From the IMG/VR virus record IMGVR_UViG_3300045988_040029, positions 1 through 43,910 of that record: a stretch of DNA of 43,910 nucleotides. The stretch is one strand, 5' to 3'. The notes under the pieces are model-generated. The model did no database searches and was not told where the DNA came from. It saw only the letters and a list, made by a program, of their open reading frames with translations. The translations under genes were made by a program, and so were the position numbers. Position 1 is the stretch's first letter. Every line of letters starts with the position of its first letter. The DNA is from a virus. This document shows, in pieces, positions 1 through 43,910 of the stretch.

Positions 1-79
1 CAAAATTGACTCCGGTGTTGTTGATATAGCCGATTTGCTTTCCGTTCTCATCGAGAATTTTTAAAAGCCCGTTTCCGTT
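1..79. repeat. Copy of the 168-bp coding repeat; bases 1-53 duplicate the window end
   Basis: Bases 1-53 equal 43858-43910 exactly, and 1-79 equal 43690-43768. Confidence 0.95.
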
Positions 80-2692
80 ATTTATACCACCCAAAGTAAG
101 AGTGCCGCCTAACGCTGCATCGAATGATATGTACAGATGCCCGTTCAGGTAATACATTCCTTTCCACTGTCCATCGTTTGAAAGGATATTTACGATCTGT
201 TCCTGTGTTAAAGCAGTAATGTCATACACTACCGATACCGTCTGCCTGTCTATCAGATCGTTGTTTGCATTATAAATACTGCATCTTACAGCAAGTATTT
301 CCCTTGGTACTGCCAGACAGTATCCTTTCAGATTCTGTATTCCAATATTTCCAGTTCCAGATAAGGCAGTATACAAGAAATGCTTTACACTGCTCTCTGC
401 GACACTGCTTCTATATACTTCTTTCCATGTGAGATTATCTGTGGTTTCTTCAATAACAAATATTGTATTGTACGACTTCCAGGCTTCACTTTCGTCAATA
501 TATGATGCAGAGAATACAATGGTATCTGGATTTAATACATTTTTCGCAGTTTTACGCACAATTGCAGTTGATACATTTAGTACTATGCTTTTTCCTGGGT
601 CTCCTTTTTCCCCTTGATACAGTTTTGAAATATTAAATCTTTTTGTAACCGACAGTGTACCAAGATAGGTTGCCCGGATATCTACCCAGCCATTATCTGT
701 CGAAAGCCCTATTACTGTATACGTGAAAGTATCATTATTCCAAGTTCCAGACACCGAATCGGATTGTTGAATACTATATATGCATTCTGTTGTAATATTT
801 GACAATCCATACATTACCACTGGTTTTACAGTTATATCCGGGAACTGAGCATAGTTACCATCGCTGTCTACAGATACCGTAGCATAATCATTACTCAGCT
901 GTAACGTCACATTCCTTGCCAGCGCAGCCACTTTTTCTGCATTTTCTGCCTGCTTTTTAGCTGCTTCTGCATCTTGCAATGCCTTGGTAACATCTGTATC
1001 TTTCAGCATCCGCCAATTGTAGCCTTCAGAATCATACCGGAACCGATACGCCTGGTTATTTGAATCATAATAGATGTCACCAACATGTTTGCTTCGCTCA
1101 TCATCCGTGAGCCACTGATTTGCTGGATAATTATCAAGAGTTGGTTCCGGGCTACTTGTCCATGTCTGGATATTCCCATCTGTCTGGTTCTGCAGATCTT
1201 CAATTCTTTTTGTGATACTGTTCTCTCCGATAAAGACATTTGATGCGTCAAAATATACTCTTTTCAAATCTTTATCTGCAGAAAAAAGTACTTTCCCACT
1301 GTCATCAACAATTTGGAAATTGCCTGCAGTGATATAATCTGCATTAATACCTACACTATATAATTGATTGGCTATGAACGTTCCATCTAACACAATCCCG
1401 TAAGGATATGTTTTTCCACCATCGCTTGAAATACCGATAGCTTCAGATGTAAATTTCAAAACATTTGTGGATTCTTCCAGTGCCGGCTTATCGTGGTAAT
1501 ACGTGATCGTGCTTCCATCAGACTGCTTTTCCTGGGTGGAATACATGCCAGATGCACTTGCCATGGTCTCGCCAAGTTGTTCAATTTTCTTATTAACAGC
1601 AGACATTTGTTTCTTTACATATTTCTTGGTTTCTTTGTACGTTCTGGAATATGGGCTTTCATAGTAAGATTCTGCTGATTCCGGATCCTGCGCCTGTGTT
1701 TTTATTTCAGTCATCCCAAAATGCACATAGGTTACGTCTGTGATAGGTGTAAGGTATGAGGTTCCTTTTCGATCCTCTGACTTAACTACATCCCCGAATT
1801 CGATCAATGGATCGTAAATAAGTTTTCCGTCCATACTCCGGAATGGTATGCCAATAACAGCATCTCCGATCCACGCTGCAACAGTCTGGATAGACTGCTC
1901 ATCAACTAATCCATTTTCTATCTCAATAACATATCCAGAAGACCCATATAGATACTCAAGTTCTCCATTTTGGATTCGTATACCAGTAATTATGATATCG
2001 TCCTGCGAAAATTCTGGTGAATCCTCAAAATCCTCCAATACGGATACATTATCAATATCTGAGAAATTCCACTCTATCATTTGCAGATATCCATCCACAT
2101 CAATTCTGGCATTTGCACAGTTGATAGCGGCTATATACCCGATCATCTGCCGATAGGTTACCTTTTCCGGAATGTCATTGATGATATACGTACCATGCTT
2201 TAACCTGGTAAATCCCTTTGAGATGCCAAGCGTGGTACAAATATCATTGATAATAGTATCAACTGTCTGGGGCAGTGCAAGACCACTTATATATAGCTGA
2301 TTGGTCTTTGCCATATCATCCATAGCAGTAACACTTATCACATCATCATAGCCCTTAGAATCCGTCACAGCAAAACTGCCTTTTTTGATTCTTGTTTTCG
2401 TTCCGTCTTCGCTCAGAAATGTGAGATAGGCAATAATTCTGGCTCCATAAAATTTCTTTTCATCCAGTTCACCATCCGTATTATCCAAATCAAAAGTGAG
2501 CGTCTTGCATATAGTAGCCCCGATCGGGAATGAACTGCTGCCAGCTCCGTCAAAAAATTCACTGCCATCAGGAGAAATTTCATCAAAAAATGTTTTTTTT
2601 GTTCCATCAGGAAATGTAATGTCCAATTCTTCGTATAATGGCTCTGTTCCATCTGCCAATATATTTTTAAATTCTTCAGTAACCGTAATCAT
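1..2692 (-). CDS. Large tail-tip protein (Tal / prophage-tail-like), 5' part; the gene runs off base 1 and resumes in frame at 43857..42674
   Basis: ATG at 2692-2690 forms an ATGA overlap with the stop of 2689..3069. The frame stays open to base 1, and the ORF track omits it because it has no stop in the window. My translation starts MITVTEEFKNILADGTEPLYEELDITFPDGTKK and ends ...GGINNGNGLLKILDENGKQIGYINNTGVNF. It sits directly after the tape measure and Dit-like genes. Confidence 0.75.
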   Translation of the reverse strand, partial: MITVTEEFKNILADGTEPLYEELDITFPDGTKKTFFDEISPDGSEFFDGAGSSSFPIGATICKTLTFDLDNTDGELDEKKFYGARIIAYLTFLSEDGTKTRIKKGSFAVTDSKGYDDVISVTAMDDMAKTNQLYISGLALPQTVDTIINDICTTLGISKGFTRLKHGTYIINDIPEKVTYRQMIGYIAAINCANARIDVDGYLQMIEWNFSDIDNVSVLEDFEDSPEFSQDDIIITGIRIQNGELEYLYGSSGYVIEIENGLVDEQSIQTVAAWIGDAVIGIPFRSMDGKLIYDPLIEFGDVVKSEDRKGTSYLTPITDVTYVHFGMTEIKTQAQDPESAESYYESPYSRTYKETKKYVKKQMSAVNKKIEQLGETMASASGMYSTQEKQSDGSTITYYHDKPALEESTNVLKFTSEAIGISSDGGKTYPYGIVLDGTFIANQLYSVGINADYITAGNFQIVDDSGKVLFSADKDLKRVYFDASNVFIGENSITKRIEDLQNQTDGNIQTWTSSPEPTLDNYPANQWLTDDERSKHVGDIYYDSNNQAYRFRYDSEGYNWRMLKDTDVTKALQDAEAAKKQAENAEKVAALARNVTLQLSNDYATVSVDSDGNYAQFPDITVKPVVMYGLSNITTECIYSIQQSDSVSGTWNNDTFTYTVIGLSTDNGWVDIRATYLGTLSVTKRFNISKLYQGEKGDPGKSIVLNVSTAIVRKTAKNVLNPDTIVFSASYIDESEAWKSYNTIFVIEETTDNLTWKEVYRSSVAESSVKHFLYTALSGTGNIGIQNLKGYCLAVPREILAVRCSIYNANNDLIDRQTVSVVYDITALTQEQIVNILSNDGQWKGMYYLNGHLYISFDAALGGTLTLGGINNGNGLLKILDENGKQIGYINNTGVNF

Positions 2693-3069
2693 ATAGGATT
2701 CACTCCCGTCATGTTAAATGATAGTTCACCAATCTTTCCGTCTTTTGGGGATACTCTCTTAATGCTGAGATTTCCTTTACCTACATAGAATTTAGCGTCT
2801 CTCCACGTATTGTAATATACAGAAAAGCAGTGCAGTGTAAATGGCTTTCCCTTTGCTATAATTTTCAAAATCTTACTTGCTTCTTCAGATGGAACATCAG
2901 TTGCTTTGTAGCCAAACTGTTCAACTGTAAACAGCGGGGTAAAATGCCCCGCTCCTCTTTGAGTTCTTTTACTGTTCTCGGTATATGTCGTTGTGAACTT
3001 GTATTCCAGCCCTTCATCGGGCTGGAATATTTTTGTGCCATTTAATTTGATATACTCTTTTTCTTCCAT
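2689..3069 (-). CDS. Small distal-tail-protein-like (Dit position) structural protein
   Basis: A 126-aa ORF lying between the tape measure stop and the Tal-like start, with an ATGA overlap downstream. The assignment is by position only. Confidence 0.5.
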   Translation of the reverse strand: MEEKEYIKLNGTKIFQPDEGLEYKFTTTYTENSKRTQRGAGHFTPLFTVEQFGYKATDVPSEEASKILKIIAKGKPFTLHCFSVYYNTWRDAKFYVGKGNLSIKRVSPKDGKIGELSFNMTGVNPI

Positions 3070-3077
3070 AGCTCTCC

Positions 3078-6000
3078 TTATGCAAGTTCGAATGGGTTGC
3101 GTCCATTGACGTTCTGCCTGAATTTTGCTTCATCAATAATCTCGTCAAATATAGTCCTACGATTGATTTGTGCAGTAAATCGGTAGTTGCCTCCCTGTCC
3201 GGACCCAGATTCTTCTCTAACAATCTGCCTGATCAGGTCCTCTGGTGCTTCCAAGTTGCGTCCATTCTTCTGATCGCCAAGCACAGCCAGGAATTCTGAT
3301 TTGGGCGGAATTACAGCGCCTTTTGCAAGATACGGAATTGTTTTGATTTTCGGAAATTCTGCTTCGAATCCAATTTTTTTGCTTCCGAATGGTGTAGGCA
3401 CCTCCCATGGTCCGAAAGTAAAAGCCTTTTCCAGTCCACCAAGCGCATTATTCATCGTACCTATGCCGTTATTAACAAGGCTAATAGCTGCATTAATAGG
3501 TGCTTTGACATAATCAGCCAGCTTTTCAAATATATCTTTTACTCCGTCCCTGGCTTCCGTAAATCTGTCCGTAATACCTTCTTTAATTGTTTTTGCTGCT
3601 TCTGGAATTGTTTCTTTTAAATTATCCCACACATCCGATATGGTTTTGAAAATACCGTCTTCAAATATGTTTGATGCTCCCTCTTTCAAGCCATCCCAAA
3701 AACCAGAAACGGTACTTGTAATATTTTTCCATGCATCACTTGCGTATTTCTTTATCCCATCCCAGACACCAGATATTGTGGTTTTGATACCATTGAATAT
3801 TGTGGATGCGGTATTTTTTAAGCCATTCCAGATGCCGGATACCACTGTTTTGATTCCACTCCATGCAGTCACTGTTATCTGCTTTATACCGTTCCATAGA
3901 ATTTCGAATATTTTTTTTATCGTCTCTACAAACGATTCTATACCATTATACAGGCCTTGCATCAGCATCTTTCCGATCTCAGCCATAACAGTGGACTGTG
4001 AATGGATGCCAAAAAGCTCTTTTACTTTATTCACAATCGGATCAACAACATGTTCCTTCAGCCATGCTCCAATAGTCTTCATTGCGCCGATAACACCAGC
4101 TGCGACCCCACCAATCAATTCAAGTCCAATGATTCCAAGCTGTCCAGCCAGCTGTATCCAATTGATGTTCAGAATAAATTCTACAAGCTTACTTCCAAGA
4201 GATTCCCAATCTACGCCGCCAAGTGATATGATTATCGTATCAAGAAAACCAACTGCAAGATCACTGAATCCTTTTCCGATTGTAGCAAAATCAAGGCTAT
4301 ACAGAAGGTTGTTAATTCCTGTATAAATATTTTCTCCTAATGCTTTCCAATCAAATGTCTGAGAAAAATTTATGGCAATCTGGAATGCACCGGTAATAGC
4401 AGTTCCAAATGCTGTGCCAATGGTGCCAAGATCAATCGACTGAACCACTCCATTCAGACCATTACCAAGAGCTGTTCCGCACGCTTTCCAATTCAGATTT
4501 CGCACAAATCCGTAAGCTATATTAGGGATAATCATAAACTTATTCCCGATCAGCCTTCCTAGTGCGTTAAAATCTACTTCTTTAACTATTCCATTGAAGC
4601 CGTTAGCAAATCCTTTTCCGAGATTTTTCCAGTTAATTCCGGTAATTAACTGATTAAGCGTATATACAATCGTATTTATACCAGTTCCTATCGTGCGCCC
4701 CATTAGATCCCAGTCGATATGATCCACTAAGCTATTAAATGTCTTAGTAAAAGCAGTGGTAAACTTAGTGATCCTTGGTCCTACTTTATTCCAGCTGATT
4801 GCATCGTAGATCTTCTGCATGCCAGCATTAATACCAGAAGCCACATATGCGCCAAGACCTTCCCAGTCTTCCGACTTAATCAACTGTCTGATCTTATCTG
4901 CTACCCCTTTGATCGAGCTGGCTATTGGCACTTCTTGGAACATGTCGGATGGAGATGGACCTGCGTACTTCCCACTGCTTGGCGTCGATGTATCCTTGTT
5001 GCTCTCGTATCGTTCGATTTCGTCAAGTGGACTCAGATAATTCTTAGCTGCTTTTGTTGCTTTTTTGGTGTTCTTAGAGCTTTTATCCAGGCTGGCTGCA
5101 TAATCTTCCTGAACAGCCACAGCCTTAGTGAACGTGTTCTTTCCTGTCAATGCCGCAACAAACATGCCTACACGCGTCACGCACTCAGATATCAGATTTA
5201 TGAATCTAACCAGATACGGCGCAACAGTTGTAACAATCGGTGCAAACGCAGTAGCGAAGCTGTTCTTCAGCTGTGTCAGTGCGCTCATTACAGAAGATAT
5301 CGCACTATTCGTCTCACCAGAATACTGCACCAGATTTTTAAATCCATCTACCAGTGCGGATCTCATCTTATTAAACAGAGTGTAAAGGCTTCTAATACCA
5401 AACAGGTATTTCAGCATCTTTCCGATAGATATCGTGCTCTTATTGGCTGATTTATGGATGCCAAGGATACCGGAACTAATTTTTGCCAATCCGGTAATAA
5501 TACCTCCTGTGGCAAGCTTTACAAGATTTTTAGCTAAACTTTTCAGGGAGTTTGTTGCCTTTTGATTAATCACAGATAATCTGCTAATAATTCCAGATAA
5601 CATAGAGTTTTTGCTTTTATACTCATCTACAGATGCAGAGACCTCATTGTATGACTGTTGCACTTTCGAATTCATTCCTGCCAGTTTTTCCTCTTCTGAA
5701 AGTAAAACTTCCGTTTGCTTACTGGTATCTGGCGCTTTGTATGCTCCTCCGGAAGCAAGAAGATCTTTCTGCTCACCTTTGGCATACTTGATGCTATTGG
5801 TTAACTCTTCGATCTGCAATTGTCTTCTCTGGTATGTTGTAGATCTTGTTCTACCCCCTATTTCTTCAAACAGTCTCTGTTGTTCGATGAGTCTGTTCAG
5901 TTTAGCTGTGTCAGCATCTATTTGCTTACCGATTGCCTTGAATTCTTCGGTTGGAATCTTCTGGTTTCCAAGTTCTGCAATTTTCGCTTTCAGATCCTGT

Positions 6001-6200
6001 ACTTTTTGTTCCTGCGCTGCATACTGCTGATTTACTTTTTTGAAGGATGTAACTTGCTTTTCAAGGCTTTTTTTTGCATTTGTTCCTATCCCATCAATAT
6101 TAGAAGCCAGTCTTTTTACAGCTGCTTCTAATTCTTTTGAGCCGGCTTTTAATCCACTCAGATCTATCGCAGTATCAATCGTAACTTTCCCATCTGCCAT
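3078..6200 (-). CDS. Tail tape measure protein
   Basis: 1040 aa. It has a coiled-coil N terminus, a hydrophobic central segment, many W/F-x-x-L/I-G repeats (DWESLG, NWKNLGKGF, FDWKALGENI), and an 11-aa periodic WNGIK/WSGIK/WDGIK block. It follows the chaperone genes. Confidence 0.9.
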   Translation of the reverse strand: MADGKVTIDTAIDLSGLKAGSKELEAAVKRLASNIDGIGTNAKKSLEKQVTSFKKVNQQYAAQEQKVQDLKAKIAELGNQKIPTEEFKAIGKQIDADTAKLNRLIEQQRLFEEIGGRTRSTTYQRRQLQIEELTNSIKYAKGEQKDLLASGGAYKAPDTSKQTEVLLSEEEKLAGMNSKVQQSYNEVSASVDEYKSKNSMLSGIISRLSVINQKATNSLKSLAKNLVKLATGGIITGLAKISSGILGIHKSANKSTISIGKMLKYLFGIRSLYTLFNKMRSALVDGFKNLVQYSGETNSAISSVMSALTQLKNSFATAFAPIVTTVAPYLVRFINLISECVTRVGMFVAALTGKNTFTKAVAVQEDYAASLDKSSKNTKKATKAAKNYLSPLDEIERYESNKDTSTPSSGKYAGPSPSDMFQEVPIASSIKGVADKIRQLIKSEDWEGLGAYVASGINAGMQKIYDAISWNKVGPRITKFTTAFTKTFNSLVDHIDWDLMGRTIGTGINTIVYTLNQLITGINWKNLGKGFANGFNGIVKEVDFNALGRLIGNKFMIIPNIAYGFVRNLNWKACGTALGNGLNGVVQSIDLGTIGTAFGTAITGAFQIAINFSQTFDWKALGENIYTGINNLLYSLDFATIGKGFSDLAVGFLDTIIISLGGVDWESLGSKLVEFILNINWIQLAGQLGIIGLELIGGVAAGVIGAMKTIGAWLKEHVVDPIVNKVKELFGIHSQSTVMAEIGKMLMQGLYNGIESFVETIKKIFEILWNGIKQITVTAWSGIKTVVSGIWNGLKNTASTIFNGIKTTISGVWDGIKKYASDAWKNITSTVSGFWDGLKEGASNIFEDGIFKTISDVWDNLKETIPEAAKTIKEGITDRFTEARDGVKDIFEKLADYVKAPINAAISLVNNGIGTMNNALGGLEKAFTFGPWEVPTPFGSKKIGFEAEFPKIKTIPYLAKGAVIPPKSEFLAVLGDQKNGRNLEAPEDLIRQIVREESGSGQGGNYRFTAQINRRTIFDEIIDEAKFRQNVNGRNPFELA

Positions 6201-6201
6201 G

Positions 6202-6801
6202 TCATAGTTCTCCGTTCAAAATCTTATTCAGTCTCTCTTGTTCTTCCAGTTCTTCCTGACTGTATCGTTTTTCCAGTTCTACAAGATCATGATTCTCACG
6301 CACAAATTCTTTTTCCCAGGTATCCAGTTTTTTTCCTTTTGCTTTTTTCCCACGCACAGAAACAATCTGTGAAAAAAGGCAATCGCCAATTTCCATATAG
6401 GCTCCCATAAACGTCCACCAGTGCATGTATTCCAATGCACGGACTTCTTTTCCTACTACCCGGTTGATTGCAGGAATAATAACCCGTCCGTCCTGTTCCC
6501 AGTCCATTAATCTTGGAAGCGGTTTGTTCACGTTTTCCTTCATTCCCATATCTATAAATTCTATTGCTTTTTCACATGCTTCCTTGTAATCATCTCGAGG
6601 TATTAATTCGTAATCGACGTATAAGATAGTGGTCATAACGGACATCCTTACCGCCTGCTGTTCCCACTCATCAGCATCGGGTAAAAAAAGATCCGGGTCG
6701 TTCATGGCCGTAAGCACGTCCAGAACAGCCCGGAAGTCCGACCGTATTCTGTATTCAGTTTCGTGGATATTTATCGTTGTGGGAAGATCCCAGGCGTTCA
6801 T
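6202..6801 (-). CDS. Tail assembly protein, bacteriophage Gp15-like
   Basis: 199 aa, immediately upstream of the tape measure. The sequence style (MNAWDLPTTINIHETEYRIRSDFRAVLDVL...) matches my recollection of the Phage_Gp15 family. There is an ATGA overlap with the upstream ORF. Confidence 0.55.
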   Translation of the reverse strand: MNAWDLPTTINIHETEYRIRSDFRAVLDVLTAMNDPDLFLPDADEWEQQAVRMSVMTTILYVDYELIPRDDYKEACEKAIEFIDMGMKENVNKPLPRLMDWEQDGRVIIPAINRVVGKEVRALEYMHWWTFMGAYMEIGDCLFSQIVSVRGKKAKGKKLDTWEKEFVRENHDLVELEKRYSQEELEEQERLNKILNGEL

Positions 6802-7223
6802 TTCTTCTGGTACTTCGCCGTATATTTGCTCATGCGGCTCTGTACCTTTTTCAGTCTTGCGCCGGTTTCCGCTTCAATCAGTCCACCGATTTTTTCAATA
6901 ATCTCTTCGATATACAGCTTTCCACTTGAAAGTGGCGTGAATGGACTCATGACGCTGTAAATCGGCTCAGAAATATTTGCGTTGAACATTTTATCGAGCT
7001 GCTCAGCGAGTTCATTCTCAATCCGTGCCAGCTCTTCTGATGTGTTTTCAGCCGTCTGAAGAGTTGACGTGTCCAACTTATTCAAATATGTAACAACCTC
7101 ATCATATCTGTGAATGATCGCAATATCTGATGCATGGAAAGAGATGGTGAACAATGGTTTTCCACTGGCATCCAAAAATTCATATTCTTCCGCTTCGACA
7201 GCGGTTTTAATTTGTTTCGCCAT
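6798..7223 (-). CDS. Tail assembly chaperone (position-based)
   Basis: A 141-aa acidic ORF between the major tail gene and the Gp15-like gene. Confidence 0.5.
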   Translation of the reverse strand: MAKQIKTAVEAEEYEFLDASGKPLFTISFHASDIAIIHRYDEVVTYLNKLDTSTLQTAENTSEELARIENELAEQLDKMFNANISEPIYSVMSPFTPLSSGKLYIEEIIEKIGGLIEAETGARLKKVQSRMSKYTAKYQKK

Positions 7224-7248
7224 TTGCTTTTCCTCCTATCCTTGTATC

Positions 7249-7749
7249 TTAAGCATCCGGTGTAAAAGCTCCGGTACTAATGTTGTATTTCCCCTTAATT
7301 CTTTCTCCTGTGTAATTAACAGTAAATGGGATCTGATAACCGGATGTATCACCGCCGTAGGAAGTCGGCACGACATAGCATTCCTGCTTGTAAGCTTCAT
7401 ACGCTCCCTCTGTTGCATCTTTCCAGAGATGGACTTCTACTGCATTGGCTTTTAAATTGTCGTCCTGTAAGCGTTCATCAATGATCTTCTGAAGTTTTTC
7501 AAAAAGCACAGAATCCGTCTCTGCGTAATATGGATCCACTTCAGAAGATACTTCATATCCATTGTGCTTAAATGTAGATTCCCCAAGGATGTTCTTAGAT
7601 GTCTCAGTATCTGGGTTGAGTTCAACGTTGTACTCTTCCAGATCTTTACCAAGTCTTTCATATTCTGGGGACAGTCCACCGCAGAGTGAGCCCGCATCAA
7701 TGTAATGTCCCATATATTTACGGGCGATTTTTCCTGTTACTCCTGCCAT
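7249..7749 (-). CDS. Major tail protein
   Basis: The track ORF starts at 7830, but the ATG at 7749 has the SD AGAAAGGA 7 nt upstream (MAGVTGKIARKYMGHYID...). It is 166 aa, and its size and position are typical of siphovirus tube proteins. Confidence 0.65.
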   Translation of the reverse strand: MAGVTGKIARKYMGHYIDAGSLCGGLSPEYERLGKDLEEYNVELNPDTETSKNILGESTFKHNGYEVSSEVDPYYAETDSVLFEKLQKIIDERLQDDNLKANAVEVHLWKDATEGAYEAYKQECYVVPTSYGGDTSGYQIPFTVNYTGERIKGKYNISTGAFTPDA

Positions 7750-7796
7750 AAATAAATCCTTTCTGCCTATAACTTTTAAAAGGCTATGTAGGTTAG

Positions 7797-7821
7797 CGAC
7801 TGCCTTCCGTATTGGCAGTCG
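7797..7821 (-). promoter_or_regulatory. 8-bp GC-rich stem-loop in the leader of the major tail gene
   Basis: CGACTGCC-9 nt-GGCAGTCG. No T tract follows on the coding strand, so it is not a classical terminator. Confidence 0.4.
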
Positions 7822-7856
7822 GTTGTTCATTGAGTTTTTTGAGTGTTAATTGTGTG

Positions 7857-8360
7857 CTACCACTTTTCCCACTCGTATTTGTATTTTACTGAGATTGGCA
7901 AAAGCCAGTCCTGCACACCATTTTCCTGTGGCTGTGTGCCATAAGAATTATCACGAGTGATGCGTTCAATTGTTCGTCCACGGGAAAGTTCCGGAAAAGC
8001 GGATAAGCGTGTCTCGGTGCCATCTACTGTGACTGGTTCTCGGCATATCCATTTACCGAGATTGTCAAGGAACTTCTGAACAGAGAGCTTCTGACGTTCC
8101 TTTTCGGATGCTGTTCGGTAAACAACAATAAACGGATACTGGCATACCTGGTGCATCGTTCCACAGACATCTTCTTTTTCCGAAAAGATTAATGCCCCGA
8201 TGTCTGCATAGAACGAAACGCCACTGTTGGTTCCCAGTTCCTCATATTTGATTGTTTCGCCGTCGTACAATCCCGGATACTGATTTAGTAAGGCTTTCAT
8301 AGCCTCTGTCAGAATCTCGTATCCATCCGCATCCTTGCCGATAGGCTTATTATCCACCAT
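7857..8360 (-). CDS. Tail completion / tail terminator-like protein (position-based)
   Basis: 167 aa from the ATG at 8360 (SD AAGGAG 5 nt upstream; the track start at 8366 is GTG). It is the last gene before the major tail protein. Confidence 0.45.
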   Translation of the reverse strand: MVDNKPIGKDADGYEILTEAMKALLNQYPGLYDGETIKYEELGTNSGVSFYADIGALIFSEKEDVCGTMHQVCQYPFIVVYRTASEKERQKLSVQKFLDNLGKWICREPVTVDGTETRLSAFPELSRGRTIERITRDNSYGTQPQENGVQDWLLPISVKYKYEWEKW

Positions 8361-8369
8361 AATCACTCC

Positions 8370-8831
8370 TTACTTTGCCAAAATCTCAAAATGTGGTATC
8401 AGACCGCATGGTCCTCCGACGCTTGTAATTTTAAACACGTTATCAAATCTTTGATTCATGTATTGATAGAATCCGCCACGGTAATCTTTGTCATTCACCA
8501 TATCTTTATCCCACACACCTTCCCAGAAAAAGTCTGCCCCAGGTGTAAATGTAATAGTTTCTGGCAAAAGGTCATTTGTTTGTCCTCTCCACATGATCGG
8601 TGGAACATAAAGCAAAAGCTTTGAGTCCGCAGCTATCTTTGCGCCTTTTCCGGCTCTGTAATAGCTCACATGGAGTTCGGAATTATCGGAAGAATCTATG
8701 CCATATCTTCTGATGATCGCCCCTCTATCGGTGTTCAAATCGACATTGGATAGCACATGAGGATACCAGTACGCATCTCCTGTCGTGGCTGATTCGTAAT
8801 AATTAAAAATCGTCACCGTTTTTTCGTACAT
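8370..8831 (-). CDS. Head closure / head-tail joining protein (position-based)
   Basis: 153 aa with the SD AAGGAGAGGG. It lies between the accessory insertion and the tail completion gene. Confidence 0.45.
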   Translation of the reverse strand: MYEKTVTIFNYYESATTGDAYWYPHVLSNVDLNTDRGAIIRRYGIDSSDNSELHVSYYRAGKGAKIAADSKLLLYVPPIMWRGQTNDLLPETITFTPGADFFWEGVWDKDMVNDKDYRGGFYQYMNQRFDNVFKITSVGGPCGLIPHFEILAK

Positions 8832-8847
8832 GATACCCTCTCCTTAA

Positions 8848-9183
8848 TCATTTATTTTTCAGCTTATCCACGTCAACCTTGGACGTTCGTTTCCATAATT
8901 CCGTAATCTTTTCCCACCCGAACATCGAAATAAACGCCACAATAAATCCTGCCATGATAGCGGCTAAAATCATATACCACAAGATTGTCATGTGGATATA
9001 CTGCATATACGCCACAAAAGCGGCTACAGTAATTCCAATGGACAGTACAAGTACCAGTGCATCTGTCGGAATCTTAGACAAGAATCCAACGTTTTTAATC
9101 ACCTGTGTAATCACAGACACGCAAAACGCCAAAACACTGATTACTGCCAGAATCAGAGTTACATTTGTAAATAATGCTTCCAT
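8848..9183 (-). CDS. Holin (three TM helices, Hol118 / phi-LC3-like)
   Basis: 111 aa with three hydrophobic helices and a charged tail (WEKITELWKRTSKVDVDKLKNK). The motif VITQVIKNVGFLSKIPTDALVLVLSIG resembles Listeria A118 holin [25 protein letters not shown], which I am recalling from memory. Confidence 0.6.
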   Translation of the reverse strand: MEALFTNVTLILAVISVLAFCVSVITQVIKNVGFLSKIPTDALVLVLSIGITVAAFVAYMQYIHMTILWYMILAAIMAGFIVAFISMFGWEKITELWKRTSKVDVDKLKNK

Positions 9184-9189
9184 CTTCTT

Positions 9190-9504
9190 TTATCCCTCCG
9201 TATAGTCTTCAATAATGGTCTCGATGCCATATTCAATGGCACAGGTGTTCTCAATCTTGCACCCTCTGGCTTCGTCCCATCCTTTAGCGAAAAACGCCAC
9301 ATCAGCTTCTGCCAGAAGTTTAAGGGATTCGCCCAGATACCAGAGTGACTTTGCGTCAACTGGTGCTGACTGGAAGAAAGAATCAATTACTTCTACAGGT
9401 TCACCAACCTGTTTCTCTGCACTTTTGATTGCCTTTTCTCTTACTGCAAGAATTTCCTCATCTTTCTTGCCCATCATAGGCTGAGAAATAAATAACTTTT
9501 TCAT
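9190..9504 (-). CDS. DUF4406-like protein (nucleoside 2-deoxyribosyltransferase-like fold)
   Basis: The ATG at 9504 has the SD GGGAGGTGG. The sequence is MKKLFISQPMMGKKDEE...ADVAFFAKGWDEARGCKIENTCAIEYGI, and the family motif I recall is GWE.SRGa..E...A. Confidence 0.55.
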   Translation of the reverse strand: MKKLFISQPMMGKKDEEILAVREKAIKSAEKQVGEPVEVIDSFFQSAPVDAKSLWYLGESLKLLAEADVAFFAKGWDEARGCKIENTCAIEYGIETIIEDYTEG

Positions 9505-9506
9505 TA

Positions 9507-9704
9507 TTAAACCACCTCCCAATCATGTGATGCAATATTAGAAAACGTATACGCCACATTATTGGTCTCTCTGATATCCAGCACTTTACCGTCCTTACAA
9601 TGCATTTTGATCGTATTGTCTTCCCATGCCCAATATCCGCTCCAAGATGGGAGTTTAATTTTCTTTCCATTTAAAAGTTGAAACCATGCTTCTCTAAAAT
9701 TCAT
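9507..9704 (-). CDS. DUF2829-like small protein (Tad2-like anti-Thoeris candidate)
   Basis: 65 aa: MNFREAWFQLLNGKKIKLPSWSGYWAWEDNTIKMHCKDGKVLDIRETNNVAYTFSNIASHDWEVV. It carries the N-terminal M.F.EA..L..GKKI....W.G motif and the C-terminal DWEVV motif of DUF2829. Confidence 0.55.
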   Translation of the reverse strand: MNFREAWFQLLNGKKIKLPSWSGYWAWEDNTIKMHCKDGKVLDIRETNNVAYTFSNIASHDWEVV

Positions 9705-9709
9705 ACCTC

Positions 9710-10210
9710 TTACACCCCTGCATATAAAATTGGTATTCCATCATCTGTCCTTACTCCCATCAGAAGTGGTAACGCTGTCTTTAAGAGTAAGTTGTTCGTT
9801 TTCTGTACATCTCCGGCGGTGGCGTATACCGCACTCCATTCCTTTGCACTTGCCCCAATCTGCTGAGGCGTTGCGTAAGAGATGGATTCGCTGCCGGATG
9901 ATACTGACGTCACAATGCCTGTTGATTTGCCATTTGCCCCAACAGTAACCATCTCATTACTGTTCATGGCAGCATTTGTGGCGTTCCTTTCTGCAAGTTC
10001 CAAATCATACATTTTTTCTGCTACTGCGCACACAGCTTTTTTGAGCCCGTCCAAAGAATACTCATCCGTTGGTAATCCATTTCTTAGATTTCTATATGTT
10101 ATCGTGTCGATGAAATCACTGGCTCTCTGTGCCAGCCGGAGAAAGTCACCACCTGGCACGACATTGCCATAATACGAGGTTGTATAAAAATCATAGTCGG
10201 CATATGCCAT
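9710..10210 (-). CDS. Head-tail adaptor (gp6-like connector) candidate
   Basis: 166 aa, the first gene after the major capsid gene, with the SD GAGGTGA. The N terminus is MAYADYDFYTTSYYGNVVPGGDFLRLAQRASDFID. Confidence 0.55.
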   Translation of the reverse strand: MAYADYDFYTTSYYGNVVPGGDFLRLAQRASDFIDTITYRNLRNGLPTDEYSLDGLKKAVCAVAEKMYDLELAERNATNAAMNSNEMVTVGANGKSTGIVTSVSSGSESISYATPQQIGASAKEWSAVYATAGDVQKTNNLLLKTALPLLMGVRTDDGIPILYAGV

Positions 10211-10224
10211 ACCATATCACCTCG

Positions 10225-11397
10225 TTATCCTCTGGTTTTGATCCGTGCAATCGGAATAGCCTTGATTGGGAAGTATTTCTTTGTTCCAGAAGCATTATTG
10301 TTCGCAAGTTCCCAGTTTGAGCCAGTTTTGAGCTGCTCGTCCGTAGGAGAAATGATACCAGAATTTTTGAAAGAAATTCCATAAGGTGAGAAAATCTTTC
10401 TCTGTCTGGAATACAGTGTATCTTCTCCACCGTTCTTTTCAGGATCTCTGTCCATTTCGTAAGGTACTTTTGCACCGCAATTTGTGTACTCAATCGCACC
10501 TGCACCGAGGACGTAAGTTGTATAGATCATACCTGCTGGGAGCAGCTTCACATAGTCCCCTTCTGCCACATCTGGGATGTCTGTAATTACAGCTGTTTTT
10601 GCGACCTCGTATACACCGGTTCCGCCTGTAGTGACTTTTAATGCTCCCTGTTCGGTCTGGGTTGTTCTCACGTAGAGTGCTTTTGCCTCTTCTGCTGGCA
10701 TATCATCATCAACCAGAACAGTTCTTCCATTAAGCGTAGCAAGAGTCAAGTCTCTCTCAATTCCATTGGCATCCGTGTACTTCATGTACGCCAGCAGTTT
10801 CAGATTCTCCAGATCAGTTGCAATCTTAGAATGCATGATGGACAGGCTGAACTTCGCTTTATTGTCACCAAGAGCCTTCTGAATAGCGTTGTTTAAAGTG
10901 GTCTCTTTGAAACCACTTTCTGGATCTGAGGATACATCATATGTGTGGCCATTGACGAACTTCAGATTCTCTGCTCCTGTCATAGAAAAGATTCCGTCCA
11001 GAACCGCAAGAAGTGTAGCCTGATCGATGTCATCCCAATACTCAGCAACTTCCTGCGCTGCCGGCATGAAATCTTCTCCGGTAATGTCAGAGGAAAAATC
11101 TCTTTCTGTCCATCCATGAGCACGTCCCACTACAACTCTTCCGTGTGTAAATGTGTCTCTGGAATCCGTTGTAATATTGGTTGATCCATCGTAGTTGTCT
11201 GGTGTTCCACCGATTCTTGCTTTGATCGGAACCGTAATGTAATTACCACCAGTCTGATCAGGAAGCATGGCAGCATACTGAGATTTCTCTACAATAGCAC
11301 CAGATTTCAGCAGTTCATTTCTCTTGAGATTTGGGACAGTATCGACATACGCGCCAAAAACCTCTCCATTAAAATTTTTATTGTCAAATAATGGCAT
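10225..11397 (-). CDS. Major capsid protein
   Basis: 390 aa, directly after the scaffold gene, with the SD GGAAAGGA. Size and position fit an HK97-fold capsid protein. Confidence 0.8.
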   Translation of the reverse strand: MPLFDNKNFNGEVFGAYVDTVPNLKRNELLKSGAIVEKSQYAAMLPDQTGGNYITVPIKARIGGTPDNYDGSTNITTDSRDTFTHGRVVVGRAHGWTERDFSSDITGEDFMPAAQEVAEYWDDIDQATLLAVLDGIFSMTGAENLKFVNGHTYDVSSDPESGFKETTLNNAIQKALGDNKAKFSLSIMHSKIATDLENLKLLAYMKYTDANGIERDLTLATLNGRTVLVDDDMPAEEAKALYVRTTQTEQGALKVTTGGTGVYEVAKTAVITDIPDVAEGDYVKLLPAGMIYTTYVLGAGAIEYTNCGAKVPYEMDRDPEKNGGEDTLYSRQRKIFSPYGISFKNSGIISPTDEQLKTGSNWELANNNASGTKKYFPIKAIPIARIKTRG

Positions 11398-11445
11398 AAA
11401 AAAATCCTTTCCACCTATAACTATTAAAGGTAATTAGGTAAGCAA

Positions 11446-11464
11446 CGGTACTCCACTCGTACCG
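11446..11464 (-). promoter_or_regulatory. Stem-loop between the scaffold and capsid genes
   Basis: CGGTAC-7 nt-GTACCG in the 82-nt scaffold-capsid spacer. Confidence 0.35.
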
Positions 11465-11479
11465 CCGGTTGTTATTAAG

Positions 11480-12127
11480 TTACATATACTGTTTGATATC
11501 CAGGTTCGGATTTTCGTTTTTCATCCTCATCAGCTCAGACATTGAATACTTCTGCCCTGCTGGTGGCTGTTTACCGCCTGTTGCGGTTGTAAAATGTGCC
11601 GCATTCTGCTGTGCCTGCCTCTGCTGTTGATCCACAAAAATACCTGGCTTCTGGTTTCCGTCCTTATCAGTAATCATCCCTTGGAAAATATCGCTGATAG
11701 ACTTTCCTTTTGCGGAATCATCATCAAGAGCCTTAACAAGAGCATCCCGGTAATGGTCCGATGTGATGTCATTCAGAAATTCGTACAGCTTATTGCCCTT
11801 TTCATCAGTAGATGAAAGAAACTCATTCACAGTCTTCTCTACTTCAATTTTTCTGGCATCTGCTGCTCTTGCCGCTTTTTCATCATTTAACTGAGTAGTG
11901 AGTGTGGAGATCTGCCCTTTCAGATCATCTACATCGACGTCCTTAAATCCGTCCAGTTTTGTCTGAACATCATCGAGAGAGGTTTTGTACTCATTCATCT
12001 TTTTAACTACTTTGTCGTACTCTCCAGCATTTTTGTAATGCTCTGAAAGTGATCTTTTAATCTCTTCTTTTTTATCTTCTGGGATCTCAATTCCAAAAGA
12101 CTTTAAGGTCTCAATTAATTTCTGCAT
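11480..12127 (-). CDS. Scaffolding protein (phage GP20-like)
   Basis: 215 aa, strongly helical and charged, with a Q-rich tail. It lies directly upstream of the capsid gene and has the SD AGGAGG. Confidence 0.75.
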   Translation of the reverse strand: MQKLIETLKSFGIEIPEDKKEEIKRSLSEHYKNAGEYDKVVKKMNEYKTSLDDVQTKLDGFKDVDVDDLKGQISTLTTQLNDEKAARAADARKIEVEKTVNEFLSSTDEKGNKLYEFLNDITSDHYRDALVKALDDDSAKGKSISDIFQGMITDKDGNQKPGIFVDQQQRQAQQNAAHFTTATGGKQPPAGQKYSMSELMRMKNENPNLDIKQYM

Positions 12128-12206
12128 ATTATTATCCTCCTGGCCGTGTTTATTGACCTGCCGCCGCAGGTAATGGATTAAGCCAGTTAGACCACTGGCA
12201 AGGTAA

Positions 12207-12278
12207 TTGCAGGAGACGGATTCGAACCGCCGTTTTCAAGGGTATGAACCTTGTGAGATTCCGCTTCTCTATCCTGCC
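12207..12278 (-). tRNA. tRNA with anticodon CAT (Met, or Ile2 if lysidine-modified)
   Basis: The minus strand reads GGCAGGA-TA-GAGA-AGCGGAA-TCTC-A-CAAGG-TTCATAC-CCTTG-AAAAC-GGCGG-TTCGAAT-CCGTC-TCCTGCA-A. This is a canonical cloverleaf with T8, A14, GG in the D loop, T33 and a TTCGAAT T loop. Position 1:72 is a G.A mismatch, and no CCA is encoded. Confidence 0.85.
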
Positions 12279-12578
12279 ATAAACCGGCTTTCACCGGTTT
12301 GCGAGATTTTGGTAAAAAACTATAAGGAAGTGTCCCGTCCTACCAACGGGATGGTGTACCCCGGAAATTGCATCCGCTTTTCAACCTCTGCGCCATAACA
12401 AAAAGTCAAGATATAAAAAGGAGCTGTAAAAATGATCAATAAGTAACAGGCACATTTCTATTAAGGAAGCACACCTAAGAAAGGAGGAAAAAGAAAATTA
12501 TGTCAAACCTTTTCAGGTTTACGAAGCATTTCTAATTCCAATTAAATTATAGCAGAGTGATGTTAATAGTCATCAGCA

Positions 12579-13001
12579 CTACTCAGACAGCATCTTGATT
12601 CGTCGCATAATCTCTTCTTTTTCGTCTCTGAAATCAGAATCTACCATCATAGATGAGAGCATATCGTATATCTCAACCATAAGGCGGCCCAGGGATTCCA
12701 TGAGTTTATCCTTGTGTTGCTGATCTCCGTTAGTCTGATAAGCCTGTTTAGCAGCTATATATGAATCGTACAATGCATCGATATTATGATCGTATCTGCC
12801 ATTGCTGTATTTCTTGATAACATCCTCTGTGACTTCTGCGACAGTCTCAGATGTTTTCCACTCACCACACATCTGTTTCAAATTGCAGATAGTTGTGGTC
12901 AGCTTAAAAACTACATCCAGATTGTTGTTTGTGAGCTGCTTTTTGATATTCTGTTCTTCAATTTTCAGCTGCTTTTCCAGAATTTTAATCATATCTTCCA
13001 T
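12579..13001 (-). CDS. Hypothetical all-helical protein (cassette gene K)
   Basis: 140 aa with the SD AGGTGGTGA. It is coupled 11 nt after the upstream gene. I recognised no family. Confidence 0.65.
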   Translation of the reverse strand: MEDMIKILEKQLKIEEQNIKKQLTNNNLDVVFKLTTTICNLKQMCGEWKTSETVAEVTEDVIKKYSNGRYDHNIDALYDSYIAAKQAYQTNGDQQHKDKLMESLGRLMVEIYDMLSSMMVDSDFRDEKEEIMRRIKMLSE

Positions 13002-13012
13002 ATCATCACCAC

Positions 13013-13603
13013 CTATCCGAATATCTCACACATTTTAGCCTTGTACTTATTGCGGATTTCCTGTTGAGATTCTGTGATATACACCATATCATATCCGGAA
13101 GAAATCAGATCAATAATGATCCGTTCGAGCTTCTTCAATTCATTGTCCACGTCTTCCACAAGTTTCTCCACAACAATAGCATCCGCAACCGCACCCATCT
13201 CACGAAGTCGTAATGAATAGTGCTCATATAGGTTCTTAGTATCCGATTCCCACTCACGATATTGATTAAATCCATCCTCAATACCTTTCTGTTTTGTGGA
13301 CTTGCCAACGCTGATCCTATTCGCGGACTGCCAGTTTTCCGGTATCATAGAAATCTGTCCAGAATAAGTGTCAGGTATCAGTTTGCTGTGATGATTGATG
13401 TAATATTGATTAAGTTTCTTCCTTTCCAGGGATTCCGCAAAATACTGATATTCATGAAGTTGTTTATATCCTTTCATGCCAAGGAAGTCAAAATAATCCG
13501 ACATCTGGTCATGAAACATAAGAGCCGCAATCATCCGAGCGTTAATCTCTGAAAAGATCGATTCTGCACTACTTACATCTCTATTGCTCTTGAAGGCAAT
13601 CAT
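13013..13603 (-). CDS. Ferritin-like four-helix-bundle candidate (cassette gene J)
   Basis: 196 aa with the SD GAGGGGGGTGA. AALMFHDQMSDYFDFLGMKGYKQLHEYQYFAESLERKKLNQYY and the later EKLVEDVDNELKKLERII resemble ferritin helices A/B and D, but with incomplete metal ligands. Confidence 0.4.
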   Translation of the reverse strand: MIAFKSNRDVSSAESIFSEINARMIAALMFHDQMSDYFDFLGMKGYKQLHEYQYFAESLERKKLNQYYINHHSKLIPDTYSGQISMIPENWQSANRISVGKSTKQKGIEDGFNQYREWESDTKNLYEHYSLRLREMGAVADAIVVEKLVEDVDNELKKLERIIIDLISSGYDMVYITESQQEIRNKYKAKMCEIFG

Positions 13604-13617
13604 TCAGATCACCCCCC

Positions 13618-14046
13618 TCATGCTACCTTTTTGATAATCAAGTTTGCATCCTTAACCAGAACCACACCAGCGGAAATGTTTCCGGCAGAGACAGTCAGAG
13701 ATGTCCCAGCAGGTACAGGAATAAGAGTGTCAGCACTCACGTTCTGATATACATCCGCTGTAACCACTGTGTAGTCCATCTCTGTTCCGCCAATAGCTTC
13801 TCCGTTCAGTTTAAGAACCAGAGCTGTTGCTCCTGCGGCTCCAGCTGTTACATTTGCATTGAACTGAAGTTCTACTGCCATAGGCTGATTCCCCCGGTTC
13901 GTAATTGTAAACAGTCCACTACCCTCAATATGATTGAGCCATCCGTTCTGGCATCCACATCTGCGAGATTTTACCCTTGTTCCAGTAAAGATAACATTCT
14001 GATTTACACTGATCTGCTGTGCATCTTTTGCGATTACATTTAACAT
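13618..14046 (-). CDS. TNF/C1q-like beta-sandwich candidate (BclA C-terminal-domain-like; cassette gene I)
   Basis: 142 aa with the SD AAAGGAGAA. The pattern VIFTGTRV...GSGLFTITNRGN...LVLKLNGEAIGGTEMDY...IPVPAGTSLTVSAGN...VKDANLIIKKV matches my recollection of BclA-C-type domains. Confidence 0.45.
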   Translation of the reverse strand: MLNVIAKDAQQISVNQNVIFTGTRVKSRRCGCQNGWLNHIEGSGLFTITNRGNQPMAVELQFNANVTAGAAGATALVLKLNGEAIGGTEMDYTVVTADVYQNVSADTLIPVPAGTSLTVSAGNISAGVVLVKDANLIIKKVA

Positions 14047-14061
14047 GATTATATTCTCCTT

Positions 14062-14097
14062 TTCAAAAATAAGGGGTAAGCTCCACGCCTACCCCCT
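14062..14097 (-). terminator. Intrinsic terminator after cassette gene H
   Basis: On the minus strand, GGGGTA..TACCCC (extendable with one bulge) is followed by TTATTTTTG, ending just before the SD of 13618..14046. Confidence 0.55.
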
Positions 14098-14110
14098 GTT
14101 ATTTGCAAGA

Positions 14111-14320
14111 CTACTTCGTAGCAATGGATTCTTCCAACATGCTAATTATTCGGTTTTGATTCTCGATGATCTTATCCAGGTATTTTCTGTCCTGTTCCTG
14201 TAGGTGCTTCGCTATGTCTGCGTTGCTCGCCTGCGACAAGTCACTTTCGTAATTCATCACCTGCAAGAATACGCCGAACATGTTTAGCATATCCAGGTAG
14301 GACAGTTCCCGGCTGATCAA
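14111..14320 (-). CDS. Hypothetical helical protein (cassette gene H)
   Basis: 69 aa, with a 4-nt overlap with the upstream gene. Confidence 0.65.
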   Translation of the reverse strand: MISRELSYLDMLNMFGVFLQVMNYESDLSQASNADIAKHLQEQDRKYLDKIIENQNRIISMLEESIATK

Positions 14321-15006
14321 AGTACGTTCCCACCGTTACCGCAGCAACCGCCGAACCCGGTCATGTTGTAAGCAAAGTAAGGGGAACAGGTGAGATAAGC
14401 CGGTGTCGGTGTCGGTCTTAACGCATTAACGATGTTTTTGGTCTGGTCGACCTGGGAGATCTGCCAATATGCTGTCTGGAGGTCTCTGTCACGGTCCGCA
14501 ATCTTGTCGCGAAGTCCCTGGATGGTGTTCTCCTGCATGAGCTGGCGTGTTGCCTGTCCGTCTGCAAGGACAGTTTCCTTGATGTCACAGCAGCACTGCG
14601 CAAGCTGTGCCTGCATGTTCTGTGCCTGTAATGCAGCATCGTATCTACTCTGTAAGATCTCTTTCTGTGTTTCACAGCAGCACTGCTGAGACTGAGCTCC
14701 TAACTGCTGCATTCCGAGCTGTGTTGCATATCTGTTCTCAAGTACATCTCTCTGTGTCTGGCAAGCAGTATTAGATACATTCTGGTTCGTGTTGAAAATG
14801 TCACGTTTGACAAATTCATCCGAAATGAAGTTGTCCTGCACTCCAGTCTCAACACCGCCGCGGTTCCATCCGCCCATCATCATAGGGAATAAAAATGCTA
14901 TGAAAATAATCCAAATCCAGCAATTTTCTCCCCACATATCGTTATTGTCATTTCTTGTGACTGCTGCTACATCTGCAGCGCTAAGTCCCATAGTTCCATC
15001 TGTCAT
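14317..15006 (-). CDS. Membrane-anchored protein with CCC-triplet repeats and a Gly/Cys tail (cassette gene G)
   Basis: 229 aa with the SD AGGAGA. It has one TM helix (CWIWIIFIAFLFPMMMGGW). Three repeats of about 29 aa are present: ACQTQRDVLENRYA, QQCCCETQKEILQSRYD and AQCCCDIKETVLADG. The C terminus is GFGGCCGNGGNVL. Confidence 0.75.
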   Translation of the reverse strand: MTDGTMGLSAADVAAVTRNDNNDMWGENCWIWIIFIAFLFPMMMGGWNRGGVETGVQDNFISDEFVKRDIFNTNQNVSNTACQTQRDVLENRYATQLGMQQLGAQSQQCCCETQKEILQSRYDAALQAQNMQAQLAQCCCDIKETVLADGQATRQLMQENTIQGLRDKIADRDRDLQTAYWQISQVDQTKNIVNALRPTPTPAYLTCSPYFAYNMTGFGGCCGNGGNVL

Positions 15007-15108
15007 GATAGTAGTCTCCTATTCATTATTTATTTATCAAGCCGTGTGCACACCGGCTGTGATACTATTATTATTAAGGTCAACAAAACCTTTTTGCCAA
15101 TGTTGACA

Positions 15109-15372
15109 TTATGGTTTAAAAATCCCAGTAAACTGTTCCGGATCAATTCCATTCTGCCTACATCCATTCTCAAAAATCTGCTGTGGGTTCTTCCCCTTAC
15201 ACATATCCATAGCTTGTTTAATGTTTGGATTGGTCTGCGCCATCTGATTCAACATTTCCTGTGGATTACCGGATTTTTTGATCTGATTTACAACCTGCAT
15301 TGCCTGCATCATTGCGGACATTGGGTTGTTACCCCCGCCCATTCTCCCAATCATGCTCATTAATGGATTCAT
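15109..15372 (-). CDS. Met/Asn/Gln-rich small protein with N/D-P-x-x repeats (cassette gene F)
   Basis: 87 aa, with an ATGA overlap with the upstream gene and the SD GGAGG. The repeats are NNPMSAMM, GNPQEMLNQM, TNPNIKQAM, KNPQQIF and IDPEQF. Confidence 0.65.
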   Translation of the reverse strand: MNPLMSMIGRMGGGNNPMSAMMQAMQVVNQIKKSGNPQEMLNQMAQTNPNIKQAMDMCKGKNPQQIFENGCRQNGIDPEQFTGIFKP

Positions 15373-15809
15373 TCTGATACCTCCTCATCTGGCAGTTCTC
15401 CTAAACGCTTCAATAAAGCATCAAATTCTTTTCGTGTAACGTAGTCAGTATTAACACTGTTATTTTGATTCTCAGCCATTCTATGAGCTTCTGGCTGTAT
15501 TTCCATAAACTGGAATGCCTTAAATGTTGCGCTTCCCATACCATCGACCGATTTTACGTAGAATATTGGATTATTATTATCCATCATCCAAATCGTGTGT
15601 CCCGGCTGTACAATCTGGTTCCTCGCTCCATCGATACCAGCCACCTGTATCCAGTTGACATTTGATGTGGGAGCTTGTGCCTGTTGAGGCTGTCCAGAGT
15701 ACATTCCCATCTGCTGATTTCTCTGTTGTTCAAGCTGATTGATTCGGTTCTGCAGCATTGCCTGTTCATTCGCAAACTGCTGTGGATCTATCATATTGTA
15801 AGGGTACAT
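15369..15809 (-). CDS. Gln-rich N terminus plus globular domain protein (cassette gene E)
   Basis: The ATG at 15809 has the SD AGGAGG 6 nt upstream (MYPYNMIDPQQF...); the track start at 15851 is less likely. 146 aa. Confidence 0.65.
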   Translation of the reverse strand: MYPYNMIDPQQFANEQAMLQNRINQLEQQRNQQMGMYSGQPQQAQAPTSNVNWIQVAGIDGARNQIVQPGHTIWMMDNNNPIFYVKSVDGMGSATFKAFQFMEIQPEAHRMAENQNNSVNTDYVTRKEFDALLKRLGELPDEEVSE

Positions 15810-15849
15810 AAGATACCTCCTATGCTTCTTTCTAGTTATATTTTTGCAC

Positions 15850-15885
15850 AAAAAAAGAACCTCAGACAGTTCATCTAAGGTTCTT
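15850..15885 (-). terminator. Intrinsic terminator inside the cassette (after gene D)
   Basis: The minus-strand RNA reads AAGAACCUUAGA-UGAACUG-UCUGAGGUUCUU followed by UUUUUGUGC. This is a 10-12 bp stem with one G.U pair. Confidence 0.7.
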
Positions 15886-15903
15886 AATAGTGTCAGAAAA
15901 GTA

Positions 15904-16035
15904 TCACTGCATCAGCAATTTAACTGCCGTTGCAATCCATCCGACTGCTGTCACTATGCAAGCCGTTCTCCACCGCTTGGTCTGTACTTTTGCTTCTTTG
16001 ATTACGTCAGAAGCGAGATTAAAGTTATTCATCAT
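15904..16035 (-). CDS. Small C-terminally anchored membrane protein (cassette gene D)
   Basis: About 43 aa from the ATG at 16035 (SD GGAGGT): MMNNFNLASDVIKEAKVQTKRWRTACIVTAVGWIATAVKLLMQ. Confidence 0.45.
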   Translation of the reverse strand: MMNNFNLASDVIKEAKVQTKRWRTACIVTAVGWIATAVKLLMQ

Positions 16036-16100
16036 TATACCTCCGTGATCTATGCTATATTCAGTATATAGCCTGTTCACAGAGAATAGCAAGCATCCTT

Positions 16101-16316
16101 TCAGCTTACTTTTAATATTTTCCGGTTCACTCTCCGGCTGATCCGCTTGGCAGTGGATATGCTCACATTCATCTTTTCAGCGCATTGTTCAAGAGGCACA
16201 CACTTCGCCCGTAGTTCGAATAATTCTCGTTCTGGTTCTGTAAAGTTGCAGACATCCCGGAAGTAGTCCAATTCCGGAACTGTAAAATCATAAACATTCA
16301 CAAGCCCGTACCTCAT
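16101..16316 (-). CDS. Sigma-70 region-4-like HTH regulator (cassette gene C)
   Basis: 71 aa. FTEPERELFELRAKCVPLEQCAEKMNVSISTAKRISRRVNRKI fits the region 4 pattern Lt.rEr.vf.L....s..eiAe.l.iS..tvk....rA..Ki. Confidence 0.5.
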   Translation of the reverse strand: MRYGLVNVYDFTVPELDYFRDVCNFTEPERELFELRAKCVPLEQCAEKMNVSISTAKRISRRVNRKILKVS

Positions 16317-16321
16317 CCATG

Positions 16322-16627
16322 CTAACGCTGATTCTGCGCTAAATACTGCGTAAGCTTCTCTCTCGTTTTTTTTAATTGATCCGTGTTGTTGCCACTGATC
16401 TGACTGTCCAACATGGTAGACAGCACTTCAAGAATCATAGAATCTCTTTCAGAGATCCTCTTCAGCGTCTCAAAATCCTGTCTGTCATGCTGTTCCAGCA
16501 CTTCTACCCTCTCATTGAGTTTGATGGCAGGGGATATCCACTTGTGAATTACCGCCACAGCTCCGCCAATAATTGAGATCCCTCCACAAATAGATAATAA
16601 AAGTTGTACAGCTTCTAATAGACTCAT
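16322..16627 (-). CDS. N-terminal TM plus coiled-coil protein (cassette gene B)
   Basis: 101 aa. LLLSICGGISIIGGAVAVI is followed by a charged helix. The architecture is BhlA-like or anti-sigma-like. Confidence 0.65.
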   Translation of the reverse strand: MSLLEAVQLLLSICGGISIIGGAVAVIHKWISPAIKLNERVEVLEQHDRQDFETLKRISERDSMILEVLSTMLDSQISGNNTDQLKKTREKLTQYLAQNQR

Positions 16628-16917
16628 AATTCGTATACCTGTTCTTCTACTTTTGGTGGTTTTATTTTTACTTCTACAAACAGAAAATCTTCACATATTC
16701 CTTTTTCTTTATATTCTTTTATCTCTTTTTTCATTAAATTGTCTAACACATCTCTGCCAAAGACAGATAAGCATCCAATTATTACTTTGTCGTTTACAAC
16801 CATTCTTCTGAATACAATTCCAAACCCTTCTATCGGGCCGATGTCAAAAATCTCCAATCTCACATGTGATATTTTTTTATCATCCAGAAGATTTTTTACA
16901 AGTTTTTTTATTGTCAC
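16624..16917 (-). CDS. Hypothetical protein (cassette gene A)
   Basis: The GTG at 16917 forms a GTGA overlap with the MuF stop and follows AAGGTGG. The track start at 16929 is also GTG. About 97 aa. Confidence 0.6.
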   Translation of the reverse strand: MTIKKLVKNLLDDKKISHVRLEIFDIGPIEGFGIVFRRMVVNDKVIIGCLSVFGRDVLDNLMKKEIKEYKEKGICEDFLFVEVKIKPPKVEEQVYEL

Positions 16918-18182
16918 GTTCTTTTCCACCTTTCTTTATGCCGTTTAGCACCAGATTTACTTCGCCGTTCCTGATCGTATCCGTAGCCAGCCACCTTGTT
17001 TCTTTCATACTGTGGAGCCATGTTGTTCCGTTCGCAAAAATCATTGTAAGCTTTGTTTTGACGCGTCAGTTTGTACGATAATGTATCGTATTTATCCTGT
17101 ATGCCTGCTTTTTCTGGCGTCTCATCTGATAACATGTTTAGTTCCGTTTGCATCGCCAGCAGCCTGCGTTTGGTTGCCCGGATCGACCGTTCCATCTTTC
17201 GCTGTTCCTGCATCAGATCATATTTCTTCCGGTTCTCTTCTGTGCTGATCTTCAGATTGCCTTTTTCATCCAGATATGGATTCCTCAGATCCTTATCCCA
17301 CATCTGGTGGCTGTGTCGACAGTTGTATCCATGCAAGCCAAGAGGATTTACTACTCTCCCTTGTCCGGTAACTGGATCAATATCGTAGCCGGTTAATTCC
17401 AACAGATTTGGATATCCCGGTTCTGATCCACGGATCCTATATACTTTGCCTTGCCAGTTCTCGTGTCCTGCGCAGTACGGTTGTCCTTCTTTCTGCGGTC
17501 TGGCTCCTGTGTGAGCAGATATTAATACATATTCGCTTTTTGTCTCCGCAATATACTGATTTGTCACCTGCGCAGCCGTCTGATTCATGGATGTGACCAC
17601 GCAGCACCTCACTGCTGCTTCCAAAGTCCGCTTTGTACCGGTTGGGTATGTAACCATTACCCCACGTCCAGCGTACCGATCCAGAACATCCGCAGTTGCC
17701 TGAGTATAGCTTTCCACTCCTGCTGCCACTCTCATCTCTGATTCATCCATCAGATTGATAAGATCCTTTTGTGCCTGGTCCATTGTGGTTCTGGTAAGGT
17801 TGGATAGTTCGCTAAGTGTCTTCCGGTACTCAGCATCCATAATCTGGATCACAAGCGGATTTTCCAGTGGTGGTGATACTACAAGTCCCATCTGCTTCAA
17901 TGTCTCTTCATCACTCGCCCACGATGCCAGAATAGCGTTCTGTAATATCTTCCTGAGTTCAGCCCGGCTCATATCCATATACTCAGCCAACTTCTGTTCT
18001 ATGTATTCCCTGCTGTCTCCCATCTGCTGTAGCCGGTATAATAGCCGATCTGCCGTAGCTGTAAGTTCCCCAGCGTTTACCAGGCGCCGGGTGATGTCGT
18101 GCAGTATATCATCTTCCAACTTCCGAAAGATCTCTATCAGACGATCTTCTTTCCCCAAAAAATAATCCGGTTCCAGCATCAT
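16914..18182 (-). CDS. Minor head protein, MuF / SPP1 gp7 family
   Basis: 422 aa. It has the motif LGLHGYNCRHSH (the H.NCR. core of the MuF domain), a basic C-terminal tail, and an ATGA overlap with the upstream gene. Confidence 0.8.
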   Translation of the reverse strand: MMLEPDYFLGKEDRLIEIFRKLEDDILHDITRRLVNAGELTATADRLLYRLQQMGDSREYIEQKLAEYMDMSRAELRKILQNAILASWASDEETLKQMGLVVSPPLENPLVIQIMDAEYRKTLSELSNLTRTTMDQAQKDLINLMDESEMRVAAGVESYTQATADVLDRYAGRGVMVTYPTGTKRTLEAAVRCCVVTSMNQTAAQVTNQYIAETKSEYVLISAHTGARPQKEGQPYCAGHENWQGKVYRIRGSEPGYPNLLELTGYDIDPVTGQGRVVNPLGLHGYNCRHSHQMWDKDLRNPYLDEKGNLKISTEENRKKYDLMQEQRKMERSIRATKRRLLAMQTELNMLSDETPEKAGIQDKYDTLSYKLTRQNKAYNDFCERNNMAPQYERNKVAGYGYDQERRSKSGAKRHKERWKRT

Positions 18183-18604
18183 TCCACCAACTTTCTTTTT
18201 ACCAGTTCTTCCCAGTCGTGTAAATGTTCCACTTTTGCCATCTCAAACCACTTCGCACCAGTTCCAGGCTCATGATATTGTAACTTTCGCCCGGTCGGGT
18301 ATTTTGCTGGTGGTGACCACCATCCTGTTATATTGCCCTCTGCATCCTTAATTGGGATATTCGGGCCGTATACCTCGCCCATGTACTGATAATGTGCATA
18401 TGGTGCATACCATTCAACAGTTCCACCAGTCATGCCGTCTGGATATCTCACTTGTGACCTCAGTGCTCCCTGCCGAAATGGGATGTATGGTATGCTATCC
18501 GCTACAATCTGCTGATTCAGCGCTATCTGTGCTTTATCCAGATTGCCTGCTATACGATCCAGATTTAGTTCTATGTGTACATTCCCAATTGCTTCTTTTT
18601 TCAT
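18179..18604 (-). CDS. Minor capsid / HK97 gp10-like small structural protein
   Basis: 141 aa. ADSIPYIPFRQGALRSQV resembles the yvP.dTG.Lr.S motif. It is coupled to the MuF gene. Confidence 0.45.
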   Translation of the reverse strand: MKKEAIGNVHIELNLDRIAGNLDKAQIALNQQIVADSIPYIPFRQGALRSQVRYPDGMTGGTVEWYAPYAHYQYMGEVYGPNIPIKDAEGNITGWWSPPAKYPTGRKLQYHEPGTGAKWFEMAKVEHLHDWEELVKRKLVE

Positions 18605-18665
18605 GTTAAATAATCCTATTTTTGTTTAATAATATACCTTCATTTTTTATTCGTGCACAGCACTT

Positions 18666-19664
18666 TTATATAATACATTTCAAATGGCTGTTCCTGATCG
18701 AAGCTTGATCACTTGTGATATACTGCATTGTCGTATCTAATGATTCATGGCCGAGTAACTTACTAACATCGACAATATTCATTCCGTGTTTTAGCGACAC
18801 GCTTGCAGTAGTATGACGGAATACATGTGGAGTAACGTGTGTTCTTACATCTGATGTTCTCTGCACAATATCTCTTATAAGCTTCTCAATTCCTGCCTTC
18901 CGCAATCTTCCGTACGGCCTTTTCTTGTACACAAATAATGCTGGGTTGATGTCTGTTCGTTCTGCCAGATATTCTTTCAAAGCAAATTCTGCTTTTGCAT
19001 TCAGGTAGCTTATCCTGTGCTTACTGCCTTTTTCGAACAGAATCACTTCTTTTATATCAAAATTCACATCTGTAATATTGAGATGCTCCAGTTCACTTAC
19101 ACGACATCCTGTAGAGTACAGCATTTCAACAATTGCTTTTTCTCTCTTTGTTTTGCATACAGACCGGATCTGCTCTAACTCAAGCTGAGACATTGGTTTC
19201 TTATGTTTCCGTTCGTACTTAATTGGTTTGATATTGACTGCTGGATTCTTAGGTATGTACTCTTCAGCGGCTAGCCATGAGAAATAAGTGCAGATCACTG
19301 TTCTTTTACCATCCAATGTTCTGTTCGATACTCCATGATTCTTCTGGTAAGTGTACAGATACCCTCTTATATCAATCGCACTTACTTCATATGGTTGTTT
19401 CTTTATTGTCATGAAAAAATCTTTCAGTACAATATCGTACAGATACAATGTCTTATCAGATAATCCTGCAATCTTTTTCGATACAATGTAGATCTGCACG
19501 CTCTCTGGCACATGATATTCATATTCTACAACATCTGTTTTTCTGTTCTCAATCTCATAGTCTGACAATATGACATCCAATTTCATTCCTATGATTTTCA
19601 GTGTGTCGCCGTCTGCATAATCATTCAACATCACAAGCAATTCATTTCTCAGCTGTTCTCTCAT
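18666..19664 (-). CDS. Tyrosine recombinase, XerC/XerD-like (second recombinase of this phage)
   Basis: The ATG at 19664 has the SD AAGGAGG 8 nt upstream; the track start at 19802 is unlikely. Catalytic signatures are STGCRVSEL (Arg), HVFRHT (H-x-x-R) and LGHESLDTTMQY (His...Tyr). It has an N-terminal SAM-like core-binding domain. Confidence 0.85.
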   Translation of the reverse strand: MREQLRNELLVMLNDYADGDTLKIIGMKLDVILSDYEIENRKTDVVEYEYHVPESVQIYIVSKKIAGLSDKTLYLYDIVLKDFFMTIKKQPYEVSAIDIRGYLYTYQKNHGVSNRTLDGKRTVICTYFSWLAAEEYIPKNPAVNIKPIKYERKHKKPMSQLELEQIRSVCKTKREKAIVEMLYSTGCRVSELEHLNITDVNFDIKEVILFEKGSKHRISYLNAKAEFALKEYLAERTDINPALFVYKKRPYGRLRKAGIEKLIRDIVQRTSDVRTHVTPHVFRHTTASVSLKHGMNIVDVSKLLGHESLDTTMQYITSDQASIRNSHLKCII

Positions 19665-19737
19665 AAAAATACCCTCCTTTTTGGGTTCACAAAAGGAAGG
19701 TATCGTGTTATACTTATACCGTACCCTTTGTGGTGCT

Positions 19738-19791
19738 GGAGCTGGACTTTTTGTTTGGTAGACGGGAGTCCAGCTCCCTTTTTGTTTTCTT
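19738..19791 (+). terminator. 11-bp stem hairpin plus T tract, oriented as a plus-strand terminator
   Basis: GGAGCTGGACT-18 nt-AGTCCAGCTCC is followed by CTTTTTGTTTTCTTTTTT on the plus strand. No T tract follows on the minus strand. Confidence 0.5.
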
Positions 19792-19804
19792 TTTTGATAC
19801 ACAA

Positions 19805-19813
19805 ATTATAGCA
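19805..19813 (-). promoter_or_regulatory. Extended -10 element TGCTATAAT (copy 1 of the 11-bp direct repeat AATTATAGCAC)
   Basis: The minus strand reads GTGCTATAATT, about 140 nt upstream of the recombinase ATG. No good -35 is present. Confidence 0.4.
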
Positions 19814-19855
19814 CGAACTGCACCAAAAAGGTACTTTTATTCAATTTTTTGGTTA

Positions 19856-19864
19856 ATTATAGCA
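19856..19864 (-). promoter_or_regulatory. Extended -10 element TGCTATAAT (copy 2)
   Basis: An identical 11-mer lies 51 bp upstream of copy 1, just after the stop of the fibre gene. Confidence 0.4.
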
Positions 19865-19876
19865 CCCTTTAGATTA

Positions 19877-21712
19877 TCAAAGTGTTTCCATCCATTTTTC
19901 AATCTTATTTGTGATGATTATATATCCTGCTTCATTTGGATGTAATCCTCCACCATATGCATCAGATACTTCTTGAATAAAATAGTTCAGATTTGATTCA
20001 TTGTATAAATCACAATAAGGTACCGACCATTTTTTACAAATCTGTTTAGCAATATCCATATATTCGTTGAATTTGAACTGTCCCATTGCAGAAGGTACTT
20101 TAAATGTAACAATATAACCAATTTTCTTACCAATCCAGTGAGTCTGTGCATATTTGAAAATTGATTCCAAAGCACCAGCAAAAGTGTTTTCATTCAGTTC
20201 ATCATTGTATCCAGTTGAAATAGTTCCAATAGGACAATCTGTAATATTATAAGCATCATTTACACCGCCTTCAATAATGATGTAATCAGCTTCGGGGTGC
20301 TCAGAAAACATTTTAGTCATTCTTTCGAGAATACTATCTGTTCTACCACTTCTTTTCGATATAGTAGTTCCACCAATACCATAACCATAAGTAATAGATT
20401 TCGGATAATTTTCTTGAATAATCTTTCTCCAACCAGTATTGCTATAATCTTCTACTGTTGGTCTCCAATTTGCACCATAGCAAATACTGTCACCTGTAAA
20501 CAATATTACTTTATTGTCAAATATTGCGACTGGATTAATATTTTTTGCAATGTTTTCAATTTCTCTAACTAACTTCTCGGAATATTTTACTGTATAATCA
20601 TAAGGAATATATGTACTAGGATATTCAACATCTTTCACAACCATAGCAGTAGAGAAGTCCTTACTCTGATCAAATATCGTAAATCTAACATATTTTGCAT
20701 TGCTATATGTTGTAGAAGAAAATGTTGCATATCCATTCTCTTTGGAAATAAATGATGATAAATCAGCTATAACTATTGACTTGTTTTTATCCCACAAAGT
20801 TACACTAAAATTAAACCAATCTGTCGGAAAAGTAAATCTATAAACAGAATCACTTTCATATGGTATAAACCCACTTGTTAAAGCATTATCGTTTGCCGTA
20901 TACGATCCATTTGTTGAATTATAGAAACCATGTTGAACATCGCTATCATCAATATCTAATAAGTTTACATTTTTTGTTTTTGAAAATACATGCTCAGCTA
21001 AATCTTCCTTTAGCTGACCAATGTCAGCCTGGATCTGTTCTGTATGTGTGTCATATTCCTGTATCTTCTGATCTGCGTTTTGGTTATATGCGGTCTGCTT
21101 TGCTTCTGCATTTTGGTCAAAAGCAGTTTGTGCCTCAGCCACATGAGTGTCAAATGCTGACTGCCTTTGTTTGGCATTATCATCAAATGCCTTTTGTTTT
21201 GCGGTCGCATTTTGATTGTATTCTGATTTTGCCAAAGTGCCCGTATCTTCAATCTGTTTTTCCCACCTAGTCCCTTTTTCATTGATGGATCTGATCGCGC
21301 TGTCAAGAGTGCTCGCAAGTGATGCCATTGCATTTGTCTCAGCATCACTAATATTGCTCAGTGCTCCACTTTCAGCAGAGTTAATATTGGATACAGCTTC
21401 TGTTTCCTCTGCTTTTACTGCTTCTGTAGCTGCTTTTTGTGCATTTTCGATGCCTATCAAAGACTTTTCCACAAGATCACGAATTTGTGTCATCGACAAT
21501 TTGATTTCTTCTTTCCCAGAATTAATCTCTTCTTTGCTGGAAAGTATATCTTGTTTTGCTGCTTCAATAGTTTCGGTAAATTGCTTATATTCGTCTGAAT
21601 GGTCATATCTCAGCGATTCTAACCACGATTCCAATGTGCCCTCATATCCCTTACTTACTGCAAGCTCATATGCCGACATTCCAACCACACGTCCAAGGTC
21701 TAATACTTGCAT
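19877..21712 (-). CDS. Fibre-like structural protein with a C-terminal SGNH/GDSL esterase domain
   Basis: The ATG is at 21712 (MQVLDLGRVVGMSAYELAVSKGYEGTLESWLESL, an N-terminal motif common in Firmicutes phage fibres). A long coiled coil carries Q.AFD.NA.AKQ repeats. SGNH blocks are FTGDSICYG, GIGGTT, GGVNDAY and GGLHPNEAGY. Confidence 0.75.
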   Translation of the reverse strand: MQVLDLGRVVGMSAYELAVSKGYEGTLESWLESLRYDHSDEYKQFTETIEAAKQDILSSKEEINSGKEEIKLSMTQIRDLVEKSLIGIENAQKAATEAVKAEETEAVSNINSAESGALSNISDAETNAMASLASTLDSAIRSINEKGTRWEKQIEDTGTLAKSEYNQNATAKQKAFDDNAKQRQSAFDTHVAEAQTAFDQNAEAKQTAYNQNADQKIQEYDTHTEQIQADIGQLKEDLAEHVFSKTKNVNLLDIDDSDVQHGFYNSTNGSYTANDNALTSGFIPYESDSVYRFTFPTDWFNFSVTLWDKNKSIVIADLSSFISKENGYATFSSTTYSNAKYVRFTIFDQSKDFSTAMVVKDVEYPSTYIPYDYTVKYSEKLVREIENIAKNINPVAIFDNKVILFTGDSICYGANWRPTVEDYSNTGWRKIIQENYPKSITYGYGIGGTTISKRSGRTDSILERMTKMFSEHPEADYIIIEGGVNDAYNITDCPIGTISTGYNDELNENTFAGALESIFKYAQTHWIGKKIGYIVTFKVPSAMGQFKFNEYMDIAKQICKKWSVPYCDLYNESNLNYFIQEVSDAYGGGLHPNEAGYIIITNKIEKWMETL

Positions 21713-21722
21713 TCTATCACCT

Positions 21723-22391
21723 CTATTCCTCTCCAAAAATCAAATGTCCATTCTCGTCTATGCGTAAACTTGGTGGTTTATCTGCATCATTGTAATAGAT
21801 CATAAGATCATTTCCGACGATCTCCATAGCGAACATTCCGTTCGATGGAATTACGATTCCATCCTTGCCATCGAAGTAATCTTTTCCTTTTATTGGCGTG
21901 TATCCAGTGATATCAGCTACAGATATTAGCTTTTCCCAGTTGTCTTCTCCGACATACCGCCATTGGATTTCTTCTCCATTATTCCTGATTTCCGTTTCTC
22001 TGACGCCTTTCAGCTTCTCGATCTTCTCAAGCAACTGCCGGTACACGTCCGGTTCTGGGTCTTTTACCGGATAGTCCGTTTCCCTGATGGATCTTGTGAT
22101 CTGCAAAAAACATGGCGTAGTGGACTTCTCGTCTGTGTATACTCCAACGGATATAAACCCTTTTTTGAGCAATTCCGGAGGTATCTGGCAAGAATTATTA
22201 TCGTCAAGGATCCGTTCTTCCTGCGCATCGTCCTTGATGAATCTGGCGGTCTTGATTCGCTCGGATGTCATATCTTCATCAAATTCAAATACCGCTGTGT
22301 AATCCATATTATCTCCGATCAGGTCAATGCTTTTTGTATCGGATGAGATTCGTCTGTTTTTGACTGTAAAAATAATTGTAGTATTCATCAT
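21723..22391 (-). CDS. Fibre / baseplate-like small structural protein
   Basis: 222 aa with an ATGA overlap with the portal stop. It contains GYTPIKGKDYFDGKDG, a collagen-like stretch typical of fibre proteins. Confidence 0.4.
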   Translation of the reverse strand: MMNTTIIFTVKNRRISSDTKSIDLIGDNMDYTAVFEFDEDMTSERIKTARFIKDDAQEERILDDNNSCQIPPELLKKGFISVGVYTDEKSTTPCFLQITRSIRETDYPVKDPEPDVYRQLLEKIEKLKGVRETEIRNNGEEIQWRYVGEDNWEKLISVADITGYTPIKGKDYFDGKDGIVIPSNGMFAMEIVGNDLMIYYNDADKPPSLRIDENGHLIFGEE

Positions 22392-23830
22392 TCATCTCCA
22401 AATAATCCACTTTGCTGCTGCGCTTCGCCTGCAAGGGCTTTCGCATCCTCTTCAGAGAATCCTTCAAACTTAACCAGATAGTACCAGAACGGTACTCTGC
22501 CAGTGTTTACATAGCTAAACCATGTCTGCTTGTCTTCCTGATAATTGTATGTAATGTCTCCAAAATCATAGTTGACTTCGTAAGCCCCAACTGGTGCAAG
22601 CCCGTACAGATCAGCATAGACATTCATTGCGTAGATAGCGCCGTCAAGACAGGATTCCAGCTTATCACGAACATCCTTGATGAATTGTATCGTTCTCTGC
22701 TGTTCTGCTTCTACTCCTGTAGCCGTCTGAATGCCGCTAGATTCGTTGAAAACAAAATATCCGTTGGAGAATCCAATCTTGTACCCCAACTGGCTTAAAA
22801 GAGCGTTTATGCCTGTGATTCTGGTATCCGTGTTAAGTTGTGGATTGATTTCCTGATAGAATTCTTTTTCATCCTGTCCAAATACGTTCTTCACGTAATG
22901 AGGAAGTTTCATTTCTTTTTTGCGGTTCTCATTATATTTTGCGTTTCTGTTCTTAATAGGTGTTCCATCCGGCATCAACAGTCTATCATCTGCAAGAATA
23001 ATCTTTTCAGAATCGAAGATCTCTCCGGCATTCCTGCTGTATGCTACGTCAAGATCTTTCAGTTCTTCGATGGCTTCGGCAAATATCGGAAGTCCCAAAA
23101 CAGTGTTCAGATCAAGATTGTTCGCCTGTGGCGTTCGAAATACCCCAAACATTGGGCCGTCAAGGCTCTCATTATTCCCCTTAAGGATCGGCGGCGTGTC
23201 TTTCATTAATCCTGCCCACTTCGTTTTATTCATGGCAATCGCTTTTCCGATGCTGTCTGCTGTAGAGGATACATACGTTCGGTTGCTGATATAGTATGGA
23301 GATATCTTAATTCCATCAACCTCGCTATCTACAAACCTGTGATACTCAAGCCGTGTGTAGTACTTATCTCCATCTGTGTACTGATCTTTGAAGATAATTC
23401 CTCTGATCTCCTGATTATCACAATCAGTCAGTGCCACATCCAGTGGTGTGAACATATCAAATCCGGCTCCATTTGGCTTGATGAATACCGTGCCGTAAGC
23501 ACATCCATATTCTACCCAGTGCCGGATCTGGAAGTATATTTTGTCGATCTGCTCTTGGAGCCATGTAGCTCTTGCAGATCCATCGATCTGTATTCCAATT
23601 GCCAGTGTTGCAAGTCTGGCAATTTCGGAGCACACAGATTTTGCAAAATTAATAGTCTTGATTCTATCGTCTGAGTTTATCCAACTCGGTCTTCCTGCAT
23701 ATATATTGGCACATTTCTGTATCATTTCTTCCATCACGGGTGATTCAATTATGTCCGTCTGAAAGTCTTTCTCTGCCTGATTTTTAAAAAACATCCCTAT
23801 CCACCTTTTGATTGCTGATATGATTCCCAT
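22388..23830 (-). CDS. Portal protein
   Basis: 480 aa, downstream of the terminase, with an acidic C terminus. Size and position fit an SPP1 gp6-like portal. Confidence 0.8.
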   Translation of the reverse strand: MGIISAIKRWIGMFFKNQAEKDFQTDIIESPVMEEMIQKCANIYAGRPSWINSDDRIKTINFAKSVCSEIARLATLAIGIQIDGSARATWLQEQIDKIYFQIRHWVEYGCAYGTVFIKPNGAGFDMFTPLDVALTDCDNQEIRGIIFKDQYTDGDKYYTRLEYHRFVDSEVDGIKISPYYISNRTYVSSTADSIGKAIAMNKTKWAGLMKDTPPILKGNNESLDGPMFGVFRTPQANNLDLNTVLGLPIFAEAIEELKDLDVAYSRNAGEIFDSEKIILADDRLLMPDGTPIKNRNAKYNENRKKEMKLPHYVKNVFGQDEKEFYQEINPQLNTDTRITGINALLSQLGYKIGFSNGYFVFNESSGIQTATGVEAEQQRTIQFIKDVRDKLESCLDGAIYAMNVYADLYGLAPVGAYEVNYDFGDITYNYQEDKQTWFSYVNTGRVPFWYYLVKFEGFSEEDAKALAGEAQQQSGLFGDE

Positions 23831-23834
23831 TTAT

Positions 23835-24125
23835 TCACCCGATTTTAAATCCAAAATCTTCCAGATTTATCTTCCCATCTGAAATAGTTCCTTCTTTTTC
23901 CATTAGCATTTCGCCTGGAATCCAGAACGCCAGCATCTCTGTCGTTGTCTTCGTTTCTATTGATACGTTATTTACAATATTAATTGTTGTATTTTCAATA
24001 CATTGTTTCTGACAAAACGGTTGCTTTTGTGTTGAACTTCTAAAATGCCCCACAGATTTCAAGTAATTTCCGTTAATATCAAATGGAAATATATAATCAT
24101 CTTTTATCCATTCTTTTTTACCCAT
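23835..24125 (-). CDS. Hypothetical protein between terminase and portal
   Basis: 96 aa with a TAATG overlap with the terminase stop. Confidence 0.55.
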   Translation of the reverse strand: MGKKEWIKDDYIFPFDINGNYLKSVGHFRSSTQKQPFCQKQCIENTTINIVNNVSIETKTTTEMLAFWIPGEMLMEKEGTISDGKINLEDFGFKIG

Positions 24126-25747
24126 TATGCACTATTCCCTCTTCTTCTCCACAATGATTCTGTAGCATACCGGCTCGCATCTATCAGATGATTGTCGTGA
24201 TCAGGATAACCGGTAATGATATTTCCATCCTTGTCCCGCTCATATTCATAGCCTTTGAATTCATTGCATACGTTTGGTGTTCTTTCTGGATCCATAACCA
24301 ATTTCCGCTTTTGCCACCACTTCATAGAGTATTCGATGCTCCCTGGACCCTTAATAGCTCCTCTTGCAGCCAGTCCATAATCCCTGTAATCTGTCACAGA
24401 TTTTGGTTCTGCAGAATCACAAGTGATCTCGTAATCATCATATCCTCGCCGTTTGATTTCTCCAGCTGTCCATTCGTTCGATTTCTTGTTCTCATAGATT
24501 TCATCTATAAAGTATATTGTCTCTTTGTCTGCATCGTAATACAGCCGCACAAATGCGTACTGGTCAGGGAACCATCCCCAGTCTGTGCCTTGGTAAATAC
24601 GATCCATGTGGCTGATTTCTTCGTCTGTGATCGTTCGCTCTTCGATGAATTCAAAGACATTTCCGCCATTTCCGTTCGCTACGCCCATATATTCATTATC
24701 ATAGGCATCCGGATTGGTTTCTTTTAAATGTTCTGCGTCGTTCAGAAAGATCTCTCCCAGCCATTCCTCCGGCACATCCTTGTATGTGCTACGGCACACA
24801 AGCGCTTTTTCGTCTCCCTGTTCCGCTTCAGCTGTGTATTCGTTCGCCCAGTTATTCTTGCTTCTCGGTGGGTTGAATGATTTGAATTTATAGGCGATAT
24901 CACCACCTCGTAATGCGGACTGCTGGATGTTTCGGATCTCTTCCGGTCCTGCAAACTGATCCAATTCTTCGAACCAGACTATACCGATATAGCCAAACTC
25001 TGGTTTAATGGATTTGATCTTTAATGGGTCATCAGCTCCACGGAAGTAAATCTTCTGTCCGGTAGGCTTGTATGTGATCTCCATCGGAGACACTTTACAG
25101 TTAAATTCCTCATTCAGATTCAGCTTATCAATGCCCCATTTCATCTGTGCATACACAGAGTCCTTGATTGTATTTCCTACTTTACGTAGCACCAGTGCAT
25201 GGATATTTGGGCTGTTTTTTATCAGTTCCGGTATAATGCAGGAAATCCCGGAGGACTTGGTAGAGCCTCGTCCCCCAGGCAATATGTACTCTGAATGCCG
25301 CCCACTTCGTATATCTCGTATCATTGGATGAAATACATCAGCTATCACATCTAGATCCATGTGATAGATACCAGCTTGTCTGGCACGTTCTTCAGCCTTT
25401 TGTTTCTCTTCAAACTGTTGTTTGATGGTCAGTGCCTTTTCTAGATCATTTGCTGCTTTCAGCCGGTCTCCAGTTCCAATGTCCAAACCGAAAGCGTCCT
25501 TTTCTTCTCCACGAACTACACGGCTTCTGAACTCCTGTATCTCCTTTAAATCGCAGATACGTGTTGACTCGATCTCTTTCTGTCGCTCCGCAATATAGGC
25601 AGCTATGGCGGGTTTCGACAAGTTCTCAGTAGCTATGCTTTTCGCACTCTTTTTACTGTACCCCGCCGTAATCGCCGCCTGTGTCGCATTCCCGCTATTC
25701 CGTATGTATTCGTCTGCAAAAGCTTTCTGTTTAGGCGTTAGTTTCAT
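24125..25747 (-). CDS. terL: Terminase: small-subunit domain fused in frame to a PBSX-family large subunit
   Basis: Residues 1 to about 130 (MKLTPKQKAFADEYIRNSGNATQAAITAGYSKKSAKSIATENL...DRLKAANDLEKAL) form a TerS-type HTH plus oligomerisation motif. After that come the Walker A GGRGSTKS and a PBSX-like ATPase/nuclease body. 540 aa in one ORF. Confidence 0.85.
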   Translation of the reverse strand: MKLTPKQKAFADEYIRNSGNATQAAITAGYSKKSAKSIATENLSKPAIAAYIAERQKEIESTRICDLKEIQEFRSRVVRGEEKDAFGLDIGTGDRLKAANDLEKALTIKQQFEEKQKAEERARQAGIYHMDLDVIADVFHPMIRDIRSGRHSEYILPGGRGSTKSSGISCIIPELIKNSPNIHALVLRKVGNTIKDSVYAQMKWGIDKLNLNEEFNCKVSPMEITYKPTGQKIYFRGADDPLKIKSIKPEFGYIGIVWFEELDQFAGPEEIRNIQQSALRGGDIAYKFKSFNPPRSKNNWANEYTAEAEQGDEKALVCRSTYKDVPEEWLGEIFLNDAEHLKETNPDAYDNEYMGVANGNGGNVFEFIEERTITDEEISHMDRIYQGTDWGWFPDQYAFVRLYYDADKETIYFIDEIYENKKSNEWTAGEIKRRGYDDYEITCDSAEPKSVTDYRDYGLAARGAIKGPGSIEYSMKWWQKRKLVMDPERTPNVCNEFKGYEYERDKDGNIITGYPDHDNHLIDASRYATESLWRRRGNSA

Positions 25748-26006
25748 GTTCCCATCCTTGCATCTGCTCCCAGATATCTTTTAAACACAGTAACGCTTCT
25801 ATCTGGGATGCTGTACTAATAATCTCATAGTCTCTTTCTTTCTGTCCTTTTTTAGTCTGCTGCAGTGTAGATACACTAAGAGAGTATATTGTTATCATCC
25901 GATTCTGTTCTTGACTGTAGAACTGTCTCTGGCTGATCTTTACCGGTAATCTGGTTTTCAACAAAATCGCCTGCTGCAGCTTTCTCATTTTTAAATTCAG
26001 ATTCAT
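25731..26006 (-). CDS. Hypothetical protein
   Basis: 91 aa with the SD GAGG 6 nt upstream. Its 3' end overlaps the terminase start. Confidence 0.45.
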   Translation of the reverse strand: MNLNLKMRKLQQAILLKTRLPVKISQRQFYSQEQNRMITIYSLSVSTLQQTKKGQKERDYEIISTASQIEALLCLKDIWEQMQGWEHETNA

Positions 26007-26051
26007 GCTCTACCTCAATTATAGTTCTCATCACTTTTTTGTGTCTCTGCA

Positions 26052-26351
26052 CTATATCCGCCGTGTCAGCCTCAGCCAGTCGTAGAACTTCGCCATAGCT
26101 TTCCTGCGATATCCATAAAAATCATCTCTGGTGGCTGCTATGTACTCTTTCTTGCCGATCTCATCATAACTCATATTGAGTGTCATAGACCAGTACAGAT
26201 ACACTTCAATGCCACAAGGGGCAGAAGCTATACAGATCTGCATCAGCTCCTGCCGTTCCTGCTTGTCAGCCATGCGGCACATGGCAAGAATCTTTTTTTC
26301 ATCCTCTGGAAACACTCCATAATCACTCAACTTTTTCTTTCTGGTTCGCAT
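26052..26351 (-). CDS. Possible late-gene activator (ArpU/RinA-like C-terminal helix)
   Basis: 99 aa, just upstream of the terminase. The C terminus SYDEIGKKEYIAATRDDFYGYRRKAMAKFYDWL resembles the final HTH of ArpU/RinA-type regulators. This is a weak call. Confidence 0.35.
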   Translation of the reverse strand: MRTRKKKLSDYGVFPEDEKKILAMCRMADKQERQELMQICIASAPCGIEVYLYWSMTLNMSYDEIGKKEYIAATRDDFYGYRRKAMAKFYDWLRLTRRI

Positions 26352-26481
26352 TCTTTTTTACCTCATATGGTTTCCTGTGCATCCATTCCATTGCTTTTTT
26401 ATCTGGATGTTTAATTGCCGATTCTGTGTTTTTTATCCTGACCATTACGCTTTCACTTTTCTTCTGCTTTCTTTCCCACAT
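26323..26481 (-). CDS. Small basic ORF (52 aa), below the track threshold
   Basis: The ATG at 26481 has the SD AAGGAGA 7 nt upstream (MWERKQKKSESVMVRIKNTES...). It overlaps the next gene's start. Confidence 0.3.
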   Translation of the reverse strand: MWERKQKKSESVMVRIKNTESAIKHPDKKAMEWMHRKPYEVKKNANQKEKVE

Positions 26482-26511
26482 AGCTCTGTCTCCTTAAATT
26501 CACATTTTCAG

Positions 26512-26865
26512 TTAATCAAGGTCGTATACTACCTCAAAGTTTTTTAAATCATTTTCATCAAGATATGGTTTGTCAATACTATCTCTTTCATTCAAAACAT
26601 ATCCAAATTCATCCCATTCTACTTTCACATATGTCGCATCGTCTGGAAACAATTCGTCCAAATGTCCCATCATAATATCATTTTCCCAGATCAGATTACC
26701 TTTCGCATCTCGCAATCCTGTGCACTGACGCACTGTTTCAGGCTCTATTTGATATGCGATTTTGCTGATATAATCATAGATCCGATCTGGGAACATATAG
26801 TTCCCTGTGATCCATTCTTTAGTATCGATTCTTTTTGCTTTGTACAAATATCTATCAACGCCCAT
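26512..26865 (-). CDS. YopX-family protein
   Basis: VRQCTGLRDAKGNLIWENDIM matches the YopX signature QyTGlkDknGkeIyEgDIv. Confidence 0.7.
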   Translation of the reverse strand: MGVDRYLYKAKRIDTKEWITGNYMFPDRIYDYISKIAYQIEPETVRQCTGLRDAKGNLIWENDIMMGHLDELFPDDATYVKVEWDEFGYVLNERDSIDKPYLDENDLKNFEVVYDLD

Positions 26866-26887
26866 TCAAGTAAACCTCCTGCTTGTT

Positions 26888-27511
26888 TTACGCTATTTTT
26901 TCCCCGGTTTCCAGATTTAACTTCAATTCGTCTTTGAACATCTGAATAATCGACTGATCATCCAGATACGGCTTTTTGCATCTCGGCTGTCTGGTTGCAT
27001 AACATCCAATCATATACTTGATCTTATCCAGTACCTCATTCACCTTTTTCGTGGATATCCGAAATTCTTCTTTCAGGATAATAATCATAGGCAGAATATT
27101 TGCCAATATTACCGCATCAAGATATCTGATTCCTTCTCCGGATGTGATTACCAAAGGGCAGAGCGCACGCTTCTGCCCTTCAGGAATACTCCTGATCCAG
27201 TCCTGATATTTGTTCTTCTTTACTACGCAGTAATTCTGCATGGCTTCTGTCGTAATATCTGTATCTGCGTCATCATGCCATTTTGCTTTCATATCTATAG
27301 CCATACTGTAAAACTTCCTGAGTCGTTTCTCTTTGAATCCCAGCAGGTCATACAGTGTCAGATACGTCATCCAGCAGATACTGGTCGATACCGCAAGCAT
27401 TGCCTTATCTTCTGCCTCTTTTCTGTTGTAGTGTTTAATCACTTTTTGATTTATGCCGAGATATCTTCTTGTTTGCTTTTCGACACTCTTTTTTCTTAAT
27501 TTGCTACTCAT
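26888..27511 (-). CDS. Hypothetical protein
   Basis: 207 aa with the SD GGGGTGAG. I recognised no family. Confidence 0.65.
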   Translation of the reverse strand: MSSKLRKKSVEKQTRRYLGINQKVIKHYNRKEAEDKAMLAVSTSICWMTYLTLYDLLGFKEKRLRKFYSMAIDMKAKWHDDADTDITTEAMQNYCVVKKNKYQDWIRSIPEGQKRALCPLVITSGEGIRYLDAVILANILPMIIILKEEFRISTKKVNEVLDKIKYMIGCYATRQPRCKKPYLDDQSIIQMFKDELKLNLETGEKIA

Positions 27512-27645
27512 ATTCTCACCCCGTTATATATGCGTATATAATAAACGCATCCAAGATTAACCAAAACAAAACATCTTTTATTGTCATTTTTCTTTCCTCT
27601 TTTCTTTGACACAGAATTTAACAGACACACATTTATTAGGACCTA

Positions 27646-28062
27646 TCAAGAATCAAAAACTTCAAAATCTGATTCTTTCTGTAATAATTCTGGATTGTCG
27701 AAAATATTTCCAACAGTTTCAACCTTGCCGTGCCAAAATCCAAGTTCTTTTCGGTAAAACGATCCTTCTGGAAAGTCAGTGAAAAATCCAAGATTGTATC
27801 TTTCACAGTCAAAACCTGAACAATACATTCCGAATTTTATTGGGACGTATTCTCCGTTATAATTAACAATATCATTCTCCCAAATCTCGTTCCCGTATCC
27901 GTCAAAAAGTCCTGTGAACTGGCAGAGGGTTTCTGGACGAACCTCGTACGCAAACGGGCTGCCTGTCTTATTGCTGATGTACCATTTATCATCTTTATTC
28001 GCCAAAAGTCCATTGACCCAATTTCCGCTTATTGTCTTTGCTTTGAAAAGAATTTCTCTCAT
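27646..28062 (-). CDS. YopX-family protein (second paralog)
   Basis: MREILFKAKT...LCQFTGLFDGYGNEIWENDIV...VGNIFDNPELL is the classic YopX layout. Confidence 0.75.
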   Translation of the reverse strand: MREILFKAKTISGNWVNGLLANKDDKWYISNKTGSPFAYEVRPETLCQFTGLFDGYGNEIWENDIVNYNGEYVPIKFGMYCSGFDCERYNLGFFTDFPEGSFYRKELGFWHGKVETVGNIFDNPELLQKESDFEVFDS

Positions 28063-28340
28063 ACGTTCTGTACCTCCTGCTCAGAAAGTGGCTCGAATCT
28101 TTTCTTCTGCTTTACATTTGGATATTTAATTCTATCCACATCACTCGTGAACATACTTAACGGTCTGCACCATGTTACAAGTGGGTCTGTAAAGCACTTG
28201 TAAATCACCATAATTTCATCTGTTTCTGTATGAACTGCAATATCTTTTACGATGTAGTTTCTTCCTTTAAAGTGCTTGTATCTTCTTCCTACCATGTCTT
28301 CTCTTAGCTTTTCTAATGTTTCGACTGATACGTTACTCAT
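28059..28340 (-). CDS. DUF1653-like protein
   Basis: RRYKHFKGRNYIVKDIAVHTETDEIMVIY...WCRPLSMF fits the Y.HyKG..Y.v...a.hsET...vvY...W.RP..mF pattern. Confidence 0.6.
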   Translation of the reverse strand: MSNVSVETLEKLREDMVGRRYKHFKGRNYIVKDIAVHTETDEIMVIYKCFTDPLVTWCRPLSMFTSDVDRIKYPNVKQKKRFEPLSEQEVQNV

Positions 28341-28552
28341 TCGACTCCACCACCTTTCACGATTTCATCAATTGTTATATCCCCTTCTATGCAATATTTT
28401 TCAAATAAATAATTCTCTAATTGTTTAACAACCTTGTCCACATCAAAAGCTGTCGGCTGTTCATCAATAACCTGTCCTAATGTCTTCTTGCCTGTTATAT
28501 AATCTCTGCGCAATGTGTGAATCAATTTATCTGCATCAATCAGTCTGCTCAT
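28337..28552 (-). CDS. Hypothetical protein
   Basis: 71 aa, coupled by 4-nt overlaps. Confidence 0.6.
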   Translation of the reverse strand: MSRLIDADKLIHTLRRDYITGKKTLGQVIDEQPTAFDVDKVVKQLENYLFEKYCIEGDITIDEIVKGGGVE

Positions 28553-28777
28553 TCAATCACACCCCTCTTTCTTATCAAAATCCAAGTCAACTCTAATCAC
28601 ATCTGTATTTATTGCAGATAAAGATTTAACCTTTAAATCATAAAAAGGTTTCAGCAATTTTGAACCGGCATAAAATTCATCGTAATCCTCCCAGTTTCTG
28701 CTTGGGTGGCATACCTGAATTTTCTCACTACTCTCAATGTCTGCGCCAATTGTCACCACTAAATCAATCAGTCTCAT
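28553..28777 (-). CDS. Hypothetical protein
   Basis: 74 aa with the SD GAGGTGGA. Confidence 0.6.
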   Translation of the reverse strand: MRLIDLVVTIGADIESSEKIQVCHPSRNWEDYDEFYAGSKLLKPFYDLKVKSLSAINTDVIRVDLDFDKKEGCD

Positions 28778-28826
28778 ACTTCCACCTCACTATCCTCTGG
28801 CATTTGAAATGTCATTTTCTTAATCC

Positions 28827-29006
28827 TTATCCTCTCAGATCCTCAAAGAACTGTGCGTGCACTGCCAGTCCTTGTGTCATCATATCATCCATGTACTGTA
28901 CCACTTCTGGCCATGAATACATCTTTTTACGCTCCCAGAGCTTCCGTTCATCTGGTACTTCGTCTCTCCACCAGGTCTCTACCTGGTAATGTCCTTTGCG
29001 TCCCAT
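28827..29006 (-). CDS. Hypothetical protein
   Basis: The ATG at 29006 has the SD AAGGAGGAAAGG (MGRKGHYQVETWW...). 59 aa. Confidence 0.5.
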   Translation of the reverse strand: MGRKGHYQVETWWRDEVPDERKLWERKKMYSWPEVVQYMDDMMTQGLAVHAQFFEDLRG

Positions 29007-29019
29007 CCTTTCCTCCTTA

Positions 29020-29661
29020 TCAGCAGTCAAGAATCTGCTTTTCTAGTTCGTCAAAGTCATAATTTCTTTGTGGGAAATTATTGAACTTATTACTCTTGGC
29101 TCCGTGAGGAGCCTTATTATATTTCTTTTTATTTTCTTTCTCTTCTATAGGCTTTTTTTCTGAATTAATTCGATTTTCTTCCGCATTAATTCCACTTTCT
29201 TCCGAATTAATATGACCAATGGGTGCACTTAATAAAGGTTCCTCGTCCTCTTCTTTATCGAGCAACCAATATTCTGCATCATAAAGCTGCCTTCTCATGC
29301 CTACTATGGCTATATGATAGTAGCGCTTCTGGATACCAGCAGAGGTGATCAGACCCTTCTCAAGCAGGTTGGAATCTATTAGCCCTAACTCTACGCAGCG
29401 GTGGATCACTTGCACGGCAGCATCTTTTCTGGGAATCCACTTGGAGCCAATCTTTCTGATTACAGCCCTTACTAACTGTTCTTCAGTCATCTTGGCATAA
29501 TAGCCCTGACTGTACACTATCGTTAATATGGCATCGTAAATAGTCACTCCAAGTGGTCCGAACTCATACATTAATTCTTCAATGTCTGGGTCCTCATAAA
29601 AGTTGGTCATCTTCGGAAAGTAGTCAAGCCCTTTTTTGTAAGGTGCTCCTCTTCTCGCCAT
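29020..29661 (-). CDS. Replisome organizer / DnaD-like (Lin1244-type N-terminal domain, DUF4373-like)
   Basis: The N terminus is GLDYFPKMTNFYEDPDIEELMYEFGPLGVTIYDAILTIVYSQGYY. The C-terminal half is acidic and low-complexity. Confidence 0.6.
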   Translation of the reverse strand: MARRGAPYKKGLDYFPKMTNFYEDPDIEELMYEFGPLGVTIYDAILTIVYSQGYYAKMTEEQLVRAVIRKIGSKWIPRKDAAVQVIHRCVELGLIDSNLLEKGLITSAGIQKRYYHIAIVGMRRQLYDAEYWLLDKEEDEEPLLSAPIGHINSEESGINAEENRINSEKKPIEEKENKKKYNKAPHGAKSNKFNNFPQRNYDFDELEKQILDC

Positions 29662-29677
29662 TACTGAACCTTCTTAC

Positions 29678-30004
29678 TCATTTTCTTTTGCACGAATCCT
29701 CGTACAGTTTCATAAAATCTTCTAATCTGATCGTAACCTTCCAATCGGTACGATTCTTGCGATGGAATACGGCTGGGATCTCCTGTTTTGTTGCATCATG
29801 GATAGCCTGCTGTAAGGCTGCATCAATATTCAGCTTCTCAACCCGCTTACACTCAATATGGACTCCTGGAAGCCCTATGACGTCTGCATCGCCGTTGGAA
29901 CCACAGTACTGCTGTCCCCTTCGTGTTTCATAGCCGTATTCCTTTAGCTTGCGGGACAGCTCTCTTTCGCCCGCTGCCCCTTTTGCTCTTGAATTAACTG
30001 GCAT
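29678..30004 (-). CDS. Holliday-junction resolvase-like PD-(D/E)xK nuclease
   Basis: 108 aa. SRAKGAAGERELSRKLKEYGYETRR...GDADVIGLPGVHIECKR carries the E...D...E.K motif. It lies next to RecT. Confidence 0.55.
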   Translation of the reverse strand: MPVNSRAKGAAGERELSRKLKEYGYETRRGQQYCGSNGDADVIGLPGVHIECKRVEKLNIDAALQQAIHDATKQEIPAVFHRKNRTDWKVTIRLEDFMKLYEDSCKRK

Positions 30005-30085
30005 ATCTCTATGTACCTTTCATTTCCGCACCTCCTGTTTGTTGAATTTTGTGTGATATATTTCAAGTGTAGGTGCTCAATTTTT

Positions 30086-31039
30086 TTAACTGAATAAGAT
30101 ATCGTTGATATCCTGCTGCTGATCCGGTACCGGCTGTTCCTGCACGGGTTCTTCTGTTGCTGTAGTGTCTACCATTGGCATTTCTGCCTCTTCCTGATCT
30201 GGATACGTTACTGGGCAGCCATTTTGGTCTACAACTGCATTATCCGCTGTAAAAGCATTCTGCATATCTATGCTCATAGGTCCCCACTTGCTGATAAGCT
30301 GTCTCAGCATAGTCTTATATGCCATACCGTCAAAGTCTTTGTACCAGAAGCTTGAATATAACCAGGCATCTTTTTTATCATAATTACCGGCTAGATAATC
30401 TGCATAGGATACTTTTGGATATCTGCCGTTCGTTGCATTCTTGCTAAATGCAGGACTGTACTTGTCTGCATGGTTGATCATCTGGTCAATGCTCCAGTAC
30501 ATTGCTTTTTTGAATCCATTCGTAAGTTCAAAGAATGCGTAATATCCAATGGTTTTTGCTTTTTCTCTGGCATCCCAGTTATCTACCATCAAATTCACGC
30601 TGATTTCTTCGTTCAGAGGATCAAAGTACTGCAGTTCCCCTTCCTTAATTGCCATGACATTCAACCTTTTGTACTGACCGGAACGAATAGCCAACTGGAT
30701 ATATCCTTTATATCCCAGTACGAAAGTTGCCTGTTTGATTCCAGCTTTCTTGTCTTCGAATGGGACCATGTAAAACTGTCCAAGCTGTGGACTTGGTGAA
30801 AGCTCCAGTCCCTGTCCTAGCAATGCTGCGGAGAAGATTGACACGTTCGTACATTCTCTCAGTGCCGGTGTGTTCTGCACTGCTGACACGATTGACGTTA
30901 CGAATCTGGTAGAATCCATTTTCCCCACAACATCAGCAATGTTTTTCTTTACAGCATCACCAGAAAGAAAGGTTGCGATCGTAGCACCGACAGATGGCTT
31001 CTTGTTATCCTGATTAACTAACTGATTATTTACTGCCAT
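30086..31039 (-). CDS. recT: RecT-family single-strand annealing protein
   Basis: SIFSAALLGQGLELSPSPQLGQFYMVPF...FVLGYKGYIQLAIRSGQYKRLNVMAIKEGE is the typical RecT core. Confidence 0.85.
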   Translation of the reverse strand: MAVNNQLVNQDNKKPSVGATIATFLSGDAVKKNIADVVGKMDSTRFVTSIVSAVQNTPALRECTNVSIFSAALLGQGLELSPSPQLGQFYMVPFEDKKAGIKQATFVLGYKGYIQLAIRSGQYKRLNVMAIKEGELQYFDPLNEEISVNLMVDNWDAREKAKTIGYYAFFELTNGFKKAMYWSIDQMINHADKYSPAFSKNATNGRYPKVSYADYLAGNYDKKDAWLYSSFWYKDFDGMAYKTMLRQLISKWGPMSIDMQNAFTADNAVVDQNGCPVTYPDQEEAEMPMVDTTATEEPVQEQPVPDQQQDINDILFS

Positions 31040-31052
31040 TGTTCTTCCTCCT

Positions 31053-31892
31053 TTAATTAACTTTCTTTAATTTAACCCCAATGCTGTCACAGAATGCTCT
31101 GAGTTTCAGCGCCTGGTTGATATTGATATCGCATTCAAATATCATGTGATATACTGTTGCGTTCTCTTCTACTGTCTGAGCAACCAGCGTAGGCTCTGTT
31201 GAATCTTTTACAGCCTGTTCTGCTTGCTTCTGCGTTGTTTCTTCTGCCGCTTTCTTTCTTCGTTCCTCTTCCTGTGTTTCCTTCGTCTTTCTGAGATTAG
31301 TCAGCTTTGTTGCTTCTGCAATGGCTTCATCTAGCTTTCTGTTTTTCTTATACGCCACAACCGCTTCAAAGCTGTATTCAGGTAGCTGTTCCAGAGTGGC
31401 AATATCCCGATTAGATGTAGCAATGATTTCTTCCATGCAGGCTTTTACTTTTGGCATGCTGCATGATTTCAGCAGCCAACCATTTGAGAAACAGCCTTCC
31501 AGATTCAGCCAATCCGGTTTTCCATCCAGGTTGTCCCACACTTCTCTGATCTTTTCTCTTTTGGCATCTTCCTGTTGCTTATCATATTCCTTGACCTGTT
31601 TATCGATCATGGCAACCGGTTTGTCGATGATAGAGATCAAATCATCTACCTTGCTTTTGAATTCTGCAAACGGTGCGTTCCATTCTTTTTGGCGCTGGAT
31701 CCGTTCATTGTTCAATACTGCTTTCAGCTTATTTAGTTTGGCTTTATCCTCTTTGGCCATCTTGATCTGATCTTCTGTATAGACCAGATTCTCATACTCT
31801 TTACATTTCTGCTCAAGCTCTGCTTTCAAGTCGTCATAGTTGAAGACTGGAGCCTGTGGCAGTACAACTTCTGATAAGTACTTAAATTCCAT
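31053..31892 (-). CDS. DUF1351-like protein of the recombination module
   Basis: The start is at ATG 31892 (MEFKYLSEVVLPQAPVFNYDDLKAELEQ...), 15 nt after the exonuclease stop; the track start at 32042 lies inside the upstream gene. It sits between exonuclease and RecT, as in many Firmicutes phages. Confidence 0.55.
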   Translation of the reverse strand: MEFKYLSEVVLPQAPVFNYDDLKAELEQKCKEYENLVYTEDQIKMAKEDKAKLNKLKAVLNNERIQRQKEWNAPFAEFKSKVDDLISIIDKPVAMIDKQVKEYDKQQEDAKREKIREVWDNLDGKPDWLNLEGCFSNGWLLKSCSMPKVKACMEEIIATSNRDIATLEQLPEYSFEAVVAYKKNRKLDEAIAEATKLTNLRKTKETQEEERRKKAAEETTQKQAEQAVKDSTEPTLVAQTVEENATVYHMIFECDININQALKLRAFCDSIGVKLKKVN

Positions 31893-31906
31893 TCTTTTCC
31901 ACTTCC

Positions 31907-32557
31907 TTATATTCTTGGGAGTATTAGTGCAGGTTTTCGATCCTCCATTACGCACTCCCAAAATTCTTTTTCTTTCTCTGCCAGATACCGGATGTCCTGC
32001 TCGACTTCCGTTCTCTCTATACGATAATGCTTTGTAATACACATTACATCGTCACCATAATCATATTTCAGTTGTGCTTTTAGTACCGCAAATTGAAATC
32101 CAGTTACCATGAGATAATGCAGAATCTGGCAATAATAATTATCCGGTATTCGATTGTCCCATTTTTCTTTCTGATGACTGTTCAAGATGTTTGTCGTTTT
32201 GCATTCCCAGATGCCATGAGAGCCGTCTTCTCTGCGAAGCCAGCCATCAAGAGATGCATGAGCCCATGGGTAAGCATCATTGAGGAACATATTATTTTCT
32301 TCGTAGAATACACAGTATTCTGGATAGTCCAGCTTAAACAGTTCTCTCAGATACTGCTCTGCTTCCGTCCCGTACTTCACATAGGATTTTTGGGATATAT
32401 CTTCCTGTTGTCTCCTGCCGGTCTTGATCTCCCACAGATCCACGTTGGACATATACGGATTGAGGCCGATAATTGCAGCAGCATCTGAACCGCCTATCCG
32501 GTTATTTCTGGCTTGCAACCATTCTTCTCGGCAGCCAAACACTTTCTTCTCAACCAA
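31907..32557 (-). CDS. YqaJ-like (lambda Exo-type) recombination exonuclease
   Basis: It uses a TTG start. WLQARNNRIGGSDAAAIIGLNPYMSNVDLWEIKTG is the YqaJ N-terminal signature, and a later ECKTT motif is present. Confidence 0.8.
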   Translation of the reverse strand: MVEKKVFGCREEWLQARNNRIGGSDAAAIIGLNPYMSNVDLWEIKTGRRQQEDISQKSYVKYGTEAEQYLRELFKLDYPEYCVFYEENNMFLNDAYPWAHASLDGWLRREDGSHGIWECKTTNILNSHQKEKWDNRIPDNYYCQILHYLMVTGFQFAVLKAQLKYDYGDDVMCITKHYRIERTEVEQDIRYLAEKEKEFWECVMEDRKPALILPRI

Positions 32558-32714
32558 TCCAGTATTCTCCCTCTTTCAGATCTATAATAGGTTTCTTCGC
32601 AAAAATCCTTTTCCGGTATGCAATACTATTTCTTTTTCTTTCTCGCTTCACACCTGTGTAATATACAGGGAATCCAAAAGCCAATACTGCTACAATGCAC
32701 ACAATACTACTCAT
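32550..32714 (-). CDS. Small N-terminal TM, basic ORF (54 aa), below the track threshold
   Basis: The ATG at 32714 overlaps the upstream stop (ATGAGTAG): MSSIVCIVAVLAFGFPVYYTGVKRERKRNS... Confidence 0.35.
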   Translation of the reverse strand: MSSIVCIVAVLAFGFPVYYTGVKRERKRNSIAYRKRIFAKKPIIDLKEGEYWIG

Positions 32715-33408
32715 CTTCTTCACCACACTCTACAAATTCACCGTCTTTCAGTTTGTACCATGTATCAACTTTAATCTGCTCACCGTCTACAACTGTTGCT
32801 TTCCATTTGTCGATGTTGTAACTGCTTCTTTTTTCTTCTACGATCACGAGAATTGCTCCGAGTCCGCCTTTGACTTTTACATCATTCCCACGTGCTACAG
32901 AAAGTCCATATTCGCCAGATGCTGATCTTCCTCGACTTGTGGCTGCTCCATAGTTACCGGCTGTGGCTGCTCCTTTGTATCCGGCTGTGGCTGCTCCTTT
33001 GTATCCGGCTGTGGCTGCTCCTGAATCTCCGGCTGTGGCTGCTCCTTTGTATCCGGCTGTGGCCATATCTGGATCAGTATATTCTGTTGTTGTTCTGCTC
33101 TTTGTATATTCTATGGCTGCATGTACCAGCCCACGGATATCAAGTCTTGCGCCAACTTTCATGATCGTGCTTGCAACTTTTGTATCACCACTCTTTCTAT
33201 CCAATTTCCCACTTTGCTCTACTTCGTGATATATGGAATTAGCTGGTTCATAATAGTTGAAGCAATCCAGTGGATATTCGCATGCGTGCATTCCTCGATC
33301 GCAGCATTTTGCATCATCTTCCGTGAATGTTTCTCCCTCTGCGTACTGCTTGCCTTTACAAGTCATATCTTTATTAAATCCCTTGTATGATTTAATTATT
33401 TCTTCCAT
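32707..33408 (-). CDS. Cys/His-motif N-domain protein (DUF7666-like by recollection) with an octapeptide repeat array
   Basis: The N-terminal domain is YKGFNKDMTCKGKQYAEGETF...CCDRGMHACEYPLDCFNYY. This is followed by ATAGYKG/AATAGDSG/AATAGYKG repeats. Confidence 0.5.
   Translation of the reverse strand: MEEIIKSYKGFNKDMTCKGKQYAEGETFTEDDAKCCDRGMHACEYPLDCFNYYEPANSIYHEVEQSGKLDRKSGDTKVASTIMKVGARLDIRGLVHAAIEYTKSRTTTEYTDPDMATAGYKGAATAGDSGAATAGYKGAATAGYKGAATAGNYGAATSRGRSASGEYGLSVARGNDVKVKGGLGAILVIVEEKRSSYNIDKWKATVVDGEQIKVDTWYKLKDGEFVECGEEDE
32939..33058. repeat. Five tandem 24-bp repeats (coding, 8 aa each)
   Basis: The unit is gtggctgctcctttgtatccggct. Units 2, 3 and 5 are identical, and units 1 and 4 differ at a few bases. 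Confidence 0.95.
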
Positions 33409-33420
33409 GCTTCCCCTTTC

Positions 33421-33657
33421 TTACATTACTTCCAGAATCTCACTCTCTGGAAAACTTAATTTTTTAAAAATTTTCATCAGCTCCGGATATGTAAAGAACT
33501 CCGGATGATTCTTTTTCCTCTTAAATGTCTCCGGATGGATCCCAAGCATGGCAGCCATCTGATTTGTTGTGATCTGTTCGGCATCCATTCTTGCCTGAAT
33601 CATACCGGACAGGAGACGCTTCTTTTTATTCTCTTCCGTTAATTTAATGACTGGCAT
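33421..33657 (-). CDS. Small HTH protein (early regulator candidate)
   Basis: 78 aa with the SD GGAGGGAAAG. ITTNQMAAMLGIHPETFKRKK is HTH-like. Confidence 0.5.
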   Translation of the reverse strand: MPVIKLTEENKKKRLLSGMIQARMDAEQITTNQMAAMLGIHPETFKRKKNHPEFFTYPELMKIFKKLSFPESEILEVM

Positions 33658-33737
33658 TTTCTTTCCCTCCGTGTTATACTGTTACTGATAATACTTTGCT
33701 TGTTCCCCGACTGGTTGCTGCCTGAGGGGAACTTTTT

Positions 33738-33839
33738 CTATTTCTTCCCGATGCTTTCGATGATGCACCAGATGATGGATGCTCCGATCTCTACCAGGAT
33801 CGCGGCTCCAACACCGCACCAGAAATCCGGTATGCACAT
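33738..33839 (-). CDS. Tiny hydrophobic peptide ORF (33 aa)
   Basis: The ATG lies 1 nt after the upstream stop and has the SD AAGGTGA: MCIPDFWCGVGAAILVEIGASIIWCIIESIGKK. Confidence 0.3.
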   Translation of the reverse strand: MCIPDFWCGVGAAILVEIGASIIWCIIESIGKK

Positions 33840-33840
33840 C

Positions 33841-34104
33841 TCAATCACCTTCTTTCAGTACGCATACGCCATTGGATACGTGCCCGACTTTCCACATGAT
33901 CAGTTTTCCATTGCCTTTTATCATCATGTAATCTGGTGGAAAACAGACAAACTCAGGATCACTGTAGATTCCTACAATGGCTTTCTCCTCCGTACTGCAA
34001 AGATGCCTTGCCAGCTTGTAGATCTCTCTGGCTGTTTCTTTCTGGTACTGATACTCGAATTCTGCACCATCCGGTAGTATGCGTGTCATTACTGCAAGCC
34101 ACAT
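33841..34104 (-). CDS. Hypothetical protein
   Basis: The ATG at 34104 has the SD AGGTGA. 87 aa. Confidence 0.55.
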   Translation of the reverse strand: MWLAVMTRILPDGAEFEYQYQKETAREIYKLARHLCSTEEKAIVGIYSDPEFVCFPPDYMMIKGNGKLIMWKVGHVSNGVCVLKEGD

Positions 34105-34113
34105 ATAGATCAC

Positions 34114-34314
34114 CTATTTTCCCGAAATTTCATCCAGATACTTTCTGATCTTCGTAATGTTCCATAATACCCTACGACCTACATAGATCCTTGCACCTGC
34201 TGCAATACCGATTTCCACGGCCGACTGCCGACCACAATTCAAGAGAGATTGTAACTTTGCCGTGTCCACCGTCAGTTCCTCAAAAGAAATATCTGTCGTT
34301 CTTGTCTTTCTCAT
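34114..34314 (-). CDS. Excisionase-type / MerR-like HTH protein
   Basis: The ATG at 34314 has the SD AAAGGAG. LTVDTAKLQSLLNCGRQSAVEIGIAAGARIYVGRRVLWNITKIRKYL is the HTH_17-like pattern. Confidence 0.5.
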   Translation of the reverse strand: MRKTRTTDISFEELTVDTAKLQSLLNCGRQSAVEIGIAAGARIYVGRRVLWNITKIRKYLDEISGK

Positions 34315-34318
34315 TTTT

Positions 34319-34462
34319 CTACGCTCCTTTCTGCTGTTCCTGTTTCTCACCTGCTATCAGCATACCCTGCATTATGCCGAGCAGGTACATCTGATTTTCT
34401 CTTGGTAACTTAGGAATTTCCTTGGTTACGTCACGGATCAGATTCTGCTTGATTCTTTCCAT
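34319..34462 (-). CDS. Small ORF (47 aa), below the track threshold
   Basis: The ATG at 34462 has the SD AGAGGTGA: MERIKQNLIRDVTKEIPKLPRENQMYLLGIMQGMLIAGEKQEQQKGA. Confidence 0.4.
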   Translation of the reverse strand: MERIKQNLIRDVTKEIPKLPRENQMYLLGIMQGMLIAGEKQEQQKGA

Positions 34463-34539
34463 ATTCTCACCTCTTTCTGCCCTGTCTCATTAGTACGGGT
34501 GGGGCAGTTCCCGTAGACGGTCATTACTGACCGTTTCGA

Positions 34540-34743
34540 CTATCCGTTTATTATTGCGTTTATGCTATCCCATGCCTGCTGATAACTTCTTAATACTTCG
34601 CCCCTGTGTGGGCCTGCAGGAATAACAGAACCCCACTTCGGAGTACTAATTCTATCAGTTATCATTTTTTTATCAGGCATATATTTCGCTTTAAATATCC
34701 TGAATGCCTTCATTGTGTTTCGCTTATATTGTTTCTTTGTCAT
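34540..34743 (-). CDS. First early-operon protein, unknown function
   Basis: 67 aa, basic, with the SD GAGGAAGAGGG. It is the first ORF downstream of the leftward promoter. Confidence 0.55.
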   Translation of the reverse strand: MTKKQYKRNTMKAFRIFKAKYMPDKKMITDRISTPKWGSVIPAGPHRGEVLRSYQQAWDSINAIING

Positions 34744-34875
34744 GCCCTCTTCCTCGCTTTCTCTGTCCTCGCTTGTTTTTCTGTGTTATACTCTCCTGTG
34801 AAAGGAGATGATTGCATGGATAATTTTCCTGATCCAGAAACTTTCCTCACCTCTCTTTGATTACCTTGTGAACGT

Positions 34876-34904
34876 AGTATAACACGTTATTAATGCATTG
34901 TCAA
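34876..34904 (-). promoter_or_regulatory. Early (lytic-direction) sigma-70-type promoter with an overlapping palindromic operator
   Basis: The minus strand reads TTGACA-17 nt-TATACT. The -35 is embedded in the palindrome CATTGACAATG. Confidence 0.7.
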
Positions 34905-34937
34905 TGTATTTTTACGTATTATTTTTATTATTTTGCA

Positions 34938-34966
34938 TTGACAACGCATTTAATTATTGATATACT
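34938..34966 (+). promoter_or_regulatory. Promoter of the XRE regulator gene, a mirror copy of the early promoter
   Basis: TTGACA-17 nt-TATACT. The -35 is embedded in CATTGACAACG, and the spacer begins ACGCATTTAAT (the mirror copy has ATGCATTAATA). Confidence 0.7.
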
Positions 34967-34989
34967 TTACTAAGAAAGGAGGTGGTGAT

Positions 34990-35346
34990 ATGAGTGAGCG
35001 CCTTAAAGAATTAAGGAAATATCTTGGACTATCCAGAGATGATTTTGCAAAAAGGCTCGGATTAAAAAGCCGTGGAAAAATCGAAAATATAGAACTTGGT
35101 CGAACGAAACCAGATGATGCTTTTATTAAGTTGATTTGTAATACTTTTAAAGTCAACTATACATGGCTTGTCCATGGATCCGGTGAAATGTTCGAAGACG
35201 ATGACGGCGATGCGCAGGCCATCATCGAAGCAGCACTGAACGGTCAATGCAAGTTTGCGAGAGACACACTCGTCAAGCTGGCGAAAATGGACATAAAATA
35301 CTGGGAAATGCTTGCAGAGATCATTGAGCAACTGAAAAAAGAGTAG
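34990..35346 (+). CDS. XRE-family HTH regulator (repressor candidate adjacent to the switch)
   Basis: The ATG at 34990 has the SD AAGGAGGTGG. LKELRKYLGLSRDDFAKRLGLKSRGKIENIELGRTKP is a classic HTH_3 motif. 118 aa. Confidence 0.85.
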   Translation: MSERLKELRKYLGLSRDDFAKRLGLKSRGKIENIELGRTKPDDAFIKLICNTFKVNYTWLVHGSGEMFEDDDGDAQAIIEAALNGQCKFARDTLVKLAKMDIKYWEMLAEIIEQLKKE

Positions 35347-35349
35347 TCA

Positions 35350-35380
35350 AAAGGGAACCAGCATAATGTTGGTTCCCTTT
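35350..35380. terminator. Bidirectional terminator between convergent genes
   Basis: AAAGGGAACCA-9 nt-TGGTTCCCTTT, an 11-bp perfect stem with A/T runs on both sides. Confidence 0.7.
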
Positions 35381-35394
35381 CTCATAAATATATA

Positions 35395-36447
35395 TTAATC
35401 AGATATAATAATTCCAAGTTTCTCAGCCTGTTCTTTTAATTTCAAGAAGTTCTTTGTATTCATTTTTTTCATTCTCATATACCCTTTCAAAGATTTTGGT
35501 GCCAATTCTGGCAGGAATTCGAGTATTTTATCATATTCTTTTTGGCATTTACCTCTTCGAATGCTGTATTCATAACGTGATTTTAGATTTTCTTGTTGTT
35601 TTTCATAATCTTCTAAATATTTTTGATAATTTTCTATCTGATATTGGGTTCTATCATCTACATAAGGACGATGGCTCATTGCTATTGCATCAGCTTTTTC
35701 CCCTCTGTGGTTTATTTTATCCAAAGACTCCGACCATAAATTCATAGTGCACCGACAATTGTGGTGAAAATTTCCGTGTACTTTTACATAATCTGGGAGT
35801 TTTGGGAACTTCTTATTTTTACCATATACGCTATATACTCTACCTAACATCTTTGCGCATTCAGAACAGCATGGCACTCCTGTGTCTTGGAACAAAACAA
35901 GATCTTCTCCAGTACTATCAATTAGAGAGAAAAGATAATTTTTGTGCCTTAGTGCATTAGAGTCAATTTGACTCATCTGATAAAATTTTCCAAAAGGCGT
36001 ATAGGTTTGTAAAAACTTCCTTGCTTTTTCGGCTTCATCAAACATCCCTAATTCATTGTGATAATAAATAATTCTGTTATAATCTTCGTTGCTCCAGCCA
36101 ATAGATGAATGTAACATAAGCTCTGTGGATTTCCAAAGCATTGCAGAGCATAGCTCTTTTTCATTTCTATCGTGTAGAAGTCGTGCTTTCATTCTTAAAA
36201 CATAATCAAGATTTTTTGTAACATCGTCCACATGATTTGGAAAATTAGGGATTGGGATGTTTCTTATATCCTCAATATTTTGGGTATCATATGTTCTACC
36301 ATCTGAAACAATAAATCTCGTATCATAATAACAATTTTCCAGATCTTCTGATGTTTTATACATGACACCATCTTGAAAAAAGGCTGTTTGTTTTTCTGTT
36401 TCTTTTTGAGAAACCGGTTTTTTGAATAATTTGGCGAAGAGCTTCAT
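35395..36447 (-). CDS. Orphan 350-aa protein with a MuF-type Cys/His motif (lysogeny-region moron)
   Basis: The SD is AAGGAGA. PCCSECAKMLGRVYSVYGKNKKFPKLPDYVKVHGNFHHNCRCTM matches the C..C...G...P.lP...H.NCRC core of MuF/gp7 domains. I do not recognise the N-terminal 190 aa or the C-terminal 100 aa. Confidence 0.7.
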   Translation of the reverse strand: MKLFAKLFKKPVSQKETEKQTAFFQDGVMYKTSEDLENCYYDTRFIVSDGRTYDTQNIEDIRNIPIPNFPNHVDDVTKNLDYVLRMKARLLHDRNEKELCSAMLWKSTELMLHSSIGWSNEDYNRIIYYHNELGMFDEAEKARKFLQTYTPFGKFYQMSQIDSNALRHKNYLFSLIDSTGEDLVLFQDTGVPCCSECAKMLGRVYSVYGKNKKFPKLPDYVKVHGNFHHNCRCTMNLWSESLDKINHRGEKADAIAMSHRPYVDDRTQYQIENYQKYLEDYEKQQENLKSRYEYSIRRGKCQKEYDKILEFLPELAPKSLKGYMRMKKMNTKNFLKLKEQAEKLGIIISD

Positions 36448-36468
36448 AAAATTCTCCTTTTTTTCTTC

Positions 36469-36497
36469 AGTATAGGTTCTTTAAAAAACAAGGTCAA
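36469..36497 (-). promoter_or_regulatory. Own promoter of the 350-aa moron
   Basis: The minus strand reads TTGACC-17 nt-TATACT, about 20 nt upstream of the SD. Confidence 0.65.
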
Positions 36498-36548
36498 TAA
36501 ACAAACGTAAAAAATGGGCCGGGAAGTGATCCACAGCCTATTTTTGTG

Positions 36549-36576
36549 TTGTAATGCCGTTTCCTCATGGTATAAT
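36549..36576 (+). promoter_or_regulatory. Promoter of the TM2 gene (extended -10)
   Basis: TTGTAA-16 nt-TATAAT, preceded by TGG (TGnTATAAT). The palindrome GCTACA-C-TGTAGC at 36585-36597 lies in the leader. Confidence 0.6.
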
Positions 36577-36617
36577 AAAGAAAAGCTACACTGTAGCAAG
36601 AAAGAGAGGGAAAAATT

Positions 36618-36845
36618 ATGGCAAATTATGTTACGTTAACCAGTGACAAGAGTAAGAAGAAAGCGTACTTACTGTGTCTTTTGGGCGGCTGGTTTGGATT
36701 GCATCGTTACTATGTTGGAAAAGTAGGAACTGGTATCCTTTATTCTTTTACATTTGGTTTATTTTTGTTTGGTTGGTTTCACGATGCTAAAATGATAAGA
36801 CGTGGAAAATTTACTGATAACGTGGGTGCATATCTCAGAGGATAA
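36618..36845 (+). CDS. TM2-domain membrane protein
   Basis: 75 aa. LLCLLGGWFGLHRYYVGKVGTGILYSFTFGLFLFGWFHD is the TM2 signature G.fG.HrfY.G....Gi. Confidence 0.8.
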   Translation: MANYVTLTSDKSKKKAYLLCLLGGWFGLHRYYVGKVGTGILYSFTFGLFLFGWFHDAKMIRRGKFTDNVGAYLRG

Positions 36846-36886
36846 AAACCAGAATTGATAACATAAACATACGTGTTGATAACACA

Positions 36887-36920
36887 AAAGCCAGGATTGA
36901 TGTCCTGGCTTTTACTTTTT
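36887..36920. terminator. Bidirectional intrinsic terminator
   Basis: AAAGCCAGGA-TTGATG-TCCTGGCTTT, with T runs on both strands. Confidence 0.75.
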
Positions 36921-37036
36921 CATTTCAGATACAAATACACAAGAAATTTGTAAACTTTCTTGATGATATCAATATCGTCAATCTTATTCAATAATTCAAT
37001 TGTCCAATTTCTGTACTCTTCTGCACTCTCTTTCAT
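36920..37036 (-). CDS. Possible 38-aa ORF
   Basis: The ATG at 37036 has the SD GAGGGTGG: MKESAEEYRNWTIELLNKIDDIDIIKKVYKFLVYLYLK. It ends at the terminator. Confidence 0.3.
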   Translation of the reverse strand: MKESAEEYRNWTIELLNKIDDIDIIKKVYKFLVYLYLK

Positions 37037-37093
37037 TCTTCCACCCTCTCTGGGTGTATACTGAAATAAATTGAAGGGAAGGAGGTGTGCACT

Positions 37094-37387
37094 ATGACCT
37101 ATGAGAAATTTATGACAGTTATACAGGATGACGTCGAAAAGATCTTAAAAGATAATTCTGTAAATATTGCTCAAAGGCTTCTTGAAGATATTGATGAGCC
37201 AATGAGCAAAGAGCAGCTTCAAATCATCCGTAACTCTGTCACTGTTTCTGTTCAGTTATCCGCTCAAATAATTTTCGATTACCTATCTTTGCTCGGAATA
37301 ATTGATTGCCGACATTATTCAGAGCATCATGAGCGGCCTGTTTTAAAAGTAATTCAGGGCGGACATACTGAATCTGACAATGAGTAG
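37094..37387 (+). CDS. Hypothetical protein
   Basis: The ATG at 37094 has the SD GGAGG 8 nt upstream. 97 aa. A hairpin at 37397-37433 followed by a T-rich tract lies downstream. Confidence 0.55.
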   Translation: MTYEKFMTVIQDDVEKILKDNSVNIAQRLLEDIDEPMSKEQLQIIRNSVTVSVQLSAQIIFDYLSLLGIIDCRHYSEHHERPVLKVIQGGHTESDNE

Positions 37388-37614
37388 TATTTTGTAATTG
37401 CTGATCTTGGATCTGTTTTTCGAGGTCAGCAATCCTTTTCTCTATAGAAATAATTCTCTTCTGCATATGCTTGTCCACCATTTTCCCCACTTCCTTTTTT
37501 CTTTCAGTATACAATCCATTTATGTTCACATCATCACCACTTTTCCGGCGGCAGACAGTCTATACAGAAAATCCGCCGCCTTAGCATAGATTGGAAGTAA
37601 TGATGTACTTCCCA

Positions 37615-37767
37615 TCACAACATGTATCCGTGCAGTGCCAGTACACTTCTAATCTGGCAGGATCTCCTCTGGTCTTCCGGTACATAAGTTGATACATAGG
37701 CTATGAGCCTCGATCTTCGTTCTTGCTCTGGTAATGTGTTCAGATACTCCATAATTTTCTTTTCCAT
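37615..37767 (-). CDS. 50-aa ORF divergent from the CI-like gene
   Basis: The ATG at 37767 has the strong SD AAGGGGGA 7 nt upstream: MEKKIMEYLNTLPEQERRSRLIAYVSTYVPEDQRRSCQIRSVLALHGYML. Confidence 0.45.
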   Translation of the reverse strand: MEKKIMEYLNTLPEQERRSRLIAYVSTYVPEDQRRSCQIRSVLALHGYML

Positions 37768-37895
37768 TTTGTTTTCCCCCTTTTCTTATTATCAATAATA
37801 TAATTAATGAACGACCAAAAAATGTGAAAATTTCATAATAATACTTTAAATTTGTTGTCAAAAATGATATTTTTAATGTGAAAGGGGGAAAATAC

Positions 37896-38696
37896 ATGAA
37901 AAAGAAAGGAGAACTAAATCGAATATTGTCGAAAACGCACATTGCAGAATTGGATGATCCTATTATCCTGCGAAACTTTGGTGAGTCTGTGGCGAGATTG
38001 AGAACATCAAGTAAATTGACACAGAGCGATATGGCATACCTGCTCGGCATATCTAAGCAGACTTATATCAGGATAGAGAATGGATCAACGGACAAGATCA
38101 ACATGATCTGTGCAATCAAGATTGCCACTATATTCCACGTTCCTGTCAAAGAATTATGCGGATATGACATGGATGATATGAATTTGTACAATAGTATGAT
38201 ACAGGCTACGGGTCGAACGAGGCGCCTGATTGCATCTATCCTGAGAATAGATGCAGAAGGCCAGAAACGCATGCAGTCACATATCGAGGGAAATGAATAC
38301 ATGATTGACTGTTTATCCTGCGCCAACGATCTGAGGGATGGCGTTGCAGCAGACCGCTTCTATCACAAAATGGTCAATATCTCAGAATACCGTACACAAT
38401 CCTGGTATCGTGATGCTGATGCAATTATTGAAGTGAATTCCAATGCTTACGTTCCTCTCTACCACAATGGGGATAAACTGGTCATATCCTGTAGAACACC
38501 GCAGGATGGCGATATAGGCATTTTTATTCGCGATGGGAAGTTTTATCTGCGTAAATATGTATCGGCTGATAATTACGCATTTCTTGAGCTTCTGACGCAT
38601 GACGACAGTAGCAATCCATTCTTCGCACTTGGAAAGAAGGACAGAGTCGAGTTGGAGCACTGGACAAAATTTGGTGTGGTTCTCGAAGTGATCTAA
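37896..38696 (+). CDS. CI-like repressor: XRE HTH plus a LexA/S24-like C-terminal domain
   Basis: The ATG at 37896 has the SD AAGGGGGA. The HTH is LTQSDMAYLLGISKQTYIRIENG. The C-terminal EVNSNAYVPLYHNGDKLVI...GIFIRDGKFYLRKY resembles the S24 Ser/Lys fold. Confidence 0.75.
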   Translation: MKKKGELNRILSKTHIAELDDPIILRNFGESVARLRTSSKLTQSDMAYLLGISKQTYIRIENGSTDKINMICAIKIATIFHVPVKELCGYDMDDMNLYNSMIQATGRTRRLIASILRIDAEGQKRMQSHIEGNEYMIDCLSCANDLRDGVAADRFYHKMVNISEYRTQSWYRDADAIIEVNSNAYVPLYHNGDKLVISCRTPQDGDIGIFIRDGKFYLRKYVSADNYAFLELLTHDDSSNPFFALGKKDRVELEHWTKFGVVLEVI

Positions 38697-38730
38697 TTGT
38701 TGGATCAAATCTATAAGGAGGGAAAAGGAA

Positions 38731-39822
38731 TTGGCAACAGCAAAGAAATTACCGTCTGGCAGCTGGAGATGTCGTGTGTACTCTCACACGGAAGAAATTC
38801 AGCAACCAGACGGGACTATAAAGGAAAAGAAGATCTATAAGTCGTTTACGTGTGACGATCCATCAGCAAAAGGAAAAAGGATCTGTGAAGCAGAAGCTGC
38901 AGCATGGGCGGCAGAAAAAACAAAAGAAGTAAGGTACCATAGTATGACTTTTAAGGAAGGATTAGAATCCTATGTAGCATCCAGAAATCAGATTCTGTCC
39001 GCATCCACGTTAAGAGAATACAAAAGATACGTTAAAAATGGAATACCTACACTGGATAATATTAAAATTGATGATATTACCCAGCAAGACATACAGAAAG
39101 CTATTAATCTGTATGCGGCCACGCACGCACCTAAAACTGTGAAAAATTATCACGGTGTGATTACTGCGGTAATGGGAATATATCGACCCAACTTCCGGAT
39201 CAATACGGCTCTGCCGCAAAGAAGAAAAGCAAACCTGTACATACCAACGGATGATGAGGTTGCAGCTATCCTTAATTATGTCCAAGGAACTCAGATGGAG
39301 ATACCGGTAATGCTTGCCGTATTTGGTCCCATGCGTCGTGGGGAGATCTGCGGCCTTACCACAGATTATATCCGTGGAAATCGGGTACATGTATACTGGA
39401 ACTTAGTGAAAGGGCCAGACAATCAGTTGGTCAAGAAAGCGCCAAAAAGTGTGGCTGGTGATCGCTTTATAACATATCCTCAGTTTGTGATGGATAAATT
39501 AAGCGAATGCAAGGGAAATGTTACTGATATGACGCCAGCCGCCATCACAATGGCATTTGACGATGTATTAAAAAACCTTGGTATAAAACATTTTCGTTTC
39601 CATGATCTCCGGCATTATTGCGTATCTACTATGCACAAGATCGGCATACCAGATGCAGACATTATTGTGCGTGCCGGATGGTCCTCTGTATCTGTGTTGC
39701 ACAACATATATTTGCATGCTACACAAGACAAAATAGCGGAGATGGATCGCACCACCAACCGATATTTTGCCGAACTATATGACACGAAATATGACACAAG
39801 TTCAAAAAATGCTGATAAATAA
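38731..39822 (+). CDS. int: Phage integrase (tyrosine recombinase with an AP2-like arm-binding N terminus)
   Basis: It uses a TTG start after AAGGAGG. The N terminus is KLPSGSWRCRVY. Catalytic motifs are PMRRGEICGL, RFHDLRHY and AGWSS...IYLH. Confidence 0.9.
   Translation: MATAKKLPSGSWRCRVYSHTEEIQQPDGTIKEKKIYKSFTCDDPSAKGKRICEAEAAAWAAEKTKEVRYHSMTFKEGLESYVASRNQILSASTLREYKRYVKNGIPTLDNIKIDDITQQDIQKAINLYAATHAPKTVKNYHGVITAVMGIYRPNFRINTALPQRRKANLYIPTDDEVAAILNYVQGTQMEIPVMLAVFGPMRRGEICGLTTDYIRGNRVHVYWNLVKGPDNQLVKKAPKSVAGDRFITYPQFVMDKLSECKGNVTDMTPAAITMAFDDVLKNLGIKHFRFHDLRHYCVSTMHKIGIPDADIIVRAGWSSVSVLHNIYLHATQDKIAEMDRTTNRYFAELYDTKYDTSSKNADK
39777..39797 (+). repeat. 21-bp direct repeat ATATGACACGAAATATGACAC (arm-type Int site candidate, left)
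   Basis: An exact copy lies at 39981-40001. Each copy contains two ATATGACAC 9-mers. Confidence 0.8.
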
Positions 39823-39831
39823 AGGTTTTTT

Positions 39832-39859
39832 CACTGCGGATAACAGGACTTGAACCCGT
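39832..39859 (-). other. attP core candidate: 3' end of a tRNA gene (T arm plus acceptor)
   Basis: The minus strand reads ACGGG-TTCAAGT-CCTGT-TATCCGC-A, which is a T stem-loop plus 3' acceptor strand and discriminator. There is no anticodon arm upstream, so this is a fragment. Confidence 0.6.
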
Positions 39860-39980
39860 TTAAGATGCTTTACGAAAATGGCTTAAATACGGCATTTTAT
39901 CGTAAACCCGCATAAATGCTATATTTTTTTGTGCTCTATCGTATTAAATATGTTGTGCAAAAAGCATATTCAATGTAACG

Positions 39981-40001
39981 ATATGACACGAAATATGACA
40001 C
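39981..40001 (+). repeat. 21-bp direct repeat, right copy
   Basis: Identical to 39777-39797, on the other side of the tRNA fragment. Confidence 0.8.
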
Positions 40002-40013
40002 GATACGTCATGA

Positions 40014-40045
40014 AAGAAAGGATAGGTTTTGTCCTATCCTTTCTT
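40014..40045. terminator. Bidirectional terminator between integrase and endolysin (convergent)
   Basis: AAGAAAGGATAGG-TTTTGT-CCTATCCTTTCTT, a 13-bp perfect stem. Confidence 0.75.
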
Positions 40046-40089
40046 ATTATAATATCAGCATTTTTTTAAGTATTTGGAAGAACAGAAGC

Positions 40090-41670
40090 CTACCTTACCA
40101 TTGCAAACCACATAAAGCCACAGTGTTCATTCGCTGCCTTGCTGTAATACCCATAGCACTGTACTTTTCTGCCTTTTGGTACTACAAGTATACCATTTTT
40201 TTCTTTGCCAGCGCCATGTTTCATCCATAACTCAGTAGTGGTTTTGTAAGCACCTGCTTTTGTTTTATCATAACACTGAGCTGCTTCTGTCGTTGTAGCT
40301 ATGACTGGCTGAGACATTGCAGCCTTCGCCTTTTTATATAAAGTCTCAAGGGATACTTTAGTTTTTGTACCATAGAAACCATCTAATTCCAGTTTGTGAT
40401 CTTTTTGGTAGTTTTTCAGGGCTTTTTCCGTATTTGTTCCAAAATCTCCATCTGCGCCAGATGATCCGCAAGGATATCCAACAGTAATCAGCATTATCTG
40501 CATTGTCTTAACTTCTGGCCCATTGTCACCTTTAGACAGGTAGTCTTTTTTATTGGATGTTCCAATCGTGGTCTGATTTCCTGCTGTTGTTCCAGAAGTT
40601 TCTGCATATTTAGGGCAACCATATCCCCTGATGTAGCCCCAGCCAATAGGTATCGTTCTTTCACCTACTACGCCGCCACCCATATTCCCCTCAATTACCG
40701 TCAGGGTTCTATTCTTGGTATTCACTGTTTCTACGATGCCGATATGATCCGCCCATCCATCATTTGGTTGGGTCGCATCATCCCAGTTGTAGCAGATAAT
40801 GTAGCCTGGTTTCGGTACGATAGTTCCGTCTTCGTTCCAGATTTCTTTTTTCTTGAGGATGTTAATATGCTCCTCTACTCCACATTCTGTTCCACCGATC
40901 AGATCTACGGCATTCAGCTTGATAAAAGCTGCTGACACAGTGGTATCACAATAATCATCTGTGTAGCTTACCGCATATCCTCTGGCAAGTGGTTTATGAC
41001 TGTTATACAAATCAATGATGGGCTTGTGAGTACCCTTTGATCTGCTCATGCCAATCCAACTCTTCATTACGTCAATAATCTGCTGTGCTGTTACTTTCAT
41101 GTTAGTCCCTCCATTCTGACACTTTAAGTACTTTTCAAAGACATAGCCACGGTCTGCTCTGCCCTTGCAAACCGTTTCTCCTGTATTCGCTGGTATCTCA
41201 AATTTTTTCAGCACATAGTCTGATGCTACTCTGATAGACGTTGTCGTGGTCAATACTTTCCAGACACTCTGATATTTATTTTTCAGTTCCCAAATCAAAT
41301 ATTCCAACTGTAGGTTTTCGTCTGCAATAGAAACCTTACTTGATTTTGCTCGCTCGTACAGCAGTTTCTTTCTTCCAGGGCTTGTCCACTGCGCCAGCCC
41401 ATGACCATACTGTTTGCCAGGCAACGGATGCATGTACTCTTCCAATGTAATTTTTCCGCTGTCGATTGCTGCTGCATAGCTCTTGTCTGTGTAATTATAG
41501 CCAGCTTCTTTCAGTCTTTTAACTAGCAAGTATTCCATCCGGTCCGTGTAAAAACCATCGGATTCTGCTTCGAGATTGCAGATCATCCCAATTGCACCGG
41601 CATGGGACATCCCCTGTTTACGCAAATACTTATAGGCTCTGACTTCTGCCAATCGATTAATTATAGCCAT
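40090..41670 (-). CDS. Multidomain endolysin: lysozyme-like N domain, CHAP, PG_binding_1, SH3b-like
   Basis: GAIGMICNLEAESDGF is a tail-lysozyme-type N domain. YCDTTVSAAF...GWADHIGIVE is a CHAP Cys/His pair. LSKGDNGPEVKTMQIML...GDFGTNTEKALKNYQ is PG_binding_1. The C terminus has an SH3-like beta region. Confidence 0.85.
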   Translation of the reverse strand: MAIINRLAEVRAYKYLRKQGMSHAGAIGMICNLEAESDGFYTDRMEYLLVKRLKEAGYNYTDKSYAAAIDSGKITLEEYMHPLPGKQYGHGLAQWTSPGRKKLLYERAKSSKVSIADENLQLEYLIWELKNKYQSVWKVLTTTTSIRVASDYVLKKFEIPANTGETVCKGRADRGYVFEKYLKCQNGGTNMKVTAQQIIDVMKSWIGMSRSKGTHKPIIDLYNSHKPLARGYAVSYTDDYCDTTVSAAFIKLNAVDLIGGTECGVEEHINILKKKEIWNEDGTIVPKPGYIICYNWDDATQPNDGWADHIGIVETVNTKNRTLTVIEGNMGGGVVGERTIPIGWGYIRGYGCPKYAETSGTTAGNQTTIGTSNKKDYLSKGDNGPEVKTMQIMLITVGYPCGSSGADGDFGTNTEKALKNYQKDHKLELDGFYGTKTKVSLETLYKKAKAAMSQPVIATTTEAAQCYDKTKAGAYKTTTELWMKHGAGKEKNGILVVPKGRKVQCYGYYSKAANEHCGFMWFAMVR

Positions 41671-42490
41671 CTTTCATTTCTCCTATCAAACTTTTTAATT
41701 CTTTATTTTCTTCCTTCAATTCTGCAATTTCCCTACAGCACTTTTGGATCATGTAGGTATTCAGTGCGATAAATTCTGTATATGCTAGATTCTGTTTCTG
41801 CTTAAGTCCTTTATCTAACAGATAATTTACTTCAGATCCCTTCACATCCACCAGATTTCCTTCCTCATCGTATTCCTGCTCTCTGTGCAGATCGAGGGAT
41901 ACAAATCCTGCAAAATCCTGTGTCGTTAATCCTGAATCATATAATGCCTGTTCCACTTCCTGTGCAATGTAGCCAATATGGTTTCTTCCACTGCTTCCAA
42001 GATCGTACTGATAAGTTACAGGATGTAGTTCCCGGAAAAATTTTTCATATGGATCAGTAATATCGCAGATGGAATGCTTCAGGTTCCGATCTGAAGACCA
42101 TGATGTTGATCCATTGCATGTTATTGACTTTCCTCGAAGATTAAGTGCTGTGTTGTAAGTTTGTGTATCTGTCTTACCGTTCCAGCCTATAGCCGTGGTC
42201 AATAGATCGGTTTGCGCAATCAAAATATCGTGATTGGATCCATCCTTCCACTTTCTGTATATGGAATTACTCACGCTGTTATCTGAGTATCCAATAGCCT
42301 GTTCCACAAACATTCCGGTGTGTGTATGTATTGCTTTTGCCAGTCCGTCTGTTATCAGTGATTTCAACTTTGCAAAAGTCATTTTCCAGAGATTCCCGTT
42401 GGCATCCGCAATCGGAACCACATCTGTGTCCGCCGCTGTGGTTTTGTTTGTGAATTGCGTTACTAATTGAAACAAAAAGCTATCTGCCAT
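41657..42490 (-). CDS. Tail fibre with a C-terminal S74 intramolecular chaperone domain
   Basis: SSDRNLKHSICDITDPYEKFFRELHPVTYQY...GRNHIGYIAQEVEQAL matches the endosialidase-chaperone (Peptidase_S74) signature, including the Ser-Asp cleavage site. Confidence 0.75.
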   Translation of the reverse strand: MADSFLFQLVTQFTNKTTAADTDVVPIADANGNLWKMTFAKLKSLITDGLAKAIHTHTGMFVEQAIGYSDNSVSNSIYRKWKDGSNHDILIAQTDLLTTAIGWNGKTDTQTYNTALNLRGKSITCNGSTSWSSDRNLKHSICDITDPYEKFFRELHPVTYQYDLGSSGRNHIGYIAQEVEQALYDSGLTTQDFAGFVSLDLHREQEYDEEGNLVDVKGSEVNYLLDKGLKQKQNLAYTEFIALNTYMIQKCCREIAELKEENKELKSLIGEMKDGYN

Positions 42491-42525
42491 CGCTCTTTAC
42501 CCCCGTTTTTATTCTTTTCACCATT

Positions 42526-42717
42526 CTAGTCAATTCTTCCTTTGATAAGTGCTTCCAGTTCAGTAACTTTTTCCAGTGTGCTGCCTACTGCATAGTACAC
42601 TGGAGCTTTGGCGTTTTTCTTCACAATGTTGCCTTCTTCATCGCATTCATTGTAATGGACGGCTATGCTATACTCACCTCCCTGATTCATTATCGATATC
42701 ATCTTGATTGCTTTCAT
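42526..42717 (-). CDS. Hypothetical small protein
   Basis: 63 aa. The start is uncertain because several in-frame ATGs overlap the upstream gene's end. It has no TM segment. Confidence 0.4.
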   Translation of the reverse strand: MKAIKMISIMNQGGEYSIAVHYNECDEEGNIVKKNAKAPVYYAVGSTLEKVTELEALIKGRID

Positions 42718-43910
42718 TTTTCATACTCCTTTCATTTTCAGCGAGCAAATCAGTTAGCAACTGGCGTTCTTCTTCATCAAGATTGTTCAGTTCCTGCTTT
42801 TGCATCTCTTCAAGATCTTTATCATAAGTTTCAATTTCTGTGTCCTGTAAAACTACTGAAATATCGTCAAAACGAATATGTTCGTAATCTTTTTGTAGCG
42901 CTTTAATCTCCCATGAGTATTTCAAATTCGGTGTTCCTTTCACAGAAAAATATAACGGTCCTTTTTCTTCTACCCAGATATCCCCTGGCCCTTCTTTCTG
43001 CAGGAATACCTGATACTCAATACCAGAGTTGATCACTTCCAGCAATATGTCATCAATCGGTACCAAATCTTCCCCAAACTCATTGAGCTGGCCACTTCCA
43101 CAGTCTCCAAACATTGGAGCAGGCATCTCGAATGCATGCAGGTATTGTTTCTGATAGTTTTCTGTATCTACCACTCTGTTTTTTGTCCCAGTTACCAGCA
43201 AATAATTCGTAATCAACTGCTTGCATTCCAGTTGCTTCTTCATTTTTACATCACCTGATACGTCAACGTCTCCTCCGGCAGACAATGCACCATATAAGTT
43301 CACCTGTCCTGCTCCGAAAGATGCAATATCTTTCTTCTCTGCAGATATAAAAAGTCCCCAGAATGCATTCAGATCTATAACAGCTACATTATCCTCTATT
43401 ATTACACTTGATGATGCAAAATTAGGATAATATCTGGTTTTCGTCTGTACATATCCAGCATTCGCTATGTCAGACTCTGTTGTCCAGCTTTCGTCTACGC
43501 TTCCAAGTTTCGTTGATTTCAAACGGATATTTCCGCCATCAATTCTCGTCGCTGTACTTCCGGAATCTACCGTAACTTTAGTTCCGGTTATCGTTCCGCC
43601 TTTGATGGTTGGCGCACTTAATGTGCTTCCGCTTATCGTCGATCCGGTTATCTTCGTTCCATAAAGTTCTCCTGAGAATTTACCTTTTTCAAAATTGACT
43701 CCGGTGTTGTTGATATAGCCGATTTGCTTTCCGTTCTCATCGAGAATTTTTAAAAGCCCGTTTCCGTTCCCTTTACCTCCAACCGTAACAGTGCTTCCGC
43801 TTATCGTTGAGCCGGTTATCTTCGTTCCATAAAGTTCTCCTGAGAATTTACCTTTTTCAAAATTGACTCCGGTGTTGTTGATATAGCCGATTTGCTTTCC
43901 GTTCTCATCG
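42674..43910 (-). CDS. 3' part of the large tail-tip protein (same gene as 1..2692)
   Basis: The frame of track ORF 42674..43522 stays open up to 43910. My translation from the window end is DENGKQIGYINNTGVNFEKGKFSGELYGTKITGSTISGS... The phase matches base 1: 2692 + 1184 nt = 1292 codons. Confidence 0.75.
   Translation of the reverse strand, partial: DENGKQIGYINNTGVNFEKGKFSGELYGTKITGSTISGSTVTVGGKGNGNGLLKILDENGKQIGYINNTGVNFEKGKFSGELYGTKITGSTISGSTLSAPTIKGGTITGTKVTVDSGSTATRIDGGNIRLKSTKLGSVDESWTTESDIANAGYVQTKTRYYPNFASSSVIIEDNVAVIDLNAFWGLFISAEKKDIASFGAGQVNLYGALSAGGDVDVSGDVKMKKQLECKQLITNYLLVTGTKNRVVDTENYQKQYLHAFEMPAPMFGDCGSGQLNEFGEDLVPIDDILLEVINSGIEYQVFLQKEGPGDIWVEEKGPLYFSVKGTPNLKYSWEIKALQKDYEHIRFDDISVVLQDTEIETYDKDLEEMQKQELNNLDEEERQLLTDLLAENERSMKNESNQDDIDNESGR
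43622..43910. repeat. Tandem 168-bp (56-codon) coding repeat, about 2.4 units, spanning the contig junction
   Basis: The unit 43690-43857 restarts at 43858. A 68-bp partial unit at 43622-43689 is about 95 percent identical to 43790-43857. Confidence 0.9.

What the first reader, a model, noticed from the sequence alone, without database searches (positions are those of the whole stretch)
9190..9704. Tad2-like (DUF2829) gene coupled to a DUF4406 (nucleoside deoxyribosyltransferase-like) gene inside the head-tail connector block
What the sequence shows: the 65-aa product of 9507..9704 carries the N-terminal M.F.EA..L..GKKI....W.G motif, a central DGKVL, and the C-terminal DWEVV motif that I associate with DUF2829.

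Established knowledge: the Thoeris anti-defence protein Tad2, a sponge for gcADPR-type signals, is a DUF2829 protein.

Three nt after its stop begins a 104-aa DUF4406-like ORF (GWDEARGCKIE motif). DUF4406 has a nucleoside 2-deoxyribosyltransferase-like Rossmannoid fold, a fold class that acts on N-glycosidic bonds of nucleotides.

Inference: the two genes form a cassette aimed at nucleotide-derived immune signals (a sponge plus a possible signal- or precursor-cleaving enzyme). Their location between the adaptor (9710..10210) and head-closure (8370..8831) genes is not where accessory genes are expected.
Basis: partly seen in the sequence, partly recalled or inferred. Interest (0 to 1): 0.7.

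Follow-up and report, generated by a model that had tools for sequence, protein, structure and literature searches.

The report
Mini-Tad2 plus DUF4406 anti-immunity gene pair
Two small accessory genes of a gut Clostridia phage, a stripped-down relative of the Tad2 immune-signal sponge and an uncharacterised enzyme-like DUF4406 protein, sit in a fast-changing gene slot, and repeated fusions of the two domains in other phages make DUF4406 a testable candidate for a new phage counter-defence protein.

Summary
Gene A (9507..9704, minus strand, 65 aa) has a confident Tad2 fold. Gene B (9190..9504, 104 aa) has a nucleoside-2-deoxyribosyltransferase (NDT)-like DUF4406 fold with a near-invariant Glu85. 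Both score just below Pfam's cut-offs but are supported by PHROG, family-level profile and structure searches, and both are under strong purifying selection.

DUF2829 and DUF4406 domains occur as single polypeptides in both orders, in at least 7 clusters at 50% identity. They are neighbours in about 10% of A-like loci, in differing genomic contexts. DUF4406 also sits next to two other validated sponge families: Acb2/Tad1 (in this same slot in a close relative) and Sequestin.

The pair is not obligatory. The closest relatives carry A alone, B alone or neither. A lacks part of the SPO1 Tad2 ligand pocket. No biochemistry exists for DUF4406.

The "unexpected location" claim is wrong. The adaptor-to-head-closure gap is a recurrent accessory hot spot in this phage group.

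Verdict: a divergent Tad2-type sponge plus a promising, uncharacterised partner. Interest is moderate to high.

The parts
9507..9704 (-). Gene A: 65-aa minimal DUF2829/Tad2-fold protein ('mini-Tad2'), a candidate immune-signal sponge
   Evidence: ORF. PF11195 scores 18.5 bits, below the cut-off; phrog_1048 E=1.7e-9. The family profile hits Tad2 entries in the PDB. AlphaFold2 pLDDT is 95, and the Foldseek top 16 are all Tad2, TMq 0.70-0.75. dN/dS is 0.09-0.17.
9190..9504 (-). Gene B: 104-aa DUF4406 protein with a minimal nucleoside-2-deoxyribosyltransferase-like fold and the conserved motifs SQPM.GK and KGW..RGC.IE (Glu85)
   Evidence: PF14359 scores 20.5 bits, just below the cut-off; phrog_355 E=2.1e-15. 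AlphaFold2 pLDDT is 91. Foldseek matches NDT 2a0k, 7m5h, PTD, DNPH1 and BcmB. BFVD top hits are phage DUF4406/NDT proteins. E85 is conserved in 368 of 377 sequences and C82 in 377 of 378. dN/dS is 0.03-0.05.
8848..9183 (-). Gene C: 111-aa membrane protein with three predicted transmembrane segments and a charged C-terminal tail; probable holin-like protein sharing the accessory slot
   Evidence: phrog_18218 E=1e-38, with a weak match to holin/antiholin phrog_126. It occupies the position that a Hol44-family holin (PF16079, E=3.9e-23) holds in relatives. The A-B-C order is repeated in L172 and L176.
9710..10210 (-). Head-tail adaptor gene, upstream boundary of the variable slot
   Evidence: phrog_541 head-tail adaptor E=1.8e-18. 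The same gene flanks the slot in L006, L009 and L089-L103.
8370..8831 (-). Connector-region gene (head-closure by position only), downstream boundary of the variable slot
   Evidence: phrog_3366, unknown function, E=1.7e-22. Its orthologue closes the slot in L006, L009 and L090.

Best explanation
The segment between the adaptor gene and the next connector gene is a hypervariable accessory-gene slot of a temperate siphovirus-like phage of gut Clostridia. In this window it holds three tightly packed genes read with the late operon.

Gene A is a stand-alone, minimal member of the DUF2829/Tad2 fold. I infer that it is a homo-oligomeric sponge for a nucleotide-derived immune signal. Its ligand may differ from the gcADPR bound by SPO1 Tad2, because the pocket is remodelled. 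Family-specific invariant residues are Y24, W25, W27, D43-I44-R45, T53 and N56.

Gene B is a DUF4406 protein with a minimal nucleoside-2-deoxyribosyltransferase fold. It has a conserved candidate nucleophile (Glu85) inside the motif R80-G81-C82-x-I84-E85. I infer that B works in the same counter-defence pathway as the sponges. Most likely it attacks a glycosidic (ribosyl) bond of an ADP-ribose-type signal or its precursor. A close second possibility is that it is a further signal-binding protein.

Gene C is a holin-like membrane protein that shares the slot.

Shown here: the genes are real, their folds, the conserved residues, the hot-spot behaviour of the slot, the domain fusions, and the adjacency to known sponge families.

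Inferred: ligand binding by A, any activity of B, and any effect on Thoeris, CBASS or other signalling defences.
For: Fold of A:
- pLDDT is 95. The top 16 PDB matches are all Tad2 (SPO1, ModTad2), probability 1.0, TMq 0.70-0.75. The next unrelated hit has TM 0.43.
- The family profile hits PDB Tad2 8v3e at E=0.0019.
- hhalign gives 94.9% probability over residues 1-23, and W21 aligns with the ligand-contacting W25 of SPO1 Tad2.
- The mini domain occurs in tandem with a canonical DUF2829 domain in 56 of 80 IMG/VR loci and 61 of 80 genome loci.

Fold of B:
- It matches NDT, PTD, DNPH1 and BcmB.
- E85 is E in 368 of 377 sequences, C82 is conserved in 377 of 378, and R80 and W76 are near-invariant. 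This also holds in the fused forms.

Link between A and B:
- Mini-Tad2+DUF4406 fusions exist in P0163, P0164, P0165, P0167, P0168, P0172, P0174, P0175 and P0176, diverging down to 51% identity.
- A canonical Tad2 then DUF4406 fusion exists in P0230 (51 and 24.9 bits).
- A DUF4406 then Tad2 fusion exists in L138 (25.8 and 72.3 bits).
- 7 of the best 150 representatives at 50% identity carry both domains.
- B lies within 3 kb of A-like genes in 7 of 80 IMG/VR loci and 9 of 80 species-dereplicated genome loci. It is usually directly adjacent, occurs in both orders, and sits in lysis, head and replication contexts.
- The same A-B-C order is found in L172 and L176.

Anti-signalling context:
- In L089 (B 94% and C 98% identical to the window) the gene in A's place is an Acb2/Tad1 hairpin-domain protein (PF24729, E=3.5e-24).
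- Sequestin-family (PF21825) genes abut B in L142 and L163, and abut A in L018 and L019.
- 15 of 80 B loci neighbour a validated sponge family.
- Precedent: fusion to Tad2 was used to discover the Sequestin sponges (bioRxiv 10.1101/2025.07.12.664507). Hot spots of adjacent anti-signalling genes have been described (bioRxiv 10.64898/2026.06.04.730250).
Against: - Both single-sequence Pfam scores are below the curated cut-offs.
- A lacks about 20 residues of canonical Tad2. The missing parts include the beta2-beta3 loop with helix alpha2, which forms the dimer interface, and the HAWVP segment with H71 and W73. N26 is S (a variable position) and D79 is N. Oligomer state and ligand are therefore unknown.
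- Most A-like loci lack B, and B's family is far larger than A's (6391 against 42 clusters at 90% identity).
- The closest relatives have A without B (L009-L013, L169-L178) or B without A (L089-L103). The juxtaposition here could be a recent shuffle in a hot spot.
- Distant DUF4406/NDT-like phage proteins sit in replication modules or are fused to nucleotide-metabolism domains.
- The genes have no promoter of their own above chance and are read with late structural genes, which is late for a counter-defence function.
- No paper in the held library links DUF4406 to defence, so nothing experimental supports it.
- Loci in the co-occurrence counts are not phylogenetically independent.
Confidence: 0.5

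Rival explanations
1. A and B are independent accessory (moron) genes that happen to share a hot spot. A may be a sponge. B is a nucleotide-metabolism enzyme unrelated to immune signalling: a DNPH1/Rcl-like dNMP N-hydrolase or a deoxyribosyltransferase that salvages or sanitises nucleotide pools.
For: - PHROG and BFVD neighbours are annotated as nucleoside 2-deoxyribosyltransferase.
- Fold matches include DNPH1, NDT and CMP N-glycosidase.
- Some homologues lie in replication modules: FP_oengus next to a DNA polymerase and a single strand annealing protein, and L156 and L149 next to a DNA polymerase.
- B occurs without A in the large majority of loci.
- The slot shuffles freely.
Against: - Single-chain fusions with DUF2829 recur in both orders and in several diverged clusters.
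- B is directly adjacent to three different sponge families.
- Most close B homologues sit in lysis or morphogenesis moron positions rather than with nucleotide-metabolism genes.
Confidence: 0.25
2. B is not an enzyme but a second sponge. It would be a small homo-oligomer with an NDT/SLOG/TIR-like Rossmannoid fold that sequesters a different signal from A, like the Tad2-Acb4 and Tad2-Sequestin sponge pairs.
For: - All published fusion partners of Tad2 shown to act are sponges.
- B is short (about 100 aa), like known sponges.
- From general knowledge, NDT-family proteins form ligand sites at subunit interfaces.
- Weaker fold matches include TIR and SLOG-type domains.
Against: - The near-invariant Glu sits at the position and spacing (G-x-x-x-E) of the NDT/DNPH1 nucleophile. 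Invariant Cys82, Arg80 and the SQPM loop look more like an active site.
- No oligomer or pocket model could be made here.
Confidence: 0.15
3. A acts as an anti-CRISPR (AcrIIA7-like DUF2829) or has another non-sponge role, and the DUF2829 fold here is only a scaffold.
For: DUF2829 proteins in the PDB are also deposited as 'Inhibitor of Type II CRISPR-Cas system' and AcrIIA7 (8kbi, 9kzr). A lacks part of the gcADPR pocket.
Against: The Tad2 paper notes that Cas9 binding was never shown for the DUF2829 'Acr', and that several DUF2829 proteins sequester gcADPR. A's neighbours in other phages are signal sponges.
Confidence: 0.07

Closest known systems
Tad2 (Thoeris anti-defence 2; DUF2829, PF11195), e.g. 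SPO1 Gp34.65, ModTad2, HgmTad2/AcrIIA7
   Same: A has the same overall fold: an N-terminal helix, an antiparallel sheet, a C-terminal helix and a final strand. It shares the N-terminal F.EA...G..[IV]K...W.G motif and the C-terminal DW motif. The Trp equivalent to W25 is conserved. It is a small phage accessory protein. It is found in tandem or fused with canonical DUF2829 domains.
   Different: A is 65 aa against about 89 aa. It lacks the beta2-beta3 loop with helix alpha2 and the H71-W73 segment. N26 is S, and D79 is N. It has its own invariant residues (Y24, W25, W27, D43-I44-R45). It scores below the Pfam cut-off. No ligand or oligomer data exist.
Nucleoside 2-deoxyribosyltransferase / DNPH1 (Rcl) / BcmB N-glycosidase superfamily (Pfam clan containing PF05014 and DUF4406 PF14359)
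   Same: B has a Rossmann-like alpha/beta fold. A conserved Glu follows strand beta4 with the G-x-x-x-E spacing of the catalytic nucleophile. A conserved first-strand loop is present.
   Different: B is only 104 aa against 125-165 aa. No sequence-level match to any solved structure was found. It has an invariant Cys82 and an SQPM loop, neither of which to my knowledge is a feature of NDT or DNPH1 (not checked here). Substrate and activity are unknown. Its genomic company is immune-signal sponges rather than nucleotide-metabolism genes.
Sponge-sponge fusions and anti-signalling hot spots (Tad2-Acb4 and Tad2-Sequestin fusions, Tal et al. 2025 preprint; N4-like phage hot spot, Fedorova et al. 2026 preprint)
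   Same: Small accessory genes cluster at one site and swap between related phages. A Tad2-family domain is fused to a partner family. Acb2/Tad1- and Sequestin-family genes alternate at or beside the same positions.
   Different: The partner here (DUF4406) has an enzyme-like fold and has not been tested. The hot spot lies inside the head-tail connector block of gut Clostridia phages and also contains the holin.

Membership tests
DUF2829 / Tad2-like (PF11195) | Match to the Pfam model above the gathering score | tested here: not met
   The window protein scores 18.5 bits against a cut-off of 25, although the match is full length. At family level, 18 of 35 relatives match at E<0.01, best 1.9e-9.
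DUF2829 / Tad2-like (PF11195) | Tad2 fold (alpha1, antiparallel beta-sheet, alpha3, beta5) | tested here: met
   The AlphaFold2 model has pLDDT 95. The Foldseek top 16 PDB hits are all Tad2, probability 1.0, TMq 0.70-0.75. Helix alpha2 and the beta2-beta3 loop are absent.
DUF2829 / Tad2-like (PF11195) | Conserved N-terminal (F.EA..LK.G..V.R.GW.G) and C-terminal (..DW) motifs | tested here: met
   hhalign against canonical domains gives 94.9% probability over residues 1-23. The profile hits PDB Tad2 at both termini.
DUF2829 / Tad2-like (PF11195) | Ligand-contact residues of SPO1 Tad2 (W25, N26, I63, T65, D67, H71, W73, S76, T78, D79) | tested here: not met
   By global profile alignment, W25 is kept (W21), T65 is kept (T47), S76 is T53 and T78 is S55. 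N26 is a variable S22, I63 is R45, D67 is N49 and D79 is N56. H71 and W73 fall in a deleted segment. This is a sequence-based alignment, with no 3D superposition.
DUF2829 / Tad2-like (PF11195) | Homotetramer with ligand pockets between protomers; sequesters gcADPR or related signals; inhibits Thoeris | not testable with these tools
   No multimer prediction or biochemistry is available.
DUF4406 (PF14359) | Match to the Pfam model above the gathering score | tested here: inconclusive
   The window protein scores 20.5 bits against a cut-off of 22, covering 1-88/91 of the model. Homologues 83-86% identical carry the precomputed PF14359 call (P0060, P0080). Sources name P0149 and P0150 as DUF4406 proteins. 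phrog_355 E=2.1e-15.
Nucleoside 2-deoxyribosyltransferase superfamily | NDT-type Rossmann-like fold | tested here: met
   Foldseek: 2a0k E=3.6e-4, 7m5h TMq 0.70, and 1s2d, DNPH1 and BcmB at probability 0.99 or more. BFVD phage NDT/DUF4406 proteins reach TMq 0.93.
Nucleoside 2-deoxyribosyltransferase superfamily | Catalytic Glu nucleophile after strand beta4 | tested here: inconclusive
   E85 is conserved in 368 of 377 sequences, with the G81-x-x-x-E85 spacing expected from NDT and DNPH1. The correspondence rests on motif spacing recalled from the literature, not on a residue-level structural alignment.
Nucleoside 2-deoxyribosyltransferase superfamily | N-glycosidic bond transfer or hydrolysis activity | not testable with these tools
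   This needs an enzyme assay.
Phage immune-signal sponge partners (criterion of Tal et al. 2025: fused to a known sponge family) | Recurrent single-chain fusion with Tad2 (PF11195) or another sponge family | tested here: met
   P0230 and the L138 ORF pass both Pfam cut-offs. The fusions occur in both orders. Mini-Tad2 fusions P0163-P0176 exist. 7 of the best 150 representatives at 50% identity carry both domains.
Phage immune-signal sponge partners (criterion of Tal et al. 2025: fused to a known sponge family) | Inhibits a signalling defence system when co-expressed | not testable with these tools
   This needs an experiment.

The most novel reading that the evidence does not exclude
DUF4406 is a previously unrecognised, very widespread family of phage counter-defence proteins. 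It would use an NDT-type glutamate to cleave, or transglycosylate, the ribosyl bond of TIR-derived ADP-ribose signals (gcADPR, His-ADPR, N7-cADPR). It would work beside or fused to sponges (Tad2, Acb2/Tad1, Sequestin), so that signals are both captured and destroyed. The 65-aa 'mini-Tad2' would be a new minimal sponge architecture with its own ligand specificity. DUF6275, the commonest shared neighbour, would be a third member of this toolkit.
Probability: 0.3. Interest if true: 0.8.

Novelty: new variant of a known kind. Interest (0 to 1): 0.62.

Why it matters
Phage sponges and signal-degrading enzymes decide whether Thoeris, CBASS and related defences work. New families have recently been found by exactly the "fused to Tad2" logic that applies here.

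DUF4406 is abundant in gut Bacillota phages and prophages. It has 6391 clusters at 90% identity, and 2770 representatives at 50% identity match the fused query. It has no known function. No paper in the held library links it to defence.

If it acts on immune signals, it would add an enzyme class (glycosidic-bond chemistry) to the counter-defence repertoire. It would also explain a common gene of human-gut phages.

The mini-Tad2 subfamily falls below Pfam's cut-off, so domain-architecture surveys miss it and its fusions.

The slot itself (adaptor, then accessory genes plus holin, then connector) is a convenient place to mine further anti-defence genes in Clostridia phages.

Tried and rejected
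- Single-sequence and profile searches of PDB sequences with B found nothing meaningful (candoxin, designed repeats). The single sequence of A also gave nothing; only its family profile reached Tad2.
- NCBIfam and PADLOC gave no hits for A, B, C or DUF6275.
- The promoter and terminator scan of 8300..10400 found nothing above shuffled expectation, so no separate transcription unit can be claimed.
- A weak tblastn hit of canonical Tad2 at window 1490-1642 (E=0.017) has no ORF behind it and was dropped as chance.
- An apparent ORF desert at 1..2689 turned out to be one long minus-strand ORF that runs off the window end, which ORF listing does not list. It is not an anomaly.
- P0044 (180 aa) looked like a possible A+B fusion. 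It is B with an unrelated Cys-rich N-terminal extension.
- N- and C-terminal extensions of 75 DUF4406 representatives were clustered to look for further fused domains. Nearly all are singletons and are probably over-called ORFs.
- P0166 (DeoC-like aldolase joined to part of the fusion) is a single short contig with a truncated Tad2 part. I treated it as a chimera or assembly join, not as evidence.
- The exact-sequence look-up of window A found no record.
- Lockin, a recently described Thoeris sponge, was checked as a possible identity for B and rejected. It is a mostly-beta hexamer.
Full report
**1. What is in the sequence.**
On the minus strand the late operon reads as follows:
- scaffold (11480..12127)
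- major capsid (10225..11397)
- head-tail adaptor (9710..10210; phrog_541, E=1.8e-18)
- gene A (9507..9704, 65 aa)
- gene B (9190..9504, 104 aa)
- gene C (8848..9183, 111 aa)
- a 153-aa connector-region gene (8370..8831; phrog_3366)
- tail completion (7857..8366)
- a 193-aa gene in the major-tail position (7249..7830; phrog_3099, unknown function)
- two further genes (6798..7223 and 6202..6801; unknown function; chaperone position)
- tape measure (3078..6200)

A starts 5 nt after the adaptor stop, behind a GAGG ribosome-binding site. B starts 2 nt after A's stop. C starts 6 nt after B's stop. A consensus scan finds no promoter or terminator above shuffled expectation.

**2. Are A and B real genes?**
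Yes. A has 42 clusters of relatives at 90% identity and B has 6391. Against homologous loci, dN/dS is 0.09-0.17 for A and 0.03-0.05 for B. Both give confident AlphaFold2 models, with pLDDT 95 and 91.

**3. What A is.**
- The single sequence matches Pfam Tad2-like (PF11195) over its full length but below the cut-off (18.5 against 25 bits). It matches phrog_1048 at E=1.7e-9.
- Of 35 family members, 18 match PF11195 at E<0.01, best 1.9e-9.
- A profile of the family finds only Tad2/DUF2829 entries at the top of the PDB sequence search: 8v3e E=0.0019, then 9eib, 8wjd, 8sme and 8kbi.
- The model's 16 best PDB fold matches are all Tad2 structures (SPO1 Tad2 and Myroides Tad2, apo and with gcADPR or His-ADPR). 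Probability is 1.0 and TMq 0.70-0.75. The next unrelated hit has TM 0.43.
- In many phages the same mini domain is the first half of a 164-aa protein whose second half is a canonical DUF2829 domain. Examples are Dorea phage DO134P1 and P0251. This tandem form occurs in 56 of 80 IMG/VR loci and 61 of 80 genome loci.

A is therefore a genuine but minimal member of the fold.

It is about 20 residues shorter than SPO1 Tad2. A global profile alignment was compared with the published contact list W25, N26, I63, T65, D67, H71, W73, S76, T78, D79. W25 is kept (as W21). T65 is kept, and S76 and T78 are conservatively replaced. N26 is a variable S and D79 is N. H71 and W73 fall in a deleted segment. The beta2-beta3 loop with helix alpha2, which forms the dimer interface in SPO1 Tad2, is missing. 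The mini family has its own invariant residues: F3, G13, W25, G39, D43-I44-R45, T53 and W62. Fold membership is met. The gcADPR pocket as defined for SPO1 Tad2 is not.

**4. What B is.**
- Pfam DUF4406 scores just below the cut-off (20.5 against 22 bits). phrog_355 "nucleoside 2-deoxyribosyltransferase" scores E=2.1e-15.
- Close homologues are named DUF4406 by their sources and carry the precomputed Pfam call.
- There is no sequence-level relative among solved structures.
- The model's best fold matches are nucleoside 2-deoxyribosyltransferases (2a0k, E=3.6e-4), an uncharacterised E. faecalis protein (7m5h, TMq 0.70), purine deoxyribosyltransferase, DNPH1/Rcl and the CMP N-glycosidase BcmB. 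TIR domains appear further down.
- In the viral structure library it matches phage proteins annotated as DUF4406 or N-deoxyribosyltransferase.
- Across 385 family members the motifs S7-Q8-P9-M10-x-G12-K13 and K74-G75-W76-x-x-x-R80-G81-C82-x-I84-E85 are almost invariant. E85 is E in 368 and D in 7. C82 is conserved in 377 of 378.
- The G-x-x-x-E spacing after strand beta4 is that of the NDT/DNPH1 nucleophile. This is my reading of the motif, not a residue-level superposition.

B therefore looks like a minimised, probably active, member of the N-glycosidase/transferase superfamily. Its substrate is unknown.

**5. Is the pair a unit?**

Evidence for a link:
1. *Fusions.* MT838258 encodes one 186-aa protein made of a mini-Tad2 domain, a 12-aa linker and a DUF4406 domain. 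Full-length relatives exist down to 51% identity: P0163, P0164, P0165, P0167, P0168, P0172, P0174, P0175 and P0176. A canonical Tad2 domain is fused upstream of DUF4406 in P0230 and downstream of it in the L138 195-aa ORF. Both of these pass both Pfam cut-offs. L156 has a further divergent mini+DUF4406 fusion next to a DNA polymerase. In an exhaustive search of 1.84 billion representatives at 50% identity, 7 of the best 150 carry both domains.
2. *Adjacency.* B lies within 3 kb of an A-like gene in 7 of 80 IMG/VR loci and in 9 of 80 loci from species-dereplicated genomes. It is usually directly abutting and occurs in both orders. The contexts differ: between holin and endolysin (L072, L073), between minor head protein and scaffold (L069, L083), and after the adaptor (this window, L172, L176).

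Evidence against an obligatory unit:
- Most A-like loci lack B, and B's family is far larger than A's.
- The closest relatives of this phage show every combination in the same slot: A-Hol44 holin (L009, L169 and others), A-C (L171, L177), B-Hol44 (L092), a 57-aa Cys-rich protein followed by B-C (L090), an Acb2/Tad1-like gene followed by B-C (L089), C followed by other inserts with neither A nor B (L006), and A-B-C (window, L172, L176).

The two genes are separate modules that are repeatedly brought together and sometimes welded. They are not a fixed cassette.

**6. The company they keep.**
- In L089, B is 94% and C is 98% identical to the window. There the gene occupying A's place is a 69-aa protein matching the Acb2/Tad1 hairpin domain (PF24729, E=3.5e-24).
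- Sequestin-family genes (PF21825, 63.7 bits for L078) directly follow B in L142 and L163, and follow A in L018 and L019.
- In all, 15 of the 80 closest B loci neighbour a validated sponge family.
- The commonest shared neighbour of both A and B is DUF6275. It appears in 35 of 160 IMG/VR loci and 15 of 80 genome loci, and is fused to DUF4406 in P0260 and P0415 and to DUF2829 in P0359.
- The held literature shows that Tad2 is often fused to other sponges, and that this was used to discover Sequestin. It also shows that hot spots of adjacent anti-signalling genes exist, and that late structural proteins can be the triggers of Thoeris.
- No paper in the library mentions DUF4406 or PF14359 in a defence context.

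**7. The location.**
In this phage group the adaptor-to-connector gap is a hot spot. It always contains a small membrane protein: either a Hol44-family holin (PF16079, E=3.9e-23) or the C type. It also contains a changing set of small genes. These include DUF4417 and several proteins with a shared MGGRGGSSG N-terminus. In other Clostridia phages, A-like genes sit between the minor head protein and the scaffold. The placement is ordinary for this lineage. It does mean the genes are read with the late operon.

**8. Mechanism.**
This is a commitment with stated uncertainty.
- A: a homo-oligomeric sponge for a nucleotide-derived immune signal, using a remodelled pocket. I put this at about 0.55.
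- B: acts in the same counter-defence pathway, about 0.5 overall. That splits into about 0.3 for a Glu85-dependent glycosidic-bond enzyme acting on ADP-ribose-type signals, and about 0.2 for a further sponge.
- Rival: B is an ordinary nucleotide-metabolism enzyme that shares a hot spot by chance, about 0.25.

Nothing here tests binding, oligomerisation or activity.

**9. Distribution.**
A-like genes occur in prophages of gut and rumen Clostridia: Lachnospiraceae, Blautia, Roseburia, Faecalibacterium, Clostridium, Oscillospiraceae and Acutalibacteraceae. The nearest phage records are unannotated human-faecal contigs.

**10. Verdict.**
It is a new variant of a known kind: a divergent Tad2-type sponge in an anti-signalling hot spot. 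It comes with a well-motivated, untested candidate, DUF4406, for a new counter-defence family.

Noticed in passing
Related loci, e.g. L018:3460-3705, L077:3836-4105, L111:3308-3586; proteins P0260, P0415, P0359: DUF6275 (PF19791; E=2e-34 for L018, 7.7e-28 for L077) is the commonest neighbour of both mini-Tad2 and DUF4406 genes. It appears in 35 of 160 IMG/VR loci and 15 of 80 genome loci. It also occurs fused to DUF4406 and to DUF2829. It is absent from this window. It is a further untested anti-defence candidate.
   Followed up: partly
L089:2779-2988 (relative with B 94% and C 98% identical to the window): A 69-aa gene with the Acb2/Tad1 hairpin domain (PF24729, E=3.5e-24) sits between the adaptor and DUF4406, exactly where the window has the Tad2-like gene. 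Sponge families therefore alternate at one position.
   Followed up: yes
L006:3480-3920 and 4083-4442; L089:3661-4035; L102:3593-4087; L171:2464-2958; L010:3475-3846: Several unrelated proteins of 119-164 aa in the same slot of related phages share the N-terminus MGGRGG(S/I)(S/G)G, followed by different bodies. They are often next to a DUF4417 gene (PF14386, E=1.9e-59). A shared N-terminal tag on variable cargo inside the head/neck module could be a packaging or targeting signal. This is unexplained.
   Followed up: no
window 18666..19802, 19877..21736, 21723..22391 (minus strand): A tyrosine integrase (phrog_1, E=1e-47) lies between the portal gene (22388..23830) and the minor head protein genes. 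With it are a 619-aa tail-fibre-like protein carrying a GDSL/SGNH esterase domain (PF13472, E=1.9e-17) and a 222-aa ORF. This is an unusual place for an integrase and may mark a nested insertion or a rearrangement.
   Followed up: no
window 24125..25747 (minus strand): The 540-aa terminase ORF matches small-subunit PHROGs over residues 1-117 (phrog_51, E=1.6e-30) and large-subunit PHROGs over the rest. It is possibly a fused TerS-TerL.
   Followed up: no
window 8366..8370, compared with L006:2516-3028 and L009:3950-4441: Relatives carry a 163-170-aa gene between the 153-aa connector-region gene and the tail-completion gene. The window lacks it; the two genes abut.
   Followed up: no
window 12579..16929 (minus strand): Seven ORFs with no assignable function lie between the scaffold and the minor head protein. 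This is the position where other Clostridia phages keep their DUF2829 gene. One of them (13618..14046) has a sub-threshold BclA C-terminal domain match (25.8 bits against a cut-off of 38). It may be a second accessory region.
   Followed up: partly
window 8848..9183 (minus strand): A holin-like gene with three predicted transmembrane segments sits inside the head-tail connector block, away from any recognised endolysin in the part of the window examined. Relatives have a bona fide Hol44-family holin at the same place.
   Followed up: partly
P0178, P0179: These are chimeric proteins in which a mini-Tad2 domain and the first residues of a canonical DUF2829 domain run straight into the middle of a window-type DUF4406. 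They look like deletion products of a Tad2-Tad2-DUF4406 array, and they show that array exists with this B subtype.
   Followed up: no

Follow-up and report, generated by a model that had tools for sequence, protein, structure and literature searches.

The eleven-gene block that interrupts the head-morphogenesis genes of the virus studied here is best explained as a representative of a widespread mobile accessory ('moron-type') gene module found in gut phages, in which the proteins p7 and p9 are proposed to form a membrane complex. The probability of this explanation as a whole is put at about one half. The cassette probably does not belong to the head-assembly machinery; it is best read as an insulated late accessory module, whose products would form a complex associated with the membrane or the virion surface.

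Organization of the locus

The window, i.e., the whole stretch of DNA analysed, is 43,910 nucleotides long. Eleven co-oriented minus-strand ORFs (p1 to p11) occupy positions 12579-16929, between the genes for the MuF-type protein and the scaffolding protein (Table 1). The original prediction described such a set of small ORFs which, along with a tRNA, separates the two head genes, and the ORFs, the flanking domains and the tRNA-Met were all confirmed. It also held that the genes are translationally coupled, with good Shine-Dalgarno (SD) sites. Coupling is supported at four overlapping junctions (16 nt for MuF/p1; 4 nt each for p1/p2, p5/p6 and p7/p8), while the remaining intergenic gaps in the cassette measure 5-102 nt. 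Good SD sites lie in front of p5, p6, p7, p9, p10 and the scaffold gene. Domain search found no extra toxin domain in the MuF protein.

Table 1. Features of the cassette and its flanks, in the order of transcription.
Feature	Position	Strand	Details
MuF-type minor capsid protein	16914..18182	-	PF06152 Phage_min_cap2 E 3.6e-72, residues 3-384 of 422
p1, 101 aa	16624..16929	-	GTG start; lineage-specific; occupies the place of the relatives' 'X' gene
p2, 101 aa	16322..16627	-	N-terminal hydrophobic segment; C-terminal region helical-looking by eye
p3, 71 aa	16101..16316	-	sigma-70 region-4-type HTH; likely cassette regulator
p4, 62 aa	15904..16092	-	small membrane protein; C-terminal hydrophobic segment, Kyte-Doolittle maximum 1.76
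T1, predicted intrinsic terminator	15855..15885	-	14-bp stem, loop 3, T-run; between p4 and p5
p5, 146 aa	15369..15809	-	ATG 15809; AGGAGG SD; phrog_21718 E 2e-19
p6, 87 aa	15109..15372	-	Met/Asn/Gln/Gly-rich; M 13.8%, Q 12.6%, N 12.6%
p7, 229 aa	14317..15006	-	core protein; phrog_16490 E 2e-10
p8, 69 aa	14111..14320	-	TTG start; 4-nt overlap with p7
T2, predicted intrinsic terminator	14071..14097	-	11-bp stem, 6 GC, T-run; between p8 and p9
p9, 142 aa	13618..14046	-	stand-alone jelly roll; phrog_20016 E 2e-19; PF18573 BclA_C E 1e-5 (under cut-off)
p10, 196 aa	13013..13603	-	possible ferritin-like helical protein; lineage-specific
p11, 140 aa	12579..13001	-	alignment A4; directly behind p9 in most loci
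Promoter-like site	12546..12573	-	ATGACT, 16 nt, TG-TATAAT; just past p11 stop
RAGATH-21-like structured RNA	12353..12475	-	RF03097, 67.4 bits (cut-off 70.3), E 1e-11, full model
tRNA-Met (CAT)	12206..12279	-	ARAGORN; Rfam tRNA 53.3 bits
Scaffolding protein	11480..12127	-	PF06810 Phage_scaffold E 8.7e-11; downstream flank
Gp13-like capsid protein	10225-11397		beyond scaffold gene

The cassette genes are real, as their dN/dS values against a 90%-identical relative (0.009-0.18 among those tested; p2 0.009, p5 0.07, p6 0.04, p8 0.14, p11 0.01) indicate purifying selection and are on par with those of MuF (0.07) and scaffold (0.05).

The two same-orientation intrinsic terminators expected inside the cassette are both present on the gene strand. 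Among 9 terminator-like sites in all, these two rank as the strongest; the total is to be read against the 5.5 +/- 2.4 given by shuffled sequence. Of 81 related loci, 66 have a hairpin with a T-run between p7/p8 and p9, and the sequence of its stem varies among them. Past the last gene, the promoter-like site scores 10/12 matches with an extended -10, as a pattern match only. The best reading is that the cassette is transcriptionally insulated by the predicted terminators inside it and the promoter-like site after it.

Distribution and mobility of the module

The cassette had been called an orphan, which proved wrong. A core of p5-p6-p7-p8-p9-p11, usually following small membrane proteins and an HTH of the sigma-region-4 type, occupies this slot, as a gap of 3.7-6.3 kb, in 48 of the 53 IMG/VR loci that cover MuF as well as scaffold, and there are thousands of relatives elsewhere. 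The order in the relatives is small membrane proteins, HTH, 'X' (a Cys/His-motif protein absent from this window), then p5, p6, p7, (p8), p9 and p11. In two loci (L072 and L085), the MuF-scaffold gap is 1.1-1.3 kb and holds p2 without the core; this head type can therefore do without the core.

In other Firmicutes phage lineages, the same gene order is seen after lysozyme/holin genes in all five of the diverse p7-bearing contigs (L032-L036), and behind the lysis genes of the cultured Butyrivibrio phage Ceridwen. A divergent integrase directly follows the block in three of these contigs (L033, L035, L036), and a large serine recombinase lies ~6 kb past it in L032. The fifth, L034, carries HTH and HNH genes, with no integrase within the stretch read, and an integrase is not among the annotations of the Ceridwen stretch. 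In Dulem virus 39, the block adjoins integrase and replication genes. All cassette sources seen are gut or rumen samples, whatever the host type, and many hosts are Clostridia or Lachnospiraceae.

It was also observed that conservation is higher for p7 and p9 than for the flanking genes, which points to mosaic boundaries. In L005, p7 and p9 are 87% and 89% identical to those of the window, as against 34% for MuF and 63% for scaffold. In L001, the values are 85% and 80%, as against 41% for scaffold and 34% for MuF, the last over the part of the gene present on that contig. The view of the block as a separate unit in the head operon is borne out; by synteny, it behaves as a unit that is gained, lost and relocated.

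The original prediction further assumed that MuF and scaffold are contiguous in SPP1-like phages. This is incorrect, as in SPP1 itself oriR and three moron genes (gp8-10), bracketed by transcription signals, interrupt the order of the virion-assembly genes (PMC6316719). The gene numbering suggests that this segment sits between genes 7 and 11. The SPP1 morons are unrelated to the present cassette, but both break the virion-assembly gene order in the same way; with the slot so placed, these insulated morons provide a precedent for the placement seen here. The cassette sits at a late-operon junction that tolerates insertions. Its occurrence in two different moron slots marks it as accessory and says nothing on its role.

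Proteins of the cassette

Upstream of the core, p1 has a homologue only in one close relative (L026) and no family match in Pfam, PHROGs or NCBIfam. The membrane proteins expected on both sides of the HTH are supported by the hydrophobic segments computed in p2 (Kyte-Doolittle 19-residue maximum of 2.38) and p4. Homologues of p2 occur in L001, L004, L005 and most of the 80 IMG/VR loci, and one adjoins the lysin of phage Ceridwen; the p4 family is found in nine loci (L003, L008, L016-L021, L023) and directly after the lysin in Ceridwen. As for the sigma-70 region-4-like character claimed for p3, it is supported by phrog_1190 'RNA polymerase sigma factor' (E 3e-7), though the Pfam matches (PF08281, E 7.8e-4; PF04545, E 2.8e-3) fall under the cut-offs. 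The protein aligns to positions 118-163 of 165 of TIGR02937. An HTH of this type is kept upstream of the core in many loci, and p3 likely regulates the cassette.

The first core protein, p5, is rich in Gln and Asn at the N-terminus, has some 55 conserved residues in a central block and carries a YVTRxE motif in its C-terminal part (alignment A2). Its ORF (15369-15851) opens with a TTG at 15851, but the true start is most likely the ATG, because the latter has a good SD and suits the lengths of the homologues (823 relatives; those listed 144-149 aa, mostly 146-148), while the TTG falls within the terminator. p6 is conserved behind p5 in eight loci (L001, L002, L004, L005, L007, L009, L011, L014). 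The Gln-rich and Met/Asn/Gln-rich proteins foreseen are thus recognised in the p5 N-terminus and the composition of p6. Homologues of p8 are 51-74% identical in five loci (L001, L002, L005, L006, L010). Most relatives of p11 have a Tyr/Ser/Arg/Gly-rich low-complexity linker, which is short in this window.

The core Cys-rich protein, p7, corresponds to the predicted CCC-repeat protein with a membrane-type segment. A short N-terminus is followed by a Trp/Gly-flanked hydrophobic segment, two long helices carrying two CCC motifs, a Pro-rich PAY motif and a Cys/Gly tail. CCC is invariant across alignments A3 and A6. The AF2 model, of low confidence (pLDDT 52), places helices at 30-43, 66-102 and 113-196. 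Neither Lys nor Arg flanks the hydrophobic segment, an unusual trait in an ordinary membrane anchor. No Pfam match was obtained for p7; clustering of its family gives no fewer than 7,871 clusters at 90% identity, and 3,518 at 50%. It is also present in crAss-like phages, in Bacteroides phage C3_41T2LP and in viruses of Methanomassiliicoccales archaea. In the crAss-like phages, no homology to p9 or p11 could be detected among the neighbours of p7, so that only p7 is truly universal.

The TNF/BclA-C-like candidate, p9, is confirmed by its AF2 model (pLDDT 84.7, pTM 0.80) as a C1q/TNF/BclA-C-like jelly-roll protein. The top Foldseek match is the F-BclA C-domain (9h38, E 1.6e-7, TM 0.72-0.75), followed by BclA (3tyj), ExsFA, BxpB, phage fibre knobs, TNF and C1q. 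The fold also matches the cyanophage A-1(L) short fibre and the phi812 central spike. The top BFVD matches are stand-alone proteins of 130-145 aa, the majority of them encoded by uncultured phages with various tail types. As a rule, domains of the C1q/TNF type serve as binding modules outside the cell, fibre knobs being one example.

The ferritin-like candidate, p10, is found only in this window and its closest relatives (L001, L004, L005, L006, L026). No match was obtained in Pfam. Its profile hits five ferritins in the PDB (E 0.03-0.22) over residues 12-75, which weakly suggests a ferritin-like protein, but the family consensus has Arg and Glu opposite Glu17 and His53 of ferritin, which we take to be the iron ligands. 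p10 would thus lack the canonical ferroxidase ligands, and the suggestion that it is an encapsulin-type cargo is weak, given this and its narrow distribution.

Function of the module

As had been anticipated, no cassette protein could be placed in a head-assembly family (Pfam, PHROGs, NCBIfam). The PHROGs families to which p5, p7, p9 and p10 could be assigned are all of unknown function. Searches of Pfam, NCBIfam and PADLOC yielded nothing beyond the sub-threshold matches of p9 and p3, the PADLOC search of p1-p10 giving no significant match (two at E 0.0025 on p8), and PDB profile searches gave only the weak ferritin matches of p10.

In the proposed mechanism, p3 would regulate the unit, while p7 would oligomerise via its long helices and engage the membrane with its Trp/Gly-flanked segment. 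The invariant CCC motifs and other cysteines may cross-link the assembly or bind metal. p9 would dock on it as a C1q/TNF-like trimer, with p5, p6 and p11 as low-complexity partners or chaperones. The oligomerisation and membrane insertion of p7 and its contact with p9 are what we infer from these features. The complex would form late and on the cytoplasmic side, since the soluble proteins show no obvious N-terminal signal peptide by eye. Its accessory function would be independent of the host envelope type, in keeping with the presence of p7 in crAss-like, Bacteroides and archaeal viruses, and the likeliest roles would lie in controlling what happens at the cytoplasmic membrane, i.e., phage exclusion, timing of lysis/egress, or provision of an assembly site.

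A role within the virion is almost as likely as one at the cytoplasmic membrane, though the particular complex that can be drawn up for it is tentative. Here, p7 would be a trimeric coiled-coil shaft, p9 its C1q-like knob and p5/p11 adaptors, the whole making up head fibres or a decoration held together by cross-links; in another version, p7 would be a packaged, membrane-inserting ejection protein, held soluble by the Met-rich p6. The resemblance of p9 to BclA/F-BclA tips and to the phage fibre and spike is in favour, as are the many conserved cysteines of p7 and p9 in phages of strict anaerobes; the fold and the cysteines fit the virion surface at least as well as a membrane complex. For soluble proteins lacking an obvious signal peptide, the virion is a natural route outward. 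The p7 segment, without flanking positive charges, is closer to a fusion/insertion peptide than to a Sec anchor. The location between MuF and scaffold in hundreds of phages also agrees with this, MuF of SPP1 (gp7) being a packaged head protein, as does the restriction to gut or rumen sources with any host type. Against this, the core is missing from L072 and L085 despite the same head genes, and elsewhere the block follows lysis genes or lies near integrase/replication genes, atypical for structural genes. The predicted terminator just upstream of p9 would reduce its expression. The proteins may be of the decoration or ejection kind, but no known family of either was matched (Pfam, PHROGs), and no virion proteome is reported in the Ceridwen paper. 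Such a complex, if real, would improve gut adhesion, particle stability or DNA delivery.

It is improbable that the cassette serves in defence, anti-defence or lysogenic conversion, as a moron with expression signals of its own that protects the lysogen or counters host immunity. The idea of a moron block, raised in the original prediction, stands as far as movement as a unit is concerned, and the patchy occurrence among relatives, the own HTH regulator and predicted terminators, and the classical slots (after lysis genes and before the integrase; the SPP1 moron slot, PMC6316719) suit it. As to the defence part, PADLOC significantly matched no defence family among p1-p10, and no enzymatic or nucleic-acid-sensing domain is recognisable. 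At least 7 genes in fixed order, with a low-complexity/coiled-coil structural look, are unlike known defence systems. Moreover, the cassette is co-oriented with the late genes and embedded in them, and it is carried by Ceridwen, seen growing lytically only, with p7 also in crAss-like phages.

Mimicry of the spore coat or exosporium, whereby Cys-rich, BclA-like, ferritin-like and Gln-rich proteins would alter host sporulation or spore surfaces, draws on the nearest folds of p9 (BclA, F-BclA, ExsFA and BxpB, all exosporium proteins), the coat-like Cys-, Tyr- and Gln-rich compositions and the many clostridial hosts, but is highly unlikely, as the cassette occurs in Ceridwen, a phage seen in lytic growth alone, whose host Butyrivibrio fibrisolvens to our knowledge does not form spores, p7 extends to viruses of Bacteroides and methanogenic archaea and to crAss-like phages, no NCBIfam or Pfam spore family was matched, an obvious signal peptide is not seen by eye in the soluble proteins, p9 has neither the collagen-like stalk nor the N-terminal targeting region found in BclA, and p10 is lineage-specific.

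RNA elements downstream of the cassette

The spacer from p11 to the scaffold gene is 451 nt long and contains the RAGATH-21-like RNA and the promoter-like site. At the equivalent position, the RAGATH-21 match rises above the cut-off in five related loci (L049, L001, L003, L005, L006), and relatives also carry a tRNA at the equivalent place.

The Cassette as an Accessory Module

The eleven genes lying between the MuF and scaffold genes (p1 to p11, numbered in the gene direction from MuF) make up an accessory, relocatable and strongly constrained module with predicted transcription signals of its own. All eleven open reading frames (ORFs), the tRNA-Met and both terminators were found as the original prediction had described them. 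The ORFs overlap at four junctions of the cassette, and good Shine-Dalgarno sites are present for most of its larger genes. The most likely start of p5 is the ATG at 15809, which has an AGGAGG site and gives a protein of 146 aa; the homologues measure 144–149 aa, mostly 146–148. Against L026, a relative of 90% identity, every cassette gene tested gave a dN/dS of 0.009–0.18, the same range in which MuF (0.07) and the scaffold gene (0.05) fall. These are working genes, constrained like the capsid genes.

Positions of the features in the window and of X gene copies in related loci
Feature	Position	Strand	Remarks
Tail ORF	2713 down to 1 and 43857 down to 42674	-	1,298 codons; crosses the circular junction
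111-aa ORF	8848-9183	-	multi-pass membrane protein by eye; among head-tail connector genes, far from the endolysin
Capsid	10225-11397	-	followed by connector and tail genes
Scaffold	11480-12127	-	
tRNA-Met	12206-12279	-	
RAGATH-21-like RNA	12353-12475	-	67.4 bits, Rfam cut-off 70.3, E 1e-11
p11	12579-13001	-	last cassette gene
Terminator	14071-14097	-	between p8 and p9
26-nt direct repeat	14585-14610 and 14672-14697		inside the p7 gene; 81% identity, 87 nt apart
Terminator	15855-15885	-	between p4 and p5
p1	16624-16929	-	first cassette gene
MuF	16914-18182	-	
Minor_capsid_2 (PF11114)	18179-18604	-	directly upstream of MuF
Variable slot	18666-22391	-	between presumed portal and Minor_capsid_2/MuF; second variable slot in the window
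Tyrosine recombinase, 378 aa	18666-19802	-	extra recombinase
619-aa protein	within 18666-22391	-	C-terminal GDSL/SGNH hydrolase domain
222-aa ORF	within 18666-22391	-	between presumed portal and GDSL gene
Presumed portal	22388-23830	-	61% identical to the portal annotated in Dulem virus 35
Terminase, small/large fusion, 540 aa	24125-25747	-	Terminase_2 at residues 3-123, then Terminase_3 and nuclease domain
CI-like repressor	37878-38696		
Lysogeny integrase	38731-39822		
Endolysin	40090-41670		
X gene, L018	5130-5486		
X gene, L027	5713-6090		
X gene, L033	6671-7057		
X gene, L034	6885-7283		

Distribution, Gene Order and Relocation

Iterative HMM searches were carried out on 25 loci fetched through p9, mostly from genomes and MAGs of Lachnospiraceae and Clostridia. 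They revealed a conserved core, p5-(p6)-p7-(p8)-p9-p11, in front of which a p4-type membrane protein and a p3-type helix-turn-helix (HTH) protein are often found. A further 80 IMG/VR loci were analysed, in which MuF is 57–63% identical to that of the window, and 53 of them span both MuF and scaffold. The gap between the two genes, 3.7–6.3 kb long, is filled by X-(p2)-p3-p5-p7-p9-p11 in 48 of these 53 loci, X being a protein with Cys/His motifs. Two others (L072 and L085) have near-empty sites, with p2 alone in a gap of 1.1–1.3 kb, and the remaining three hold other content. The cassette is, therefore, no orphan, as it had been called, but the rule for this head-gene lineage; yet its core is dispensable for this head type, since the gaps of L072 and L085 hold only p2. 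The synteny comparison suggested along with the prediction found the block gained, lost and relocated as a unit. It is not peculiar to this genome.

Relocation is seen on five long contigs carrying diverse p7 homologues (L032–L036). In all five, lysozyme and/or holin genes are followed by small genes and then by X, p5, p6, p7, p9 and p11, with 100–165 nt between p6 and p7. A holin is the sole recognisable lysis gene in L035, and a Sigma70_r4-like gene is found among the small genes of L036. Directly after the p11 block, L033, L035 and L036 carry a divergent integrase; L032 has a large serine recombinase about 6 kb beyond the block, and L034 has HTH and HNH genes instead of an integrase. In the Butyrivibrio phage Ceridwen, p2- and p4-like genes flank the lysin, after which come X, p5, a p6-like gene, p7 and p9, with p11 two genes further on. 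The p6-like gene (66 aa) was assigned by position and composition and had no HMM match. In Dulem virus 39, the core adjoins integrase and replication genes. The cassette thus behaves as a moron in its presence and absence among relatives and in its placement after the lysis genes elsewhere.

The identities between loci are mosaic. In L005, p7 and p9 are 87–89% identical to those of the window, whereas MuF is 34% and the scaffold 63% identical; in L001, p7 is 85% and the scaffold 41% identical. The cassette is, therefore, a separate evolutionary module, in which p7 and p9 change more slowly than the MuF and scaffold genes on either side. When the region was compared by megablast with cultured and deposited phages, the only match covered about 200 nt, comprising the first part of the scaffold gene and the spacer next to it. 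No convincing direct or inverted repeats were found to bracket the cassette. The idea of a repeat-flanked or recombinase-mobilised element was rejected on this account and because the nearby tyrosine recombinase has only distant relatives, in two loci (L044 and L046), where they lie between MuF and X.

The cassette itself accepts further insertions. In the Lachnospiraceae prophage L018, it is split between p7 and p9 by a 371-aa ORF (8798-9913), which by eye looks like a cytosine-5 DNA methyltransferase; an int-alpA RNA motif (8795-8859) lies ahead of it.

The MuF–Scaffold Junction as a Cargo Slot

In SPP1-like phages, the MuF gene had been assumed to adjoin the scaffold gene directly. SPP1 itself contradicts this, as a segment 'bracketed between transcriptional signals', comprising oriR and three moron genes (gp8-10), interrupts its conserved order of virion genes; the three products are unrelated to known proteins, and their necessity is unknown (PMC6316719). 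Going by the gene numbering, we infer gene 7 (MuF-like) on one side of the segment and gene 11 (scaffold) on the other. The placement of the cassette is, therefore, a known arrangement: both blocks apparently occupy the same slot of the SPP1-type head module, and the SPP1 segment too is bracketed by transcription signals. However, the SPP1 segment has three genes as against eleven, the cassette has no known origin of replication, and the core of the cassette keeps a fixed order across thousands of phages and at other genome positions too. None of the phage records that p5, p7 or p9 matched was that of SPP1.

What is new is, thus, the content of the cassette and its wide conservation, whereas the kind of arrangement, the fold of p9 and the HTH of p3 were already known. 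As far as Pfam, NCBIfam, the PHROG names and full-text literature searches show, the module as a whole and the families of p7, p5, p6, p11 and X are undescribed. The junction between MuF and scaffold is a regular cargo slot in this lineage, apparently in SPP1 as well, and genes found there should, therefore, not be assumed to be head proteins. In MuF, Phage_min_cap2 covers residues 3-384 of 422, and there is no further domain. A MuF polymorphic toxin with its immunity genes was ruled out, as no toxin domain is present at the MuF C-terminus.

Transcription Signals and RNAs

The two terminators of the cassette are the strongest in the region, as judged in silico. Of 81 loci, 66 have a counterpart of the terminator ahead of p9, and the stem sequences differ; it is, therefore, the structure that is maintained and not merely an inherited sequence. 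A spacer of 451 nt precedes the scaffold gene. It holds a promoter-like site with an extended -10 downstream of p11, then the RAGATH-21-like RNA, after which comes the tRNA. With two terminators and a downstream promoter-like site, the cassette has, in silico, the transcription signals of its own that mark a moron.

RAGATH-21 was also found at the same position in five relatives (L049, L001, L003, L005 and L006), with 74–94 bits and hence above the Rfam cut-off. A tRNA follows it in four of the five, none being reported for L003, and in L005 a skipping-rope RNA is also present at the site. The scaffold-capsid message may be processed or begin at these RNAs. We infer that this message is started or processed independently of the cassette, which would explain how strong terminators are tolerated upstream of the most highly expressed genes.

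The Core Protein p7

From its short N-terminus onwards, p7 has a strongly hydrophobic, Trp-rich segment set between Gly-rich stretches and free of neighbouring Lys or Arg, then two long helices, an invariant CCC motif along with further conserved cysteines, a P-x-P-x-PAY motif and, last, a Cys/Gly tail. The helices (66-102 and 113-196) come from a low-confidence AF2 model built on 84 diverse sequences; as its pLDDT was 52, the model was left out of the fold search. The 26-nt direct repeat inside the gene is an internal duplication, matching two CCC-containing helical units of the protein.

The family is large: clustering at 90% identity gives at least 7,871 clusters, and at 50% there are 3,518 representatives. 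It has no Pfam model, and no source gave it a functional name. The best 150 of these 3,518 representatives are stand-alone proteins of 201–361 aa, and no Pfam model or name was found among them. Members occur in Lachnospiraceae-type siphophages, crAss-like phages, the Bacteroides phage C3_41T2LP and two Methanomassiliicoccales viruses. The crAss-like members are annotated as 'outer capsid protein/viral fiber' or 'spike protein'. No functional study was found in the literature on these and the 'ubiquitin-like' crAss annotations, BclA-like prophage genes or phrog_16490. The neighbours of p7 in the crAss phage cr4_1 (L028) showed no homology to p11 or p9. In-frame TAG codons were observed in the p7 homologue of this phage and in its neighbour (4713-5690 and 6146-6712), which is consistent with stop-codon reassignment in that phage.

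A PDB profile search of p7 gave no significant match. There were 19 sub-threshold ones, 13 of them to influenza HA2 (E 0.1–0.9), which are probably compositional. Spanins and class I viral fusion proteins may still be likened to p7, as they too have a Gly-rich hydrophobic peptide followed by long helical regions; however, some hosts of p7-bearing viruses are monoderm bacteria or archaea and so lack an outer membrane that could be fused. Another possible analogue is the class III holin T of phage T4, with its partners RI and RIII. The layout of p7 is similar, a short N-terminus being followed by a single hydrophobic segment and then by a large C-terminal domain in which cysteines are functionally conserved. 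Small soluble partners encoded nearby, and a block adjacent to the lysis genes in several phages, would fit such a likeness. In contrast, p7 has no sequence or Pfam similarity to T and is also present in archaeal viruses. Further, the phages bearing the cassette already have recognised holins, and the partners of p7 show no obvious signal sequences by eye.

The C1q/TNF-like Protein p9

For p9, the TNF/BclA-C-like fold proposed from the sequence was borne out. An AF2 model of the monomer, made from a shallow alignment, is an all-beta jelly roll from residue 2 (pLDDT 84.7, pTM 0.80), and together with Foldseek it identifies a TNF-like beta-sandwich. The top PDB match was the F-BclA C-domain (9h38, E 1.6e-7, TM 0.72/0.75), next came BclA (3tyj), and then ExsFA, BxpB, phage fibre and spike knobs, TNF ligands and C1q. 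In BFVD, the highest-ranking matches were free-standing proteins of 130–145 aa, mostly from uncultured phages of all tail types. At the sequence level, the Pfam score stayed below the cut-off (PF18573 BclA_C, 25.8 bits against 38, E 1e-5), and only 3 of 21 diverse family members matched BclA_C at E ≤ 0.01, the best at 5e-7. The PDB sequence-profile search gave nothing significant, a match to Tako8 being to a designed repeat protein.

The closest structural likeness is to BclA, F-BclA, ExsFA and BxpB of the Bacillus cereus group exosporium (E 1.6e-7 to 1.6e-5, TM 0.63–0.75). ExsFA and BxpB are also stand-alone domains, of about 140–170 aa. However, the identity to the BclA-type proteins is 14–22%, and p9 (142 aa) has no collagen-like GXX repeats, no N-terminal exosporium-targeting region and no signal peptide by eye. 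Unlike the exosporium proteins, it is encoded by phages, including those of hosts that do not sporulate. The short tail fibre of cyanophage A-1(L), the central spike of phi812 and the C1q-domain proteins of uncultured Caudoviricetes share with p9 both the fold class and a viral origin. In fibres and spikes, the knob is the C-terminal part of a long fibre polypeptide, whereas p9 is a separate 142-aa protein encoded beside a coiled-coil protein with a hydrophobic segment.

Other Proteins of the Cassette

Pfam, PHROGs, NCBIfam and PADLOC were run on p1 to p10, Pfam alone on p11, and Pfam on the cassette proteins of distant relatives. The only named matches in these scans were sub-threshold ones, to BclA_C for p9 and to sigma region 4 for p3; in PHROGs, p5, p7, p9 and p10 fell in unknown-function families only. 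PDB sequence-profile searches of p5 and p11 gave nothing significant.

The 71-aa p3 had been called a sigma-70 region-4-like HTH. It does match region-4 models, although in Pfam below the cut-offs (PF08281, 19.5 against 25.7 bits; PF04545, 17.6 against 24.1 bits), and also phrog_1190 (E 3e-7) and TIGR02937 (E 1.4e-4, model positions 118-163 of 165). Region 2 is absent, and all matches in Pfam, PHROGs and NCBIfam fall on the C-terminal part of the models. By these matches, p3 appears to be a region-4-type HTH protein and not a sigma factor.

By their hydrophobic segments, p2 and p4 are small membrane proteins. The N-terminus of p5 is rich in Gln, Pro and Tyr, and about 55 residues in the middle of the protein form a conserved block; p6 is Met/Gln-rich. 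The conserved N- and C-terminal blocks of p11 are helical-looking, and in most relatives they are joined by a Tyr/Ser/Arg/Gly-rich linker.

The protein p10 had been called ferritin-like. Five ferritins matched in the PDB profile search, weakly (E 0.03–0.22) and over residues 12-75 only, but the Pfam scan of p10 gave no match. We take Glu17, Glu50 and His53 (ferritin numbering) to be the di-iron ligands. The family consensus has Arg and Glu opposite Glu17 and His53 and keeps the equivalent of Glu50; with two of the three aligned residues not conserved, p10 seems to be without the canonical ferroxidase ligand set. No homology was found between p10 and p11. The gene is present only in the closest relatives and missing from most relatives with the same capsid module. 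This lack of co-conservation, along with a C-terminus (KYKAKMCEIFG) that has no obvious targeting motif by eye, led to the rejection of p10 as encapsulin cargo, an alternative raised earlier.

In most relatives, the first gene of the cassette is that of X (about 126 aa), which the window lacks; p1 is found there instead. Its conserved motifs are DC(A/V)VRA, PDTCPDCYTV, which contains a CPxC motif, and H..DG..YDSWDS. Pfam and PDB profile searches gave no significant match; glutaredoxin, whose active site the CPxC motif weakly resembles, appeared at E 1.7. X may act on the Cys-rich or Gly-rich partners, either as a thiol oxidoreductase or as a papain-like enzyme.

Possible Function of the Module

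The fixed gene order, the module's own putative regulator and the conserved internal terminators point to one coherent, undescribed function. The preferred reading, with a probability of about 0.5, is that the accessory module is insulated and works at the level of the membrane or the cell; that it is accessory is much more certain than where it acts. Fixed adjacency, shared cysteine richness and co-conservation suggest that p7, p9 and their partners would form one complex. Since the soluble parts have no obvious signal peptide by eye, this complex would be assembled in the cytoplasm late in infection. The membrane would be involved, as three of the proteins have hydrophobic segments, p2/p4-like genes lie beside the lysis genes of Ceridwen, and the block comes after the lysis genes in many phages. 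As p7 is found in viruses of monoderm and diderm bacteria and of archaea, the target would be common to all of these, namely the cytoplasmic membrane or the particle.

The first rival explanation puts the module on the virion, as part of a fibre or decoration or in ejection. It is favoured by the C1q-like fold and the cysteines, and is possible, though less likely than the preferred reading. The Ceridwen paper contains no virion proteome. A defence or conversion role, proposed earlier as a defence block, is improbable: in a PADLOC scan of p1 to p10, nine of the ten proteins had no match to known defence systems, and the two matches of the 69-aa p8, at E 0.0025, are probably chance ones. Spore mimicry, by a spore-coat or exosporium gene set such as the fold of p9 might evoke, is very improbable indeed, because no spore protein family was matched in NCBIfam or Pfam and the genes are not restricted to spore-forming hosts, the cassette being present in a Butyrivibrio phage and p7 in crAss-like, Bacteroides and Methanomassiliicoccales viruses.

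A bolder form of action at the membrane, which we consider doubtful, is that p7 and its partners are an unrecognised ancient machine of gut tailed viruses with Gram-positive, Gram-negative and archaeal hosts. In such a machine, a Cys-cross-linked or metal-binding coiled-coil assembly would carry a C1q-like trimer and act on the cytoplasmic membrane. It could serve egress, exclusion or DNA delivery as a device of a new class, or else be a membrane platform for particle assembly. The last of these would fit the procapsid precursors of SPP1, which form at the membrane (PMC13212656). Once worked out, the function would annotate thousands of 'hypothetical' genes of gut viromes at once and could bring to light a step of phage biology, at the membrane or on the particle, that does not depend on the host. 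The question is testable, as Ceridwen, which carries the module, is cultured on B. fibrisolvens DSM 3071.

Genome Layout outside the Cassette

The assembly is circular and closed, the first and last 53 nt being identical, and nearly all genes are carried on the minus strand. The absence of a long ORF in 1-2689 is explained by the tail ORF that spans the circular junction. The terminase ORF appears to be a fusion of the small and large subunits. In the slot between the presumed portal and Minor_capsid_2, the close relative L026 has an 873-aa protein and no recombinase. Portal, Minor_capsid_2 and MuF follow one another in this order in nearly all the 80 related IMG/VR loci, as well as in L004 and L016–L021. 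Unlike in the window, Minor_capsid_2 is placed among the connector genes after the capsid gene in L003 and L005. The 111-aa ORF had no match in the Pfam scan; its apparent positional counterpart in L026 is recorded as Phage_holin_5_2, and Dulem virus 35 has a 'holin protein' annotated there.
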